Shown: piece by piece, positions 1-64,000 of the stretch
How the letters are laid out: each line of letters opens with the position of its first letter
How positions within the stretch are numbered: position 1 is the stretch's first letter
NCBI GenBank assembly: GCA_050084515.1
Contig: CM114271.1
Coordinates: 25,854,001 to 25,918,000, forward strand
Source: Blasia pusilla
Lineage: Eukaryota
Direction of reading: 5' to 3'
DNA length: 64,000 bases
Notes under the pieces: model-generated
Seen by the model: the letters and a program-made list of their open reading frames with translations, nothing else
Databases searched by the model: none
Told to the model about the DNA's origin: nothing
Position numbers and translations under genes: made by a program

Positions 1-3000
1 TCAATTTGTTCCCTTGCCTCTCAAGTTCGAAGTTGATGCGAATGCCCAAGAGAGATTAATAGGATGTTATCTCATGAGGCAGCGTCCTAGGAAATTGGTT
101 GAGTTCAACTTCAGATGGTACGTTGCAACTGAGAGTCATAAAATTTGCTCGGATTGGTTGGCATTGTCATGAGTCCACGGACTAGTTTTCCCAATATCAG
201 GGATTAATTCAGGGGGAAAGGATTGAAGGAATTTTGATGATGATACAGGGAGTTAGTCTTGTAGAGCTCCTAATGTCTATGTTCACTTTTAAATGCAATC
301 ATGGACAGTTAAGGTTGTTGGTGTTGGTTACTATGGATAATTAACTGGTAACTCTAGTTCAGAGAAAATTGAACAGTAGTCTTTTAATGGTCTTCTTTTG
401 CAAAATCAGTATTATTGTTTCATGGAGTTGGAGGTCTCTTCTGTAGTTGTGCAAGCCAACTCTGTGTTATGGAAGTTAACTGCCATTCCTCATAATGATG
501 ATGGTAGCATATGAAAGATGTGGGCTATTCTCATGACCGTATCAAAAGATGGGGTCTTAATTCATGGTTATGTTTTCATTGCCAGATATCTTGTATGACT
601 CCTGGTCACCTGCAATGACAGTAAGCTCAATCTGCATCAGCATTCTTTCGATGTTGTCCAGTGCTACACAAAAGGTAATTTTGCCAAAGGTCACCCCTAA
701 TGTCCCTGTGTCTATTTACTCCTCGAATGTTGAAGATTTTTGGTAAAGAGAGGAAGAGAGTTGTAAGGAGAAATGAATCATTTTCACTTTTAAACAAAAA
801 GACGTCGTGGTCTAAATGTGTGAATTAGGCTTTCCATGCAGTGGTCTGACCTCTCCAATACAGTTGGTCAGTGTAGCTTATTGCAACCCACAGAAAACGT
901 CTTAGGTGGCCTTGGAAGAGTAGATGACTAGGCAACTTCTTCTTGGTGCATTCTCTTGTCAGACCCACCCAAAGGATAACTAACACTGCATCCCTGGAGA
1001 GGCCCTGTGCAGAGTGTGCTGGAAATATAGATAGATAGTTCAGGAACAGTAGTATTGTGTCTGTACTTCGCGGAAAAATTTAATACATTCTTCTAGTAGT
1101 CCCAGGCTGTGTGCTAGGCTGGGCACATGCGAAAGGAGAAAAGGCAGTGCCTAAGGCACGTGTTGGAAAGCCAATTTGGAGGACTAGGACATAACCCAGT
1201 ACTGCATGACACATCCTTACGAGTAATTAAGACGCACAACAATGTATAGTCAGCACGATTGTTGGTTCCACTGATCAGGGTGGAACTACCTAACGATTAT
1301 ACAGATCTTTAAAGAGAGTAGATTTAATCGCTTGCCATGTGCATTAGAGAGAGTGGGTTTGGCCAGTGCAGTTCATGCATTTGGCTTTTCACTGCAGGGA
1401 AAAGGCAATGAATTACTTAGTTTTGATACCGACTCAACAGATACACAAAGTATAAATGGAAAAACCATAATCCAAACAGTGAGTGGAAAGGCTAGTGGCA
1501 TGAGATCTAGTCATGCATATTACTCGATTTCATACTAGTTTTATGATACAGTTGTTTTGAAACTTATATGCAAATACCGGGTGATTGAAGTGGGAGGATT
1601 TTTCCTACATTGAGTTGCCATGAAGTTTATGAGTTTTGCTTAAAGGAAGGAGTTGCAACCTGTGTCACCTAATTAAAGTTCTTTGTTACAGGCAAGACCT
1701 CCAGACAATGACCGCTATGTAAGGAATTGCCGCAATGGCAGATCACCGAAGGAAACACGATGGTGGTTTCATGATGACAAAGTGTGATACACGAGCTAGA
1801 CCATTTAAGTGCTGGTCCTGTGGAGGAAGGTGGTAGGCTTTTCTTAAGGGAAGAGTGTTTAGTTTCTGAAAGCTTCTTCGCTGAAGCATTAGCTGCTACA
1901 TAAGCAAGGTGCTCGTTGATTGATTTGCTGGGTGTTTTGAGGTTTTCCCAGGTCAAACATGATATACCAGGCTTTTACCCGTATGTTTCTGAGAGAAATC
2001 ATGTCCAATCATGCACCTAATGGTTGGATACTGTATATGCGAGGAAGTTGCAAGTGCCCCTCATTACGTAGTGCACTGATTCCCAGGCACCAAGAGATGT
2101 TGCAATGATCTCTCTTCTTGTGGAGGGCTAGGTTTTGTCAGTGGAAGAGATATAAGTGCCGAAGGGTGTAGCTCTGATCTCAACAGCTATTGGAGGGATA
2201 TGTTCTGATTGAAGGCGTTTCTGATCAAATTCGCATAGGTTATCCACCCATGTTGAAGTATGTGAATTTGTCTGGGTTACACTGCCAAGTGGCAAACAGT
2301 GAATTGTATTTTAAAAAGTTGCCCTTGTGAAACCCATTTGATATTGACTCGGGGCAGGTTCTGCTGCAGTTCCAGGAAGGTGAACGCTTTCTTCTAAGCT
2401 CTGATCCTATGGAAAGTGTTTGTTTAGATTGCTGTGAGGTTTGGAGCTTCTCACTGCCTTGATCATTAAATGCGTGGCAGCTTCCGTCTAGTGCAGATAG
2501 GCCATCATATGAAAACCTTCTGAAAGCATTTCTTTAGATTTGCGAGAGCTGTCATGGAGTCCATCTTTGGACTGAGTAGGCAGAGTTTGAGTTCATTTGA
2601 AAGAGCAGGTGTGCTAAGACCTCTGCCCTAGATTTTTTCTCAGCTGATATTTGATGCTAGTAACTGTTGTCACTTAAGCAGGATTAAAGACTTGGGCAGG
2701 GGCATATGGGTGGTAGGAGTGGTGATTGCTCACCATGTTGCCTCCTTTTTGTTGGAAGACATTGTGTTTGTGGGTAGTATCAGAAATTGGATCACGATTT
2801 GAAGAAGGGAAGCATGTAAGGACAGGAGTACTTAAAGAGGGTCAGGTCAGTAAGTACATTTCAAGAGCTGTTGAGAGGATGCGTGGAATGAAAATATGGG
2901 TGCCCCTTTTTTAGGTTTCTTCAATGAATTCACTATTTCACAGATGAGGAAAGACCTCCACCCATGAACATAAAACTTGACTCTTCAGTTCAATGATTTC

Positions 3001-3700
3001 TCTTCTTTCTGCAGGAGTAGACCTGAGAGCTCCATGCCATCAAGGATCTCTCCATTCACAGGTTGAACAGTAACACAAATGAGGCCATGAAGACTCTTAT
3101 GGTGGGGCATGGGAAGATCAGAAGGTGTAGAATGGCACTATTTTTCACTTATGTCAAGAAGAAGTAATCATTTACAGATCATGGCTTCAGTGAAGCTCCC
3201 TCTTTTTCTTCTATTTTCTTTCTTTATCTTCGCATGTGAAATTTGAAGGTGAAAAAAAAACAATTTCACTCTCTGCGGATGTCTGTCATGAAATGCAGAA
3301 GTCGAGTATGGATACTGAAGAGGATCAATTAGCCGCTTGATGGTGTCTCTTTGGAGTGTTGATGTGGCTTAGGAATAGGTTGGAAAATATGTAGTTTCTT
3401 ACCTTGACACTCAGAGGGTGATAGTTCGGATTAAGTGGGTAAGATGTGAGGTATCATCTGGTTGTTACCTGTTCATTGCCATGACCTTGTAGAATCCACT
3501 GAGTGAATGATTCCATGAATGCTTCTTTTATGTTTTGATGATACCTGGTATGAAAGGATGTGTATGCGCACTGAAGTAGTGGGTTCACAGGTCCAGAGTT
3601 TTACTATTGGCGCTCCGTCCAATTTGAGTGTCTTATTTTATTTAGAAGTATCTTTCAAGTACGCCCTTCTCTTAAAGTAGAAGATGGACAAGAGGTTGAG
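1..3700 (-). mobile_element. Highly degenerate coding relic, probably the Helitron/TE N-terminal region (continues off the window start)
   Basis: Minus-strand frames are broken by many stops. There is weak resemblance to the N-terminal part of the Helitron at 51500-51930 (e.g. YHLKLN vs YHLELN), and an HCLF..CP..AW zinc-finger-like remnant near 1100-1170. No intact ORF. Confidence 0.3.
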
Positions 3701-5007
3701 ATTTGTTGGATGCAAGGATCATCCGCATGTTTTCAATTCTCCAGTATATTACTGTATGTGCTACAAAATATACCATCCGGATGTGTTCAAACGTGTTAAT
3801 CTTTAGTTATAGTTCTTTGATGGTTGAAAAACTTATGGAACTCTCCCAAGTGTTTCAAATAAAGTTCGGATTAAAATTATATTTTGATATTGTCTCTTCT
3901 AGTTGCTTGTTGCTAACTGTTAAAATAAAATCTTGTTGCTAACTGTCAAAATAAAATCAATGTAGATGATTACGTGAATCAAAACTATGTGTAGATCGAA
4001 TTACTCAAACATTGTAAGTTCCCAAGCATCTCTCCGTTTAGAGATGTTCCATATATATCTTGTATAATGAGAAATTTATGATTGGGGGAATATATGAAAA
4101 TTAAAAGTGTATGACCTATTTGTCATACAAAAGGGATTGTTATGTTTGCCTCGAGGCCGAGGCGGCCTCCGAACCCCCCTCCCCGCATGCATGACCTATT
4201 TGTCGAATAGGTCATGCAAAAGGGATTGTTTCACGCATCGGGAGCCTAGCAACCCACTAATTCATATAATAGAGATGGAAGGTAATTGGAATTTTCATAA
4301 GAGAAAAGGTTAATATACATGGAAGAAGAAGATTATGGGAGTAGTGATTTTGAAATGAAGACACTGGAAAGATCACATAATGTGCGATGTGTGGTAGGGT
4401 TTAGGGTAGGGTGGGGGGTTGCAATCAGGTTGAGTAACCAAGCGTTTAGGGTTACATCATCGTGCATTGTATGGTCCTAGCTAGAGTAGTGTATTGAAGA
4501 GTTTAAGGTAGGGTCCGAGGAGTTTTTTACGAGAGGGGGTGAATTTTTGGCAGTAGGTTGAATAAATCGGTAATTAAAATTTTTAACCGGTTTCAAAAGG
4601 TAATATTTGAAACTCCGGGAAATTTCTGGGTTTTTAAAGTGTTCAAAAATTTTCCGAAATTTTATTTTTCTCCGCAGTTCATTTATGATATCCGGTTCAA
4701 TTGATATCCGGTATTTGAAAAACTAACCGGAAAATTTTTTCCACGTATCTTTTGGACTTAAGCCTCTTTTCATTTCTTCTCCACTTCTAGAGTCTTGGAC
4801 CTCAATTTTATTGCAAACATTCACTTCAAAGTTCACACTTTCTTTTAGTGCATCATCCTTGACAGGAATTGAACCTGGCTAGGCCTCCCACCAGCTGGGA
4901 GCCAAGGATTTTACCCCTCTATAATACATTGAAGCTTTTTAGTAAAAGCTTCAATGTTTTAGAAAAGGGACCCCCTTATCCCTACCACTAAGCTTTTCCC
5001 CCTCATC

Positions 5008-7263
5008 TTACACATCCACAACAACTTCATTTGGGTCTAAGGCATTTAAATTTACCCGAACTTCTGGTGGAATTTCTATCTCAGGAATATATCTCTCGGG
5101 ATTGGCATACACATACCTAAAGTGTGCTGAATTCTTCCAAATAATTACAGATTCAATCAACAAAGCTTCATAATCATCTATTTTCCCCTCCAAGGCAATC
5201 CTAAGAACAACATCCAAATGCTTTGCCATTAACCTATTCCTACTTTTAGTCTTAATCACATTCTGCACAGAGAAAGCTCTCTCACAAATAGCAGTAGTAA
5301 CACAATGTACCCTAGCAATATTGGCTAAAATGAGCAAGTTAGAGAACTTACATTGCAAGGACGGGCTCCAACTTACCATAGCCCACAAGTCCTTGAAATT
5401 CCGATCTTTCCACTCCGTGGTGGCCATGAGCTTAAATGATTGAAACTCTTGTTTCACAGCTCCTACACTTAGTAAAGAAGGTTGCAAGTGACCTTTGAAG
5501 GGTAAGTCCGTCCCAAAATGTGCACAGAGGTCATCCAATTCCTTACAACCCCAACTATTTAGTCCCACTTGCCTTGAAGGCATGTGTAGAGGATTTGTTA
5601 TCCTCATAGCAGTAATCAAGTTGTTATCCCTAAACCGATCTCGTAAAGCTACACAAACACTCTCAGAAAAATTCTTCTGAAACAACAAGGCAGCCTCTAG
5701 ATCCTTTCATGTCCGATTCCTCAACATTTCTATGTTGTTGAACTTTCTGCCCCTAATCTCAGATTGTAAACGTTTCAAATAACCCTCTGAAGGACCAAAG
5801 TCTGGTAGAATGTGATAACCACTTTCTTCAGAGAAAGTGGAGGCATTCAGATTAGGGTTCTCCATTACAAAATTCATTGTTATGGAAGCTATTTCAGAAG
5901 TCACTATACTACCTATGGTACTAACATCTACAAACTTATATTGGAACACCTTACTCAAGTTAGCAAGAAGAAACAAAATATCTGCCAAAAAGTACAGCTG
6001 ATAGATCATCTGAAATGATCTGAGTTTGTTATACAAATTTGCAGCATTACCATCATCTTCCGAGGGCGAGATATCTCTGAAATATGCAAGGACAGATTCC
6101 AATGAGTCACATAAAGTAGTAACAGCCTGCCAACGTGACAACCAGCGAATCTTGTGGTACCTCTTCATCACTTTCTGAGAATCGTTCAACTTCTCTTGCA
6201 AAGTTGCAAGACCACACTTCCTCTTGGACGACCTTCTAAAATATCCAGCTACTGCATTCAAGATTGAATCTACTTCTATAGATATTTCCTTACACCCTAC
6301 ACCTTTTGCTGCTGTTAAAGCAGCGAGATTCGTCCTGTGCGCCACACAATGCATAGACAACATATAAGGATTTATCTTATGTTTCAGATGAGATGCTACT
6401 CCGTTTTGGCTTGCTACCATAGTAGAAGTTCCATCAGATCCAGAGGCAACCATTTTTGATCCCTCAAGTCCCGAATCCTTCATCAACTCTAACAAATTGT
6501 TAGTGATTGCGTTCGAACATTTCTCTGGACATTGGAGCAATGCTATAAAACAAATCTCTACTTGCCCCTCATCTAAGTAAGTTGCAAATACAACAAGGTG
6601 TCCAGTGACAGATATATCTGTGGACTCGTCAATCATTATCCCAAAGAAAGGAGATTGTTGCACTTTAGAAAGGTTCCTCCTGAGAAGAACCTGGCTAATA
6701 TAAAAACACATATCAGCACAACTTTTTTCATCTTGGTACAAGTCGCGGGTTATAGGTGCATTCACAGAAATCAATAACTTATACATATTTGAGAACTTTG
6801 AAAATGGCAAGGCTTCCTTTGCAACGAAATATGCACATTTGAAGAGAGTCAAAAGTGCAATATCACAAGTCCGATTTGTAGTGGCTATAGCCTTGGCCAT
6901 GGATCTGTTCCCCACATTCGCAGCCCATGCAAGCTTCATGTGCTCATTCGACTTACCATGATCCGTGAAGGCCGAAATCTTACAGTTAATGGCACCATCT
7001 CTGGCAAAGGAGCTTTTCCCCTTACCCTGTCTACAGACTTTGCAAAAAATCCGACCAGATTCTACATGGAATTCTATCCAATCGAACAAAGTATACCAAA
7101 CATCCTTCCAAGCCAATCTGTTTTTCTCACTCTGACTTGTCGGAGTATTTGATTTGTCCCCTTCTTTCCCATCCGATGATCCTGACCTACTGTTCTCCTC
7201 TGCAAAGTCTTGTCTAACTTCCTTGTGTAGCATCTCATTCATTGTTCGCTGTCTCTTAGCCAT
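5008..7263 (-). pseudogene. hAT-superfamily transposase (ZNF862/DUF4371 type with C-terminal hAT dimerisation domain), one in-frame stop
   Basis: ORFs 5707-7263 and 5008-5688 are in the same frame, separated by one TGA (RNRT*KDLEAALLFQ). Motifs: TTF-like Zn finger (W..W..FCKVC...H...H), IDESTDIS, SDG, HCVAHR, RWLSR, CERAFS. Confidence 0.92.
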
Positions 7264-7929
7264 GTAGAGGCTCAGAGAGTGTAGAACAGAGAGTGTAGAA
7301 CTATGAGGTAGATACTAAAATATGGTGTAAAGGACCTACTATAAACATGTCACTTAGTAGGTGCTAAAGAAACAAAGGAGCTCAAGAAAATGCGGATCTA
7401 AAAGGTACTTAAACCCCAAGACTCCGCAAAAGATACTATGAGCCAATGCAATGTGTTATCATACACACATGATTCCCTAAGGTCCCTAATCGCGGCTCGG
7501 ATTCATGTACATTCAGTGAAGTCCCTTCTTCTCACTCAGCCTGTCAAAGCCAGCTGAGTGAGAAGAAGGGAATCGAGCAGAGTGTTCAGAAAGGAGATTG
7601 GCATGAGAGGTGCGGACCACTGTCGGCACTGCTGAGGCCATGAGCTGATCTCCGCCCTCGCCGAAGACACCCACACACAGACACAGCAAACAAGCAAACG
7701 AAACTACTCGACTCGAATGTGGTGGAGTACCAGCAGTGAAGGAGGTTGCGCTCACGGACACCCCACTGCTACGACTTTACTGACACCTACCGACTCAGTC
7801 TAAACAAGAGATGCTGCAGCGGCTGCCTGCAGAAGGTGCAGCGAGAGGGGAGTGGAAACAAAACGAAACTCTCGTCGAGAAGCCCTCTCTACAAGAAGCG
7901 CAGGCCGTAACTCAGAAACTTACGCCCAT

Positions 7930-8900
7930 AGCTGCACACCTGAACACACAATCGGACGGAGTGCGCACAGGATGGGATGGGATGGGAAGGCAATTGAAAG
8001 CAGCGCAGAAGGCGGAGCGCAGAATTAAACCTCGCCGAGCTAGCCAGCTAGCCGAGACGACTGCTCGAGAGAACCTGAAGAGAAGAGAGCCCAGTGAAAG
8101 GTAAACTACACGACGAAGCAAAATCCTGAGCTGCACACTTGAACACACAATCGGACGGAGTGCGCACAGGATGGGATGGGATGGGAAGGAAATTGCGAAA
8201 GCAGCGCAGAAGGCGGAGCGGAGATTTAAACCTCGAGAGAACCTGAAGAGAAGAGAGCGAGCGCTCTCTCTCTCTCGCTCGCTCGCTTCTTGTTCCCGCA
8301 ACTGCCCCGCGCTTAAGCAGCCCGACTTTCAAGTTTCAACTTAACTGCCGATCAAACACCTAGCTCGCAGCCTCGCACCGAACCCAATGAAGAGAACCTG
8401 AAGAGAAGAGAGTGAGCGCTCTCTCTCTCTCTCTCGCTCGCTTCTTGTTCCCGCAGCTGCCCCGCACCGAACCCAATCAAGTCTGCAACCGAAAGCGCGA
8501 AGCAGAAACCAGAAAGTGCGAAGCAGCAACCAGAAAGCGCGAAGCCTAGCTCGCAGCCTCGCAGCCTCGCAGTGCTCGCACCGAAGTGACCGAACCCAAT
8601 CAAGTCTGCAACCAGAAAGCGCGAAGCAGAAACCAGAAGGTGCGAAGCAGCAACCAGAAAGCGCGAAGCCTAGCTCGCAGCCTCGCAGTGCTCGCACCGA
8701 AGTGACCGAACCCAATCAAGTCTGCAACCAGAAAGCGCGAAGCAGCAACCAGAAAGCGCGAAGCCTAGCTCGCAGTCTCGCAGTGCTTGCACCGAAGTGA
8801 CCGAACCCAATCAAGTCTGCAACCACAAAGCGCGAAGCAAAAACCACAAAGCGCGAAGCAGCGACCAGAAAGCAGCAACCAGAAAGCGCGAAGCCTAGCT
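7930..8900. repeat. Nested tandem repeat array in the hAT 5' region (~200-bp duplication, then ~100-120-bp units built from ~20-bp AACCAGAAAGCGCGAAGCAG subunits)
   Basis: GCTGCACAC..GAACACACAATCGGACGGAGTGCGCACAGGATGGGATGG at ~7931 and ~8130; GAACCCAATCAAGTCTGCAACC at ~8469, 8592, 8708 and 8803. Confidence 0.9.
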
Positions 8901-9223
8901 CGGGAGGACGCGAAGCAACAAACGACGACGGGTTAGCCTAAAGCATCGAGGCTCCGAGCTCGCAGCGACGCGAAGGAAGTTCAAGGAACAACGAGAGAGC
9001 GAGGGAGAAACTCAGAAGCACAGGGAGGCATCGAAATGCCAGCCCCGCCACTCTACCCCCTCGACCCCCTCGGAGTCTCGTGACTCTCCAGGCCCGAGTC
9101 GGGCGGCCCGACTCGCCCGACTCTCGACTCCCGACGTGGCGGCTAGCCCTAAGATGGAGGGGCTGGATTAAATCTATAATTTCTAGTTTTCCGGCAGCCG
9201 GAAACTGATGCGGCAGCAAACCG

Positions 9224-9479
9224 GAATCTGCGTTTTGGCTGACAACTAGAATCCGGATGGAATGCCGTCGGAACAGCGTATTTCCGTCAACTATTCCCTC
9301 GGATTCAGTCGAAAACCGGCCTATCCCTTTCCGTCCAGCAAATTTCCGGGATACCTCCAGCCACTGTCAGAATTGCGTCCGAATCTGCGTTTTGGCTGAC
9401 AACTAGAATCCGGATGGAATGCCGTCGGAACGGCGTATTTCCGTCAACTATTCCCTCGGATTCAGTTCGAAAACGGCCT
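9224..9479. repeat. ~98-bp direct repeat, two near-identical copies, period 157
   Basis: GAATCTGCGTTTTGGCTGACAACTAGAATCCGGATGGAATGCCGTCGGAAC...GGCCT at 9224 and 9381. Confidence 0.9.
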
Positions 9480-12194
9480 GGAATTTTTTGATTTCTCCCG
9501 GCTAGGAATTTTTTGAGTTCTGGCCGTTCATTGGTTTAAGGACAACATTTGATGCATAGCCAGAATAGGATATTGAAGAGTTTAAGGCCAATACGCTTAC
9601 TGCCCAGATTACAGGTGTCGGTCAGTTCAACAACCAGGAATTCTGAAGAACTAGGAGGCTCCACGGATTTGGTTCCCGTCGTGTGAGCATTGGTGAACGT
9701 CGTTGATTTTCCAATCTTTATACCTACTTCAGGATAGGCTTGAGCTCACTGCCTGGAACTTGTCTTCAGCTGTGCCACTGAAGAGAGGAACGATGCGTGT
9801 GATGAAATTCTAATCCCAACCGACAGTCCCCGGTTCAGCCACAGTTGATGAATTTGCTACCGTCAGTCACCGTTTCCAATTCCAGATCAAAGAATTGTTT
9901 CTTTTCGGTACTCATAAAATGTTGGTCATTTCGTTTCAAGATCGTCGCCCCTCGTGGCTGTGAGTCTGTGACAAAGAGAGCTTCCAGTGGATGTAAATGT
10001 TTTTGACCTTTTCTGCATCGTCTTCCAGAACTCCACCGGCAACATGAGCTACAATTGTCGATCAGGATAAAATCTAAAATGATTTTCAGAGGAAAAGGCA
10101 GGTGGTGCATGAAACTAGAAAGAAGTTTCAACCGCGATAGGCCAAGGCTATGAAAACTCTTACCGATCAGTAAACCTTCGCTCTAGTTCTAGAAAGAGGA
10201 TGGGGAATGACGCTAAACTGAGTTGATCTAGCACCTTTGTTAGCAATCAGCATTGAATCGGAAGCACACAGTAATTTCAACAGAACATCTACAGGGAGAG
10301 TGCTGCGACCGGAAATTATCCGGTCCTCATGTGCGATTACAGATTTTTATCCACACCCTACTCTTACTCTTACTCCTCTAGTAGTAGTAGCTCCTCCGCC
10401 AATAGTAGCAACTGCTCCACTCCCTCCCTCCCTCCCTCTAGTAGAGACCTACATTTGTCTACCCTCAACAAAATTTGAATGCGCCTGCAAGCCGTCACAG
10501 AACAGGTGTCTTACATTAAGCCTTCCTCCCATACAGAATCAGATCACAAAATCAAATAAAATGACATCCAGCAGCGAAAACAGGTCCATACCATATTTTT
10601 AGGTCCCTTAGCGAAAACACTTCCCTCCCATAATCTAAGATCCCTTACGGTCATAAAGCCAAAATAGGTCCCTTATTTTTAGAGTCCTTTAGAGCGAACT
10701 AATTTTATTGTAGGCTTCGTTTCTTATAGAGTGCACTTTTCTTTTATTTTCTTTCGAAACATACCCCCTCCCATGTTTCGTTAATAGTATACGTATCGAT
10801 TTTGATAACATTTTCATCCTAGTTTGCATGGAAAAATCTACGGTAAATCCAACATTGATATATTGATCTAGTCGCTTCTATGATATAGATGTACATTCTT
10901 AAATCAAAAACCTAAGTATTTCAGATTCATCATGTTTCATAGAATCTGGTTTTAATTTGGACGTGCATTCTTAAATTTTCGTTAGATGAGGGAGGTGAAT
11001 TTATCTTTGGCAAGTTTAGCTAGTAGAAAAAAATTATGTTCCATCGCTCATGCCAAAAAAAAACTCGAATTATGATTTGATTGTTATATTTTTTTCTCTC
11101 CAAACGATTCCTTAGGCCTAAGTAGTCATATAAATTTACCCAAGTCATGAGAAAAAAAAAGGTCGTTACTAGTCATCATTTATCAAGTAATTATGATGAT
11201 AAATATTGAAAATAATTTGTAAATAATTAAGAAAAAAAATTACTATCATAACGAAAAAAATGATTTAGGCTTGATCGTTCATATGAAGTTCCTTTGAAGT
11301 AAAGTTAAAAAAATTATCATTACATCTATGTTTTTTTTTTCTTTCAATTAAACTCATAATATTGATGAAGGTTAATGTGTATTTATTTTCAAAAACTCGA
11401 GATCTATGGATTCTCTATAACTATTGGTTAGCTTTAAGAGACTCAATCTAAGAGTCTAATATTTTGTAAAATTAATGATTTTTTTATTATCTAAAATATT
11501 ATGATATTCAAATAAATGCTCTAACATACTAAAATAAAATAAAAAATCCAAAATTTTATTTTATCTTACTTTGAATATTGAATTCGAATTCCTTCAAAAA
11601 TGAATAAAAATATATACTCATAGTCTATCCATAGATAGATTCTCACATATTTCAAAGTTATTATGGATAGATTCCAATTGAGAATAAAGATTTTTCAACC
11701 AAAACCATGATAGTTAAACTCACAATACTATCATAGTTTTAGACGTATTTATTTTCAAAAGATTTTAGATCCTTGTATTTTTTCAACCATTGGTTAGCTT
11801 TCAAACTTTATTACCCATGTAAAATCGCACTAATAATGACCTATGTGGTCAAATAGACTCTTGAAAGTACACATGATCGTCAAGCCACATCCGTCCCCAC
11901 TCTCCACCAAAAGGGAATCTAGACTCTAACACTCGTCTTCATCTTGAAACCTAAAAGAGAAGGTGTTGCAAAGGATAAATATGAGAAAGATGGCTCTTGA
12001 AAGATATCTACTGTCCTCATACAAAATTGGGAAGAACCAAAAGATCCTTTCCCCCCGAAATATAGTTGTAATCGGTAACCTCTATACAAAAGTTATTGGT
12101 TGACCATTGAGTAGGTCAACATATCATATGGCCCAAAATACATAAACATGGAGTTCATTGCAAACATTGATCCTAATATAGTGGAGTTGTAACT

Positions 12195-13300
12195 TGTCGC
12201 GACCCTCATAGCCAAACGAGCGCCAAGCGGAACATCCAAACTCTAGCAAGCTCACGCTAGGTTGGTTTGCGCTTTGGAGTAAGAGAAACATAAGTGCGGG
12301 ACGTAAATGCGGCGAGGGTTTGAAGTGTTTCATGCGTTTATGGTCACAACTAAGAAACCGGAACCAAATGCGGAACCCAGACTTAAGCGAAGTCGAGTCT
12401 CGGAAGGAGACATGGCGAAGGGGTGAGAAGTGGACTTGGGACGCGGCTAGCGTTTGGAGTTTCCGACTGTAATTTTAACCATAACTTTTAGTCCCGAGAT
12501 GGCTTTGGGACAAGTAAGGTAGCCCTAGAAATCTTATGTGGAGCCAGTTCTAACGTACTAAAGATCTTGGCAAACGCTTGAGCAGAAGTTGAGATATGAG
12601 TCAAAATTGACTGTAGAGGGAGTCGGGTTGAGGGCCAAAAAGAGGGGCCCGGGTGCTCTTTCCCAAAGGTAAGGGGACCCCGGAGATCCCTAGAAGTACT
12701 AGTAAGGGGGAAGGTCTCCAAGAGTGCTTGGGACTTGAACCCCACTTTGGGTGCCGTGGGGGGACTCAAGGGTACGGAACGGATTGGGAGTTTGGCGTTG
12801 GTAATCGAAACCTGAACCAAGTCCAATAGAGTGGATTTCGGAGGTCCCTATTGGATTCCCACTCACGACTCATGTTGTTGAGTCTCGGTTGGGGACTCAC
12901 ACGAGGTCCGTTGGATAGTTTGGACTGTTAGGCGCGCAAACATTGTTTTAGGTGCCTAGACTAACCAGAAAGTTTATCCCAAGTCTCGAAAGACTTTCCT
13001 GTGTTGGGAACCTAGGAAAGAGGGAAGGGTGAACTTGATGAGTGCCGAGTTGAGGATTTGGTGGGTTGGAAGGCTGCTTGACCCACACCCAGACTATCGT
13101 GAGTGCGTTTGGGTGCAGGTTGGCGATGAGAGCGTGTCCTGTTGAATGTGCGCTTCCGTAATATTGAGATTGACGTTCGAGGTGAGTAGCCTCATCTGAT
13201 CACGTACGATAGAGTTAGAGCTGAAAATTCTGCTAACTCCCTAGATCAACCTAGATCGTCGACATGGTAGATCCCTAATCATCGACCAACTATGATGGGG
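12195..13300 (+). mobile_element. LTR-like fragment (possible solo or truncated LTR)
   Basis: Begins TGTCGCGACCC; non-coding and GC-richer than its flanks; internal GAGGTGAGT motif as in many gypsy LTRs. 3' end and TSD not resolved. Confidence 0.35.
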
Positions 13301-13849
13301 CGTCATGCTTCCATGAGTTAGGAGCATATGCCTGTTTTGGTTTGATAATTACCATAACATGAAGATATGGCTATTGCAAGAATAATGCTTAGAGTCAGCC
13401 TTAAATATAAACCTTGTAACATGTTTTGCACTTCCTATCACTCTTATTCTTGGCCGTGACTTACAATATTTTTGGTGAAAACATTAACTGTCGTAAGTGT
13501 TACTAAGTCCCTTTTCTAACATGACGTTATGATTGTAGTGGTAATCGGGCTTCGAGTCACCCTATTATCCAACCATCATCACAACCAAAGCTTTGAGCAT
13601 GTTGCCACAACCATAGAGGTTGACACCAAGTGTCAACTAGAGTAGTGTTGCCATTTAAAAGGTAATCCTCCATTAATAGTATAGGGGTTTTTGAGAACCC
13701 TATCCTAATGGGGTCTTACTTAGCCCTAAATACCACTACTCTATCAACGCTTACACCTCCTTTCAAAGTTGAGATTTAAGTTGTAAATTCCATCCACCAT
13801 ATCTTCTATATTATTATTGGAAAGTGCCTTTTTGATTTGCAAACACATG

Positions 13850-13981
13850 TCTGTTTGACACGTGGCAAATAGATAGGAAGAAATGTTTCTCATACTATGG
13901 GCAGCAAGAAAGAAATTTTGAATGTGTGCAGCATTGGTTAGTCCTTTCACTTTCGTGCATGGCAACGGGTTGTACCCTAAT
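13850..13981 (+). mobile_element. 3' end of a non-autonomous Helitron-like repeat; related copy at ~40620-40790
   Basis: GACACGTGGCAA..GAAATGTTTC.CAT..TATGGGCAG...AAATTTTGA..TGTGTG is shared with 40621-40710. Ends with the hairpin CGTGCATGGCAACGGG followed by CTAA|T, a degenerate CTAG. Confidence 0.5.
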
Positions 13982-16900
13982 GTACTATTAATAGAGATGT
14001 CTATCTCAAGTTCAAAAGTTCCAAACACTCAAACCTATCAACCCAAATTTGCCACATGTCTATGGGGTTTGTACCCCTACTGATTATTAGGGCGTCTCAC
14101 ACAACGCGTCCCACAATGTCGTCGTGACACGTTTAGGGTTCCTACAATGTCGTCGTGATGCGTTTAGGGTTTGGACGTCTAGACTGTAAACGAAATTCAT
14201 CCACCTTCTCCATCACCCCCACACTACAAATGACACAAATCCGTAAAACGAAGTATGGACACATAGGCCATATGCTACGGGGCATACATGTGAGAGCATG
14301 CCCTTCTGAGACGCCCCATTAATTCCAATAGGCGGTCCCCCATATGGCCCGTGCATGGCATGGGCATCTTACCCATAACTCCTTACGGCGGAAATATCCA
14401 CGGCCGTGAACGTTCCGGGGGCCTGCTTTGAATGGGGTCCTTAACATCACGTAACACCTGTCTCTCTCTCTCACGCTCGCCGATCGAGTCCTGAGAGCGG
14501 AAGCGGTGCGGAATCTCGATCTGGAGGTCGAATGCTTCCATCGCTCTCCCTTGTGCGGAGGATCGAGATGCTCAGCTCTCGTTGTGACGACGGTTTGGTG
14601 GTTCCATGGGACCGGATCGGTTGCGAGCGAGCGAGTGCAGTATGCTGCGATTCGAAGAGGAATGATTCTGACGGATGCGAGTGGTGGTGGACAAGATTCG
14701 TGCGAATCGCGTAGAGTAGGGAGTTTCTGTGGTGGTGAAGAGGGAGGTGTGTGGCAGGAGAGAGGAGGAATTTGCAGCTTCGAGACGGTGCCTAGAATGC
14801 TGTAGATTCTCCTGCGGCCGTCTTGCTCAGAGTGGAATTCGACAGGTGCGAGATGTGTAGAGCTTCACGCGGATGCTGTCGCTGGAACCGCGTGGAACAA
14901 ACGGAGAGAATGGAGTCCGAGGAGACGAGAGGGTGGTGCGTTGGAGGACAGCGTGTGCTTGAATCGAGATCTGCAGAGCCTTACGCGACGGATGACCTCG
15001 TCCTTGCCAGAGACGAGCGCAGGAAACCGAAGATTGTGCGCTCCGATTTGTCGTCGCTTCCGTACACATGTAGACAGACGGACTGACTGACTGACTGATC
15101 GAAATGTGGAGCTTGAAGTATGCCCGGTACGACATCGATATCATGCGAAAAAGAAAGTGCCGCTGTAGGTAGAATAGGAAGAAGACTAGGTTGGACCTAA
15201 CGTCGGAGCTTTGCGCATAGCAAGAAAACGACTTCCTCACGCAGCCATGTCCAGATCCCCTCAGTCGGAGCATGGATTCCAAAATCGAAATCCTGCGCGC
15301 ACAGGCTCGGGTCGGGCCGGACGTTGGACCTTCCTTCGCCTCGTCAGGTACGGCGTTGGAATGAAAGCAACCGTTCATGACTAGTGTCTTGATGAACTTG
15401 AAGCTCGTCGAGTGTCGAGCTCCGACAGAAAGATCACAGGCCTGCTCCGCTGCGTGCCATCATAGCGTGTCATCGAGTTGTGGACCATCCGCTCTAAGAT
15501 CGATGCTCGATCCAAACATCGTCAAGCTATGGAGCTCCGGAGGCACGCTCTGCGAAACTGTGTGCAGTTTAAGGAATGTTTACGATTCCCGATGCGGCTC
15601 CAGCGGAGAAGGGGCGGTCGTTTCGCAGACACCGAGTCATACGGTGCTTAGATGCGGGAGTATGTCGTCAAGGTGATTCGGCCCGTTCAATCAGAGCCGG
15701 AAGAGAGGAAGGACATGGATAAATTGATTATAAATGAAGGCAAACGTTCTCGGCATGAACCGCGAGAAGCGATGGTGCAAGGTACAGGTGCAGTGGATTT
15801 GCAGGAGAAGGCTGGAGATGCCGATTACGACTGCAGCGGATGACATTTGGTTCAAAATGGACTGAACTGTGATTCAGAACCAGAAACGCTCCGGGGCCAA
15901 CATCAGACGTGTGCAGTCGATCACTGCGATGAGATGGAGCTGGCGCCGACATCCAAACTCGCAGTCGCTCGTCGAGTTCCTGGACACGGAATCTCTAATC
16001 TAGATTCCTCCCACCGATTCGCATGCGAAGGTTATGAAACTCAGCCCTGCCCCGACTCCGAGTCTCCGTTACAGCCCGCCTTCCAGTGCGCCTTTCCTTC
16101 CTGGCCGACAGTAATGAAAATCAGATTCAATTTGGAGCAGTGAATCTTTTCTACGCATGATTTCCTCCCTCCCTCTCCGCCTGCCTTCCTCCATCTCCCT
16201 CTCCCTCTCCATCTCATCGCTGCATTCCACCTTACCAAACTCCACACATCCCTTCCTTCGGATCCGTGGAAGGCGATGCAGAAGCGTCATCCTTCAATGA
16301 ATGAATGAATCACCTCTGCAATGAAAGCGATTCTCTGTGCCCTGTCCCGCCAGGTCCTCTTCTCTTTCGTGTGGAAGCCGACCTGAGAAACCAGATCAGA
16401 CGATTTGATCGACTGTCGATTGGTGCGTAATAAGATGCTAATGAGATTCGGTGGCACATTTTCTTCCCAGAACAACGTCACGCACGCGCGCACGAACGTC
16501 GTCGTCCAGGCGCAGCAGCGGGACAGGAGGCGAGAAAGGGTGTAAGGCCGACTGACGGATCGCGTTGCTGCAGGTAGCTCTAGCTGCGCGTGCAGTCATA
16601 ATTGGAAACGCTACTTGACAAGGATTCTAAGATGTGTGACAGAAAGAAGAAAGCGGTGGGAGCTCAGCAGGCGATGATGCGACCCATGTGTGATTGGAAA
16701 GTGAGCACGCACTCGTGACTGCCTGACAGCGGCTGCATTAGCTGGAGACCTCCCTCCACTCCGATCCAATGCAGCTCCAGCAGATCCGGACTCTGATTGA
16801 CGTTCTCGTCGTTGAGCGGATCGCGGAGAAGTGCCTCGCCAATGCTGGGAACCGGTCCCGATGAAAAGCGACGCGCAGTGAGTTGCCGAGCCATCGAGTG

Positions 16901-19900
16901 CGCTCGCTGGCTAGCTGCAACTCTGGATCCCTCCTTGGTGGGAGATCGCGGTGGGGTGGGTGTGCACGCCAGTCCGCCTGGTCTTCCGCGGGGATCAGAT
17001 GCGGCCCGCCATGGTCTTTGCGAAGGCAATTATTTCAGTTGGCTGCTGTCGCACCACGAAAAACGTGTGCATTGAACGTTTCGATCCAGTATTCCCCCTT
17101 TTTCTCCACCATTTCTCTCCGCTCTCATGGAGATCCATCCGCTCGAACAGCACCGGTAGGGAGAGAGACAAGCCTAGCTAGGCAAGCCACATTGCTGGAC
17201 GACTGCTCAGCATCCGAGCAGACAGTCGAATCGATCGCAGCCTGACGTACCCAAGCAAATGCTCTGAATGGGATGGGAGCGGAAGCTCCTAATAGTAGTC
17301 ATCACATGATGAACTTCTACTTCTACTTCTTCTTCTTCTTCTCCTTCTCCTTTTGATGTTGAATCGAAACGTAATCTGCCAGGCGATGGGAGTCACGGGC
17401 AGCCCGACATGAAGCCCTCACAACTTCACGACGGGACAGCACAGTTTCCAACCCTGACGACACCGAAAACGCTTCTCGATCCGATTTCAGTTTATAATTT
17501 GGACTGGAGGGTGGCGGACTCGGATCCATCCACCTTTCCTCATGCGCTGCCTCATGTCCTCCGATCCGCTCCTCGCATCTGACCCCGAGGCGAGGCCCTA
17601 CGCTCGGGCTGTCCATTTTTAGACCAGTCCGCGTCGAATTGCGAGATGTATCTGATTTCGGAGTCCCAGGAGTCAACGGCTTTGGACTTCGACCCAGCTG
17701 TCGAAGCTGGACCGGAGTCTGCTGGGGCCTGGGCACCCCCTCATTCTAAAAAAAATGAAACTGATGGCTCTTTTACCGAAGACCTTGGCCAGTGGGGCTA
17801 CAGTGTGGATCTGCATTCGTTCTGTGCCGGTCGGTGGGCCGCGCTGCTGAGCTGAGACTCGAGGATTATGCGGGAAGTGGAACCCCCCCCGCTGGACGCG
17901 GTGACATTCCCTTTCCCCGGCGAGGATAGATGCGGATCGGCAGCAGTGCACATGAGCTTCAAATGAGCCTTGAAGCTCATGAAGGGTGCATGCTCTCTCT
18001 TAGATCAGAGCGCATGTTCGGAGTTCAATGCAGATGCGAGAGAAATGACCTCTCACCACAAAGACCGGGAGTGAGAGGATGAGTGAGTGCGCGGTACCTG
18101 TAGAAATTGGAGTTCTCGAATCTCGACACCCATCGATTTCATTCTGGGGAACTTTCCATCCGATCGTGTGAAAGCCTCATAAACCGCGGGGGACAGCCCA
18201 TGATCGCGACTACAGATAGAATTACTCCGCAGCTATTCTACGTCCGCTGGGCTCCCAATGATGAAGAAGAAGAAGAATTAGAGTCGGAGTGACAGCGATA
18301 CTGTCAGCCACATGTCCAGGAAAATCGGAAACGAGGCTATGGAGGGAGATCAATGAACGATCGATCCATTATGCCAAAGAGTCCCAAGATTTCACGATAT
18401 GGTCTCGCCCACGGACGGACGCCGTGTCTCTGGCAGAATCTGTCCGAGAACCCTCCCCGCCCCCCATCGTCAATTGTCATGTGCGACCCAGAACTAATCG
18501 CGTCAGGCAGACAGACATATACGTCGAGCGAGTTCCTGCAGCTGCTTGATTTCTAAGGCCTTGTCGTTGGCGACTGTGGTACTTCCCCATTGCAGACAGA
18601 GAAGAGAGTATGAGTTCGATTTAGGGTGGGCGGATGGGCAGTCCGAGCTCTTAGTGATTGATCCTGGAGCGCGGTAGCAGGGGATTATAATACCGCATTC
18701 GACCACAAAACCCCGAAGAGGCCTAGCGATGTCGGACACGTGCGTTGCGTGGCATCGACTAATCCTGATCCCCGGGACAGGCTGGCTGGCACACAGCGGC
18801 CCTGTCCAGCAGTGGGCCCAACGCCTCGTTGCGGCTATGGCGTCCACCGATTATACGCGAGCGGGTTTCCCTCGAGAGGAAAAAGGAACGGCATCGGACT
18901 GTGTTCTTTTCTGTTTTTTGTTTTTTTTGTTTTCCTCTTTTGCCCGTGGAACGTAGTAAAGATAACAAACCGATCGCAATGCGGCCTGCAGAGCTCAGCT
19001 ACGCAAAAAGGCACCAAAAATAGCTGCAATCGAAATCAAGATACCGCGGCAATGCACAACTGTAGTTTGCGCGATGACGAAGAGAGTCGACAATGGCTTC
19101 CTTCCTCCGACGCCTGCAGGCATCGCTCATCGCTCTCTGGCCCCACCCCACCGTCCGGCACGAACTCGTCCATGCATGCAGCCTTCTCGCGATGGCGTTC
19201 ACTGTCAGATCGACCGCCATTTAGTTAAGCGAGCTTCGTGCTTCTTCTTCAAGCTCACGACGGCGAGCGAGCAACTGCAGCAGCGCGGCGCTTGTGCTCC
19301 TTCCCGATCTAACAACATCTGCTCCACCAACTGAGAGCTCCCCTCTCTCTCCCACCTTCTGCTCCACGGATTCTCGGCCCTTCGACGCGTTGAAGACCAC
19401 CACCTCCTCTCCACTTCCCGCAGCAGACACTCACACCCTCACCATCGCCACCATCGCGCTGCTGACGCCGCTGGAACCACCTGCAGCGTGCACTTTCCAT
19501 CCGGAGACACCGATCTTCACCGGCTAATTAATTCTTAATTCCGTAGCCCGAGCCGCTTTCAAATCCGCATGATTGGGCATGTTTTCTAGGATCCTCTTCC
19601 ACACGCAGAGAGAGAGAGAATGTCACGGAACCTGGAGGGCGGTGTGCTCACCACGTTAAAAGGCGAGGTCGTCGGCGTACAGTGGTAGGTATCTGGATAT
19701 AGAGGTGAGAGCGTTGCCAGGACGGTACGTACGAAGTAGACGAGCTCATGTACGCAGTCCCTGCTGACAAGGGAGCGATGTCGCGGCCATCGCTCCGAGG
19801 GAATAACTAACGAGGAGGGGGTGAAGGGGAGAGAGGGATAAGTTGGGTGGCAAGGCGGCTGCATTGACGCTGACAGAGCACGCCGGCTTTTCGTTTCTCT

Positions 19901-20256
19901 GCGTATCTGCCGTTGTCATCTGACGATGCGGGGGAGCGGATTCAGCGCGGCTGAGGACGACAGGACGGTGAAGGAGAAATAATTTCCCTTCTTCTTTCCG
20001 TCCTCTCTTCATGGGTCATTGTTGAGTCTGCATTCGGCTTTTTTGTAGGTGTAGGTGCACAGCGTGAGGAGGAGGAGGAGGAGGAGGAGGCGGAGAGAGA
20101 GAGAGAGGAATCGGATTTCGACTGCAGACTGGTGCGGAAGTCTGTCTGCTCTCTGAGTGATTGATGAGCGCTGCCGCGGAGATGGTGCGCGAGAGCGGAG
20201 GGGAAGAGTAGTCGACATGGCGGGCTAGAGACGCGGAAATCAGAGGTCGTACAAGT

Positions 20257-23200
20257 ATGGGGAGCTACCATGGTGCGAAGGCGGTGCTACTGGTGGTCAC
20301 GATTTACGGTCTGTCTACGATATGCTGCGTGAGAGGGGCGGATTTTGTGTCTCCGGAAGTGCAGGTGCTACTGTCGATCAAAGAGAGCCTGGTAGACCCG
20401 TCTCGCGTTCTCGCAAGCTGGGACGCAGCTGATAGCATGCCTTGCAATTGGACCGGGGTGCTGTGCAGAGGCCAAAATCGACCTGTGGTTTTTTCTCTCA
20501 TTTTGAAGCACAGTAATCTGTCCGGAACGATTTCTCCTCGCATCGGCGAGCTCACGTACTTGGAAACTCTGCACCTGGGAGGGAACTTCTTGAGAGGGGA
20601 AATTCCTTCGGAGATCGGCAGGCTTTCTGCTCTGACGCTACTGGATTTGGGAAGGAATTTTCTCAGCGGAAGTATTCCTGCGACTATAGGGAATGTCAGC
20701 AGTCTACAGGATGCCAACTTTGAGGAGAACTATCTGACGGGTGCACTTCCCCCGGACATTGGCAACCTCACCAGTTGCAGGTACTTCAGCGTGAGACAGA
20801 CCAAGATCGGGGGCCTCATTCCTTCGGGTTTGAGAGTCATAGAGGAGCTGAACCTGCAGGACACGAAGATCACCGGGCCCATTCCGGGTGATTTTTTCAA
20901 ACAAAACCAGGTGAAGTATCTGTATCTTAACAACCTTCAGTTCTCCGGATCCATGGCATCCGAATTCGGTCAACTTCCGAAGCTTGAAGGACTGTACATG
21001 AGAAACACCGGTCTCTTGGGGGCCATTCCTGCGAACTGGACGAATACCTGGAGTCTCATGTACCTTGATCTGTCGGGCAACAGGCTGAATGGGCAAATTC
21101 CCGAGAGTCTCGGGCGCCTTTCCAACCTCAAAATGCTGGAGCTCTCTCGAAATTCTCTCTCGGGATCTCTTCCCCAAGAGCTGGGGAAATTCTGCCAACT
21201 CGAAGAGCTCGATCTGTCCTTCAATCAACTCAGCGGTCCGGTTCCAGACGGTCTGTGCGCAGGCGGGACGTTGAAGACGTTGAATCTAGCGGACAACGGG
21301 ATTGAGGGGAGTTTGCCTCCCATTCTTGCGAATTGCAGCACCCTGGTCGACGTGAACCTCGGATACAATGCGTTCTCGGGAACCGTATCGTGGGCTCTTG
21401 GTTCCGGAGAAAGCCTGTTGTCCCTGAGGGTTGGTCACAACCTTCTCAACGGAAGCATTCCACCTGAATTCGGCATGTTGAGAAATCTGACTATGCTGGA
21501 CCTTTCTCACAATAACTTCTCGGGTTCCATACCTCCTGAGATCCAAGGTCTTGTCGGTCTACAGATGCTCAACCTGTCCTCCAACCAATTTTCAGGGTCG
21601 TTGCCTCCCAACCTCAGCGAATGCAAGGCTTTGGACACGCTGCTTCTGCAAAGAAATGGTTTCACCGGAGAAATTCCAGTCGCAAGTCTCAGCAGTTTGC
21701 CTCTTCTCGCGGAGCTGAATTTAGCTGGGAATCGCTTGGAAGGGGGTGTGGCGGAAGGGTTGGGAAATCTCTCTCTACTGTCGAGAGCCCTGAACCTCAG
21801 TAGCAACTCGCTGAACGGTAGCATTCCATCCGACCTCGGGAAGCTTGAGATGTTGGAGTCACTAGACCTTTCTTTCAACGAATTTTCGGGTGAAATTCCT
21901 GTGGCGCTCCAAGACCTGCACAAGCTGCAATCTCTCGACCTCTCTTACAATCAACTCACTGGAAACATACCTCCATCCATCCTAACACTGGATCATCTCA
22001 AGACCTTGAACCTCTCCTACAATCGTCTTACCGGCGTTGTACCAGTCGTGACCGTGGCAAGTGGGCATCCGCCATGGCCGGCGGATTCTTTTCTCGGCAA
22101 TGTGGACCTCTGTGTGACCAACTGCTCGCAGGCCTCATCGTCGCCTGCTGATTCCAAGCCCGACGACGACGGTTTGAGCAGCGGTGCTCTGGCTGGAATT
22201 GTCGTGGGAGCCTTGGGAGCCCTGGGGTTCTTACTTTTGGCGACGATAACACTTTGCTTCACCAGAAAGGACTCCAGTGTGATTCCGGTCCAGAAACAAC
22301 GATTCTTGCTTCCAGAGATTTATAAGGGATTAACTTACAACGAAATCATGGCAGCGACGGACAATCTGAGCGACAAAAATCGGATTGGTAGGGGAGGATA
22401 CGGGACTGTCTACAAAGGAACGTTTGCCAACGACACGGTTTGCGCCGTGAAGCAAATTGTTATGGCAGCAGAATCGTCCAGAGCTAGCTTTCAAACTCAT
22501 CTGATGGATGTCGAGATCGCGGGACAGACGGATCACAAAAACATTGTGAAGCTCATGGGCTTCTGCCACAGGGGAGACGAGACGCTAATCGTATACGAGT
22601 TCATGCCAAACGGAAGCTTAGGGGATGCTCTGCATAAGCGAGGTGAGTTCCCAAGAGATCCATCTATCTGCGATGGTGTCACTCGCTGTCGACGAAATCG
22701 CTCGGGAAAGAGTAGAACCTTACGGGTCGATTGTCGACGAACTTCGTTTGTCTTGATGGGATATACTGCGCCGTAGCAATCATCAGAAGCAGTGTTGTGA
22801 GCTCACCAGAAGCTCAATCAATCTGAGGAAACCGTTCTCTAGCTGTTGTAGTAGGCGGTAGAATTCAGAACGTTAGACAGAGGAATGCCTTCCACTGGAA
22901 ACGCAATCCTGCTTGCCGTTCAGTCGATGGGGAACTCAATGTTCGTACATCACAAGTAGACCGCTTTCTAAGTTTCGTGCTTTGCTGTGCTAGATTTCTA
23001 GCCCACATGGGGCCTTCCAACTCTCGCCGCTCCTTCAGCATCCCGTCCACATTTCCTCCCATTCCCCTCTCAACAACACCCCCCCCAAGGCAATGCTTCT
23101 ACAAAAGCACCGGAGAACTCGGGGAACAGGCTTCTTGACTTGCTTCTACAATGTGACTGTAGAACAGCAAGACTGCTTGAAAATAATCAGCTCCTCTCTT

Positions 23201-25219
23201 ATCTTCATGCTTTCTACATTACACCGATTGTTTATTATTCATGACTGTGGCGAGGATCTAGTAGAAACGTTGGACCTGATTTGGCTGTCGTCTCGCACCG
23301 TCCGTCTCCCTTAACTCATTACTGCAGCATTGATTTCAACCTGATTTCCCTTACCTCATTACTGCAGCACACACCCTGTGAGGTGATGGGACCAAGCGAA
23401 AATGTATCTGACGTGTGACCTTGACATCAGTGTCTCAAGCAGAAGACGGCGAGAAACTGAGCTGGGAAACGCGTTTCAAGATTTTATGCGGTGCTGCTGC
23501 CGGAATAGAGTCTGTGCACAATCACTGCAAACCACAGGTTATCCATCGTGATTTGAAGAGCAACAACATTCTACTGGATGGCGACATGGAGCCTTGCATC
23601 ACCGACTTTGGCATGACGAAAATGGTGGAGAATGCAGGAGGCTTTGCGCCCAACATGGCCGTAGTGGCAGGCTCTGGAGGATACCTTGCTCCTGGTATGA
23701 TCTCTTTCCTACTTTCTCCTCCGTAGGTGGTTTACATCTATGTGACTATGTCCACTCCAATGCAGTGCGATCACGAAGATCGTGGAGGACATAATCAATC
23801 CCCTCTTCTTGTGAAAGAATGCCTACCCTCAAATTGAGGTGGTCGGTTGCTGCACTGGGCAGCTATGTCTTCATCCGTCATTTCCCAGCTCGTGATAGTT
23901 TCGCCACTGTCGTACTGAGAAGAAGAGCAACTTTACCTCTGTGGGTTTTAGGCCGAAGAACTATCGACACCGACTTCTTTCGTCCCCTAGCACGAAGAGA
24001 CACAATGGAGAAAATGCCATGGATTCTCACCCTCTTTAAGACATCGAAGCTCTTTTCTCAATATGTAAGAGAAGCTAATCGAGACAAATCAGGGAACTTT
24101 CCACAACATTGTCGTAGTAGACGCTTGTGCTTTAGCTCCCTTTCCTCGAGTACTATTCTACTCCAAAAACTCTACATTTGTCTCCCCCAGCCCAGCAAAA
24201 TGTGGCCACTGTTGTCGACGATGCCTCACAGAGAAGTACATTTGCATCCGATCCAGAGAAGCTGCATCAAATCCTCGAGAACGGGGAGCAGTGGAGCTCG
24301 CAGAGCAGCCCATCGGCACATAACGGTCGAATGATATGGGGCAGTAGATTTCACAGAAACCCATTCGCATGTGATGCAGAGACCATGGTGAGACCAGATG
24401 ACGGTGGACAGTAAATTTCACAGAGAAACCCATGCGCATCCAAACAGGAAAAGCAGGAGAAAATTGATGGAGGCCATCAGATCTCAAAGAGTAGTGCATT
24501 CGCATCTAACCAAGAGGAGCACGATTGAATGATGGGAGATGGTAGGCTTCACAGAGGATTCCATCTGCTTATAATCAGGAGAGGTGATTCTTGCCGACTG
24601 GGGTACTAGAGAGATGAAAAGCATACATAGGATCCCCCACAAAAGGAAGCTGTAGGCTACATTCCTAAGCGAATTCGTCGGTTCTCATCCAGTCCCCTCC
24701 TCTGATTCCGACTCAAAGCTTTTGCTTTCAGTACTTCGCATCCCCCAACTAAAGATTGCCACGAACATAACGACATTGCCTTTGTTGCTCGCTTGTGTTC
24801 TATCTGCAGAGTACTGTCTCAAAATGAAAATGACCGACAAAAGCGATGTCTACAGCTTTGGAGTCATCATACTGGAAGTGCTGACTGGAACGTACCCCGA
24901 GATCACGGATGACTTCAGCTTGGTGGATTGGGTCATAGACACTCTGAGAAACGAGGGCGTTTTAGAATCGATCTTGGACACAGCTCTACGAGAGGAAGTC
25001 ATCGAGTCCCATCAGGCAGAGGAGCAGATGACTCTGGTCCTACAGATCGGGCTTCTCTGCACAGTCGAGGATCCCGAGCAGCGTCCCTCCATGCGAGAGG
25101 TGCAAGAGATGCTAGAATACTCCAAAGGCGAGCACGGAAAAATCCGAGTGCCTGACCTCAACGATCTGCTCCACGATTTGAGCGGATCTCCAGACGACGA
25201 GTACAATATGATGCAGTAG
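20257..25219 (+). CDS. Leucine-rich-repeat receptor-like Ser/Thr kinase (LRR-XI-like); exons ~20257-22642, ~23443-23694, 24810-25219
   Basis: Signal peptide, LRRNT (W..CNWTGV.C), ~20 plant LRRs, GN..LC cap, TM helix. Kinase motifs GRGGYG, AVK, HRDLKSNN, DFG, GYLAP|EY, SDVYSFG. GT-AG junctions keep the frame. Confidence 0.95.
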
Positions 25220-25788
25220 CGATAGAAAAACCGTAGACCGAATTCATTCATCACAGGCTCGCAGTCCAGTGTACATACTACACATTGCCCATCCAGACAG
25301 AATCGATAGCCGAAGCTCACCATATCTGGACGCCCAAAGGTTTTGTAGACTGCTTAGGTTGAGTTTAGGGGAGGAGAAAGGGAGCAGAGAGAGCTGAGGA
25401 CTCCAATGCATTACTTGCTAGATCTTGTTTCAGCCGGGATGGGTTTGTTGAAGGAGTGCGATCGATTATAGATAGTGTCACATCAGTGATTTATTTCCAT
25501 CCTTGTTGGGGAATTGGAAGGGAGACATTGCAAATTAGATTAGGCAAGATGCATTCTCGATCCCCAGATATGAAGGATCGTGTAATTGCTAGGGACTTGG
25601 AAAGAACCGATCGAGATTTCGAAGTAGACTGGTGGGGGGGACAGTATTCTTGTTCCCCAGTGCGACGGATTTTGTAATTGTGTGGGACGGATTTTCTCAA
25701 TGGAAGTACCAGTGCGGCTTCTTCTTGGCTGCTTCTTCTTCGCCCTCTCTTTTTCTGTGCACTCGTGTGATGATTGGGATTGAGATTT

Positions 25789-25925
25789 GAGCTGCAACTA
25801 TCCTGCGAGAGCTATGCACTCTTTTGGTGTTTGGCGTGGAATAATTTGGAGCTGCAACTCTCCTGCGATAGCTTGGCACTGTTGTGGTGATTGGCATGGA
25901 ATAATTTCGAGCTGCAACTCTCCTC
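25789..25925. repeat. 60-bp tandem repeat, ~2.3 copies
   Basis: GAGCTGCAACT.TCCT at 25789, 25849 and 25909. Confidence 0.85.
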
Positions 25926-26151
25926 TTGTGAGGAGAGAATGTATTCATTAAGTAGTGTCTGTAGTGTACTTCTGGACAATGTACTATACTCTCAAGCTTG
26001 CTCCCAAGCGGTAGATGACCAAGAGGTTAGCTTAACAAACATATGGTCCTCTTGAAGAGCTCTTGAGTTCAATTCTCCCCTTGACAATACCAGGTGGTCT
26101 CAACCCCAGGGCAATGGCATCCCCTACTTACGGCCCGTATGGTGCATGTTT

Positions 26152-26476
26152 GAAAGAGAGAACGCCTTGACTATGCTCCCGGATCAGAAATCTCTCCTCA
26201 ACGAGAACCCCACATCTAGATGTGAAGGTGCCTGTTGGATGTGATGTCAATCATGTATGTGGAAGGGGTCCCATAAGCCAGATTTGCTTCCCCGTGGATT
26301 CTCTTTCAAACATGGATGGTCCGGATTCGAAAGAGAGAGCGCCTTCACTATGCTCCCGGATCAGAAATCTCTTCTCAATGAGAACCCCACATCTAGATGT
26401 GAAGGTGCCTGCCGGATGGGATGTCAATCATGTATGTGGAAGGGGTTTCATAAGCCATATCAACTTCCCCGTGGTC
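26152..26476. repeat. ~178-bp-period tandem duplication
   Basis: GAAAGAGAGA.CGCCTT.ACTATGCTCCCGGATCAGAAATCT...ACATCTAGATGTGAAGGTGCCTG...CTTCCCCGTGG occurs twice. Confidence 0.9.
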
Positions 26477-27861
26477 TAAAAGTCCACTCTACTCTACTCC
26501 CACTGAAAGAAATAGGGCTATGGAGTGGGGTTCTCAGCAGCAAGGTTTTCTGCTACTGCGAGTTATGGAGTACTGGCGCACACTCACGGTGATTGGGATT
26601 GATGTCGGAATCATCCCTTCACGAAGATCACTTGATAGAATTTCTTATCTACAGGGTGTCTTGTCTGAAGATCCTAGCCATTTTCTCATTTAACTGGAAA
26701 GAGTATTCTTCTTCTTGTGTACTTGGGATCACTGAGCATTTTGGGCAACTTCCCTTTTTCGAATTTCCAACCTTTATCTCCATGGCCTGCTCATAATGAA
26801 AGGGTGAAACATCTGCATCCTTAATAATATACACAAGACATTCATTATTGATTAGTTGGAAGTTGTGCCTCTACTCAATTTTGCAAAATGGATATCAATG
26901 GCCCTTTAACAAACACTGCTTGTAGGAATAGCCTTCCTTGCTTGTAGGGCGTGGCCAACCTCCGCTCAAAAATTCCAAAGTAAACTCTTTCCTTCAACAT
27001 TATATGTTTTCTTCCATTGGCTTGTAAATGGTGCCAAATGTCATATCAACTCTTTTGGGGAGATCTGCCCAGCATGCTTTAAGCACTACTACACTCAAGA
27101 AGATTGCCAACTTCGGGTCCATGGTATGTACTCAATGAGTTTCTTATTACACAAAAGTTCATGGTGATTACTCACCTGTATCTTCTCATAACCTTCTAAG
27201 AATGTGTGCCCATTTGTCCATCATCTACTCCCTCAGCCACTCCTATCTTACTACCTCCTTCCAAGATCTTCTTGGTTGTCTTTTCTTGTCTCGACTCATC
27301 CCACTCTATCTCTACTCTTTGATGGGGTTAGGTGAGCGGTCCTAAATTCTAGTCATGGGTTGGACATAAGTTACTCTCATATCCTATCCTGACATGGCCT
27401 CTTATATCATTTTCCTTGTATCTTAACTTGCTTCCATCTCTCTGCCTCCTTGGTCCTAATCAGCTGAGGTGAAACGAGGCCAACAAGGTACAGATTAATT
27501 GCTTTAGCTTCTACATGCCGCCACATACCGGGCCACAAAACTATCCAATGTGGTTGGGAACAAGCATACTCTCGCTTGTACAAACAAGTTATGTTGTGAC
27601 AGCCTCCCTCCCACCTGACCTCTTTAATATTAATCTCTACTTCTTGTACATGTTGAAAAGTCCACTGAACCTGAGTTTCTAAGATGGGCCTCCACACAAG
27701 ACTTGGTTGCATCCTGCTGGCAAGCTTTCACCATCTTGTCATGCTCTGCATAGAACATACACTTCGCTGGACTCCTGCCTGAAATCTCTTTTTTACATTG
27801 CTACAACGATACTATCTTCAATGCTATTTTCTACCATGCAAAATTTTGATTGCTTTCAAGA

Positions 27862-30829
27862 TCAACTCGCCTTCTTTCTTTTGCTCCTGTGCTTCAATTG
27901 CTGAAACTGATTATGTCCCTTGGCATCTGATGATTTCCTCTTCATGTCTTTGCGAGCTTTCACCTTATCTTCAAAACCACTATCCATCATCTTCATTGCA
28001 GCAACCCGCTTGGCCTTGTACACCTGCGACGTTAGATTCCAACTTCACTCAGACTCCCGATAATTATGAAGCAAAAATTTGTCACATCCCCGCATAACCT
28101 TCTGCTCACTGATGACTTCTGATGCCTTGGAGAGCAACAACAATGGTACCTGCTCTGAATGATGAGAGACAACAAAAATTGAGCAGAAAGTCACCTGAGT
28201 GATGCCCTTGAGAACCTCATCTTCATTGGTTTCATACTCCTCCAATTCTTTCCCAATCACTTTCTCGATCTCATGAACAAGCTCCACGTCATACTACAAG
28301 CAGTGAGAGTAGTTTTTAGACGTCATTTAAGAAGTTGAAAAGTACTTTCCCAACATCCAAGAAGACTAAAAGTTCAGCACAAAAATGAACAGAACTTCCT
28401 GAGACACTCTACTGACCTGTGTCACCAGACTAACTGCACAACCTCCTCTGCCAGCACGAGCTGTTCGCCCAACCCGATGAACATAATCCTGAGCAAGTCT
28501 GGTTTGATGAAGCACAAGTATTAGACATGACAGTTCCGTGAGCCTCTTTCAACTGTCTTAGAAGATCTGGTAAGCGATGACTTAAACCCAGATGAGGGAG
28601 TCGCTAAACTTGGTATATCCTACATGATGGCAAGATCAACAGACGGAACAGGATAACTAGCAGGTATGAGAATTCAGTGAAATTCCTTCAACCCCTGCCC
28701 TCGGGGCTCTGGCATGACTGAAACCCAGTTGAAAGGTGCTAACCTTGGAAGATCATAGTTGATGACAAGATCAACAGTTGGAATGTCAAGACCTCTGCTT
28801 GCCACGTCGGTGGCAATCAAAATAGGCACCTGTCCAGCCTTGAAACGGGCTAGAGAAGCCAGCCTCTGTTGTTGGGATTTCATAGAATGTAGCGCAGCCG
28901 TATCCACGTCCAGCTGCTCCATGATAAGACTCAACAAGTGGCAAGTCCTACACACCATGCGAAAGATCAGCTCCCGTTAAACAGGCCAAACCCTCAGAGG
29001 AAAATTTGAGTTGAATTATGAATCACATATGATCTTCTAGGCTTCTCCTCAGTTCACACAGAAGAATTAAGATTTTCCAGTGTGAACTGAAGATAAGCCT
29101 AGGAGTTTGCCTGGGCCTTTCAAACCTTTTCCTACAGACTCAAAGCTGGTCACAAAGTACACATACTCGATGCCTACCCAGCTGCAAAAAGTGACACGAA
29201 CCAATTGATCAATGGATGAAGAAGCTATGGCACCTGCAACTAGCAGCGAAGATCATGACAGAGCGTATAGACTGGTCTTCGAGAGAAGCCAAGAGGTGCA
29301 TGAGGTACACATCCTTGACATTCGCAGGTAGGAAGATGTATTGTTGCTTCAGGGTCTCCACGGTTTTAAAGCCATCTCCTTCATATGCTTGATAGTAAAA
29401 TGCCTTGTCAAGCGACAGCGCATGTAGGGCGTTCAAGTTTCCTGTCATCGTTGCAGAGAAGAGTAGAGTCTGTCGATTCGTTGGCAAGTTCTGCAACACA
29501 GCTCGCATCTCACTCTCGAATCCCACCTCCAGCAGACGATCTGCTTCGTCGAGAACGAGAAACTGCAGCACCAAAACCAAAAACACCAGTCCAATCTAAT
29601 TGATAGACGTTTATGGCACTGCGCTTCCATACGAAGTTCACTCCCTCACTCACTCACTGTTACAGCTCGCAATTCGAGGCACTGACCCCTTCCCATCTCA
29701 AGGATAGACAGGGATGACACAATCCATGCTCTCTTCAGATCGAAAACATCCTCTGGCGGTTCATAATTTTTCAAATGAGTTGCTTAGATAGCCATGTAGG
29801 CTCGATTTGTACTTCCGTGTATTTTCCAGAGAGCGAGCTTCGGTTAGAATCTACTTCATAAATTCTGGGCATTCCGCTTCCATGCGAAACTCACTCGCTA
29901 GCCTCAATCTACACTGCGACTCGCAGCGCTGCAGCTCCTAACTCGAAGCACTGACCCCTTCCCATCTAAAGGATGACAAAGGATCACGCACAATCCATGC
30001 ACTCTTGAGCTGGAAGACCTACCATGGTGACTCAGAATTTCATCAAATGAGTAGCTTGGGAACCATACAGGCTCGAATTCGTACTTCCCTGGTCTTTTCC
30101 AGATGGTGACCTTCGGTTAGAACTCACATAGACCCTTCCAGACATGGAAATGTTCAAGGTTTGGCGATGAGGACGAGAAATGAGACCATCTGAAGTGCGG
30201 GTAGGCTTGGAGAGCGCGAGTACCTTTGCGTTGGAGAAGTAGCTAGCCATCTCTCCATCGCTGATGAAGTGGTCTTTCATGCGGCCAGGAGTAGCAATCA
30301 CCACGTGGGGCCTGTTCATTAAAGCCTGTGCTTGAGAGGTCATATCCATGCCTCCCACCACAACAGCACAGCGCAAATTCATCGAGGATCCCAGAGCTTT
30401 GAATTGATCGGCGATCTGAAATGCTAGCTCCCTTGTAGGAGTCATGACGAGCGCATATATACCGTAAGGATTCTCTGCCAGTTTCTGCAAAATCGGGAGT
30501 GCGAAAGCGGCCGTTTTCCCACTTCCAGTCTGAGCCATACCCAGCACGTCCTTTCCCTCCAGAATTCGAGGAATGCATCCCAGCTGAACGGGCGTAGGAC
30601 GCACCATTCCGAGCTCCCGGCAAGTGCTCTGCAGCCATGGCGGCAATCCCAAGCTCTCGAATGTCCTCACATCCTCAACGTCCACTCCTGCAGCAGCATC
30701 ACCAGATTTCACTCGCTTCTGCCGAGGCCGAGACGAAGAAGAGACAGCAGATTTCCTCCCTTTCGAGAAGATCTCCGGAGCTCCATCCTCCTCCTCCTCC
30801 TCCGCCTCCACCATCACCCCCACCTTCAT
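27862..30829 (-). CDS. RH36: DEAD-box RNA helicase 36 (DDX49/Dbp8 orthologue), multi-exon
   Basis: Q motif [51 protein letters not shown]. The C-terminal [22 protein letters not shown] is characteristic of the RH36/DDX49 family. Stop at 27862-27864. Confidence 0.92.
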
Positions 30830-31230
30830 TACAAGTAACCAGCCAACGATTCCCACTCCCTCAAATCGAGTGCTTGCCTTTCAAAGCCACAAGCCACCCA
30901 CCTGCTGTACAATTCGCATCCTGAGGACCCATAGCGCCATAGCCACGACTCCAATCAGTAGCCCTTCAGCTGAGCCCTGGGAAAGACGAATAGGGTTAGG
31001 GCTGAAGCCTCTCTCCTTCACATGTACAGAGAGACCTAAGTGCATACTGAAGGGTTTTACTCTCGTGGGTGTGTGGAATTGGGAGGAATGTTAGGGTTTG
31101 CATTGGAGAAACAGCTCTGGAGTCTGGAGTGTAGTGGGGTTTAGAGGAATTTAGGAGCTCGTGAGGGTTTAGGTGCATTAGTCCAAACCCACAGTCCAGA
31201 TTACTCGGCTGCCAGAGTGCAGCGAGCGCC
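30830..31230. promoter_or_regulatory. Short bidirectional promoter between RH36 and NOC3 with telo-box motifs
   Basis: Divergent ATGs are ~400 bp apart. Perfect TAGGGTTT (telo box, reverse complement AAACCCTA) at 31092-31099, with variants near 30991 and 31163. Confidence 0.65.
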
Positions 31231-31309
31231 ATGCCAGGCCGCCCTTCTGCCACGAACATGGCGTCGAACAAGCGCAAAAGAAAGCAGGTAATTAATTTGA
31301 TTGCCTCTC

Positions 31310-31354
<45 letters not shown>

Positions 31355-34300
31355 TGCACACTTTGCAAACCACAGTCCTGTGTCCCTTTTGGTCCGTCTC
31401 AGACAGTTGATCTCTTCGTGCATCTTTCCCCTCTGTCTCTCTCTCTCTGTGGCTCAAAATGAATCATTTTATTCATTCTCCGTCTCCTCGTTCGTCTTCC
31501 ATCTCATTCGTTCTCTCTGAATTATGCACCCAGCCCAGTCACTATTGCCACCCAACGACGGGGCGGGCGTGGGCTCCAAGGTCGCAAGGCTACGATAGGT
31601 ACTACTTGAGGAGTAGAGTCGCCCTGGACTTGCAATTCGCGAGTCCTGAGGCTCCGCATCCGTGCGGAATACTACTGGAAGGTTGATGCAGCCTGTGGAG
31701 TATGAAATTGCTCAATCTTTTCGCGGTTGTGATGGAATCCACGATGATAGGCAGGAACTTGTGTGGAGGTTCGGCAGCGAACGGATGGACCTCTGCAGTG
31801 CGGACTTCCCAGCTTAGAATTGTGGTCTCGAAATGTTCCACATCACAATGCGGTTATGACTAGTTCGATGGAAATCTCAAAGGATGTATATTGATGATGA
31901 TCAAATTATGATCAAATCTGTTTGATCGCGTCGAGCTATCGTACTTCGTGTGTTTGGGAGTCTAACATTTTGTGGGCTCGCAGAAAGGAGGAGCAAGCAC
32001 AGTTCCCAAGCTGCCTCCACAAGTCGCTGATGAAGATGTGGAGATTTCTGATGAGGATTTGGAATTTGTGCGGAAGCACAAAGACTATGCTGGGTTTTTC
32101 GCCAATGTGGACGCTAATTCCATCAGCAGGTATCTTTTGTTTCTTTTTTATTTCCTTTCATGCAGAGCTGTGGAGTATAGCCAACTAACTTCAAGGAGGA
32201 TTTTTTAAATCATTGTTTGCTCCTTTACTATGTATCCATACTGGATTAGTTTCCCGCCCCATCTGAAGGAGAAATTGGCCTCATCGGATATTTCTTTGGA
32301 ATTGGCATCACTGTTTTCTGAAAATCCAAAGCAGGTATTGCAGCTGATGCTGGAAGGTATTTGAACAAATGTTATTTGTCCCTGCCTTTTATCGGTGTAG
32401 GCAGGTGCTGGGCTTAAAGCCGGATCAGGATGGGGATGATCTGGAGACATATTACGAGAAGAGAGCTACCAGAGCAAATGAGGCTGGTAGTAAGAAGATA
32501 TCTGTGGATCCTGTGGACGTGTTACCCGTCAAGTCACTCACAGGAGAGTTGCACTACCGATCCACAGCCACTGGGGACGCAGGTATCTACAATCAAATGT
32601 CACTGTAGATGGGGGCATGGATTCAATTGTAATTCTTTCATGTGCTTCATGGATTGCTGTCGTGAGTTATAGTGCAAATGTCTTTGTCAACTGCAAGAGT
32701 CTTCGAACACATTTTCCATCTTTTTCTGAGCGTCAGGAGGTGCTATTGAATAGAAAGGGCTTCAGATTTCTGCTTTGTACGTAGAATGCTGGCAATTTTA
32801 TTGAACCATATTACTCTGAAAAATAATCTGCTGTTGGCAATGGGGAGGTTCTTGCCAACAGCATTGTGATGTGGTGGTTGAGTCCCCTTAGTTACCCCCA
32901 CATTTTAAACTCCCTTGCCTGCACCTCTGGGAACCAAGATCCATATGCAGCATTTCGTTTTACAACTGCCCTCAAGCAAAGATATCCGAGGAAAGATATT
33001 GATTCTAAGTTTTATGTTTTAAGTTCAGAGAAAGGCAAGAGGCCACATGTGAGAAAGGTTTTCGTACCAATTTTGAAGGTGTTTAGATTCATCCTGCAGA
33101 CATGTGAGGGTGTGATAATTTATGTCAGTATTTGCAAAGCATCCAGAACACTGACAACAGACCTACATTTCTTTCTCAGTGGATGCAACATCCATCAGCA
33201 TGGAAGATCGTAGGGCCCTTGTCCGGAAAGGGACTACCAGTCACCTATCTGAAGGAACAGATGAAGTGGCTGAACAAAGCTTAGCAGATCAGGGCCCTGA
33301 TGGTAAAGATGCAAAGAAATCCAAGGTGGAAAGAAGAAAGGAACTGAAGCAGTTAAGGAGGAAACAAAGGGAAGAGAAGAAACTTGAAAAGCTTGCAGGG
33401 AGAGTTACCACAGAAGTTATCCATGAGCCGAGTGGTCCATCATTGGCTGAGGAAGATTTGGTAGGTCATTGCTTCGCACAGATGTTGTGCAGTGGGCACC
33501 ACAATTTCACTGAAACTGAGTTTTTATAAAATAAGTTGGGATTATCTCCAACTTACTGGAAATTCATGAAAGCATCTGACCCGCAGAAAGTTTATTCCTT
33601 GTTTTGATGTGTCTTTTTTGCAATGTCTGTGGAAAACATTTGTAGGAAGAATTGGAGGACTTTGTTTCTGTACATGAAAGGAGGTCAGGTCTGAGAACTC
33701 GGATGGCGGAGATTGGAACAGGATTGCTGGCGGATCCTGAGAATAACCTTGCTGAACTGAAAGAGCTTCAAGACATGTGTCTTGACCGGGATGATAGCGT
33801 TTCCCACCTAGCTATGCTCTCTTCAATGGCTATTTTCAAAGATCTGATACCTGGGTTCGTGAACTCCTGTCCTTACCACCTGTTCAAAAGTGATATCATG
33901 CGTCTGTGGCTACTCCTCTGACTAGCTTCGGAGTTGGCGTTGTCTGTTAATGTCAATCTTGAGGATTTACCTTAGACTTGTTTTATGACCAGGTAGAATC
34001 TTTATCTGAGCACATCTCTGGCTTTGATACATAGCTACTTATATATCTTTCTGATATTTATTTAGTTGGATAGAAAGTGTGGACCCGGTTACCTGTTGAT
34101 GATGAGCTAATAGTTCCAGTGGAGTGCTTAGATGTCGCAATTTTTATGTGTTAGCCATCTTTTTCCTGGATTCCTCATTGAAGATTTTCTTTTTTGCTTT
34201 TGTGTGGACAGCTACCGCATCAGGCTACCATCTGAGAAAGAGTTGGAGATGGCAGTTTCCAAAGACGTAAAGAAATTGCGGGATTATGAAACAGCCCTTC

Positions 34301-37300
34301 TTCGTCACTATAAGGTCAGTAGTGCACTCTGCTCACTCATCAACATTTCAACCATTGTCATATTCGTCAGGTTTTCATGAAAGCTTTGATGGGTATGGAG
34401 TCGTATTATACTTTGCCTCTGCATGTTAAGTTGTTTCCTTGTAGTAATTATGGAAGATGATGACTGATATGAATGGGCTATGTTTGCAGGCCTACGTACA
34501 AATCCTTGTCAAGGCTGCAAAATCTAAGAACAGGCGCTGGACAGCACTCAAGTGCCTCGGTGCACTCCTGGAAGCTGTGCCTCACTTCAACTATCGAGAG
34601 AGCCTCCTCTCTGCACTAGTTCCTCGTATGAATTCCTGGGATGATCAATGCTGGTGATTATCAGATATACTACTTTCAGATTGACATGTTCTGATTTATT
34701 TACTTCGATGTCTTTTGCCATGGACCTTGGCCTATTTCTCCCACCTTACTTAAAACTACTACTGTAGGGAGCAATGAGAAAAATAAGCAATTTTGTTGTA
34801 GTACCAGCACTTTGATTGACATAAGCCCTGGAACTTGCAGCAAAACAAGTTGTGATGCTATTATATCACTGTTTAAAAAATTTGGAAAGCAAGGAGGAGA
34901 GGCCACAGTTGAGGCTGTGCAGCTGATCGCAGATTTGGTGAAGCTCCGGAATTGCAACCTGCGTCCTGAAGTTATGCAGGTAACTGGAATTTTTAATTAT
35001 TGGCAAGAAAACAGTTCATTGCAGTTTGTGCGATCATCAGTAAGAAACAGATACAAAGCAGAGCATGGAACTATGGCATGAAGAGTCTGTAAGTTTTTCA
35101 GCCTTATGGTCATTCACTGGCACTTGTACAACCACAGGTGTTTCTTCATTTGTCTTTTGATGAGGACCTGGTAAGGTCCGCTGCTTCTCGAGCTGCTGGG
35201 CAACCTACAATGAAGCCGGGTGAGAAGCAGAAGAAGTCTAAGCGAGAGGAAAAGAAAGAAAAGAAGGCCAAGAAGCGGGAACTTGCAGCAAAATTGAGGA
35301 AAGAGGTGAGTTTGGCAAATATCTACCACATCATGCCTTTTCTCTGTTACTCATGTCCTTTTCTGCAGAGTTTCCGCGTTTCAAAATCATCCATGTCTAC
35401 AAGAATTTTGTGACAAGATGGACTTGGGAAAGGAAATGGAAGTCTGATTGTGGGCGTGAGCAGTATCCCAAGACGGAACTCATTAGTATTCATGCAGAAG
35501 TGGTCATGTACTGTCGCCCCATTGAAACTTATGCTGGTAGAATCTATTATCCACTACACACCTGCTGGGACCAGCAGCCTTAAGTCTAGCACTCCACAAT
35601 TCTCCTGTGATTTGACAGGTTATTTTGCTCATGCTCATGTTCAGCCTGAAGCTCGGCCATAAGAATCAATTGTAATTTGATATCTTGGATATGAATCAAT
35701 GGATTGTTCATATCCAACTTCCGCAGACATGTGGAGGATGCTCCACTTTCAGATAATCTCGTATAGCTTATCTCATATTTACTCCCAGAATTATGCAGCA
35801 TGTCACTCTTCACTCAGAAGCAGTTCTGAAGTGCTTATTCCAAGAAGTTTGCTACTGGAACAATTCATAATATTATGGTCATGCCGTGTTGATAGGTCAA
35901 AGCAGATTTCAAAGAAGCAGCGGTCCTGCCAGAAGTTGCAGAGTACAGAAAACAACAAACTCTGACACTCTCATCAGTGTTTGAAACTTATTTTCGCGTT
36001 TTAAAGACAAGTTTGGAGCTACCCCGGGAGAGGTATAATTCCACCGCCAGAGTTTGCATTCAAAGCAGTTGTCTTTGCAGGAGAGAGTTCTCAATATGTT
36101 TTCTTAGATGGAAGTGTGTGGCTGTTGACAAATGCAAAAGGATTGTACGATCCTGAGTGAGAGGATGGTTTATCTGTTTCATTATGGTTAGAACAAAGTT
36201 TCCCAATGCCAATGTTGTGCAATTGGCTGTGGGCCACACTGAACCACCAAATTCAGTGTGAAAAGAGGCCCCCCCTCCCCCCTTATCTGAACAGATGATT
36301 TCAGCATGTCTCAGTGTTCATTCGGGAATCATGATTTTTACTATTGTCTTTGTTTGTTCAATCAGATATGTTCCTGAAAATGTTGACAAAGCAACATGGA
36401 AAGAGCTTGGGCCTAGACCTCTCCTCGGACCATGTCTGGAGGGCCTGGCAAAGTTTGCACATCTTATCAATGTGGACTTTATGGGTGACCTTCTGGAAGT
36501 GCTCCGCACTCTGGCTAGTGGTGGGAAATTTTCCTCCGAATCTTCAGATGCACCAATCACTGTCTGGGAACAACTGCAATGCTGCATCATTGCTTTCAAA
36601 ATCGTCAAGAACAACATGGATGCACTAAATATTGACCTACGAGAATTTTATGTTCGATTTTATAACTTGCTTCTCGATGCCATGTTTGTCAGGTAATCTC
36701 ATTACCCTGGTTATTACCCCTAGTTAGTTGCTTCTTGTGTCGAGAATGCTTTGGTACTCAAAATGATTAAAGAGAGTAGCAAGGATCTCATTAGCTGGAA
36801 CTGGCTACTGATGTCAGGGAAGATGAAAGAAGCAGAGAAGTGCTGGCACAGGCACTGGAGGTCATGTTGTGGGAGGGACGGCACACTGACATGCAGCGTG
36901 CCGCTGCCTTTGTGAAACGTCTATCAACTCTTGCACTGCACCTTGAGTTTGCAGAGGCTGTAGCTGGTAAGAAGATTTGCTGCTACTGGTTTATGAAGTG
37001 CATGTACAAAATGATCTCTCTTGGCCCTCTATCTGAGTTGCTTTTGTTTGTGGGGATGCTCTGCGGATTAAGCAAATACTTGCGCTTGAATTCATATAAG
37101 AATTGACATAGCTCTGTGTTTTAGAGCGTGGGGTGGTACTTTCCATATCTTTATTTTCAATTCTTGTCTTGGAACATGGTGAAAAGTCCTAGAACACTGT
37201 TCGCTTTGCCTAATCTTACCCTACTTAAAATCGCTCAAAATTTGTGCAGCCCTGGTCACTGTGAGACATTTACTGGTCCGGTACAAAAGGTGCCGCAACA

Positions 37301-37872
37301 TCCTGGAGAATGATGGAGGAGGAGGTCCTGGTGGTGGCATTTCGGTAGCTTTCTATATATCCTTTAAACACCCTTGCGGTCTGCTTTCAACTCCACAAAG
37401 CTCTTCCATAGCTTAAAAGTAGCACACCTGACACATTGTAACTGTTCTCTCGCAGACATTTCATGCAGAAGGCGACGATCCAGACCTCAGTGGAGCCCTA
37501 TCAACAGTATTGTGGGAAATGACTCTGTTATCGGAACACTGCAGTCCTGCTGTTGCAGACATTGCATCAACGCTTGCGACCATGAGTAACTCCACGTCCA
37601 TGGTTCTTCCCACGCTGACACCGACTGAAGCCATAAAGGAACATAGTTCTGTCGTCGCCAAGGTAGAAGTGCACACAAAGCCCCGGAGGAAAAAGTTTCG
37701 TTTGGGCTACAAAGCCCCTTTGACTGATTTTATGACCAGTCTGGAGCACCAATATAACTTGAAAGTCTATGACACCTCTAGTGTAATGGAGGATATCAAA
37801 CCTGTCCAGAAGCTGTTCACGAGTCATTTTAAAGTACTCAAAGCTTTCAAAAGAAGTGACAAGCAAGGTTAG
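31231..37872 (+). CDS. NOC3: Nucleolar complex-associated protein 3, multi-exon (start 31231 or 31258; 3' end approximate)
   Basis: MASNKRKRKQ|KGG..LPPQVADEDVEISDEDLEFV, DPVDVLPVKSL.GEL, AIFKDLIPG|YRIR, AVPHFNYRE, GLAKFAHLINVDFMGDLL, RAAAFVKRL and LWEMTLL, all typical of plant NOC3. GT-AG introns. Confidence 0.9.
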
Positions 37873-39805
37873 CATTACACTTCAGCTCACAAATTCATAT
37901 ATTGTCCTTTCCCAGCTTGTGATTGCAGAGACTCAAAGCCCACCATGTATTGCAAATCCATCATTCACCAAAGTCTGGATTCAGGTGGAGATGGGTTTCC
38001 TCTCCATCATCTCCCCTTGTGAGAGCAATCTTGTAGCCAACAAATTGTGTGCCCACCCACAGGTTGACCACTCCTAGTCCAAGTTGTGTGCCTATACAAA
38101 CCACCCAGTCAGTTATCTGGCTTCAATGTCACAAAGAGCTCTACAATTAACTTAACAGGTTAGGACAAATGCAGGATGCCACCAAGCACCTAACCGTCGG
38201 AAATTTTGAGGAAGGTGCACCTCAGGGTTTGCCTCGTTGAGTGAACAGCTGAATTGAAACAGCATATGACTTTGAAAGCTAGGGAGAAGAGAAGCCTTTT
38301 CCTCTGATCCATGTGAAATTTAAACAATGTATAGAGGATTCAAAATCAGGATACATATTGGAGTCATAGAGGGTTCCCATCGGCATACAATGCAGTCATG
38401 GAAGCCCCATTGGTGAAAAATTACATTCGGTGGTCATTGGTGTGTCGACCAAACCGAACTAGTGGAAATCTATATCATACATGTGAAGTCCACTTGCCAA
38501 TAGTGAGTGATTTTAAGATTTGAGTGAACATTGTATATGCATGGAATGTGTTTTTATAAGATTGGGCCTTCTCTAGCATCCACACAAAGTTAAACTAATA
38601 AAGTTCAACATCCTCCATGGTTAGAGCCATCAAGAGATATGGCTAAGCCATGGTAATAACATTTACTTAAACAACAGATCTTATTGAATGGTGTTGTAAA
38701 GTTGAAGACATAAAATCGCTACCAAGATTGGAGCTTCAACATTGGTCATAGTTAGAGGATACGTACAGCACAGATTAGAGGGGTCGGAGCCATCAAGAGA
38801 AGTGATAGGGTTGTGGTAAATATCTTTCATTGGACTTGGGATCTTATGAAATGGTGGTGTGAGGTGGAAAACATGGAAGGTATGTATTTATGTCGCTACA
38901 TCCCATGATTGCTCTCACAAGCGGTGATAGAAAGGGCACCCTTGATTTTCCTCTTAGTCCATCAATTCAATGACCGCTGATGGAGCTCTAAAAGTTGTTA
39001 GAATGATCACACGACAACCCATTTTGCTTGCAAATATGGTGAGATGCCTAACATTTTGACGAGATTTTGGTGTAACTAATCGGGTGCCGACCCGCCCCCA
39101 ATAAAACCAAACATTGGTGGGATGAAGCTTCTATTCTTTCCATGATTTTATTTAGTTTACAACTAAAGAAATAGCCAGTTCCTGTGTCCAACACGGGTGA
39201 AAGATTAGCCCAAGAAGACAAAAGCTCGGATGTCTCAAAGACTCTTACATGCTTCGGTTTATAGGGAAAGAGCGACACATGCCAATTAATTACAAGCCCA
39301 AAGGACATGTGTCACCAAGAGGATAACGCTATAAGGGCACTCTCACATAATAATATAGATTATAATTCACGAATTTTCATTGTTTGGTGTAATGTGAGTT
39401 GAATAACAAATACCTTGCAAACCATCCACCTCAATTAGTTTTGAAGATCTCACGATGAGTCCAATCTTATTCCTCGACTTTTCCACACTACATTTATTTT
39501 AAAAAATAAATATGAGTTTCTTACTTGAAAAATAAGGATTACATACCACCATGTAGGAAAGAAATATATCTTTCATTTTAAAATTACAAAATCAATTCAG
39601 AAAATATCCTTAAAAGATAAGATTTTTTTTTCTTACGAAATTGAAAATATTTTCTATAAAAAGAAACTAATTAGTTATCGTTCGAGATCCAATTATACGC
39701 CTTGAAATACACACGTGTCAAAGGGACATTTTGAATTATCTTTTTGAATCATATTCAAAACCTTATTCGTCCAAAATGGTCTAATTTGAAACTCTATATC
39801 TATAT

Positions 39806-40790
39806 CTATATATATAATAATTGGCAACCCCATATGCATAATACGAAAAGATAGTGAGACAATAAGAAAAAATAGGCAACATGTTTGAATTTTTTTGTTT
39901 GAGGCATATTAGATGGGTAGAAATAGACAAAGGAATGACTATGCATTTGAGTGGAAAATATATTAATAAATTAATAATTTACTTAATATTATAATGGGTG
40001 ATTAAAAATATTAATAAAATGAAATAATTCTGACAAATAACCAAAATTTTAGATTTTTTTCCTCAATTCATATCTAATGGAAAGAGAAAATAAATTTTAA
40101 TGGAGAAGGAGTAGATTTTGTTTAAATTTTATGGAAGGGTAAAATTACTTAAGAGATTGGGATATCATTTAAATTTCAATGGAGGATTGTAATTACTAAG
40201 AAGAGTGAAATGTTATTACTCTTCCTATAAAATACAAATTATATTTAAAATTTGAAATTAAGAACGTGATTCTTTTTTAAAATAATGGCAGTAATTCACA
40301 TGTGATATTTTGGGAAAGGAAAATGAATTTGAATGGAAAATAAAAAGGATTTCGTTAATTAAAATTAGCTAAGATTTTGGTTAGTAAATATCATTTTGGT
40401 GGGAAGAGTGGAAGGGGAAGAATAGTTATTATGCGAGCTTTTACGGAGGAATGAAATTATTTAAGGGAGATGGATATTATTTAAAGGTGAAATTTTCTTA
40501 CTCTTTCAAGATTTTAAAAAATGGAAATTATACTTAAATTTTAAAATTAAATATAATTTGAAATTTTAAACATAATTTTTAAAAATTATTATTGACACTT
40601 GTTTTCAAGGCCCTTCTATTGACACGTGGCAATTGGACAGCAAGAAAATGTTTCACATGTTATGGGCAGAAAAAAAAATTTTGAGTTTGTGTGTAGCATC
40701 ATTAATCCCTTCCCTTCATAGGTTATACACTAACAAAAACTCTTCAAACACTTCTTTTTTTTTTCGTGCATCGCATAGGGCACCTTCCTT
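39806..40790 (+). mobile_element. AT-rich Helitron-like non-autonomous element
   Basis: TCTATATATATAAT 5'-like start at ~39806; degenerate 3' hairpin CGTGCATCGCATAGGG at ~40765; homology to 13850-13980. Confidence 0.45.
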
Positions 40791-43700
40791 ATCATTATTG
40801 GAGAGTTTCTTCTTGATTGCAAATACCTCTCTCCTTAACATGTGGCAACCGGGTAACAATAAAATATATTTTAGTCTACTGCAACAAGAAATGTGTGCAC
40901 CACCATTAATCCCTACATTGCATCAAAGTATCAATTAGACTCTATTTAAAACTAAAAAGAAAATTATTATTTACGGCCTCTACAAGTAGGGCTTAAATGA
41001 AATGCGTCCTAGGGATACCGCCACGTCCTCCTTGCAAGCACTCCATGCAGACAAACTTTATACGTGTCGGGCATGGTTACGCCCATGGTAGTAGGTTTGT
41101 TGTGGAGGATCTTCTTTTTGTTCGTGTGTGTTTGAGCCTATTTGTGTGCGTTCGAGCTCCTCCGTGAGCTTGGCTCGTGCGGGCGTCCATCTTCGTGTGA
41201 GTTTTGTGCCTCATCCAAGAGAATGTTGTAACCCTATACACATCTTAGACATATCCATCGTCCCATGGGAACTACATCAAGAGGGGGGGTCATACATGAC
41301 ATATGCCACCCTCGAGAACAACCATCACATACCAACATGGTGGGTGCACCCCTCGCAGATCCACACAACATACACCTCAAGCCTAGAGGTACCACTGTCA
41401 AGCTCAGATCCACTATTCCGTCCACGTTCGGAAGATGACATGGCGCACAATTGCGCACATGATCCTTCCAAACCATACCATCCCGTCCCTCCAACATGAG
41501 GACTCTGATCCGTAATACCTCGAGCACACATAGGATCGTTCGCCTTGCATTGACATCTAGCGTCGTGGGCGCCTGCTGTAAATACACGTAATCTCCATGA
41601 TGAAATCTCCTAATCCCTGGACGATAACTTCCTCCAAGAATGGTCGCGTACCTCAATATATCTCTATGCTGAGCGATAGCTAAGTTCTCAAAGGCCATAG
41701 GCATAACTCTACAAAAAATCTCCGCCCTCTGAGAACACGCTTATACCCACACATCTGGATCATCAAGATCTAACACCTCCGCCATATCACGTTGAATAGC
41801 TGTAGGTAAATGTGGCTCTCTCCCAAAGAGCAAAAAGTACGGTGAAAAGACGCCAAGGATTCCTGGCGACTAAAGCAATAAGCCATAGCCAACCATGGCA
41901 AATGTAGGTCCCACTCCCTCAATTGTCCCTGCTGCAAGCCATACTTGCGCAATCCTCTCTTCACGGTTTGTACTACTCTCTCCGCCAACCCATCCGCCTC
42001 AGGATGATCTCTAGATGTGGTACGGTGATCTATCAGCGCTTGATCACACAAGGCTTGAAACTCTCCCCTGAACTCAGTATCCTAGTCAGTCAACACCTCC
42101 CCTGGTGCATCAAAGTGACTAAGCACACGATCTAGAAACGGATAAGCTATTCCCTTGCTCGCCTTGTCCGGTAGTGCCACCAACTCTATCCACTTGGAGA
42201 AATGCTCCACCATGACCAACACGTACCTGTGATGACGCCCTGTCAATGCCAAAGGTCCCGCGAAGTCTAAAATCCACCAATAACTTAAACCCATAATCGG
42301 CAAAGGATGTAACTGCGGAGTGGGAGCTCGCACTCTGTCACATACCATACATCTGGCCACAAATTGTTGTATCTAAGTATGCATGGCGCGCCACCAATAG
42401 TGAACCTGGAGTAAGCTGTAAGTAGGCTTTACTCCAAAATGCCCCAACTCCTCATGGGCATGTCACACTACATGTGCTCGTTGGAAAGGATGAGGTACCA
42501 CTCGTATCCTACCATCTTCCCATACGTGCAAAATATGAGTCTCCTCCCACCTAAACCTCTTGGCTCTCTATAGGATCCGATCCCGCTTCCTAGCACTCAC
42601 TATGCTTGCTATGACGCTAGTGCAAGAAAGAACCTCCACGTCGTCATGGATATCACGATCACTTATCGCCTCCTCATTGACCTCCGGATCCAAAGACACA
42701 TCATCTAACCCCACCATTGGAGTCATCACCTGCAGTTGACCTAACATAGTCAACCAACAAAGATAGGCAGATGCATGCCAATCGGGCACCATCTTCTCAT
42801 CACTCTCTCCGTGCCATCGAGCTCTTGTGTCGTCTCTCTGACTCGGACATGGGTTACGACTCAACCCATCCGCATCCTTGTTCAGCCAACCCGGCCTTCG
42901 AACTACCTCAAAATCATACTCCTGTAGTAATAGAGCCTACCTGGCAAGCTTTCCCGTAAGCTTGTCGGACTCCATGAACCACCTCAACGGCTGATGATTA
43001 GTGATAAGTGTGAAAGGGTTGTCGAATAAATAACACCTTAAGTGTGCCATGGCCCACATTGTCGCCAAGCACTCTCCCTTGTAGGAGCTATACTTTGCCT
43101 CTGCAATGTTTGATTGGCTCGCGTAAGCCACAACGAACTTCCTCTTCTCGCCATCCCTCTAAGTAAGCATTACTCCTAGACCCAACATGCTCCATTCCGT
43201 ATGTAATTGGAATGGGCGATCCCTAACCGGTCTCTGAAAAATGGGTGAGGAGGTCAACCTGTCCTTAAGCTCTTGGAATGATCGCTCCTGATCATCTCCC
43301 CACAACCAAACCTGATCAAGTGTCATCAACAAGGTCAAAGACTTCGCGATTGCACTAAGACCCTTAGCATACCGTCCATAGAAGTTTGCCAGTCCAAGAA
43401 ATTCTCGGACTCGACTCACATCTGTAGGGCGTGGAATCTGCGCAATAGCCTCCATCTTTATCTGCTGAATACCTAACCCACTCGGGTATATGGTGTGTCC
43501 CAAGTACTCAATCTGCTCCTGAAAGAATCTGCACTTGCTTGGATGTAACTTCAGTCCATGTAACTGCAATCACCGAAACACCTCCTCCAGGTGTTGCTCA
43601 TGCTCCTCAACCGTGGAACTGAAGATAAGAATATCATCTATGTAACATCGTTCAAAATCCAAGCCAGCCAGAATCCTATCGATCACTCTCTGAAACTCCG

Positions 43701-44499
43701 CAGGCGCGTTCTTCAACCCATATGGTAAGAACCGCCACTGATACAAGCAATCCCTCCCGAATCGATCTATCCCCCTGAATGTTGTCTTCTCCCTGTCCTC
43801 CAACCTGATAGGAAGCTGATGATAGCTAGCACGGAGATCTAAAGTACGAACGATCTTTGCATGCCCTACCGCATCAAATATCTCCTCAGGAGTAGGCATG
43901 GTATACCAATCTAACCTCGTTTGTCGGTTGATAGGACGGTAATCTCCACACATCCGCCCTTCCGTCCAATTGCCATACATATCCTTCTTCGCCGGCATGA
44001 TTATGGCAGATGCATACTCCCCATGTGATAACTCCACAAGTCTTTGCCTCCAACAAGTCCTGACTCCTGCTCTGAATCAAGGCTCGCTCCATATTAGAAT
44101 ACTTGTAGGGTCGACGAAAGATTGGTGTATCACTAGCTAACTCAATCCGTATCCCGGGACCCTTCAGCGTACCCAAGTCTCTCATAGTGAAGGCAAGACA
44201 ACTAACGTACCCTCTCAAAAACCTATGAACTCGTCGTCACTCTCCTCCTATCAACTTGAGACCTATCACTCGGAAAGAACGCAACCTCCGGCTTTGGTTG
44301 CTATGTAGCAACCCTAGCCACCTCTGAAACAACCACTCCACTCTGACATCCTACACCATGCTCCACATCCAAAAAAATGTGGTGCTCTAGCCGCCTTTGC
44401 ACTCTCGGCTCGAACGACGTCCCAGGAAGTCCATGGGTTCCTATCTCTCCTCATCTCGCCCCCAGCCAATGCCTCTACAGACCTAGTAGGCAGGCTAGG

Positions 44500-45241
44500 G
44501 CTCACCAACGTATGTAAGGTTACCCTCAACTCCCCCATCCTATTGGCCATCGCCAACGGTGATCTATCATCCCGTGTCATCACCTCGGATCGACGCCCTA
44601 AGCCCAAAATAGCATCCATTGTGAGATGTGATGCTCTCTGGACTCCATCGTATGCTCAACTCAGTACCTCTGATGGTATCAGTTTCGTCCATCATAGCTG
44701 TGGATGATGGGCTCGTGATCCAACTCTCGCTGCATCTAACAACACAACAGGTCCCAACCATGACCTCACCTAATGCACACTCGTCATCACACGTGCACAA
44801 GTGTCTCCCAAATAACGGCACGTTCTCCAAAATATACGCCGGAGAACATGTCTGACTTTCTTGCAAGTATCGTACTACTTGCAGCATCTCCCAAAACATC
44901 CTTGACCTCGGATCCTCCAATCCAAATCCTCGGCCAGTTGATGAATGACCCTAACATGGCCATCCTAGAATCACCAAATGAATGGTGCCAACTCTATCCA
45001 GATCCTACGCCCCCACCAAAGAGATGTTAGCGGGTAGTGTATGTTGATATCCCCCTATTGCAGATACCGGTAACAACTTAGGATACCTCTGGACCAATCT
45101 CGCCACCTGATGTATTGATACTTGCTTTGCGGTCTCATCTCTCTCCACATAAAGGTACAAATGCACCCGTATGCCTGCCTGCAATACCGCAGCCAATCCG
45201 GTGCTAATCCCTCTGAAGAGATCTAACACCCTAACACCCTC
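44500..45241 (-). pseudogene. DNMT3-like C5 cytosine DNA methyltransferase domain embedded in gypsy pol
   Basis: Motif I VLDLFRGISTG (45229 down), motif II YVERD, motif IV GWPC*G (44954-44965), motif VI YILENV (44819-44827), motif VIII-like LDAARVGSRAHHPQL*WT. Motifs IX-X not seen. Confidence 0.88.
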
Positions 45242-47151
45242 CTATGGACACTACCATACAACGAATGTGGTATCTAGTGGGATCAACATCTCCACTCCAA
45301 GAGCCTTATCGCCACCTAAAACTCTCGCTGCTCTGGGATAAAGGCATGACTCCATGCCTGCCTCACGAGGTTGTCGGCACTCCCCTGTAGCTTACGAGTC
45401 GTACCCCAAAATAGTGAAGAGGTCTCGCCAACATGGGAAGAGACACCCGCCATGGCCTGTCTCTCCGTGGGACTATCCGCTACTCGGACATTCTCCGCAT
45501 GTGCATTCCCCTCCAACAACTCTCCTGTCCAGCTAACACTACCTGTGAAAGCTGCCAACGTGGTCACATACTCGTCTCGTGCTCGACCACCTCATCCCGC
45601 GAACTGCACCAGTAACTTACTCATCCGCCTGTCACATGACCACCACCTTGGCCGATAAGCAACAGTTTCCTCCTAGAAGTCAAGGATGAATCCAAGGGGA
45701 TATAACACTATACTCCCCACCAACACATCGTATGACTCAGTTGGTGTTGTAATCGCATGTGTGCGCACCATACCACTATTCATCGCATGCTCTGGCTGGA
45801 CTCTGACAACTATCTCCTCTCAAGTCATATATTGCGTGGATGACACGCCCCCCAATTGAGGTCTATATCTGGAATGGAAAAGGCTCAATGTCGGCCTTCT
45901 GTAACCCCAAAGCTAAACAGGACGCCTTCCTAACATCAAGGGTTGTGCTCCCGAATCAAGTAGGATGCGTTGCAGGTGGTATACTATCCCCGTCGGACTA
46001 ACCAAGCAAAATACTACAGCTCGATTATCCAATAACACTACGCCATGTGTCACCACTACTCGCTCTATGGCCGGTCGAGCTGGCATATCTACCAACTTTG
46101 TCGCCGCCGCATACCATGACTCTGTGGGGGACGTCCTGAGCACCTGCTCCAAGGGCAAGTCCACCACCTCCTCAACTACCATTGAATAAGAGGCAGTCAC
46201 CTCTCCACGCTCATACAACGGGGTGGCCAACCAGAACACCTCAGCTGGTCCAACTCCCAACGTCGCAACGAAAATAGTGGAGTCTTGCTCACTCTGGTGG
46301 CCACCTCCAACACTATGGTTGACATTGACTCCACTCGAGCGGACATAGGAGTTGTCACTCCAACTCCTCATGACGTCGATGCACCTCCCTGACCTGTAGG
46401 CACCGCTGGTTGTCAAGATACCATCAATGGTATGTGTAGTGCCTCTGACAATGTGAATGATTGTGGAACCCTGGCTTGCTGCCCCTTAGTCCTCTCCGGT
46501 GGGTTAATCGCAACTCCACCTCTTGATGGCTCAGTGCCTCTTGCAGCACCCCGAGTTACCACTGAAGTCGCCTTAACCTGAGCTGCACTACACATAAACC
46601 CCGTACTAGCAAGATCCTCACTCATGTCAGGGTAGGAGGTAGGAGTTGAAGTCACACTAGCTGCTTGCGGCTTCGTGCCTTCCCTGAGCTGCATCATCAT
46701 CATGGCAGCAATCCTTTGCTCCAACTGATCGATGCGTGAGAGAAGTGTCGGCTGTGGTGCTCCTGCTCCATCTCCTCTGGCTGGTGGTGGTCTTCTACCA
46801 CCACGTCCAAGAACAACTCCCCGACCTCCTCCAGGACGACCGCCCCCAGACCCTCGGCCTACCTCTGGACGTACCTCTCTACGAAGGTCAAAACATCTAT
46901 CCCTAGTGTGACAATATCTGCGGCAATAGTCACACTGGTACCGTGGTGGGGCCATCCTCTGTGGCTCTTGAGCAATCGTAGACGCTTGTGGTCCTCTCCC
47001 TTGTTATGTGCAGTCTCTTTGCCTATGGGCCCCTCCACACGTCCAACAAGATAACATCGGTTCCTGTTGGGAAACATATGTAGGTACATGTCGTTGCCTC
47101 ATAGGCTCACGGTACCCGCTCTACTATCTGGGCACACTGGCCCGCTCCGGT

Positions 47152-48431
47152 TGTCGTATAGTAAAATCATCTATTATGTAAACTCCTTTATCATTAAATG
47201 TTAGAGAGAGTTTTATTAATATTAAATAAATTAGCCTAGGAAAATGAAATTATCATGTTTAAACCTCCTTAGGGTGACTTATTTGCGCGGGCCCAACTTT
47301 AGGAAAAGAGATAATAAATAAAAGATGGGATTAGAAAAGTAAAGTAATGGGGTTGGTGTTTTAATAAAACAAAAACAAAAGTAGTCTTAGTTAGTGGCTA
47401 GGGTTGGTGGGGTAGTTTAGAAGATATGAAATGAGTAAAAGAGGATATTTTTGAAGAGATAAGAGATAATCTACTTGTATCAAAATATGATTGGCTAAGC
47501 CTTGAGAGGGAGCCATGTGGCACAAGATAAAATTAACCCTATTTCGTACTCTTGTGGATCCCTTGTGAATATATAAAGAGGAGGGACCTTCAAGGGTTCA
47601 TCACCTTCTATTTCACATCTTGAGTCTTTTGTGTCATTCTTGAGTGTATGGCTTTGGGATTGCTTGCTCTTCCAATGAGAGTGGATTATCCCTCTTGGGA
47701 GAGTAACTTGATCTTGGTCTATTCTTCGAGAGGTTTTTAGAGTGTAGTATGAGTGGAGATGAGAGACTTGTCACTTTAGATGAGTTTAGTCATACAAAAA
47801 ATAGATTATGGTTTGGCTTGTTATTTTTCCAATGAGAGTGGATTACCCCTCTTGGGAGAGCAACTCCGCAAAATCCCATTATAGAGGAGAGTAAAGGATA
47901 TTTGTCAAGTATGGATAGGGGTGGTGCACGAATTGTGCCCGATTTTTCCTTCCTAAATCCATACCATGTCAAGATTCTCTTTGTAGACAGGCACTTGTTC
48001 ACTCATTATCTAGTTTATCATCTGGGGATGCATTCATGAACCAAGTCATGAAATCTCCAACTCCGATGATTCTTCTTATAGTCACGTACGGAAGGACATG
48101 GGATTGCACTTTGTATGTCCTTATATAGCAATCCATGGATGTCAATAGGCCTACTTGAGTAGGGTTTAACATTAGTTGTGTTATTTTCCTTGTGTACAAA
48201 CGTAAAGTAGTTTACATGGACTTCATAGTTAGGAATTTTAGGGTTGCATGTTATGAAGAAGTGATGGCCTCGGCACTACCTTTCGTGATTCCTATCTTGA
48301 GAGAATGGAGGGTTTACATAATAATTTTGTACTGAAAAAGGAGAAATTCTTATAGAGTTTGACTTGCATCAACCACGTCTATTGCAGTTAGAAGGTCCGC
48401 CCTTACTTGAAGAAAGGCTCTCGATACGACA
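47152..48431. mobile_element. Short TG...CA element (~135 bp once the nested solo LTR is removed) inserted in gypsy gag
   Basis: Perfect 8-bp terminal inverted repeat TGTCGTAT (47152-47159) / ATACGACA (48424-48431). Flanks CGGT/CCGT. Gag-like sequence resumes on both sides. Confidence 0.55.
47177..48318. mobile_element. Solo LTR (~1.14 kb)
   Basis: Termini TGTAAAC...GTTTACA, flanked by TATTA/TAATA (TSD with one mismatch). Internal TATATAAA at ~47570; non-coding and AT-rich. Confidence 0.75.
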
Positions 48432-51277
48432 CCGTGGTACTGGTGCTCGTTGTGACACCTGTGGGGTCACTATCGCTCGTGGACTTGCCGACTCTTGAGA
48501 AAATCCAGTGATCACTATCTACTCCTCAATCATGTTGAGCTTAATATGCTCACACAACTCGAAGATCACCTTCAATGTGGGCTTCGCTGTGTGCATCGGT
48601 ACCGTATCTCGGACTCTCCTCCGTAGTTCTTGGTCCAAAACCCCAAACCAAAACTAGACTGACTGCGCCTCAGTCACTCCATAAGTAGCAATGATCAGCC
48701 TCCTCATGCGTGTGAAGGCCTCTCTCAGACTCTCACCCGATCGTCGCTAAAAATCTTGTAGACTCTTTAGCTTGTCGGTGCATACGCCTTGGTAGCTCTT
48801 CCCCAACTGTCGGAAGAACTCCACTTTGGGACTGACGCTGGGTGGCCCTCTACCACCAGAGGTCTCTGTCACATCGCTTGTCTCACTGCCCTCCTCTCCA
48901 TCTAGTCTCGGGGCTGAAGGTGTTGGTCTCTCTCCTCTCACGATCCCATCATATTCCTCGCGACCACTAGTGGATACATACCCTGGAGCCCAATACATCC
49001 TCTAGGCATCGATCTCTACTGAATACAACAATCAGAACTCTTGTAGTCATCCATTGGAGGACCCTCCAAGTGTTGGAACAACCCTTTCCATGCCATGAAA
49101 GGGTTGAACCGTGTCGAGGTCCGTATCTCCTTGAATTCTCACCACATGTCGAACTCCTCGATGAAATCATCTAAGTCGATGGTGCCCACTGCATCCGAGA
49201 AACAAGGCATGCCCCAATGGCCCATGTCGTCCATCTCCTGCCAAGTGACACTGCCTCGTTTGCGATCTCGTCACCAGACCCTGTGTCTAGTGATGACGAT
49301 GTAGCCACGGATGGATGTCGAGGTAGCTCCTCACTCGTAACCCCTCGGTATCTCACTCCACTCCGTGTCACACCACTGCTACTGCTTGCACTACCCCGTT
49401 CTTCCAAACCCTGGAAGAACGCCGTGATAACAACCCTGTCTCACCCGCTCAAACACTCAGACTCACCAAGAGTCTCCCACACTCCTCAGTAGCTCACTGA
49501 CGCTAATGGTAATCCCGTGACGACACATCCGGCCTCACGCACACTCAACACTCAGGCTTACCATAAGCCTCCCAACTAACTCACCTAAACCACAGACACT
49601 CTTGGGTCATACACGTGACCTCTACTCGGCAACCACCGTATATCCACAGACATGCTACACATGCATGGAGACTATACTCGTCACCATCGCTATATCCATC
49701 TAGCCCCAGCAACTACCCGATACCCAACACTCTCAATCACATAAGATAAGTGCAGGAAAAGGGACTCAAATGGGTAACTTGATCATGCCCTCCAACCTAC
49801 GACCCATCAACACCCACTCCTCCATGTGATATGAAAACCTCCGTAAACGACACCCTCCTCAACCAACACGTCAAACCTCCCGTCAGCATTGGCATGTATG
49901 TCTCCATCAGAATCCTCGCCGAACTAATCCCCGGCCAAACTCTCAACCATGTCAGCCCATTTATCATGTCATCCGCGCCTCTACCACGTCGCCCTACGAC
50001 ATCCATCCTAGCCCCTACTACATCCGCTTCTACTAAGTATGCTTTGTACTACATCCAACTGTCGACTACGTATCTTGTCTACCACGTTGCTTGGGCCTCC
50101 AACCACGTCACCCGCACCTCCAACCACGTTGATCATGTCGACCACATTCGTCCCTCCCAACCACGTCTTCTGACCAACCACATCTGGAAGGCACCGACCA
50201 CGGTGCTCTAAACCACGCAAGTGCGTTTACTATGTATGGGAAAGAAAAAAGGACCTAGCCCTTGGCCCACGTGCCTATGGGCCTTATGGCCCCTTTGGGG
50301 GGGGGGGCCTAAATGCGTGGCCCTATGAGGCCGCCCTAAATGCGCGAGGGGGAGGGGGCACGCCCCTCCCCCTACGCCGGGGAAGGGGTCCGCACCCCTA
50401 TGACAACATAAATGATGGGAAGGGGGGGAGTCGCGCCCTAACCCTAGACTTGACCTAGCCACCCTCACAAAAGCTATGGAGACTTGCTCAAAAAAAATGC
50501 TTCTCTTCCTCTCTCCGGACACTTGCCACTGCTCACTTGCGACCGTCATTGTCCCTCATCATGCGACACACGAGCGTTTTACTCTACTGCTGCCTCAAGT
50601 CAGTTTGCACTAGCAAAATTTGAGAAAAATGGACAACACTTCCGCCCACAGTCTTTCAAACATGCGTCTCTAGGGACTCTCGACCAAGGCAACTCGCTTG
50701 CCCTGCGTTGGGGTAGACGGTCTGGTAAGTCTAGGGAAACGAATACTAACGATGCGCCCTCCGTACCTACAAATAACGAATTTCCACCAACCCCTTGACA
50801 TCTTTCTCATGTGAAAATAAAGAGTAGTAAAAATGACACACCAGGCCTAAAACTCCACTCCTCAATCTACATCGGCATATCGAGCCTCATCCACCCTAAG
50901 CTATCAAGGAATCCAGGCGCTAGCACCTTAGTCCTATCTCACACACGAACAAGAGAGGTGCTCCAATGGCCCAACACGAGAAAGATGGCTTTGGAAAGCC
51001 ATCTTCCTCCCTCGTATAGGGCTGGGAAGAGCCAAAAGGCTCTTCCCCTAAAAATAGCTATCCTCATGGTAACGTGCGCTCACAGGTTACCATGGGCGGG
51101 TGAGTTGCTCAACAAGTCACCCGCCTGTGAAAGACCCCAACAAGAACGTTGTTAGAAATGACGTTCCTGACACAACAGCCCTATCCTCAACCTCATCCGA
51201 CATCACGGGACAAAGTTACACTCAAGACATACCATTGGCTCCTATGCCCTATCCACGATACATCTCGACCTATCGGT

Positions 51278-51475
<198 letters not shown>

Positions 51476-51499
51476 AGCACTGGGAACGCTTTTCTCTAC

Positions 51500-54400
51500 A
51501 AACATCAACTTCTATGGCAACTCCGAAGAGAAGGTAAACCAAGAGAGTGGCCGCTTTATACACCGCTACGCAAAGAATGAGCAAAATGCAATGAATCAAA
51601 ATATAATGGGTTCCACAAAGGATTCTTCTGTGTATCCTCCCTCTTGGATTCTCCCCTCATTCAATTCAACTACAATAGTTTAGGGCTTGAACTCCAGTCA
51701 CATATATCGGATACCATCAAATAAATATTTGCTATCAATCTGTTAATAAATAAACTCTACACTGACTACAAGGACCTCATAGAATTACCCCAACCATCTG
51801 GCTTGGTCATCCTTCCCTCAACAACAAGCTCAACAGTAGTAGAGAAAATACCCAAAAAATCTCAAGAAAAAGACCAGGCTACACATAGCTTGAGCTATGA
51901 CCCATATCATCTTGAGTTGAACATTTTGCAAGATGTAGCTTACTCACTTCTTGTTCAAAAACGTACTTCGACTGATATTTTTTACAACAGTAGCCTTTAT
52001 CAGGGTCAAAATTCCTCTATTAGAGAAAGTCTTCTCACAAATATTTCTAGTACCTCTTTAGACTCTAGACTCACAATAGAAATAATTTTGTTTCCTTTTT
52101 TATAGTCATACCTACGAGGGTATTTCTCAGGAAGCTCCTCATTTCTTGATTATATGTGGAATCGCTCAAAGCAGTTATTTAGTATATTTTCTCTTTATAA
52201 GCCTTACTCTCTCCTTATGCATCAATTGAGGCAATCAATAGCCTTGTGTTCAAATAGCACAACTTTCATTCTTACTTGAGAACCTAACAAGTTAAGAAGA
52301 AAAAAACCATGTCTTCTAGAAGAAGATTTATATTCCCATTCATCTAAATATTCAATCAATCCACAACTTCCTGGAAGTCCTGCATGGCACCGCCGTCACC
52401 TTAAGGACTCAAAAGCCATGGTCCACAAATGGGGCATGCCTCATTTTTTCTTGACTTTCACATCTGATGAAGTTTCACCAACCAGATGGCATGGATTTGA
52501 TGATATTGAAGTCCTCTTTAAAAATTTCAACACTACATTTTCTTGGCATGATGCTCCAGCTCAATGTGCCCAGTTGTTCCATTCAAGATTACATTCTTTC
52601 ATGCAGCAACTTATCCTAGGTGGCCTCCATGTTCTTGGTAAAGTTTTAAACTATTTATTGAGATATGAACTACAAGGCGAGGTAGTCTACACTATCACAT
52701 GGTACTCTGGTTAGACACATCCACATTAGATAGAGTTACGTACGTCAGAAATGTGCACCTACATTCCTTCCACTCTAGGTACATCTAATTTGTCTACATC
52801 ATCACCAAGTGCTACTTCCATCCATGACTTATTGTTGCAATATGTACTCACAAAACAATTACATAAGTGTAAGCCAGGTGTATGCGTTATTAGGAAGAAG
52901 AATCAAAAACCTTATTGTAGGCTAGGATTCCCTGTGGCGCCTAACCTTAATATAGCTAGTACCTTATATTGATCCCAAAACCATGAGGTGGACTTATTTT
53001 TGTCCTTCTCTAGAACATCGTAACGTGATTCCATATGACCCACTTTTGTTACTCTTCTTGGGTGCTCACATGAACTTACAACGTGTTACTACTACTGATT
53101 GGTCGTTCTATTTGCTAAAGTATGCATTAAAATCTGAGCCAACAGGGTCACTAGATATTGATACACATACTGGTAAGTGTCTTGGACTTGGTGGAATTGA
53201 CAAGATGAAGCTTAAATTAATTTCCGGTGTTGTACTTAATAAGTCTGTGTCATCTACAGAAGCTGCACTAACATCTATGCAGATACCCATTACATACACC
53301 TCTCAGGCAGTGCATTATGTTGACTCTAACCCTCCATGTCGCCGCAGTTCCCTATATAGGAATGTTTCAGTTCCTTGCATCCACCCAATTGTTATGTACT
53401 GCAACATGCCCACATCTATGGAAGATATTACTTTCATCTAGTACTGGTCTTCCTATGACTTGCACAAGTCCTGCCCTAAAAGCACCAATGTTGTTGCTGG
53501 CCTAGACAATTTAGGTAATGTTGTTTGCAAGACATATAGAGTTGTTCGTTTTACCGAGTTTCATCCTCTCCACCAGTGGAGATCTAGAGGATTCTTTTAT
53601 TCAGCATTGTTAAATCACATCCACTTCAGGTCTGAAACTGAAATTTTATCTTCTGACAGCTGGACTTATTTACATGAATGTGTACATAGGAAAATAGTTC
53701 TCAACATTGAAGATATATATGCTTTAGTTAAGACTTACACCATAAAAAAAATCTCTGGGGTCAGGTACATAAAGTTGAGATCTTTGCAAAAGTAATTGAT
53801 ATCTTACAACCTGAACTTGTTGGAGACATTTTTGAAATGTTTACCCAATCCACTTCAGAACCCCTTTCTCCATCACAACCACAACGTATCCATCCAAATG
53901 AACCAAATTTGGAAACATTGAATGATGTGCAATTGAGGCTTTTCTCCCAACTTAAAGACTTACGCTCTGGTCTAGTACTCTTAAAGGGTTCTCTCGGATG
54001 TGAGTGAAAACTTTCTTCATCAAATTCATATATAGTTATTGGAAGGCTTCTAGAATGTGTCCACTTCTTACAGCTACAACAGGTATTGCCGCTATTCGTC
54101 TACATTGAGAAGCAACCACTGTTCATACCAATTCGAGGCGACTTGCCTAACATGCATGCTACTTCTGACAATTATATTAGGCTGAGATCATCAAAAGTAG
54201 TTGTAATTCATGAATGTTCTATGCTTACCACCAAACTTCTTCAGGTAGTAGCAATGCGGCTTAACGAAGCCTCTCCTTCAAAATACACAACTCCAATTGC
54301 AAATAAGCTAGTTCTATTGGTAGGAGAATGGTGTTAGATTTGTCCAACATGTAACCACCGCTCTTCTCCTTTCTGTGCTAGCTGCCACATTACTTCATCT

Positions 54401-55177
54401 ACGCTATTTCACAATATGCCGATCTTTTAGTTGACTATCCCCATGAGGCACAGTGATGATCCTCATTATCTTGCATTCCTCAACACTATAAGGTAGCGAG
54501 TACCTACTCTTGCAGAAATTCATAGTTGCCTCTTGGATTTTTTTGTCTCTAAAGACAAGTCTATAGACTTTGTTCATTCTGACACTACCATTATATGCAC
54601 TCATGCTGAAGATGTGGATATATTTAATTTAATAGCATTGAGAAGATTGTTTGGAGATGCATCTATAGTATCAATAGATATCATATCAGATGCACCCAAC
54701 ACACCTCAGTTTGCATCTTGGCTAAATGATTCAACTTTCCACCAATTACGATTTGCAGCCATAAACTGTATCGTTATGCTCACATGCAACATCAACTTAA
54801 AGGTTGAGGCATCAAATGGAACCTTAGGTACAATTATTGAATTTATTTATACTGAAGACACAATAACTGGTATTGTCCTGACCATTCTTTCTAGTGGTAA
54901 GTCTATTACTTTAAGTAGATCAAAGTTTGAACCTCTAAGGTATGAGTCAGACCAGACTTATGTTAAGAAATCTTTTCCACTTATTTTAGGCTATGCTATG
55001 ACATGGCATAAAAGCCAAGGATCTACAGTTGTTGGTCGTTGTCTTCTAGTGATAAAATTTGTCTCTGCATTAGGACTCTTGTATGTCATGTTATCTAGAG
55101 TAAAAAATAGAATCCAGTTAAAGATATTTGGCAACTTAAAACCTGAGGACTTTCAAGTGTTTGCAGATTCCTCATAA
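51500..55177 (+). pseudogene. Helitron Rep-helicase (HUH endonuclease + PIF1-like SF1 helicase), degenerate
   Basis: GMPHFFLTFTS (Rep motif I), RYELQ/RGSLHYHMVLW (HUH, frameshifted, ~52665-52710), YLLKYALK (motif III), degenerate Walker A ~53985, VVIHECSM (Walker B), FPLILGYAMTWHKSQGST, LYVMLSRV. Confidence 0.9.
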
Positions 55178-56449
55178 AATCCACATTAATTTGTTTCTGA
55201 TTTTTGGGCATGTAGGAGAGCATGGTATCTCGCAATACTTCAACATAAGGACAATCAAGAAGGTCTTCAAACAACTCCCATCCAGGTCTCAACAATTCAC
55301 AGATTGGGCACCTTCTTCTATCAAATGACAACAACTCAGCTTTGCCTGAGTTCAGCGTTGATAGGCATTCTGCAACAATCCAGCAAGACGCTCAAGTTCC
55401 AAATGAGGTTTGATCCTTACCATATTTACTTATCAATAACAAAATACTCACACTCAATCTTCTCCTACTCCTAACATGATATTTGGAGGTTCCTCTCAAT
55501 TACATGGATTTTGCAAGCATGATCTTAAGCGACATAAATAGCTGCCAGGAAGAACCCAGGCCACGCATCACATCACCAACAGAGAATCAAATGAAATATT
55601 TAGACAACGTGGGAGTCATGCCTACATTTTGGGAGCACGGGGTCACATGTCGAAAAATCTAGAGCCTCATCAGCCAAGGTCAAGCCTGGGATTCCAAGTT
55701 TCATCGCATTCACAAAGATGGTCTTGCTTCAGGTAAATACACACTCACTATCCAATTTGTCTTCATTTTAGCCAAGTGTTTTCATGCACACCAACCAGGT
55801 CTTTTGTAAATTTTGTCATGTTATTTTTTTCAAGAATACAAAAAGAAGCCTTACGCTTTAGAAATGTTGACTTCAAAGAGGCTTCCCTAACAAGAAAGTC
55901 TGTAACCCGGTTGTTCAACCTCATTTCAAGAGGCATTTGCCTAGATCATCTCAGGTTGCTTAGGCATGAAATGCATTTGCCACTAAATGTGCTTCTGGAC
56001 CTATCATCTGTCAAAACGACACAACTCAAAGAACGTATGAAGACAGCCCGTGATGATAGTCAGTTGCCAGATTTCGAGTCGTTGCCCATAGACCTGGAAA
56101 GTGCAGAGCAAGTCCCCTTATTTCCAGATTTTGATGATGTGATCATCATTTCTTTTGCTCCTCCCTAAACCACTGCTACACCAAGTACATCTAGAGTCAA
56201 ACAGAATAACTTATCTATTTCAATTTCTTAGCCTTCTCAAGTTCCGGGCACATCACTTGACTCCTATGATTTTAACCTGCTTGTTACATCACCAAACAAG
56301 CGCAAGTACGCATAGGCTCATCAGGTTCATTCTCCCAACCACATACCACTTGCATTCATGTTCTTTTTCAAGGGCTATTTTTTAAACTTCTAAATTTTCT
56401 GATATTTCTTGTCATAGTCAATGCTGCAACTTGATATCACATGGATTCC

Positions 56450-56870
56450 ACGCTTCGACTCTTCCCTGTTCTACAGAATTCCGTCGTTGCCGCCGCCGCC
56501 ATTCCATGTAGCAATCTCCCTTGTGCCACCACTTGGGCTCGCACCGCCTCCCGCGTAGGATCCGTCACTACAACATCCGCTACCGCCACCTCAGACTCCC
56601 GCGGCATATAGAGATCAGCACGGATAAGGGAATCCTGCATGGAGTAGTGCCTCTCTCTCTACACATGGAAACCACTCTCCCCAGCAATAGAGAACATAAT
56701 ATCCCGTAGTGCATCGTGAGTGGCTATCCTCTCACCCCCAATTGGTCACCGTACCAAATGCACACCAAATAGATTGAGACTCCGACGACACTCACAATGT
56801 GTCAAACCAACCACTCACCCAATTAGGTGGGTATGAACCCCCACATGGGGATAACTCGACGAGCCCCACT
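56450..56870 (-). mobile_element. C-terminal fragment of an RLE-type (CRE-like) non-LTR retrotransposon
   Basis: Minus strand reads HCECRRSLNLFGVHLVR*PIGGERIATHDALRDIMFSIAGESGFHV*RE...RADL...VADVVVTDP: a CCHC knuckle plus the HD and (P/A)D..D restriction-like endonuclease motifs. Confidence 0.7.
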
Positions 56871-57378
56871 CATGAGTCATGAGGTGCCGATGTTGGGAAG
56901 GACTCTCCCATAGTACTGCTCCTCATTCATTCGATCGCAACGAGGGAGGGAGCGAAAACCTTTATGGGTTGCTTCATAAGATATGGAAAGAGATGGATTT
57001 ATGTCAGCGAAAGGAGCGAAAGCGATTGAATGTGCAGATAATGAATGGATTCTTGAACACCGCGACGGAAGTCGAATGAAGGCACGAGTAATTCGGATAG
57101 GATAGCGTGAATTCCTGCAGCGGATCAAGCCAACAGCGCTCAAAATCAATCATTGAGTGAAGTAGCGATTAACACGGACTGAATCGCGTCTCGCGGAAGT
57201 CCGTTGATATCAGATCCAGCCGGCTCCCAGGAAGGAAACATGGCGAGGAGAAGTAGATCCAGCCCCTCGCTCAGCCGCTAAGCCTCTCCCTCTCCCATCT
57301 CCGCATCGAGCACCCGGCCAAATCAGCACGAAACAACGCGATCCTCGCGAAGAGAGAGAGGACGCCGTCGATTGGAAT

Positions 57379-60300
57379 ATGAATGTTCATCTCAGTACGC
57401 CAGGACGAGCGGCAGCTGCGCCGGCTATGGCTGGAGTTGCGTGGAAATCGATGTGCACTTCTGGAATGGCCATGGGGAGTGGAGGGGTGCGGGAAGGGAA
57501 ATCGAAAGGGAGTCGGATTGTGTGCTCTGTGAGCTCGCCGAAGGGCAACATCATCAAGGTAGTGCTTACAGTGCAGGGGGAGGGAGAGAGGGGAGTCGTG
57601 AGCTCGCAGGGTGTGGGGATCATGAACCCGTGCAGCCAAGCGAAGCGATTGATAGGATGTGGGAGGAATGTCTGCGTCTTTTTGTTTCGTGTCTGTGTGC
57701 TCTGCATCTGTCCATGGTACCTCACTTTTTGCAGTCGGCACGATCCATATCTGCCGTTCCCTGCGAGTTTAGAAGGCATGAGCGTTGCGAGAGTTTGGTC
57801 TGTTGCGAACGATGCATGGTTTCTGTGCCGCGAGCGAGTCCTGTGGTTTGACTTCGGGGGTGGGCAATCCGAGGATGTTTTCTCGATTCCGCTCTGTGGA
57901 GACGACTTTATCTCTCCGAACAGTGGAGCCGGGGCTTTCAACAGTCATCAATATCTGGATCTCGCGGATGCAGGTGGTCGTGAACGGAGCGGGCAAGGAC
58001 CTCGGGAAGGCGGCCATTGCAGCCGTGCACAAGGCCCGAGGCATGGAGCTGGCCGGAGCTGTCGACGCTCTGTGTGTAGGGCGTGACGCAGGGGAGGTAG
58101 TAGGCTTTTCTTTGCACCTGCGAGAGAATGGGATCTGACGGTCAAAGGGATTCGTCGCAGCTGAAAATTTCTGTGCATTTTCACAGAAGTCGCGAATTAC
58201 TGGTTCCGTGAAGGAAAGATGAGTAGTATTTTTCGTGATGGAATACCACACACCTTCTCAAAAGACGGGAACGCTTGCAGGTTGCAGGCTTGGATGAAGA
58301 GCTGGAACTGCCCGTTTTGAATGACCTTGTCATGGTTTTGGGCTCCCTTTCTCAGGTGCTCACCGTGGACAAACCCTCCATCAATTTCTCGTCGCAACAA
58401 AATTCGAATTTCGTTTCGAGTCTGGTCGTATTCAAGACCTGTCAGATACAAGTTCGAAGCTGTCACTGGTAGAATTAGCACTGACAGTACTTGTGGGTGT
58501 CGTCGAGTGGATGTCTGGGTGCTCATAGCTGTGAGTTATTTCTTTCCTCTTACATTCAAAAAAATGGACATTATCATCACTACCGAGATTTGTGGTTCCT
58601 GGCCTGCCTCAAACAAGAAACTGCCTTGTGGGTGCTAGAAAACCAGTCCACAACTTATGGTGTTATGGTGGATTTCTCGACCGACCCCGCTTTGGTGTAT
58701 GACAACGTTCGACAGGTAATCTTCCTACCGGTACTGAGCAGTAGGGTCGACAAGTCTTCCTACCCTTAGAAGACTGCAGTCAGTAGATTGCTATTCTCTC
58801 TGATAATGTACCTCTGACTGTTCACATTTAGGGTACATGGTGACATGTTCTGAAAACTCATCAAGGAGTATTTTTGCAGGCAACAGCTTTCGGAATGAAG
58901 AGTGTAGTTTGTGCACCTGATTTGGACCCGGATTTGGTGGATTCGCTGTCCACTTTTTGCGAGAAGTCAAGCATGGTGAGCCATGGTGAGATCTCCATTA
59001 ATTTCCGGCTTGGAGTTTGCACATCTAGCTGCTTCTAGGCAGCTCCGATATCGACGTCCTCAATATGCAGACTTGTTTTCAATGTGTTACAAGATCCTGC
59101 ATCAATGCATGTCTCGTATTTACAGCATGATGACATGATTTCAGTGCCTGTTTCTTCCCTCTTTGTGTCTGTCAATCAGACACACCTAGTGTAGTCAACG
59201 TGAACGAACATATCTACAATTGGCAATGGGATGGGGTCATTTTCCTTACTGGTATCGAGATGGTGCTGGACGTTCCTTGTCTGACATATGCTTCTGGCGA
59301 TTTAAATGTCTTGGCAGGGTTGCATTATTGCTCCCAATCTTTCAGTTGGTAGAGTGCTTCTCCAGCAAGCAGCCATAGCTGCTGCTTTCAATTTTGGTCA
59401 TGTACAGATAATCGAATCACAGCATCAACCTCAAGTACGCACACCCCTCTCCCCCAACACCCTCAATACCACATCTCTTTCAGAAAACTTTCCCTCTTCA
59501 GGCTCAATCATCCATAGTGAGTCTGGATGCTTGCAAGTGTTATTTTGCGGTGCTTACCATCCCCATAACAGTAGGTGATTTTCTTTCACCTACTGTTATG
59601 GGGATGTTTCTTTTCAGAAATATCCAGAAAATTAGAAAAAGGCGAGACCAACAGTTGTCATTGATGTATTTAATATCTCCACACTGAAAGCCCGCTCTTA
59701 TTGTGGCAAACTTATGGAGTGTCAAGTAGTAGTGGAAGTGAGGGGATCATAATCTAACCTCTTGCGAGTGATGAGTCCAGACATGTCCTTCTGCAGAAGC
59801 CAAGCAGCTAGCAAACAATCTCTCAGGACTTGGGCGACTATATAATGACGGTGATCTATCAGAGCAAAATGTGGTCAGTATTTGTGAGGAACTTCCTTGA
59901 GGACAGTTGATCTTACAATATTTTGTGTACGTCATTTTTCACGGAAGAAAGACCATGTGTCTGATCTATCACATTGTTCATGGTGCACACTGAGAAGGCA
60001 AGGGGTGCTGTGATTGGAGATGCTGTGCGGGTACATAGCCTTGCAATGCCAGGACTGATGTCTAGCATGGAAGTCCGTCTTTCAACTGCTGGAGAGGTAC
60101 GCCTTGAAGAGACTACAGTTTGCTAGAAACTTATGTTAGATGCTTAAATTGCTAATCAGAGACGAGCTGTTTGAGAATGGCAGACCAAGCAGAGTGGAGA
60201 GTATACTTCCTCTGCTTTTTGTGGCTAGAACTGTCAGATTTGTCCCTCGCCGATCCGGTTAGCATTCAGTAGATGCGCCATGTCTTCAAGACCCCAAGAA

Positions 60301-60702
60301 GGGTGGGAAGCAAGTTTGTTCAATTGAGTTGCAAAATCTCACGATTTGATCTTACCACCAAAGTTTCAGTATTGTGATCAGACAGATACACTGATTGATA
60401 TGACTGCATCACAACATTAGGAATTTTGTACTCACTGAAAACTGCCTTTGGGTGTGTAGGTATTGTCATACAAGCACGATATCTGTGATGTCCGGGCACT
60501 TATGCCAGGACTTCTTTTGGCAATACGACGAGTTGTTCGCCTGAAGGTAACATTCAAGTCTGCTCCGCATTATGTGTCCATCATTTGGATAGGAATTCAT
60601 TTAAGCACATCCTGTGTATATTTACTCAAAGTTGCCTGGGGTTGTACTAATTCTCATCAATGGCTGTAGAACTTGGTGTATGGCTTGGAGAAAATTTTAT
60701 GA
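57379..60702 (+). CDS. CRR1: CHLORORESPIRATORY REDUCTION 1 / dihydrodipicolinate-reductase-like chloroplast protein (NDH assembly), ~10 exons
   Basis: Transit-peptide-like exon 1, then NIIK|VVVNGAGKDLGKAA..KARGMELAGAVD, ATAFGMKSVV, GCIIAPNLSVG, VRVHSLAMPGL, KHDICDVRALMPGLLLAIRRVVRLK|NLVYGLEKIL*. Matches recalled Arabidopsis CRR1. Confidence 0.9.
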
Positions 60703-61388
60703 TGGTTTGGTTGCAATCAAACCATTCTGGTGGATTTCTGTACGTCAGAATTATCTGATGACAGTCAGAATTATAATAAAGAGTTTGATTTTGAAATTCA
60801 GAAGCAGTCTACTATTATGTATTGAGATTAACTGAAGTAAAGGGTTTGATTTTGAAATTCAGCTCACAAATATCCTCCTAGCTTCTTACAATCACAAACG
60901 ACTTGATACACCAAAGAGGATTTTGCTGCCTTTCCAAGTTGGTGTATCAAGTTTATTCACTTAACACTCACTAAACTTTGAACACAATTGGACAGTCACT
61001 GTTGATAGAAAATGTACGGTTGACAATTGTTTTGGACTCAGTATGATTGGGTGCAATCACCGTGCTTGAGTGCAACTTGCTTTCCCTGATATTGCCTTAC
61101 CTGCTACTTACTCGAACACTAGGAAAATTCGAGGCTAAATAAATTCTTGTCAATCTTGTTTGTACCATACTTTGTCATGCCTTGTACATTCCATGATGGG
61201 CTATTTTCACCTTTCATACTCATTGCTGCACAGCCCATTCTCTGTAGTTTTTCTAATTACATGCAGGAATCTGGCTTAGACACTAATTGGCAAGACATGG
61301 TTAATTGCCTTGGAGGCAACGTGTTTCAGCACTTGCAGGAATCCCTTACATAGATTCATCTCCCACATTCTGGTAAATGCATAGAGTG

Positions 61389-64000
61389 CTATGTCAGTGA
61401 CCAACTTCCCTTCCTGTCACCAAGCATTTTAAGCAGCTTAGAATGATAGCGACGAAGTCTGTTTCGATGAGCCACAGTGATTATAGTCTTTCCCATGTTC
61501 ACCAATCGGTTGTAAATGTCATCCTGCAAGACAAATGTCCAGTTATAAGTGAAGCTTTCCACTTCACAATGCCAAGAAAGGAACCTTTACTTCAATACAA
61601 GTTGAGGGTGAGACAGTTGAGGATCATATGGTTAACGCAGCTAGGAACACACCTCTGCATCCTCGCTGAGAGCACTTGTTGCCTCATCAAGTATGACTAG
61701 CTGAGGTTGATGATAGAACAATCTAGCTAGTGAAAGTAATTGTTGCTCTCCAGGAGATAATGAGGTGGTCCAATCGATCTCCACCTTCAAGTTGTCACAC
61801 ACACAACAAGTAGGCATTAAAATTCTGTGTTCCTGGAAACCTTATCGTGCTCCCACATGAGATAACCTTCCCAGCTTAATGGGTGTCACTGTCCACAGCA
61901 ACCTTTCTTCTTGACCAGCACAGCTTTGTGCAAAACTACCAATAAAAATAATAATAAAATTAAACCCTTCAACTATCTTCCTTACCTCCCAGTCGTTGCC
62001 AACTTCCTCGAGTATATGTAACAGTCCTACAGCCTCCAAAATCCTTCTGAGGTGGAAACTGTTCTGGGATGATGATGCATCAATAATTGGGGGAGGATCA
62101 GGGTAAGAAATTTGGCCAGCTAAGCCTGTGTTTGCCATTAGGGGTCGTTGAGGCAACATAAGCAAACCTTTCCCACCCAACCTTGGGGGGATCCTTATAT
62201 TGCCTGCATATAAGACCAAACAAGCACTTCCATGATGCTAAATTGGTGATAAAACAAATGAGAGCATCCAGGTTGGAAGACGATATTTCAGGACAGTTCA
62301 AAATTGCTATGAAAAAAGAGCAGTCTCCAACGCACAAAAGCCACTGCACAGTTGAGACCAGAAACTACGAAGAGTTTAGCCAAAAAACACACTTAACATC
62401 CTCGAATCAAGTATTAGAAACAGACAACTGGGCATGTTGATCAAAGTAGAACACCCCACACAAAAAGCAAACAACAGAGATCGAGGCAACTCAGTTGATA
62501 TGAAAAATATAATGCTTATAAGCAGGTAACTCAAATCACCTTACCTGAATGCAGTGGCCACAGGTTACACAATACTTTCAGGAAACTGGTTTTTCCACAG
62601 CCTGTTGGCCCCATAATGAGTAGTGAATCGCCCCATCGCAGCTCCATGGTCAACTCCCGAACAACCACAATTTTAGATCCCGGGATGAAGCAGGTCACGT
62701 GGTCGACAACCAGGGCAGGTAGCAATTTACAGAGGTTCAAGCCCTCTAACTCTCGGGTTCCTTTCTGTGAAGTTTGGTTCTGTGTCTCTTCGCCAAACTC
62801 AACTTCAATGTGACAGTTCGTAACCAACTCTTGAGTGGATGCATTGAGGACATGTTGAAGGACTTTCACAGGAGCTGTAGTAAAAAGTGATCCAAAGAGA
62901 GGGTCATTTCCAACCCTGGGATGATGCACCAAAGAGGCTGACCCTACTTTTGTAATGTTGTGACCCAAAACCAATGTCACAGCATTATCTTCGTCATTTA
63001 GGATCTTCTTCCCAAGCCTCTGTAAAGGATCCTCCAGCATAAAGCTGGCCTCCACATCGTATTCACTGCTGGAGTCGTGTCTGTTGCTCTTAAAATCGTC
63101 CATACAAGACAGAACTCCTCTGATGCCTGGGTCCAATGTATCTGCCCAGTGACCAGCACTTCTTAGCCTCTTGATCACGCATACTCCAAGTTCAAGAAGG
63201 ATTTCTTGGCAGCTCTTCCCTTCATCTATAAATGCACTACTTGCGTTGTAACTCTTGGCCAGCATATGGGAGGACCGGACAGTTCCAATCCGACTCATGT
63301 GCAGTACACTTTCATTTATCTTGCTACGTTGAACGAATGGAGAATGACACTGGAAACAAACAATGAGTAGAGAACTTGGAGAAACCTCAGGAAAAGCTGT
63401 ACCCAGCACCTTGTGAACTGATGGTGGGGCAAAGCGGATTGAAAACTCTATCCTTTCACCTCCACCAAAGTTTAAGCAAGTAGTGCTACAAATCAAATAC
63501 TCTGCACGGTTTATCTGTAAATCACTTCCGGAAGGGACTGAAGTACAATCTGCTCCTGATTCACTTCCTGAAGGCTGAGGTGTGTTGAGTCTAACACTTG
63601 CAGGATGCAGATCAGCTTGTTTTGGCTTCAGACCACCTGGGTCCTCTCGTGGAACCAATTTACTTTCAGGCAAGAGCTGGAGAACCTCAAAAAGCTCACT
63701 CACCCTTGCAGTATATCCAGCGACATCAGACACCAATTTGGCGGTATCCATCACTTGAGAAAAACTGCACACAAAATTCCAGCTCAAATTATATGTTAGT
63801 ATAGAAAAGGTGTCTCTCTAACATTGAACCGAGAAAGAGCCCGGGTAATCTAGCCTTCTAGATCATTTTCCCCTGCAACCAACTAACCCATACATTTTGG
63901 AGCTGTCTTGACATCTTCCATCACAAGGTCTGAACTTTTGGTGGCTCTGGGAATTGAAAGCGCAATGGTGCATACCCGTATATAAGTTGAAGAACAGCAA
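61389..64000 (-). CDS. ABCD4: ABC transporter subfamily D, ABCD4/CblJ-like, with an inserted MMADHC/CblD-like domain (5' part outside the window); exons >64000-63976, 63764-62545, 62203-61986, ~61784-61653, ~61523-61389
   Basis: [20 protein letters not shown] (ABCD4: SDVAGYTHRI), Walker [14 protein letters not shown], signature [22 protein letters not shown]-loop VAHR, stop at 61389-61391. Splice phases are consistent. Confidence 0.88.

What the first reader, a model, noticed from the sequence alone, without database searches (positions are those of the whole stretch)
44500..45241. Ty3/gypsy retrotransposon carrying its own DNMT3-like cytosine methyltransferase between protease and RT
Seen: in pol orientation, between the protease (LLDSGAQ ~45950) and RT (~44200 down), the frames read VRVLDLFRGISTGLAAVLQAG..YLYVERD...IHLVILGWPC*GHS...GLEDPRSRMF...YILENVP /shift/ ...LLDAARVGSRAHHPQL*WT. 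These are C5-MTase motifs I, II, IV (catalytic PC), VI (ENV) and VIII. Motif VIII resembles the DNMT3 DA..VS.AHR.RYFW form. Known: DNMT-carrying retrotransposons are reported from dinoflagellates and a charophyte alga, but are not a standard feature of land-plant LTR elements. Inference: a land-plant gypsy lineage that could methylate its own cDNA or target DNA. This copy is dead, with stops and no visible motifs IX-X.
Basis: partly seen in the sequence, partly recalled or inferred. Interest (0 to 1): 0.85.

Follow-up and report, generated by a model that had tools for sequence, protein, structure and literature searches.

The report
Dead gypsy retrotransposon with DNMT3-like methyltransferase
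This is a broken copy of a plant jumping gene whose family carries its own DNA-methylating enzyme, a kind known from one green alga and here shown to be abundant in a land plant of the moss and liverwort group.

Summary
On the minus strand, about 49867 to 41036, lies a decayed Ty3/gypsy element: gag(CCHC)-PR-C5 MTase-RT-RNase H-INT-PHD. The MTase remnant (45241 to ~44500) passes Pfam DNA_methylase (27.4 bits, cut-off 22). It is up to 71% identical to liverwort and Sphagnum proteins with the same PR-MTase-RT order.

Intact relatives keep all motifs I-X. Their closest solved relatives are DNMT3A/B/C by sequence profile (2.7e-25) and by fold.

The MTase is not a one-off insert. In whole-genome reads of the window's species label its depth (~1000-1240) equals that of the adjacent PR and gag, against ~10 in the flanks.

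This copy is dead. It has two TAG stops, one replacing the Q of PCQ. It also has a frameshift, two further stops, a deletion of motifs IX-X, a 1284-bp insert in gag, and no terminal repeats.

Related contigs show A-coding-B-A-B repeats, the layout published for KnitGypsy-Dnmt3 of Klebsormidium (PMC5890265). A sister architecture, RT-RH-MTase-INT-PHD, occurs in chlorophytes.

Verdict: a new member of a known kind, extending its host range to land plants. Enzymatic activity is untested.

The parts
41036..49867 (-). Whole remnant of the retrotransposon, including a nested insert. No terminal repeats were found.
   Evidence: Genomic read depth is ~740-2130 inside against ~9-22 in the flanking bins. 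The stretch is collinear by tblastn with P0003 and P0014. Self-comparison finds no LTRs.
48483..49201 (-). gag, N-terminal part
   Evidence: tblastn to P0003 residues 14-252
47148..48431 (.). 1284-bp nested insertion in gag, with a short terminal inverted repeat
   Evidence: The joint 47147->48432 is supported by 147+174 genomic reads, so other copies lack the insert. Its ends were inspected.
46272..47087 (-). gag, C-terminal part, with two CCHC-like knuckles
   Evidence: tblastn to P0003 residues 290-530. The strings CWTCGGAHRQRDC and CDYCRRYCHTRDRC are in the translation.
45697..46083 (-). Aspartic protease (LLDSGAQ)
   Evidence: tblastn with the PR seed, 51% identity; ORF 45913-46485
44807..45241 (-). 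MTase remnant, frame 1: motifs I (G to R), II, IV (PC then TAG), VI (ENV). Two TAG stops.
   Evidence: Pfam PF00145 at 27.4 bits. 71% identity to the P0003 domain over 145 residues. Coordinates.
44500..44811 (-). MTase remnant, frame 2: motif VIII (LLDAARVGSRAHHPQL*W) and part of the target-recognition region. Two stops. Ends at the deletion breakpoint.
   Evidence: loose ends of 732 reads at 44500
44362..44499 (-). Linker that follows the MTase in relatives. Motifs IX-X, which should precede it, are deleted.
   Evidence: tblastn to P0003 residues 1198-1261; my reading of the translation against P0003
43477..44268 (-). Reverse transcriptase
   Evidence: Pfam RVT_1 at 96.6 bits; tblastn
42919..43305 (-). 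RNase H
   Evidence: Pfam RT_RNaseH at 82.3 bits
42004..42504 (-). Integrase (H2C2 zinc finger and rve core)
   Evidence: Pfam Integrase_H2C2 at 49.6 bits and rve at 34.6 bits
41240..41374 (-). PHD finger at the C-terminus of pol
   Evidence: Pfam PHD at 37.3 and 41.7 bits

Best explanation
Shown. The stretch is the decayed MTase domain of a dead copy of a Ty3/gypsy-type retrotransposon. In this family the Pol polyprotein carries a DNMT3-like C5 cytosine methyltransferase between protease and reverse transcriptase, and a PHD finger after the integrase. The domain belongs to the family and is not an accident of this copy. It sits in the same place in liverwort, Sphagnum and metagenomic relatives. 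It is as repeated in the host genome as the neighbouring gag and PR, about 100 times the single-copy depth. Its catalytic residues are kept across the family. Synonymous change exceeds non-synonymous change between copies.

Inferred, not shown. In live copies the polyprotein would be cut by PR. The MTase, free or still joined to RT, would use S-adenosylmethionine to methylate cytosines de novo, as DNMT3 does. Its substrate would be the element's own new cDNA or DNA at the integration site. The PHD finger would read a histone tail and guide integration or methylation. The gain to the element is unknown; de Mendoza et al. (2018) propose self-methylation of retrotranscribed DNA.

This copy can do none of it. 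Its MTase has four stops and a frameshift and has lost motifs IX-X. Its gag is split by a 1284-bp insert. Its terminal repeats are gone.
For: Domains and order in the window.

Same order elsewhere. Pfam gives P0014 MTase 460-529 then RT 833-919, and P0021 PR 741-830 then MTase 1039-1112. Of the 373 of 377 stored proteins with an MTase hit, 62 show the PR-MT-RT type. These include single ORFs P0222 (2358 aa, PR-MT-RT-RH-INT-PHD), P0253, P0262 and P0118. Of 22 retroelement-like metagenome loci, 18 show this type.

Named hosts. Of 28 hits, 18 are Marchantia polymorpha, 1 Calypogeia fissa, 2 Sphagnum and 7 unnamed. One search adds M. paleacea and Riccia sorocarpa. In the MTase tree the window piece is sister to a M. 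polymorpha protein (SH-aLRT 99, 72% identity over 134 columns).

DNMT3 likeness: (pLDDT 94.5). The only non-retroelement hits are three animal-type DNMT3 proteins (PWWP-bearing; two named from fish, one unnamed), at E 6e-21 to 3e-16.

Copy number in the host (WGS reads, both mate orientations summed):
- MTase bins: 1008 and 1238
- PR/gag bins: 950-1205
- RT-INT bins: 1466-2132
- flanking bins: 8.5-21.5

Constraint. Across 182 MTase domains the catalytic Cys is kept in 179, the ENV Glu in 180, a motif IX Gly in 181 and a motif X Asp in 177. dN/dS is 0.21-0.54 in 28 of 28 pairs of one subfamily. It is below 1 in 14 of 15 pairs of the Marchantia-like subfamily. Between the window and that subfamily dN is 0.24-0.29 with dS saturated.

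Transcripts. Sense-strand RNA reads at >=80% identity reach depth 26-108 over RT-INT and 2-19 over the MTase bins, mostly from other copies.
Against: Activity. No activity has been shown for any Gypsy-DNMT3 domain. The Klebsormidium one gave no methylation in yeast, which the authors call inconclusive because human DNMT3B also failed.

Depth. RT-INT depth is 1.2-2.2 times that of the MTase, PR and gag bins. Part of the RT family may therefore lack this 5' half, or RT may simply recruit more diverged reads.

Intactness. All 18 type-A metagenome loci are decayed; their longest ORF is 493 aa. I saw no intact copy in a named land plant. The Marchantia gene models are partial.

Motif IV. The residue before the catalytic Cys is E, not P, in 54 of 182 domains.

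References missing. No plant DNMT3, DRM, CMT or MET1 and no Klebsormidium sequence was available, so placement inside DNMT3 rests on solved animal and plant structures and three animal-type outgroups.

Host identity. The window's host is known to me only as a coded label.
Confidence: 0.85

Rival explanations
1. One-off capture: this single copy picked up a piece of a host DNMT3 gene, or the piece is a nested insertion, so the MTase says nothing about the family.
For: The copy is heavily rearranged and does hold one nested insert, at 47148-48431. RT-INT depth is higher than MTase depth.
Against: MTase depth equals that of the adjacent PR and gag, about 100 times the flanks. The same PR-MT-RT order is seen in 62 stored proteins and 18 loci from several hosts. 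No read joints skip the MTase, whereas 321 reads skip the true insert.
Confidence: 0.02
2. The domain is kept but is not a DNA methyltransferase in vivo. It could serve as a DNA- or chromatin-binding or oligomerising module, or act on RNA. Its conservation would then reflect another role.
For: The KnitGypsy-Dnmt3 domain produced no methylation in yeast. Motif IV is EC rather than PC in 54 of 182 domains. In one search motif I F is kept in only 129 of 182 domains (C in 40, a gap in 10) and the first G in 133 of 182 (A in 30, a gap in 10).
Against: The residues needed for catalysis are almost invariant: Cys 179 of 182, ENV Glu 180 of 182, motif VIII Arg 178 of 182. The model has the full DNMT3 catalytic fold at pLDDT 94.5. 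Retrotransposon DNMT3 domains of Symbiodinium do methylate CG in yeast.
Confidence: 0.12
3. The MTase-bearing sequences are domesticated host genes derived from a retroelement, not parts of mobile elements.
For: Marchantia annotations list them as genes. Some RNA is present. RNA loose ends at 41421 and 41505 with 0.98-0.99 agreement suggest one specific transcribed locus.
Against: There are about 100 copy-equivalents, most under 90% identical to this one (72093 of 102212 laid reads). Stops and frameshifts are pervasive in copies. Related loci have a full gag-pol context with terminal A/B repeats.
Confidence: 0.03

Closest known systems
KnitGypsy-Dnmt3 of the charophyte Klebsormidium nitens (de Mendoza et al. 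2018, PMC5890265; abstract, sections 9 and 10, and passages read)
   Same: Both have a DNMT3-type, non-rearranged MTase inside the Pol ORF of an element with Gypsy domain composition. Both show purifying selection on the domain. The paper's legends (Figs 1e and 4c) give a DIRS-like A-coding-B-A-B repeat layout, and I find that layout in related loci L007 and L015. Both hosts are streptophytes.
   Different: The host here is a land plant, with bryophyte relatives. The copy number is about 100 against 'fewer copies' in K. nitens. I could not see Fig. 4c or the supplements, so the position of the DNMT within the K. nitens Pol is unknown to me. No K. nitens sequence was compared. The window copy is dead and lacks its termini.
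SymbioDIRS-Dnmt3 and SymbioLINE-Dnmt of Symbiodinium (same paper)
   Same: These are also retrotransposon-encoded C5 MTases. The DIRS ones are DNMT3-like and methylate CG de novo in yeast.
   Different: They have a different backbone: tyrosine recombinase DIRS, or LINE. The host is a dinoflagellate and the acquisition is stated to be independent.
Animal DNMT3A/3B/3C catalytic domains (e.g. PDB 2qrv, 6brr, 6u8p, 8tci)
   Same: They are the best sequence-profile and fold matches. Motifs I, IV, VI, VIII, IX and X come in the same order, and motif VIII has the form D-A-x-x-V/G-S-x-A-H-R-x-R-x-x-W.
   Different: Identity is only 19-22%. There is no PWWP or ADD domain. The domain sits inside a polyprotein, motif IV reads PCQ/ECQ rather than PCN, and motif X reads LGxxMDxN.
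Plant DRM2 / NtDRM (PDB 7l4c, 4onj)
   Same: They are DNMT3-related plant de novo methyltransferases.
   Different: The match is weaker (7e-15 to 2e-11). In DRM the motifs are circularly rearranged. Here they are in the canonical order.
Chlorophyte and metagenomic elements with RT-RH-MTase-INT-PHD (Haematococcus lacustris and Monoraphidium neglectum are the named hosts)
   Same: They share the same MTase family (profile E down to 1e-155), the same integrase and the same C-terminal PHD finger.
   Different: The MTase lies between RNase H and integrase. Their MTases form one side of a branch (SH-aLRT 93.9).

Membership tests
C5 cytosine DNA methyltransferase (Pfam PF00145) | Score above the curated cut-off | tested here: met
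   27.4 bits against a cut-off of 22 on window 44567-45241(-) read with X at stops. The score falls to 21.2 bits when embedded in a 2499-residue frame.
C5 cytosine DNA methyltransferase (Pfam PF00145) | Full set of catalytic motifs: I (FxGxG), IV (PC), VI (ENV), VIII, IX, X | tested here: not met
   In the window copy, motif I reads F-R-G, PC is followed by TAG, ENV and motif VIII are present, and IX-X are deleted. Intact relatives have all six. The window holds a pseudogene of a member.
DNMT3 clade | Closest to DNMT3 among solved MTases, by sequence and by fold | tested here: met
   By profile: DNMT3A 2.7e-25, DNMT3B 2.4e-22, DRM 7e-15, HhaI 1e-7, DNMT2 3.6e-4, and no DNMT1 at E<=1e-3. In Foldseek all 32 rows shown are DNMT3A/B/C.
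DNMT3 clade | Canonical (not DRM-type rearranged) motif order | tested here: met
   The order I-IV-VI-VIII-IX-X is seen in alignment A1 and in the alignment to 2qrv_A.
DNMT3 clade | Falls inside DNMT3 in a tree with plant DNMT3, DRM, CMT, MET1 and DNMT1/5 | not tested
   Only three animal-type DNMT3 sequences were available as outgroup.
Ty3/gypsy (Metaviridae-type) retrotransposon | Pol order PR-RT-RH-INT, with a gag bearing CCHC | tested here: met
Ty3/gypsy (Metaviridae-type) retrotransposon | Flanking long terminal repeats | tested here: not met
   No direct repeats flank the window copy. Depth and homology end at about 41036 and 49867. Relatives have split A/B repeats instead of simple LTRs.
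KnitGypsy-Dnmt3 type (PMC5890265) | DNMT3-type domain within one Pol ORF of a Gypsy-composition element | tested here: met
   Met in relatives: single ORFs P0222 (2358 aa), P0253, P0262 and P0118. In the window the ORF is broken, but the order is the same.
KnitGypsy-Dnmt3 type (PMC5890265) | DIRS-like repeat layout A-coding-B-A-B | tested here: inconclusive
   Present in related loci. L007: A 159-439 and 8271-8550; B 8092-8269 and 8551-8728. L015: A 5642-5936 and 14476-14789; B 14300-14474 and 14788-14962. L013 shows B-A-B at its 3' end. The window copy has lost its termini, so it cannot be tested there.
KnitGypsy-Dnmt3 type (PMC5890265) | Clusters with K. nitens copies in MTase and RT trees; same position of the DNMT in Pol | not testable with these tools
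   No K. nitens sequence was returned. Fig. 4c is not held and the supplements are closed.

The most novel reading that the evidence does not exclude
An old Viridiplantae-wide clade of PHD-bearing Ty3/gypsy elements captured a DNMT3-like methyltransferase once and later moved it within pol. In bryophytes and relatives it sits PR-MT-RT; in chlorophytes RT-RH-MT-INT. The clade survived into land plants, where it reaches about 100 copies in a bryophyte genome, is still transcribed, and may include live copies. Their enzyme would add de novo cytosine methylation outside the host's own DNMT3, DRM and CMT machinery. That would make it an unrecognised, transposon-encoded methyltransferase activity in a land plant.
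Probability: 0.3. Interest if true: 0.7.

Novelty: new member of a known kind. Interest (0 to 1): 0.5.

Why it matters
Retrotransposons that carry the enzyme normally used to silence them are a rare and puzzling class. The only streptophyte case in print that I could find is one charophyte alga with few copies.

These results show the same kind of element in land plants, in liverworts and Sphagnum mosses. It reaches about 100 copy-equivalents in the host of this window and shows sense transcripts. Bryophyte model systems such as Marchantia therefore become a place to ask what a transposon gains from a DNMT3. They also allow asking whether transposon-encoded enzymes contribute to plant methylomes.

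The two alternative positions of the domain in pol, and the shared PHD finger, give a handle on how such modules are acquired and moved. The window copy itself is dead and has no function.

Tried and rejected
Own genome. The genome search 'own' answered that no genome is held, so no whole-genome census of copies was possible.

Terminal repeats in the window. None were found, with the repeat finder or self-blastn.

Order of events. In the quick tree rooted on DNMT3, type A looked like a grade around type B. However, a tree with type A held together is 6.5 log-likelihood units better (p-AU 0.59). No order of events can be claimed.

Klebsormidium. No K. nitens protein appeared among the named hits. 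These searches rest on shared words and length bands, so this is no evidence of absence.

RNA holders. No RNA holder was listed by the look-up of sequencing runs. The RNA evidence comes only from laying X17 and X18.

Literature. Seven searches, plus passages of PMC11982613, PMC12344493, PMC5784723, PMC6453930 and bioRxiv 10.64898/2026.05.21.726589, found no report of DNMT-bearing retrotransposons in bryophytes or other land plants. Subscription papers, for example the Marchantia genome paper, and all supplements were not searchable.

Rejected readings. A bacterial-type MTase is rejected: HhaI scores only 1e-7 against DNMT3A at 2.7e-25. A one-off capture is rejected.

Metagenome scan. Loci L026-L080 match only the N-terminal half at about 30% identity. 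I read them as unrelated prokaryotic or phage MTases and did not use them. L023-L025 (39-43% identity, partial matches) were not examined.

Full report
**1. What is there**

- Frame 1 from 45241 reads EGVRVLDLFRGISTGLAAVLQAG...YLYVERD...GA*DLDRVGTIHLVILGWPC*GHS...GLEDPRSRMFWEML...AYILENVPLFG.
- After a frameshift near 44811/44807, a second frame reads LLDAARVGSRAHHPQL*WT...LS*AY...TLVSPSLPTRS.

Read through with X at the stops, residues 86-142 of the 224-residue frame-1 stretch match Pfam DNA_methylase (PF00145). The match is E 2.8e-6 and 27.4 bits, against a curated cut-off of 22.

A three-frame Pfam scan of 40500-48000(-) finds these domains downstream in the element's sense:
- RVT_1, 96.6 bits
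- RT_RNaseH, 82.3 bits
- Integrase_H2C2, 49.6 bits
- rve, 34.6 bits
- a PHD finger, 37.3 bits

tblastn with Marchantia proteins P0003 (gag-PR-MTase) and P0014 (PR-MTase-RT-RH) shows one collinear element from 49201 down to about 41240. The layout is gag(CCHC)-PR-MTase-RT-RH-INT-PHD. This is a Ty3/gypsy order with two extra modules.

**2. Damage in this copy**

- Motif I reads DLFRGIS where relatives have DLFGGIS.
- A TAG lies at 45007-45005.
- A TAG lies at 44953-44951, exactly where relatives have the Q of GWPCQ.
- The frame shifts between 44811 and 44807.
- Stops lie at 44694-44692 and 44658-44656.
- At about 44500 a stretch of roughly 85 residues is missing. In relatives it holds motifs IX (EPNADERERAMGF) and X (LGQAMDLN). 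I placed this by reading the frame-2 translation against P0003, with the tblastn.

Whole-genome reads of the same species label confirm the deletion. 732 reads run on from 44500 into sequence that is not in the window. Translated, that sequence reads like the residues that follow TLVS in intact homologues.

gag is split by a 1284-bp insert at 47148-48431. 147+174 reads join 47147 to 48432 directly, so other copies lack the insert.

No terminal repeats were found. High read depth and homology stop at about 41036 and 49867.

**3. The MTase belongs to the family**

*Relatives.* A search with the 224-residue read-through, restricted to longer proteins, returned 28 hits at E<=1e-3. Of these, 18 are Marchantia polymorpha, 1 Calypogeia fissa, 2 Sphagnum and 7 unnamed. 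The best is E 1.4e-57 at 71% identity. Pfam places the MTase after PR and before RT in them. A full HMMER pass over 1.84 billion representatives gave 1194 hits at E<=1e-3 and 289 at E<=1e-10. Profile searches added Marchantia paleacea, Riccia sorocarpa, further Calypogeia and Sphagnum proteins, and the chlorophytes Haematococcus lacustris and Monoraphidium neglectum.

*Architectures.* I classified the 373 of 377 stored proteins that have an MTase hit with domain seeds.
- 62 have the window's order, PR-MT-RT... (type A). These include single ORFs P0222 (2358 aa, PR-MT-RT-RH-INT-PHD), P0253, P0262 and P0118.
- 110 have RT-RH-MT-INT(-PHD) (type B).
- 201 hold the MTase alone.

*Copy number in the host.* I laid about 1 in 100 of a WGS run (X14) on 39500-51000 at >=80% identity. 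Depths below sum both mate orientations.

| Region | Depth |
|---|---|
| MTase bins | 1008 and 1238 |
| PR and gag bins | 950-1205 |
| RT-RH-INT bins | 1466-2132 |
| Flanking bins | 8.5-21.5 |

The MTase is therefore as repeated as its 5' neighbours, about 100 times single-copy depth. No joint skips it. The higher RT-INT depth means either that some relatives lack this 5' half or that RT recruits more diverged reads. I cannot tell which. Most laid reads (72093 of 102212) are under 90% identical, so this copy is an old, diverged member.

**4. What kind of MTase**

An alignment of 23 domains (A1) shows motifs I, IV, VI, VIII, IX and X in the canonical order.

Searched as a profile against all PDB sequences, A1 gives:
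- DNMT3A, 2.7e-25
- DNMT3C, 6e-24
- DNMT3B, 2.4e-22
- tobacco DRM, 7e-15
- DRM2, 2e-11
- M.HhaI, 1e-7
- DNMT2, 3.6e-4
- no DNMT1 at E<=1e-3

The AlphaFold2 model of the P0003 domain has mean pLDDT 94.5 and pTM 0.92. All 32 Foldseek rows shown are DNMT3A/B/C. The first is 6brr_A, E 3.5e-19, TM 0.70 on the query and 0.81 on the target.

Across 182 near-full domains:
- the catalytic Cys is kept in 179
- the ENV Glu in 180
- a motif VIII Arg in 178
- a motif IX Gly in 181
- a motif X Asp in 177
- the residue before the Cys is E rather than P in 54

**5. Selection**

I computed Nei-Gojobori dN/dS on codon-aligned MTase regions of metagenome copies, skipping stop codons.
- One subfamily: 0.21-0.54 in 28 of 28 pairs.
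- The Marchantia-like subfamily: 0.32-1.03, below 1 in 14 of 15 pairs.
- Window piece against that subfamily: dN 0.24-0.29. dS was too saturated to compute in 5 of 6 pairs; the sixth gave 0.11.

The copies themselves carry stops, so these values mix constraint on active lineages with neutral decay. Constraint is the sign that remains.

**6. Link to the known family**

De Mendoza et al. 2018 (PMC5890265; abstract, sections 9 and 10 and passages read) describe KnitGypsy-Dnmt3 in Klebsormidium nitens. It is a non-rearranged Dnmt3 in the Pol ORF of a Gypsy-composition element. Its Ka/Ks is below 0.2. Its repeat structure is 'the same as that of a DIRS retrotransposon', which the paper draws as A-coding-B-A-B.

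I find that layout in related metagenome loci.
- L007: A at 159-439 and 8271-8550; B at 8092-8269 and 8551-8728.
- L015: A at 5642-5936 and 14476-14789; B at 14300-14474 and 14788-14962.
- L013 shows B-A-B at its 3' end.
- L002 has an A copy on each side and is then cut by the contig end.

This is good evidence that the bryophyte-type elements are the same kind of element. The window copy has lost its ends, however. I had no K. nitens sequence, and I could not see Fig. 4c or the supplements. Membership is therefore likely but not proven.

**7. Two architectures**

In an MTase tree of 72 rows (quick IQ-TREE, rooted on three animal-type DNMT3 sequences):
- the window piece is sister to a M. polymorpha protein (SH-aLRT 99)
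- the 39 type-B rows lie on one side of a branch (93.9)

Monophyly of type A is not rejected. The constrained tree is even 6.5 log-likelihood units better (p-AU 0.59). The two layouts thus track two MTase clades. This fits one capture followed by one move within pol, but neither the direction nor a second capture from a close donor can be decided. Both types share the C-terminal PHD finger.

**8. Host**

The window also holds an LRRNT_2/LRR/kinase exon at 20212-22776. Its nearest Atlas clusters are Streptophyta. The sequencing runs carry a coded organism label, which I did not try to resolve. Single-copy depth of about 10 from 1966 million letters suggests a genome of roughly 200 Mb (my arithmetic). 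Together with the liverwort-nearest relatives, a bryophyte host is likely.

**9. Expression**

Two RNA runs of the same species label give reads whose first mate lies on the + strand. In most stranded libraries that means RNA of the minus strand, which is sense for the element. Depth is 26-108 over RT-INT and 2-19 over the MTase bins. In the two runs, 2514 of 3185 and 2903 of 3603 laid reads are under 90% identical. Family members are therefore transcribed. This copy need not be.

**10. How it most likely works**

*Shown:* the architecture, the DNMT3 fold, the conserved catalytic residues, the constraint, the copy number and the transcripts.

*Inferred:* in live copies the polyprotein is processed by PR. 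The DNMT3-like domain methylates cytosines de novo using AdoMet, either on the element's own cDNA or at or near the integration site. The PHD finger reads a histone mark.

The published test of the Klebsormidium domain in yeast showed no methylation and was called inconclusive, while the Symbiodinium DIRS domains methylated CG. Activity of the Gypsy-DNMT3 type is therefore still open.

**11. Novelty**

Seven literature searches and passages of five further papers found no report of such elements in bryophytes or other land plants. Recent papers speak only of 'streptophytes (Gypsy-DNMT3)' and cite the 2018 study. Subscription papers and supplements were out of reach.

I rate it a new member of a known kind. 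The window copy itself is a fossil.

Noticed in passing
window 47148-48431: A 1284-bp insert inside gag with a short terminal inverted repeat (about 8 bases). It is itself repeated in the genome (depth ~800-1130). Its part 47152-47346 is covered by RNA reads of the other strand, with sharp loose ends at both sides (agreement 0.98-1.0). This looks like a MITE-like DNA transposon, or similarity to an expressed exon.
   Followed up: partly
L007 159-439 / 8092-8728; L015 5642-5936 / 14300-14962; L013 8035-8694: Related MTase-bearing elements carry split direct repeats in the order A-coding-B-A-B. This is the DIRS-like layout, not plain LTRs.
   Followed up: partly
proteins P0198, P0267, P0270 (Haematococcus lacustris), P0321 (Monoraphidium neglectum); loci L016, L020: A second architecture, RT-RH-MTase-INT-PHD, is seen in 110 of 373 stored proteins. 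Intact ORFs of 2027 and 2034 aa occur in L016 and L020. I found no description of chlorophyte elements with this layout in the papers searched.
   Followed up: partly
alignment of 182 MTase domains: Motif IV reads EC instead of the canonical PC before the catalytic cysteine in 54 of 182 domains.
   Followed up: no
protein P0058 (also P0049): Some relatives add a PTM/DIR17-like Tudor domain after the PHD finger (32.8 bits in P0058). That would be a second possible chromatin reader at the end of pol.
   Followed up: no
protein P0283: A 455-aa protein, 49% identical to the P0003 MTase domain, is named as coming from a Candidatus Obscuribacterales MAG. It is probably a eukaryotic contig binned into a bacterial genome.
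   Followed up: no
window 41421 and 41505: RNA reads show loose ends with 0.98-0.99 agreement at these two places in the PHD region. This suggests one particular transcribed relative whose sequence departs there, by splice, junction or divergence.
   Followed up: no
window 20212-22776 (+); 5008-7314 (-); 51215-51520: An LRR receptor-like kinase exon (LRRNT_2, LRRs, kinase). A transposase-like ORF pair with zf-C17orf113 and, below its cut-off, DUF4371. A long (CT)n microsatellite.
   Followed up: partly

Follow-up and report, generated by a model that had tools for sequence, protein, structure and literature searches.

A CblD-like domain within an expressed, probably ABCD4-type half-transporter gene of Blasia pusilla

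Structure and transcription of the fusion gene

The window analyzed here is a 64,000-nucleotide stretch of the B. pusilla genome (assembly GCA_050084515.1, contig CM114271.1, positions 25,854,001 to 25,918,000), and positions are counted from its first letter. The 3' part of an ABC transporter gene lies on the minus strand at one end of the window. Its central feature is a 1220-nt exon (62545..63764), the ends of which were fixed by RNA junctions and GT..AG splice sites and which lies within an open frame that runs from stop to stop at 62531..63817 and encodes 428 aa. An earlier note, made from the sequence, had described an uninterrupted 1.2-kb exon that connects the last part of an ABCD membrane domain (TMD), by way of about 320 extra residues, to the Walker A motif, and both the open frame and the RNA junctions bore this out. 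The exon begins with the TMD end, which carries a GYTARV..ELFE motif (63677..63764) that is 59-68% identical to its fusion relatives over 37 ungapped columns. The window holds the last ~35 TMD residues, to which relatives with a PF06472 TMD align, and the remainder of the TMD lies past the window end. A Pro/Ser/Gly-rich linker (63503..63676) follows, the length of which varies among relatives so that it could not be aligned, and then an MMADHC/CblD-like domain that corresponds to the C-terminal nitroreductase-like module only (62837..63499), delimited by profile, HMMER and structure comparisons. A second linker, defined by alignment with relatives (62717..62836), leads to the start of the nucleotide-binding domain (NBD; 62545..62716; Pfam ABC_tran, 25.2 bits) with its Walker A motif, GPTGCGKTS (62585..62611).

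The remaining exons were assigned from RNA junctions and the spliced reading, and each of the four GT..AG introns from an RNA junction and its splice sites, all on the minus strand. Upstream, an intron of 211 nt (63765..63975) separates the fusion exon from the last 25 nt of a late TMD exon (63976..64000); junction 63764/63976 was present in RNA-seq runs X2, X9 and X10, and the translation continues the TMD-end alignment with Chara, Spirogloea and Closterium. Downstream, introns of 341 nt (62204..62544), 201 nt (61785..61985) and 129 nt (61524..61652) alternate with an NBD exon that carries the Q-loop (61986..62203), an NBD exon with the LSPGEQQ signature and Walker B (61653..61784), and the last coding exon, with the H-loop and the stop codon at 61391..61389 (61389..61523), below which the 3' UTR extends. 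The spliced C-terminal reading comprises 575 aa with Walker A, Q-loop, signature, Walker B and H-loop, in agreement with the in-frame fusion and intact ATPase that had been proposed. No stop or frameshift was present in these 575 codons, and all four introns were correctly spliced. The window also encodes an LRRNT_2-LRR receptor kinase, which together with the charophyte relatives of the fusion is consistent with a streptophyte, and an Rfam search of the window returned no match.

Stranded RNA-seq showed the four GT..AG junctions around the fusion exon, and no junction inside it was present in any of the four runs (X1, X2, X9 and X10). Reads of X9 spanned the entire exon, with a depth of 5-19 over the insert, similar to that of the other exons, and of 0-1 over introns; contigs of X1 tiled 62544..63820. 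Depth in X10 was zero at 63308..63485, and the X2 contigs had a hole at ~63399..63503. The insert is therefore retained in the mRNA, and its removal by splicing, which had been raised as a possible refutation, was not seen in the four runs. These results indicated that the half-transporter gene with its insert is expressed.

Occurrence of the same architecture in other organisms

The order TMD, CblD-like domain, NBD was identified in seven other sequences, with the same insertion point in each. Five are from charophyte algae, namely two proteins of Chara braunii (GBG69418.1 and GBG88949.1), one of Spirogloea muscicola (SM000003S11100) and those of Closterium NIES-53 and NIES-68, and these match B. 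pusilla in domain order, insertion point and conserved motifs. The sixth is a transcript fragment (P0009) that starts and stops near the limits of the B. pusilla exon, and the seventh a metagenome contig (L001), the only locus confirmed from 121 pattern matches in a metagenome scan, with a single 919-codon ORF that scored 166.9 bits to ABC_membrane_2, 57.6 to MMADHC and 57.4 to ABC_tran. The search of other genomes that the earlier note had suggested thus found the same fusion in charophytes. The fusion is old, is common to Charophyceae, Zygnematophyceae and a metagenomic eukaryote, and is not peculiar to B. pusilla.

Its taxonomic range is under-sampled by these searches. An exhaustive single-sequence search gave six matches at E<=0.001, two of which (P0005 and P0007) were dropped as low-complexity repeats. 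Word-based searches were nearly blind to homologues; the ORF as query recovered only two Closterium proteins, and a profile only three proteins that had already been found. The protein libraries searched held no protein more than 34% identical to the insert, so B. pusilla's own protein is absent from them.

The architecture was already visible in the precomputed Pfam list of a public Chara protein, and database records name the Chara, Spirogloea and Closterium fusions only as hypothetical or ABC-domain proteins. Literature searches, which included algae, streptophytes and bryophytes, found no description of an ABCD4-MMADHC fusion, in keeping with the earlier note, to which none was known, and the portion of Dorrell et al. 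2024 (PMC11439496) available to us contains no mention of it.

Relationship of the insert to CblD and of the transporter to ABCD4

The earlier note had recognized three blocks in the order in which they occur in the C-terminal domain of CblD. When the B. pusilla insert was compared with the PDB by HMMER, human and mouse CblD were the only sequences at E<=10 (four distinct sequences, E 0.0016-0.013), and all three blocks were aligned to the CblD chains in order and without manual choice, which confirmed their collinearity at the positions that had been proposed. Block 1 (IEFSI..CFQ, 63350..63451) and block 2 (..GHWAD..DP, 63128..63169) were also supported by the alignment of the inserts, and block 3, the beta-hairpin region (62870..62968), was the sole block scored by Pfam. 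MMADHC was the only Pfam family matched by the 218-aa insert, at 25.7 bits, below the gathering cut-off of 27 bits; the 246-aa insert scored 25.3 bits and the 428-aa ORF 22.5 bits. The proposed membership in Pfam MMADHC was therefore not reached by the window alone, but was significant for the family: a profile of five inserts matched CblD structures 5a4r, 5cuz, 6x8z and 9mrs at E 7.9e-14 to 1.9e-11 (next match, E 0.11), and PF10229 was matched by all five fusion inserts (best E 9.2e-17). A four-insert profile reached nematode MMADHC at E 3.2e-7 among 5.8 billion proteins, and 23 of 30 matches in an atlas feature search with the insert were MMADHC clusters (score 0.93).

In structure comparisons the match to CblD was clear for the Spirogloea relative and equivocal for B. 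pusilla itself. The AF2 model of the B. pusilla insert was poor (pLDDT 55); with this low-confidence model the top seven Foldseek matches were all CblD, but at E 0.02-0.12, and in the VIA-wide comparison CblD took ranks 1-2 of 48,161 chains with Z 7.7 and 7.4, with an unrelated chain close behind at 7.0. The Spirogloea insert was modelled for this reason, and all eight of its Foldseek matches at E<=0.001 were CblD (E 2e-8 to 4e-7, TM 0.67-0.75). An MMACHC-type identity of the insert was rejected, since PDB sequence and profile searches gave no MMACHC chain at E<=10 and the MMACHC cluster of the atlas ranked only 23rd (0.86).

As judged from the sequence profiles and the predicted structure of the Spirogloea insert, the resemblance is above chance and the insert is a homologue of the module at the C-terminus of MMADHC/CblD (PF10229; 5CUZ, 5CV0, 5A4R, 6X8Z, 9MRS), with which it has the three collinear blocks in common. 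It corresponds to the modified nitroreductase-like module, at about residues 141-295 of the human protein by structural alignment. According to the accessible portion of PMC4705923, this module (aa 154-296) is the part that interacts with MMACHC. MMADHC/CblD is a free protein, whereas the B. pusilla version is an internal domain of a transporter, has extra loops and, taken alone, stays under the Pfam cut-off. The fusion lacks the N-terminal 115 aa on which the mitochondrial route of MMADHC/CblD depends.

The transporter part had been called ABCD4-like. The Spirogloea fusion scored 282 bits in total to ABCD4 (TMD 156.5, NBD 124.8), compared to 176 for ABCD3 and 166 for ABCD1, and 84.3, 105.5, 79.2 and 85.2 bits to the halves of Arabidopsis CTS; its first two ranks in an atlas search were ABCD4 clusters. 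The Chara fusion scored 269 bits to ABCD4, against 155 and 135. By these scores the fusion relatives are nearest to ABCD4, and not to ABCD1-3 or plant CTS, in both TMD and NBD, and the ABCD4-likeness of the family is established. For B. pusilla itself the 72-aa NBD exon scored 18.5 bits to ABCD1 and 17.5 to ABCD4 in the PDB, which is too close to discriminate, and the assignment stood for the relatives only. The lysosomal cobalamin exporter ABCD4/CblJ (6JBJ, 24VC-24VE) has the same half-transporter order, an ABC_membrane_2-type TMD and then an NBD, but lacks the insert of ~320 residues that the fusion holds between them. The plant peroxisomal ABCD1/CTS/PXA1 transporter (9WFG and related) is of the same ABCD superfamily, but is full-size, lacks the CblD insert and gives per-domain scores to the fusion family below those of ABCD4.

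Divergence of the CblD-like domain and its interpretation

Cys-261 of human CblD is the Co-S ligand and forms a vicinal hairpin pair with Cys-262, according to the part of PMC12501144 that could be consulted. In gap-free HMMER alignments to 6x8z and 5cuz, human G-C-C-K was matched by G-S-A-S in B. pusilla, such that Ser-Ala codons (62936..62941) occupy the positions of the two cysteines. The Chara, Spirogloea and Closterium fusions, in contrast, have one hairpin Cys, at the Cys-262 and not the Cys-261 position; in L001 a Cys falls at about position 259, and P0009 has none. Since the algal and metagenomic cysteines are not at 261, the hairpin chemistry may already differ from that of the human protein. 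The B. pusilla domain most likely no longer ligates cobalt, to judge from these residues, although cobalamin could conceivably be bound by a cysteine elsewhere or in a non-thiol mode.

The loss of the cysteines is accompanied by divergence that is specific to the domain. Identity of the CblD-like domain was 25.6-30.8% between B. pusilla and the other fusions and 41-58% among the others, whereas NBD identity was 38.5-45% and 40.5-47%, respectively. The terminal branch of B. pusilla measured 1.63 in the CblD tree and 0.76 in the NBD tree, compared to 0.32-1.05 and 0.44-1.31 for the others; relative to its own NBD, the CblD-like domain of B. pusilla evolved ~2-3 times faster than those of the other fusions. 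Of 27 columns in which the other five inserts do not vary, B. pusilla retains 16 (the corresponding values for each other insert were 16/16 to 16/21), yet in the NBD it retains 39 of 43 family-invariant columns, like its relatives. The HWAD, HP..G and TTAP motifs are retained in the insert, which indicates that some constraint is left on it. From these comparisons the CblD-like domain of B. pusilla looks eroded beside a normally conserved ATPase domain. The lost cysteines, the changed invariant positions and the fast evolution make a retained canonical hand-off doubtful in B. pusilla. Of the retained or repurposed B12 export and hand-off module envisaged in the earlier note, the fusion, its expression and the ATPase motifs thus stand, and the Ser-Ala pair, the altered invariant positions and the long branch speak against the hand-off.

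We consider it probable that the gene encodes an expressed ABCD4-type half-transporter with an old CblD fusion, in which the transporter core is conserved and the CblD-like module has lost cobalt ligation and is relaxed or repurposed. In this ABCD4(CblJ)-type half-transporter a CblD-type domain follows the last membrane helix and precedes the ATPase domain. For the Cys-bearing algal forms we infer channelling, in which a cytosol-facing CblD module at the exit of a cobalamin exporter would accept cobalamin through its hairpin cysteine, either as such or bound to MMACHC, and pass it on towards methionine synthase. In the B. pusilla lineage, the TMD end and the NBD motifs are conserved as in relatives, while the CblD-like module has lost the cysteines of its hairpin together with many residues that are invariant elsewhere; we infer a loss of function, after which the module would persist in the cytosol as a linker or docking domain that is relaxed or repurposed. 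Erosion is opposed by the observation that the domain is open over ~320 codons and transcribed at exon level.

A fully working export and hand-off module, in which the fused CblD receives cobalamin at the mouth of an ABCD4-type exporter in an organism that still uses B12, is a less likely alternative. It would explain why the fusion has been kept across distant streptophytes and why the insert is expressed beside intact ATPase motifs and with its core CblD motifs, and the accessible part of Dorrell et al. 2024 (PMC11439496) places METH, MTRR, CblC, CblD and CblJ in hornworts and CblB and CblJ in liverworts. It fits poorly with a hairpin that lacks Cys, with changes at 11 of 27 otherwise invariant positions, with a long branch in the CblD tree beside a normal NBD branch, and with the insert polymorphisms, three of three of which are non-synonymous.

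A bolder proposal, which we hold only tentatively and think rather unlikely as a whole, is that the fusion reflects an ancestral streptophyte wiring of cobalamin export to its chaperone through physical contact of CblJ and CblD. Bryophyte lineages recorded as CblJ-only might then hide a sub-threshold CblD inside CblJ, and the Cys-free domain of B. pusilla would have been put to another use, such as gating or the docking of a different corrinoid or tetrapyrrole partner, and would not be merely decaying.

It is improbable that loss of B12 metabolism left the entire gene as a transcribed relic that is becoming a pseudogene, with neither transporter nor insert under selection for function. Such decay would accommodate the eight sites at which the window and the RNA reads differ, seven of them non-synonymous and one synonymous, with four of the seven in the NBD; pN/pS is ~2.1, and at least seven non-synonymous sites in eight would be expected with a probability of 0.41 if omega were 1 and of 0.008 if it were 0.2. 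This pattern, from only eight sites, is compatible with decay of the entire gene and also with decay confined to the insert. Against a relic, however, stand the intact, correctly spliced reading frame, the family-invariant NBD positions, kept as in relatives, and the conservative nature of the NBD substitutions (K/R, R/K, T/S, R/Q). That the insert is a retained intron or other non-coding sequence with a chance resemblance to CblD, as the sub-threshold Pfam scores of the window alone and the coverage gaps in X10 and X2 might suggest, is highly implausible and is refuted for practical purposes by the profile homology, the insertion site shared with seven other sequences and the RNA coverage of X9 and X1, with no internal junction in any run.

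In animals, lysosomal export and cytosolic routing are the tasks of two distinct proteins, ABCD4 and MMADHC, and the passage of cobalamin between them is understood only in part. That ABCD4 and CblD occur naturally as a conserved fusion argues for direct contact between the two, and structural work on cobalamin hand-off could make use of one polypeptide that holds both. The fusion also bears on surveys of the presence and absence of B12 genes, in that a CblD domain can hide inside a gene scored as CblJ and, as in B. pusilla, below the Pfam threshold. The Cys-bearing algal form and the Cys-free, fast-evolving form together provide a molecular marker that could date the loss or change of B12 hand-off in the plant lineage.

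Structure and expression of the fusion gene

The minus strand of the window carries a stop-to-stop frame of 428 codons (62531..63817), within which RNA junctions and GT..AG ends delimit a fusion exon of 1220 nt (63764..62545). RNA junctions further placed a 211-nt intron adjoining 63764, an upstream exon that runs to 64000 and continues past the window edge, and downstream exons at 62203..61986 and 61784..61653 of the same strand; the last exon, at 61523..61389, closes with a stop at 61391..61389. The spliced translation is free of stops for 575 codons in the window and encodes, in order, the end of an ABCD membrane domain (TMD; GYTARV..ELFE), a Pro/Ser-rich linker, a CblD-like domain of ~220 residues (62837..63499, minus strand), a second linker and an ATPase domain (NBD) with Walker A, Q-loop, LSPGEQQ signature, Walker B and H-loop. 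An earlier note had described this arrangement; its description and coordinates were correct, including the second of its three CblD-like blocks at 63128..63169, and the intact ATPase that it reported was found with all of these motifs in place.

Stranded raw reads of RNA-seq runs X9 and X10, and contigs of the older runs X1 and X2, were compared with 61350..64000. Four junctions were found, all GT..AG and on the minus strand, and no splice junction was detected inside 62545..63764 in any of the four runs. The depth of X9 on the insert was 5-19x, similar to that of the flanking exons, and 0-1x in introns. Contigs of X1 tiled 62544..63820, and one X2 contig linked the next exon to 546 nt of the fusion exon. 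The X9 depth and the lack of internal junctions indicated that the insert is kept in the mRNA between TMD and NBD.

The depth of X10 was zero at 63308..63485 and X2 contigs left ~63399..63503 uncovered, a stretch that was crossed by X9 at 13-19x and by one X1 contig; one X2 contig was in inverted order (63155..63184 / 63239..63398). The gap may reflect strain differences past the 95% likeness filter, low depth, an indel particular to one strain, an allele that has diverged or a minor isoform. Eight fixed single-base coding differences separated the window from X9 and X10 reads (61416..63412), and all but one were non-synonymous: the insert has three of these and the NBD four, most of the latter conservative. 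With only these eight sites, pN/pS was ~2.1, which agrees with omega 1 (P = 0.41) and would be unlikely under omega 0.2 (P = 0.008). X1 has just two of the eight, which means that different strains or alleles underlie the runs, and the mixed types of change are not editing-like.

Elsewhere in the window, a receptor kinase gene at 20212..25219 (plus strand) encodes LRRNT_2, many LRRs and a kinase domain in two parts, of which 24656..25219 is the second; LRRNT_2-LRR receptor kinase genes are typical of streptophytes. On the minus strand, 30032..30880 is a DEAD-box RNA helicase exon (Pfam DEAD, 117 bits), and two adjoining long frames at 5008..7314, which encode a zf-C17orf113 finger and DUF4371, resemble a gene derived from a hAT-like transposase. 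Retrotransposon remains occupy 41234..47003 (minus strand): 43570..44076 is a reverse-transcriptase frame, 41234..41740 encodes a PHD finger, and the frames at 45913..47003 are rich in Gly and Arg. From 42 to 52 kb of the window the GC skew is strongly negative, and a long dinucleotide-type microsatellite at ~51200..51450 translates as (SL)n in two frames.

Homology of the insert to CblD

MMADHC (CblD, PF10229) was the sole Pfam family matched by the insert alone, at 25.7 bits, under the 27-bit cut-off; the whole ORF scored 22.5 bits. When the insert was compared by phmmer with all PDB chains, the four distinct sequences at E<=10 were all MMADHC/CblD (E 0.0016-0.013), and the three blocks of the earlier note aligned collinearly with them. 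By language-model features, 23 of the 30 nearest clusters were PF10229 (score 0.93). Taken alone, the window's Pfam and phmmer signals for CblD are weak but specific.

An exhaustive phmmer search of 1.84 billion representatives gave six matches at E<=0.001, two of which were low-complexity repeats and were dropped. The remaining four were two Chara braunii proteins, one Spirogloea muscicola protein and a 387-aa fragment (P0009); two Closterium proteins came from a separate homologue search, and the insert lies at the identical place in all. A five-insert profile matched four CblD structures at E 7.9e-14 to 1.9e-11 (next match, E 0.11), all five inserts matched PF10229 (best E 9.2e-17), and a four-insert profile found nematode MMADHC at E 3.2e-7 among 5.8 billion proteins. 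At the sequence level, the relatives remove the doubt over CblD-likeness, and these profile and Pfam matches back the MMADHC homology that had been proposed. The match spans the C-terminal module of MMADHC only, and the N-terminal 115 aa are absent in the window. A part of PMC4705923 describes the C-terminal module as the MMACHC-interaction part, with a modified nitroreductase fold, and the N-terminal 115 aa as serving the mitochondrial route.

Structural evidence for the CblD fold was split between two predicted models. The AF2 model of the window's insert was poor (pLDDT 55); seven CblD chains topped its Foldseek matches (E 0.02-0.12), and against 48,161 representative chains CblD ranked first and second (Z 7.7 and 7.4), with an unrelated chain close behind (7.0). 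The Spirogloea insert model was better (pLDDT 67.8), and all eight of its matches at E<=0.001 were CblD (TM 0.67-0.75; next match, E 0.18).

The fusion family and its transporter

A scan of metagenome contigs yielded one locus, L001, with a fusion ORF of 919 codons in a single frame without introns (1476..4235, plus strand) that matched ABC_membrane_2 (166.9 bits), MMADHC (57.6 bits, above the Pfam cut-off) and ABC_tran (57.4 bits), in that order. Its neighbours are an HVA22/TB2-DP1 gene (4240..4659, minus strand) and a raffinose-synthase-like gene (7227..8498, plus strand). The L001 fusion is complete. With this further member, the fusion is an established gene family and no quirk of the window. 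In the second Chara copy (GBG88949.1), reverse-transcriptase/retrotransposon sequence lies between Walker A and the remaining NBD, and most of the TMD is missing from the gene model; the copy is a disrupted paralogue, or else its gene model is a merged one.

The window covers just ~35 final TMD residues and the NBD of the transporter, and its 72-aa NBD exon scored 18.5 bits to ABCD1 versus 17.5 bits to ABCD4 (CblJ), too close to tell apart. Full-length Spirogloea protein scored 282 bits to ABCD4, 176 to ABCD3 and 166 to ABCD1; by domain, its TMD and NBD scored 156.5 and 124.8 bits to ABCD4, and the four domains of Arabidopsis CTS gave 84.3, 105.5, 79.2 and 85.2 bits. ABCD4 clusters were also top-ranked for this protein in the atlas, and the Chara protein scored 269, 155 and 135 bits to ABCD4, ABCD3 and ABCD1. 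The identical insertion point, together with 59-68% identity to the fusion relatives at the TMD end and 38.5-45% in the NBD, ties the window gene to this ABCD4-like family. The ABCD4 assignment of the earlier note therefore held for the full-length relatives, with the window's own NBD exon level between the two. Overall, the fusion is genuine and ancient; it is spliced as a single exon and is of the ABCD4 type by family.

No description of an ABCD4-MMADHC fusion was found in the full-text literature searched, and the passages covered of a B12 survey of plants and algae do not mention it. The architecture was nevertheless already visible in public data, where the Chara protein has PF10229, PF06472 and PF00005 in its precomputed Pfam list.

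State and meaning of the CblD-like domain

Human MMADHC binds cobalamin via Cys-261 on a beta-hairpin, adjoining the conserved Cys-262, and the MMACHC-MMADHC complex is held together mainly by the Co-S bond (PMC12501144). In the window, Ser and Ala occupy the two sites (62936..62941; gap-free HMMER alignment). Chara, Spirogloea and Closterium have one hairpin Cys, at the 262 position, that of L001 sits two residues earlier, and P0009 lacks one, as does the window. In the CblD-like part the window was 25.6-30.8% identical to its relatives, which were 41-58% identical among themselves; the corresponding NBD values were 38.5-45% and 40.5-47%. Five-sequence trees under LG+G4 gave the window a terminal branch of 1.63 for the CblD-like part versus 0.76 for the NBD, and those of the other sequences were 0.32-1.05 and 0.44-1.31, respectively. 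The window keeps 16 of 27 columns identical across the other five inserts, each of which, left out in turn, keeps between 16 of 16 and 16 of 21; in the NBD it keeps 39 of 43 invariant columns, like its relatives. Judged by these alignments, the window's divergence is particular to the CblD-like domain. The transporter core appears maintained in this organism and the CblD-like module appears relaxed or repurposed, and it is less likely that the domain still carries out a thiolate-based hand-off.

MMACHC associates with the ABCD4/LMBD1 complex. From this association and the known roles of ABCD4 and MMADHC, the likely ancestral logic is inferred to be a hand-off: a CblD module that faces the cytosol and sits between TM6 and the NBD would encounter cobalamin on its way out of the exporter. 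Of the retained B12 module proposed in the earlier note, the fusion itself was borne out; retention of the pathway was not demonstrated. In a part of Dorrell et al. 2024 (PMC11439496), CblJ is detected in liverworts and CblD is not, and we speculate that the state of the window's domain would fit such a lineage with CblJ but without CblD. Both for B12 trafficking and for the evolution of plants, the fusion is of genuine interest.
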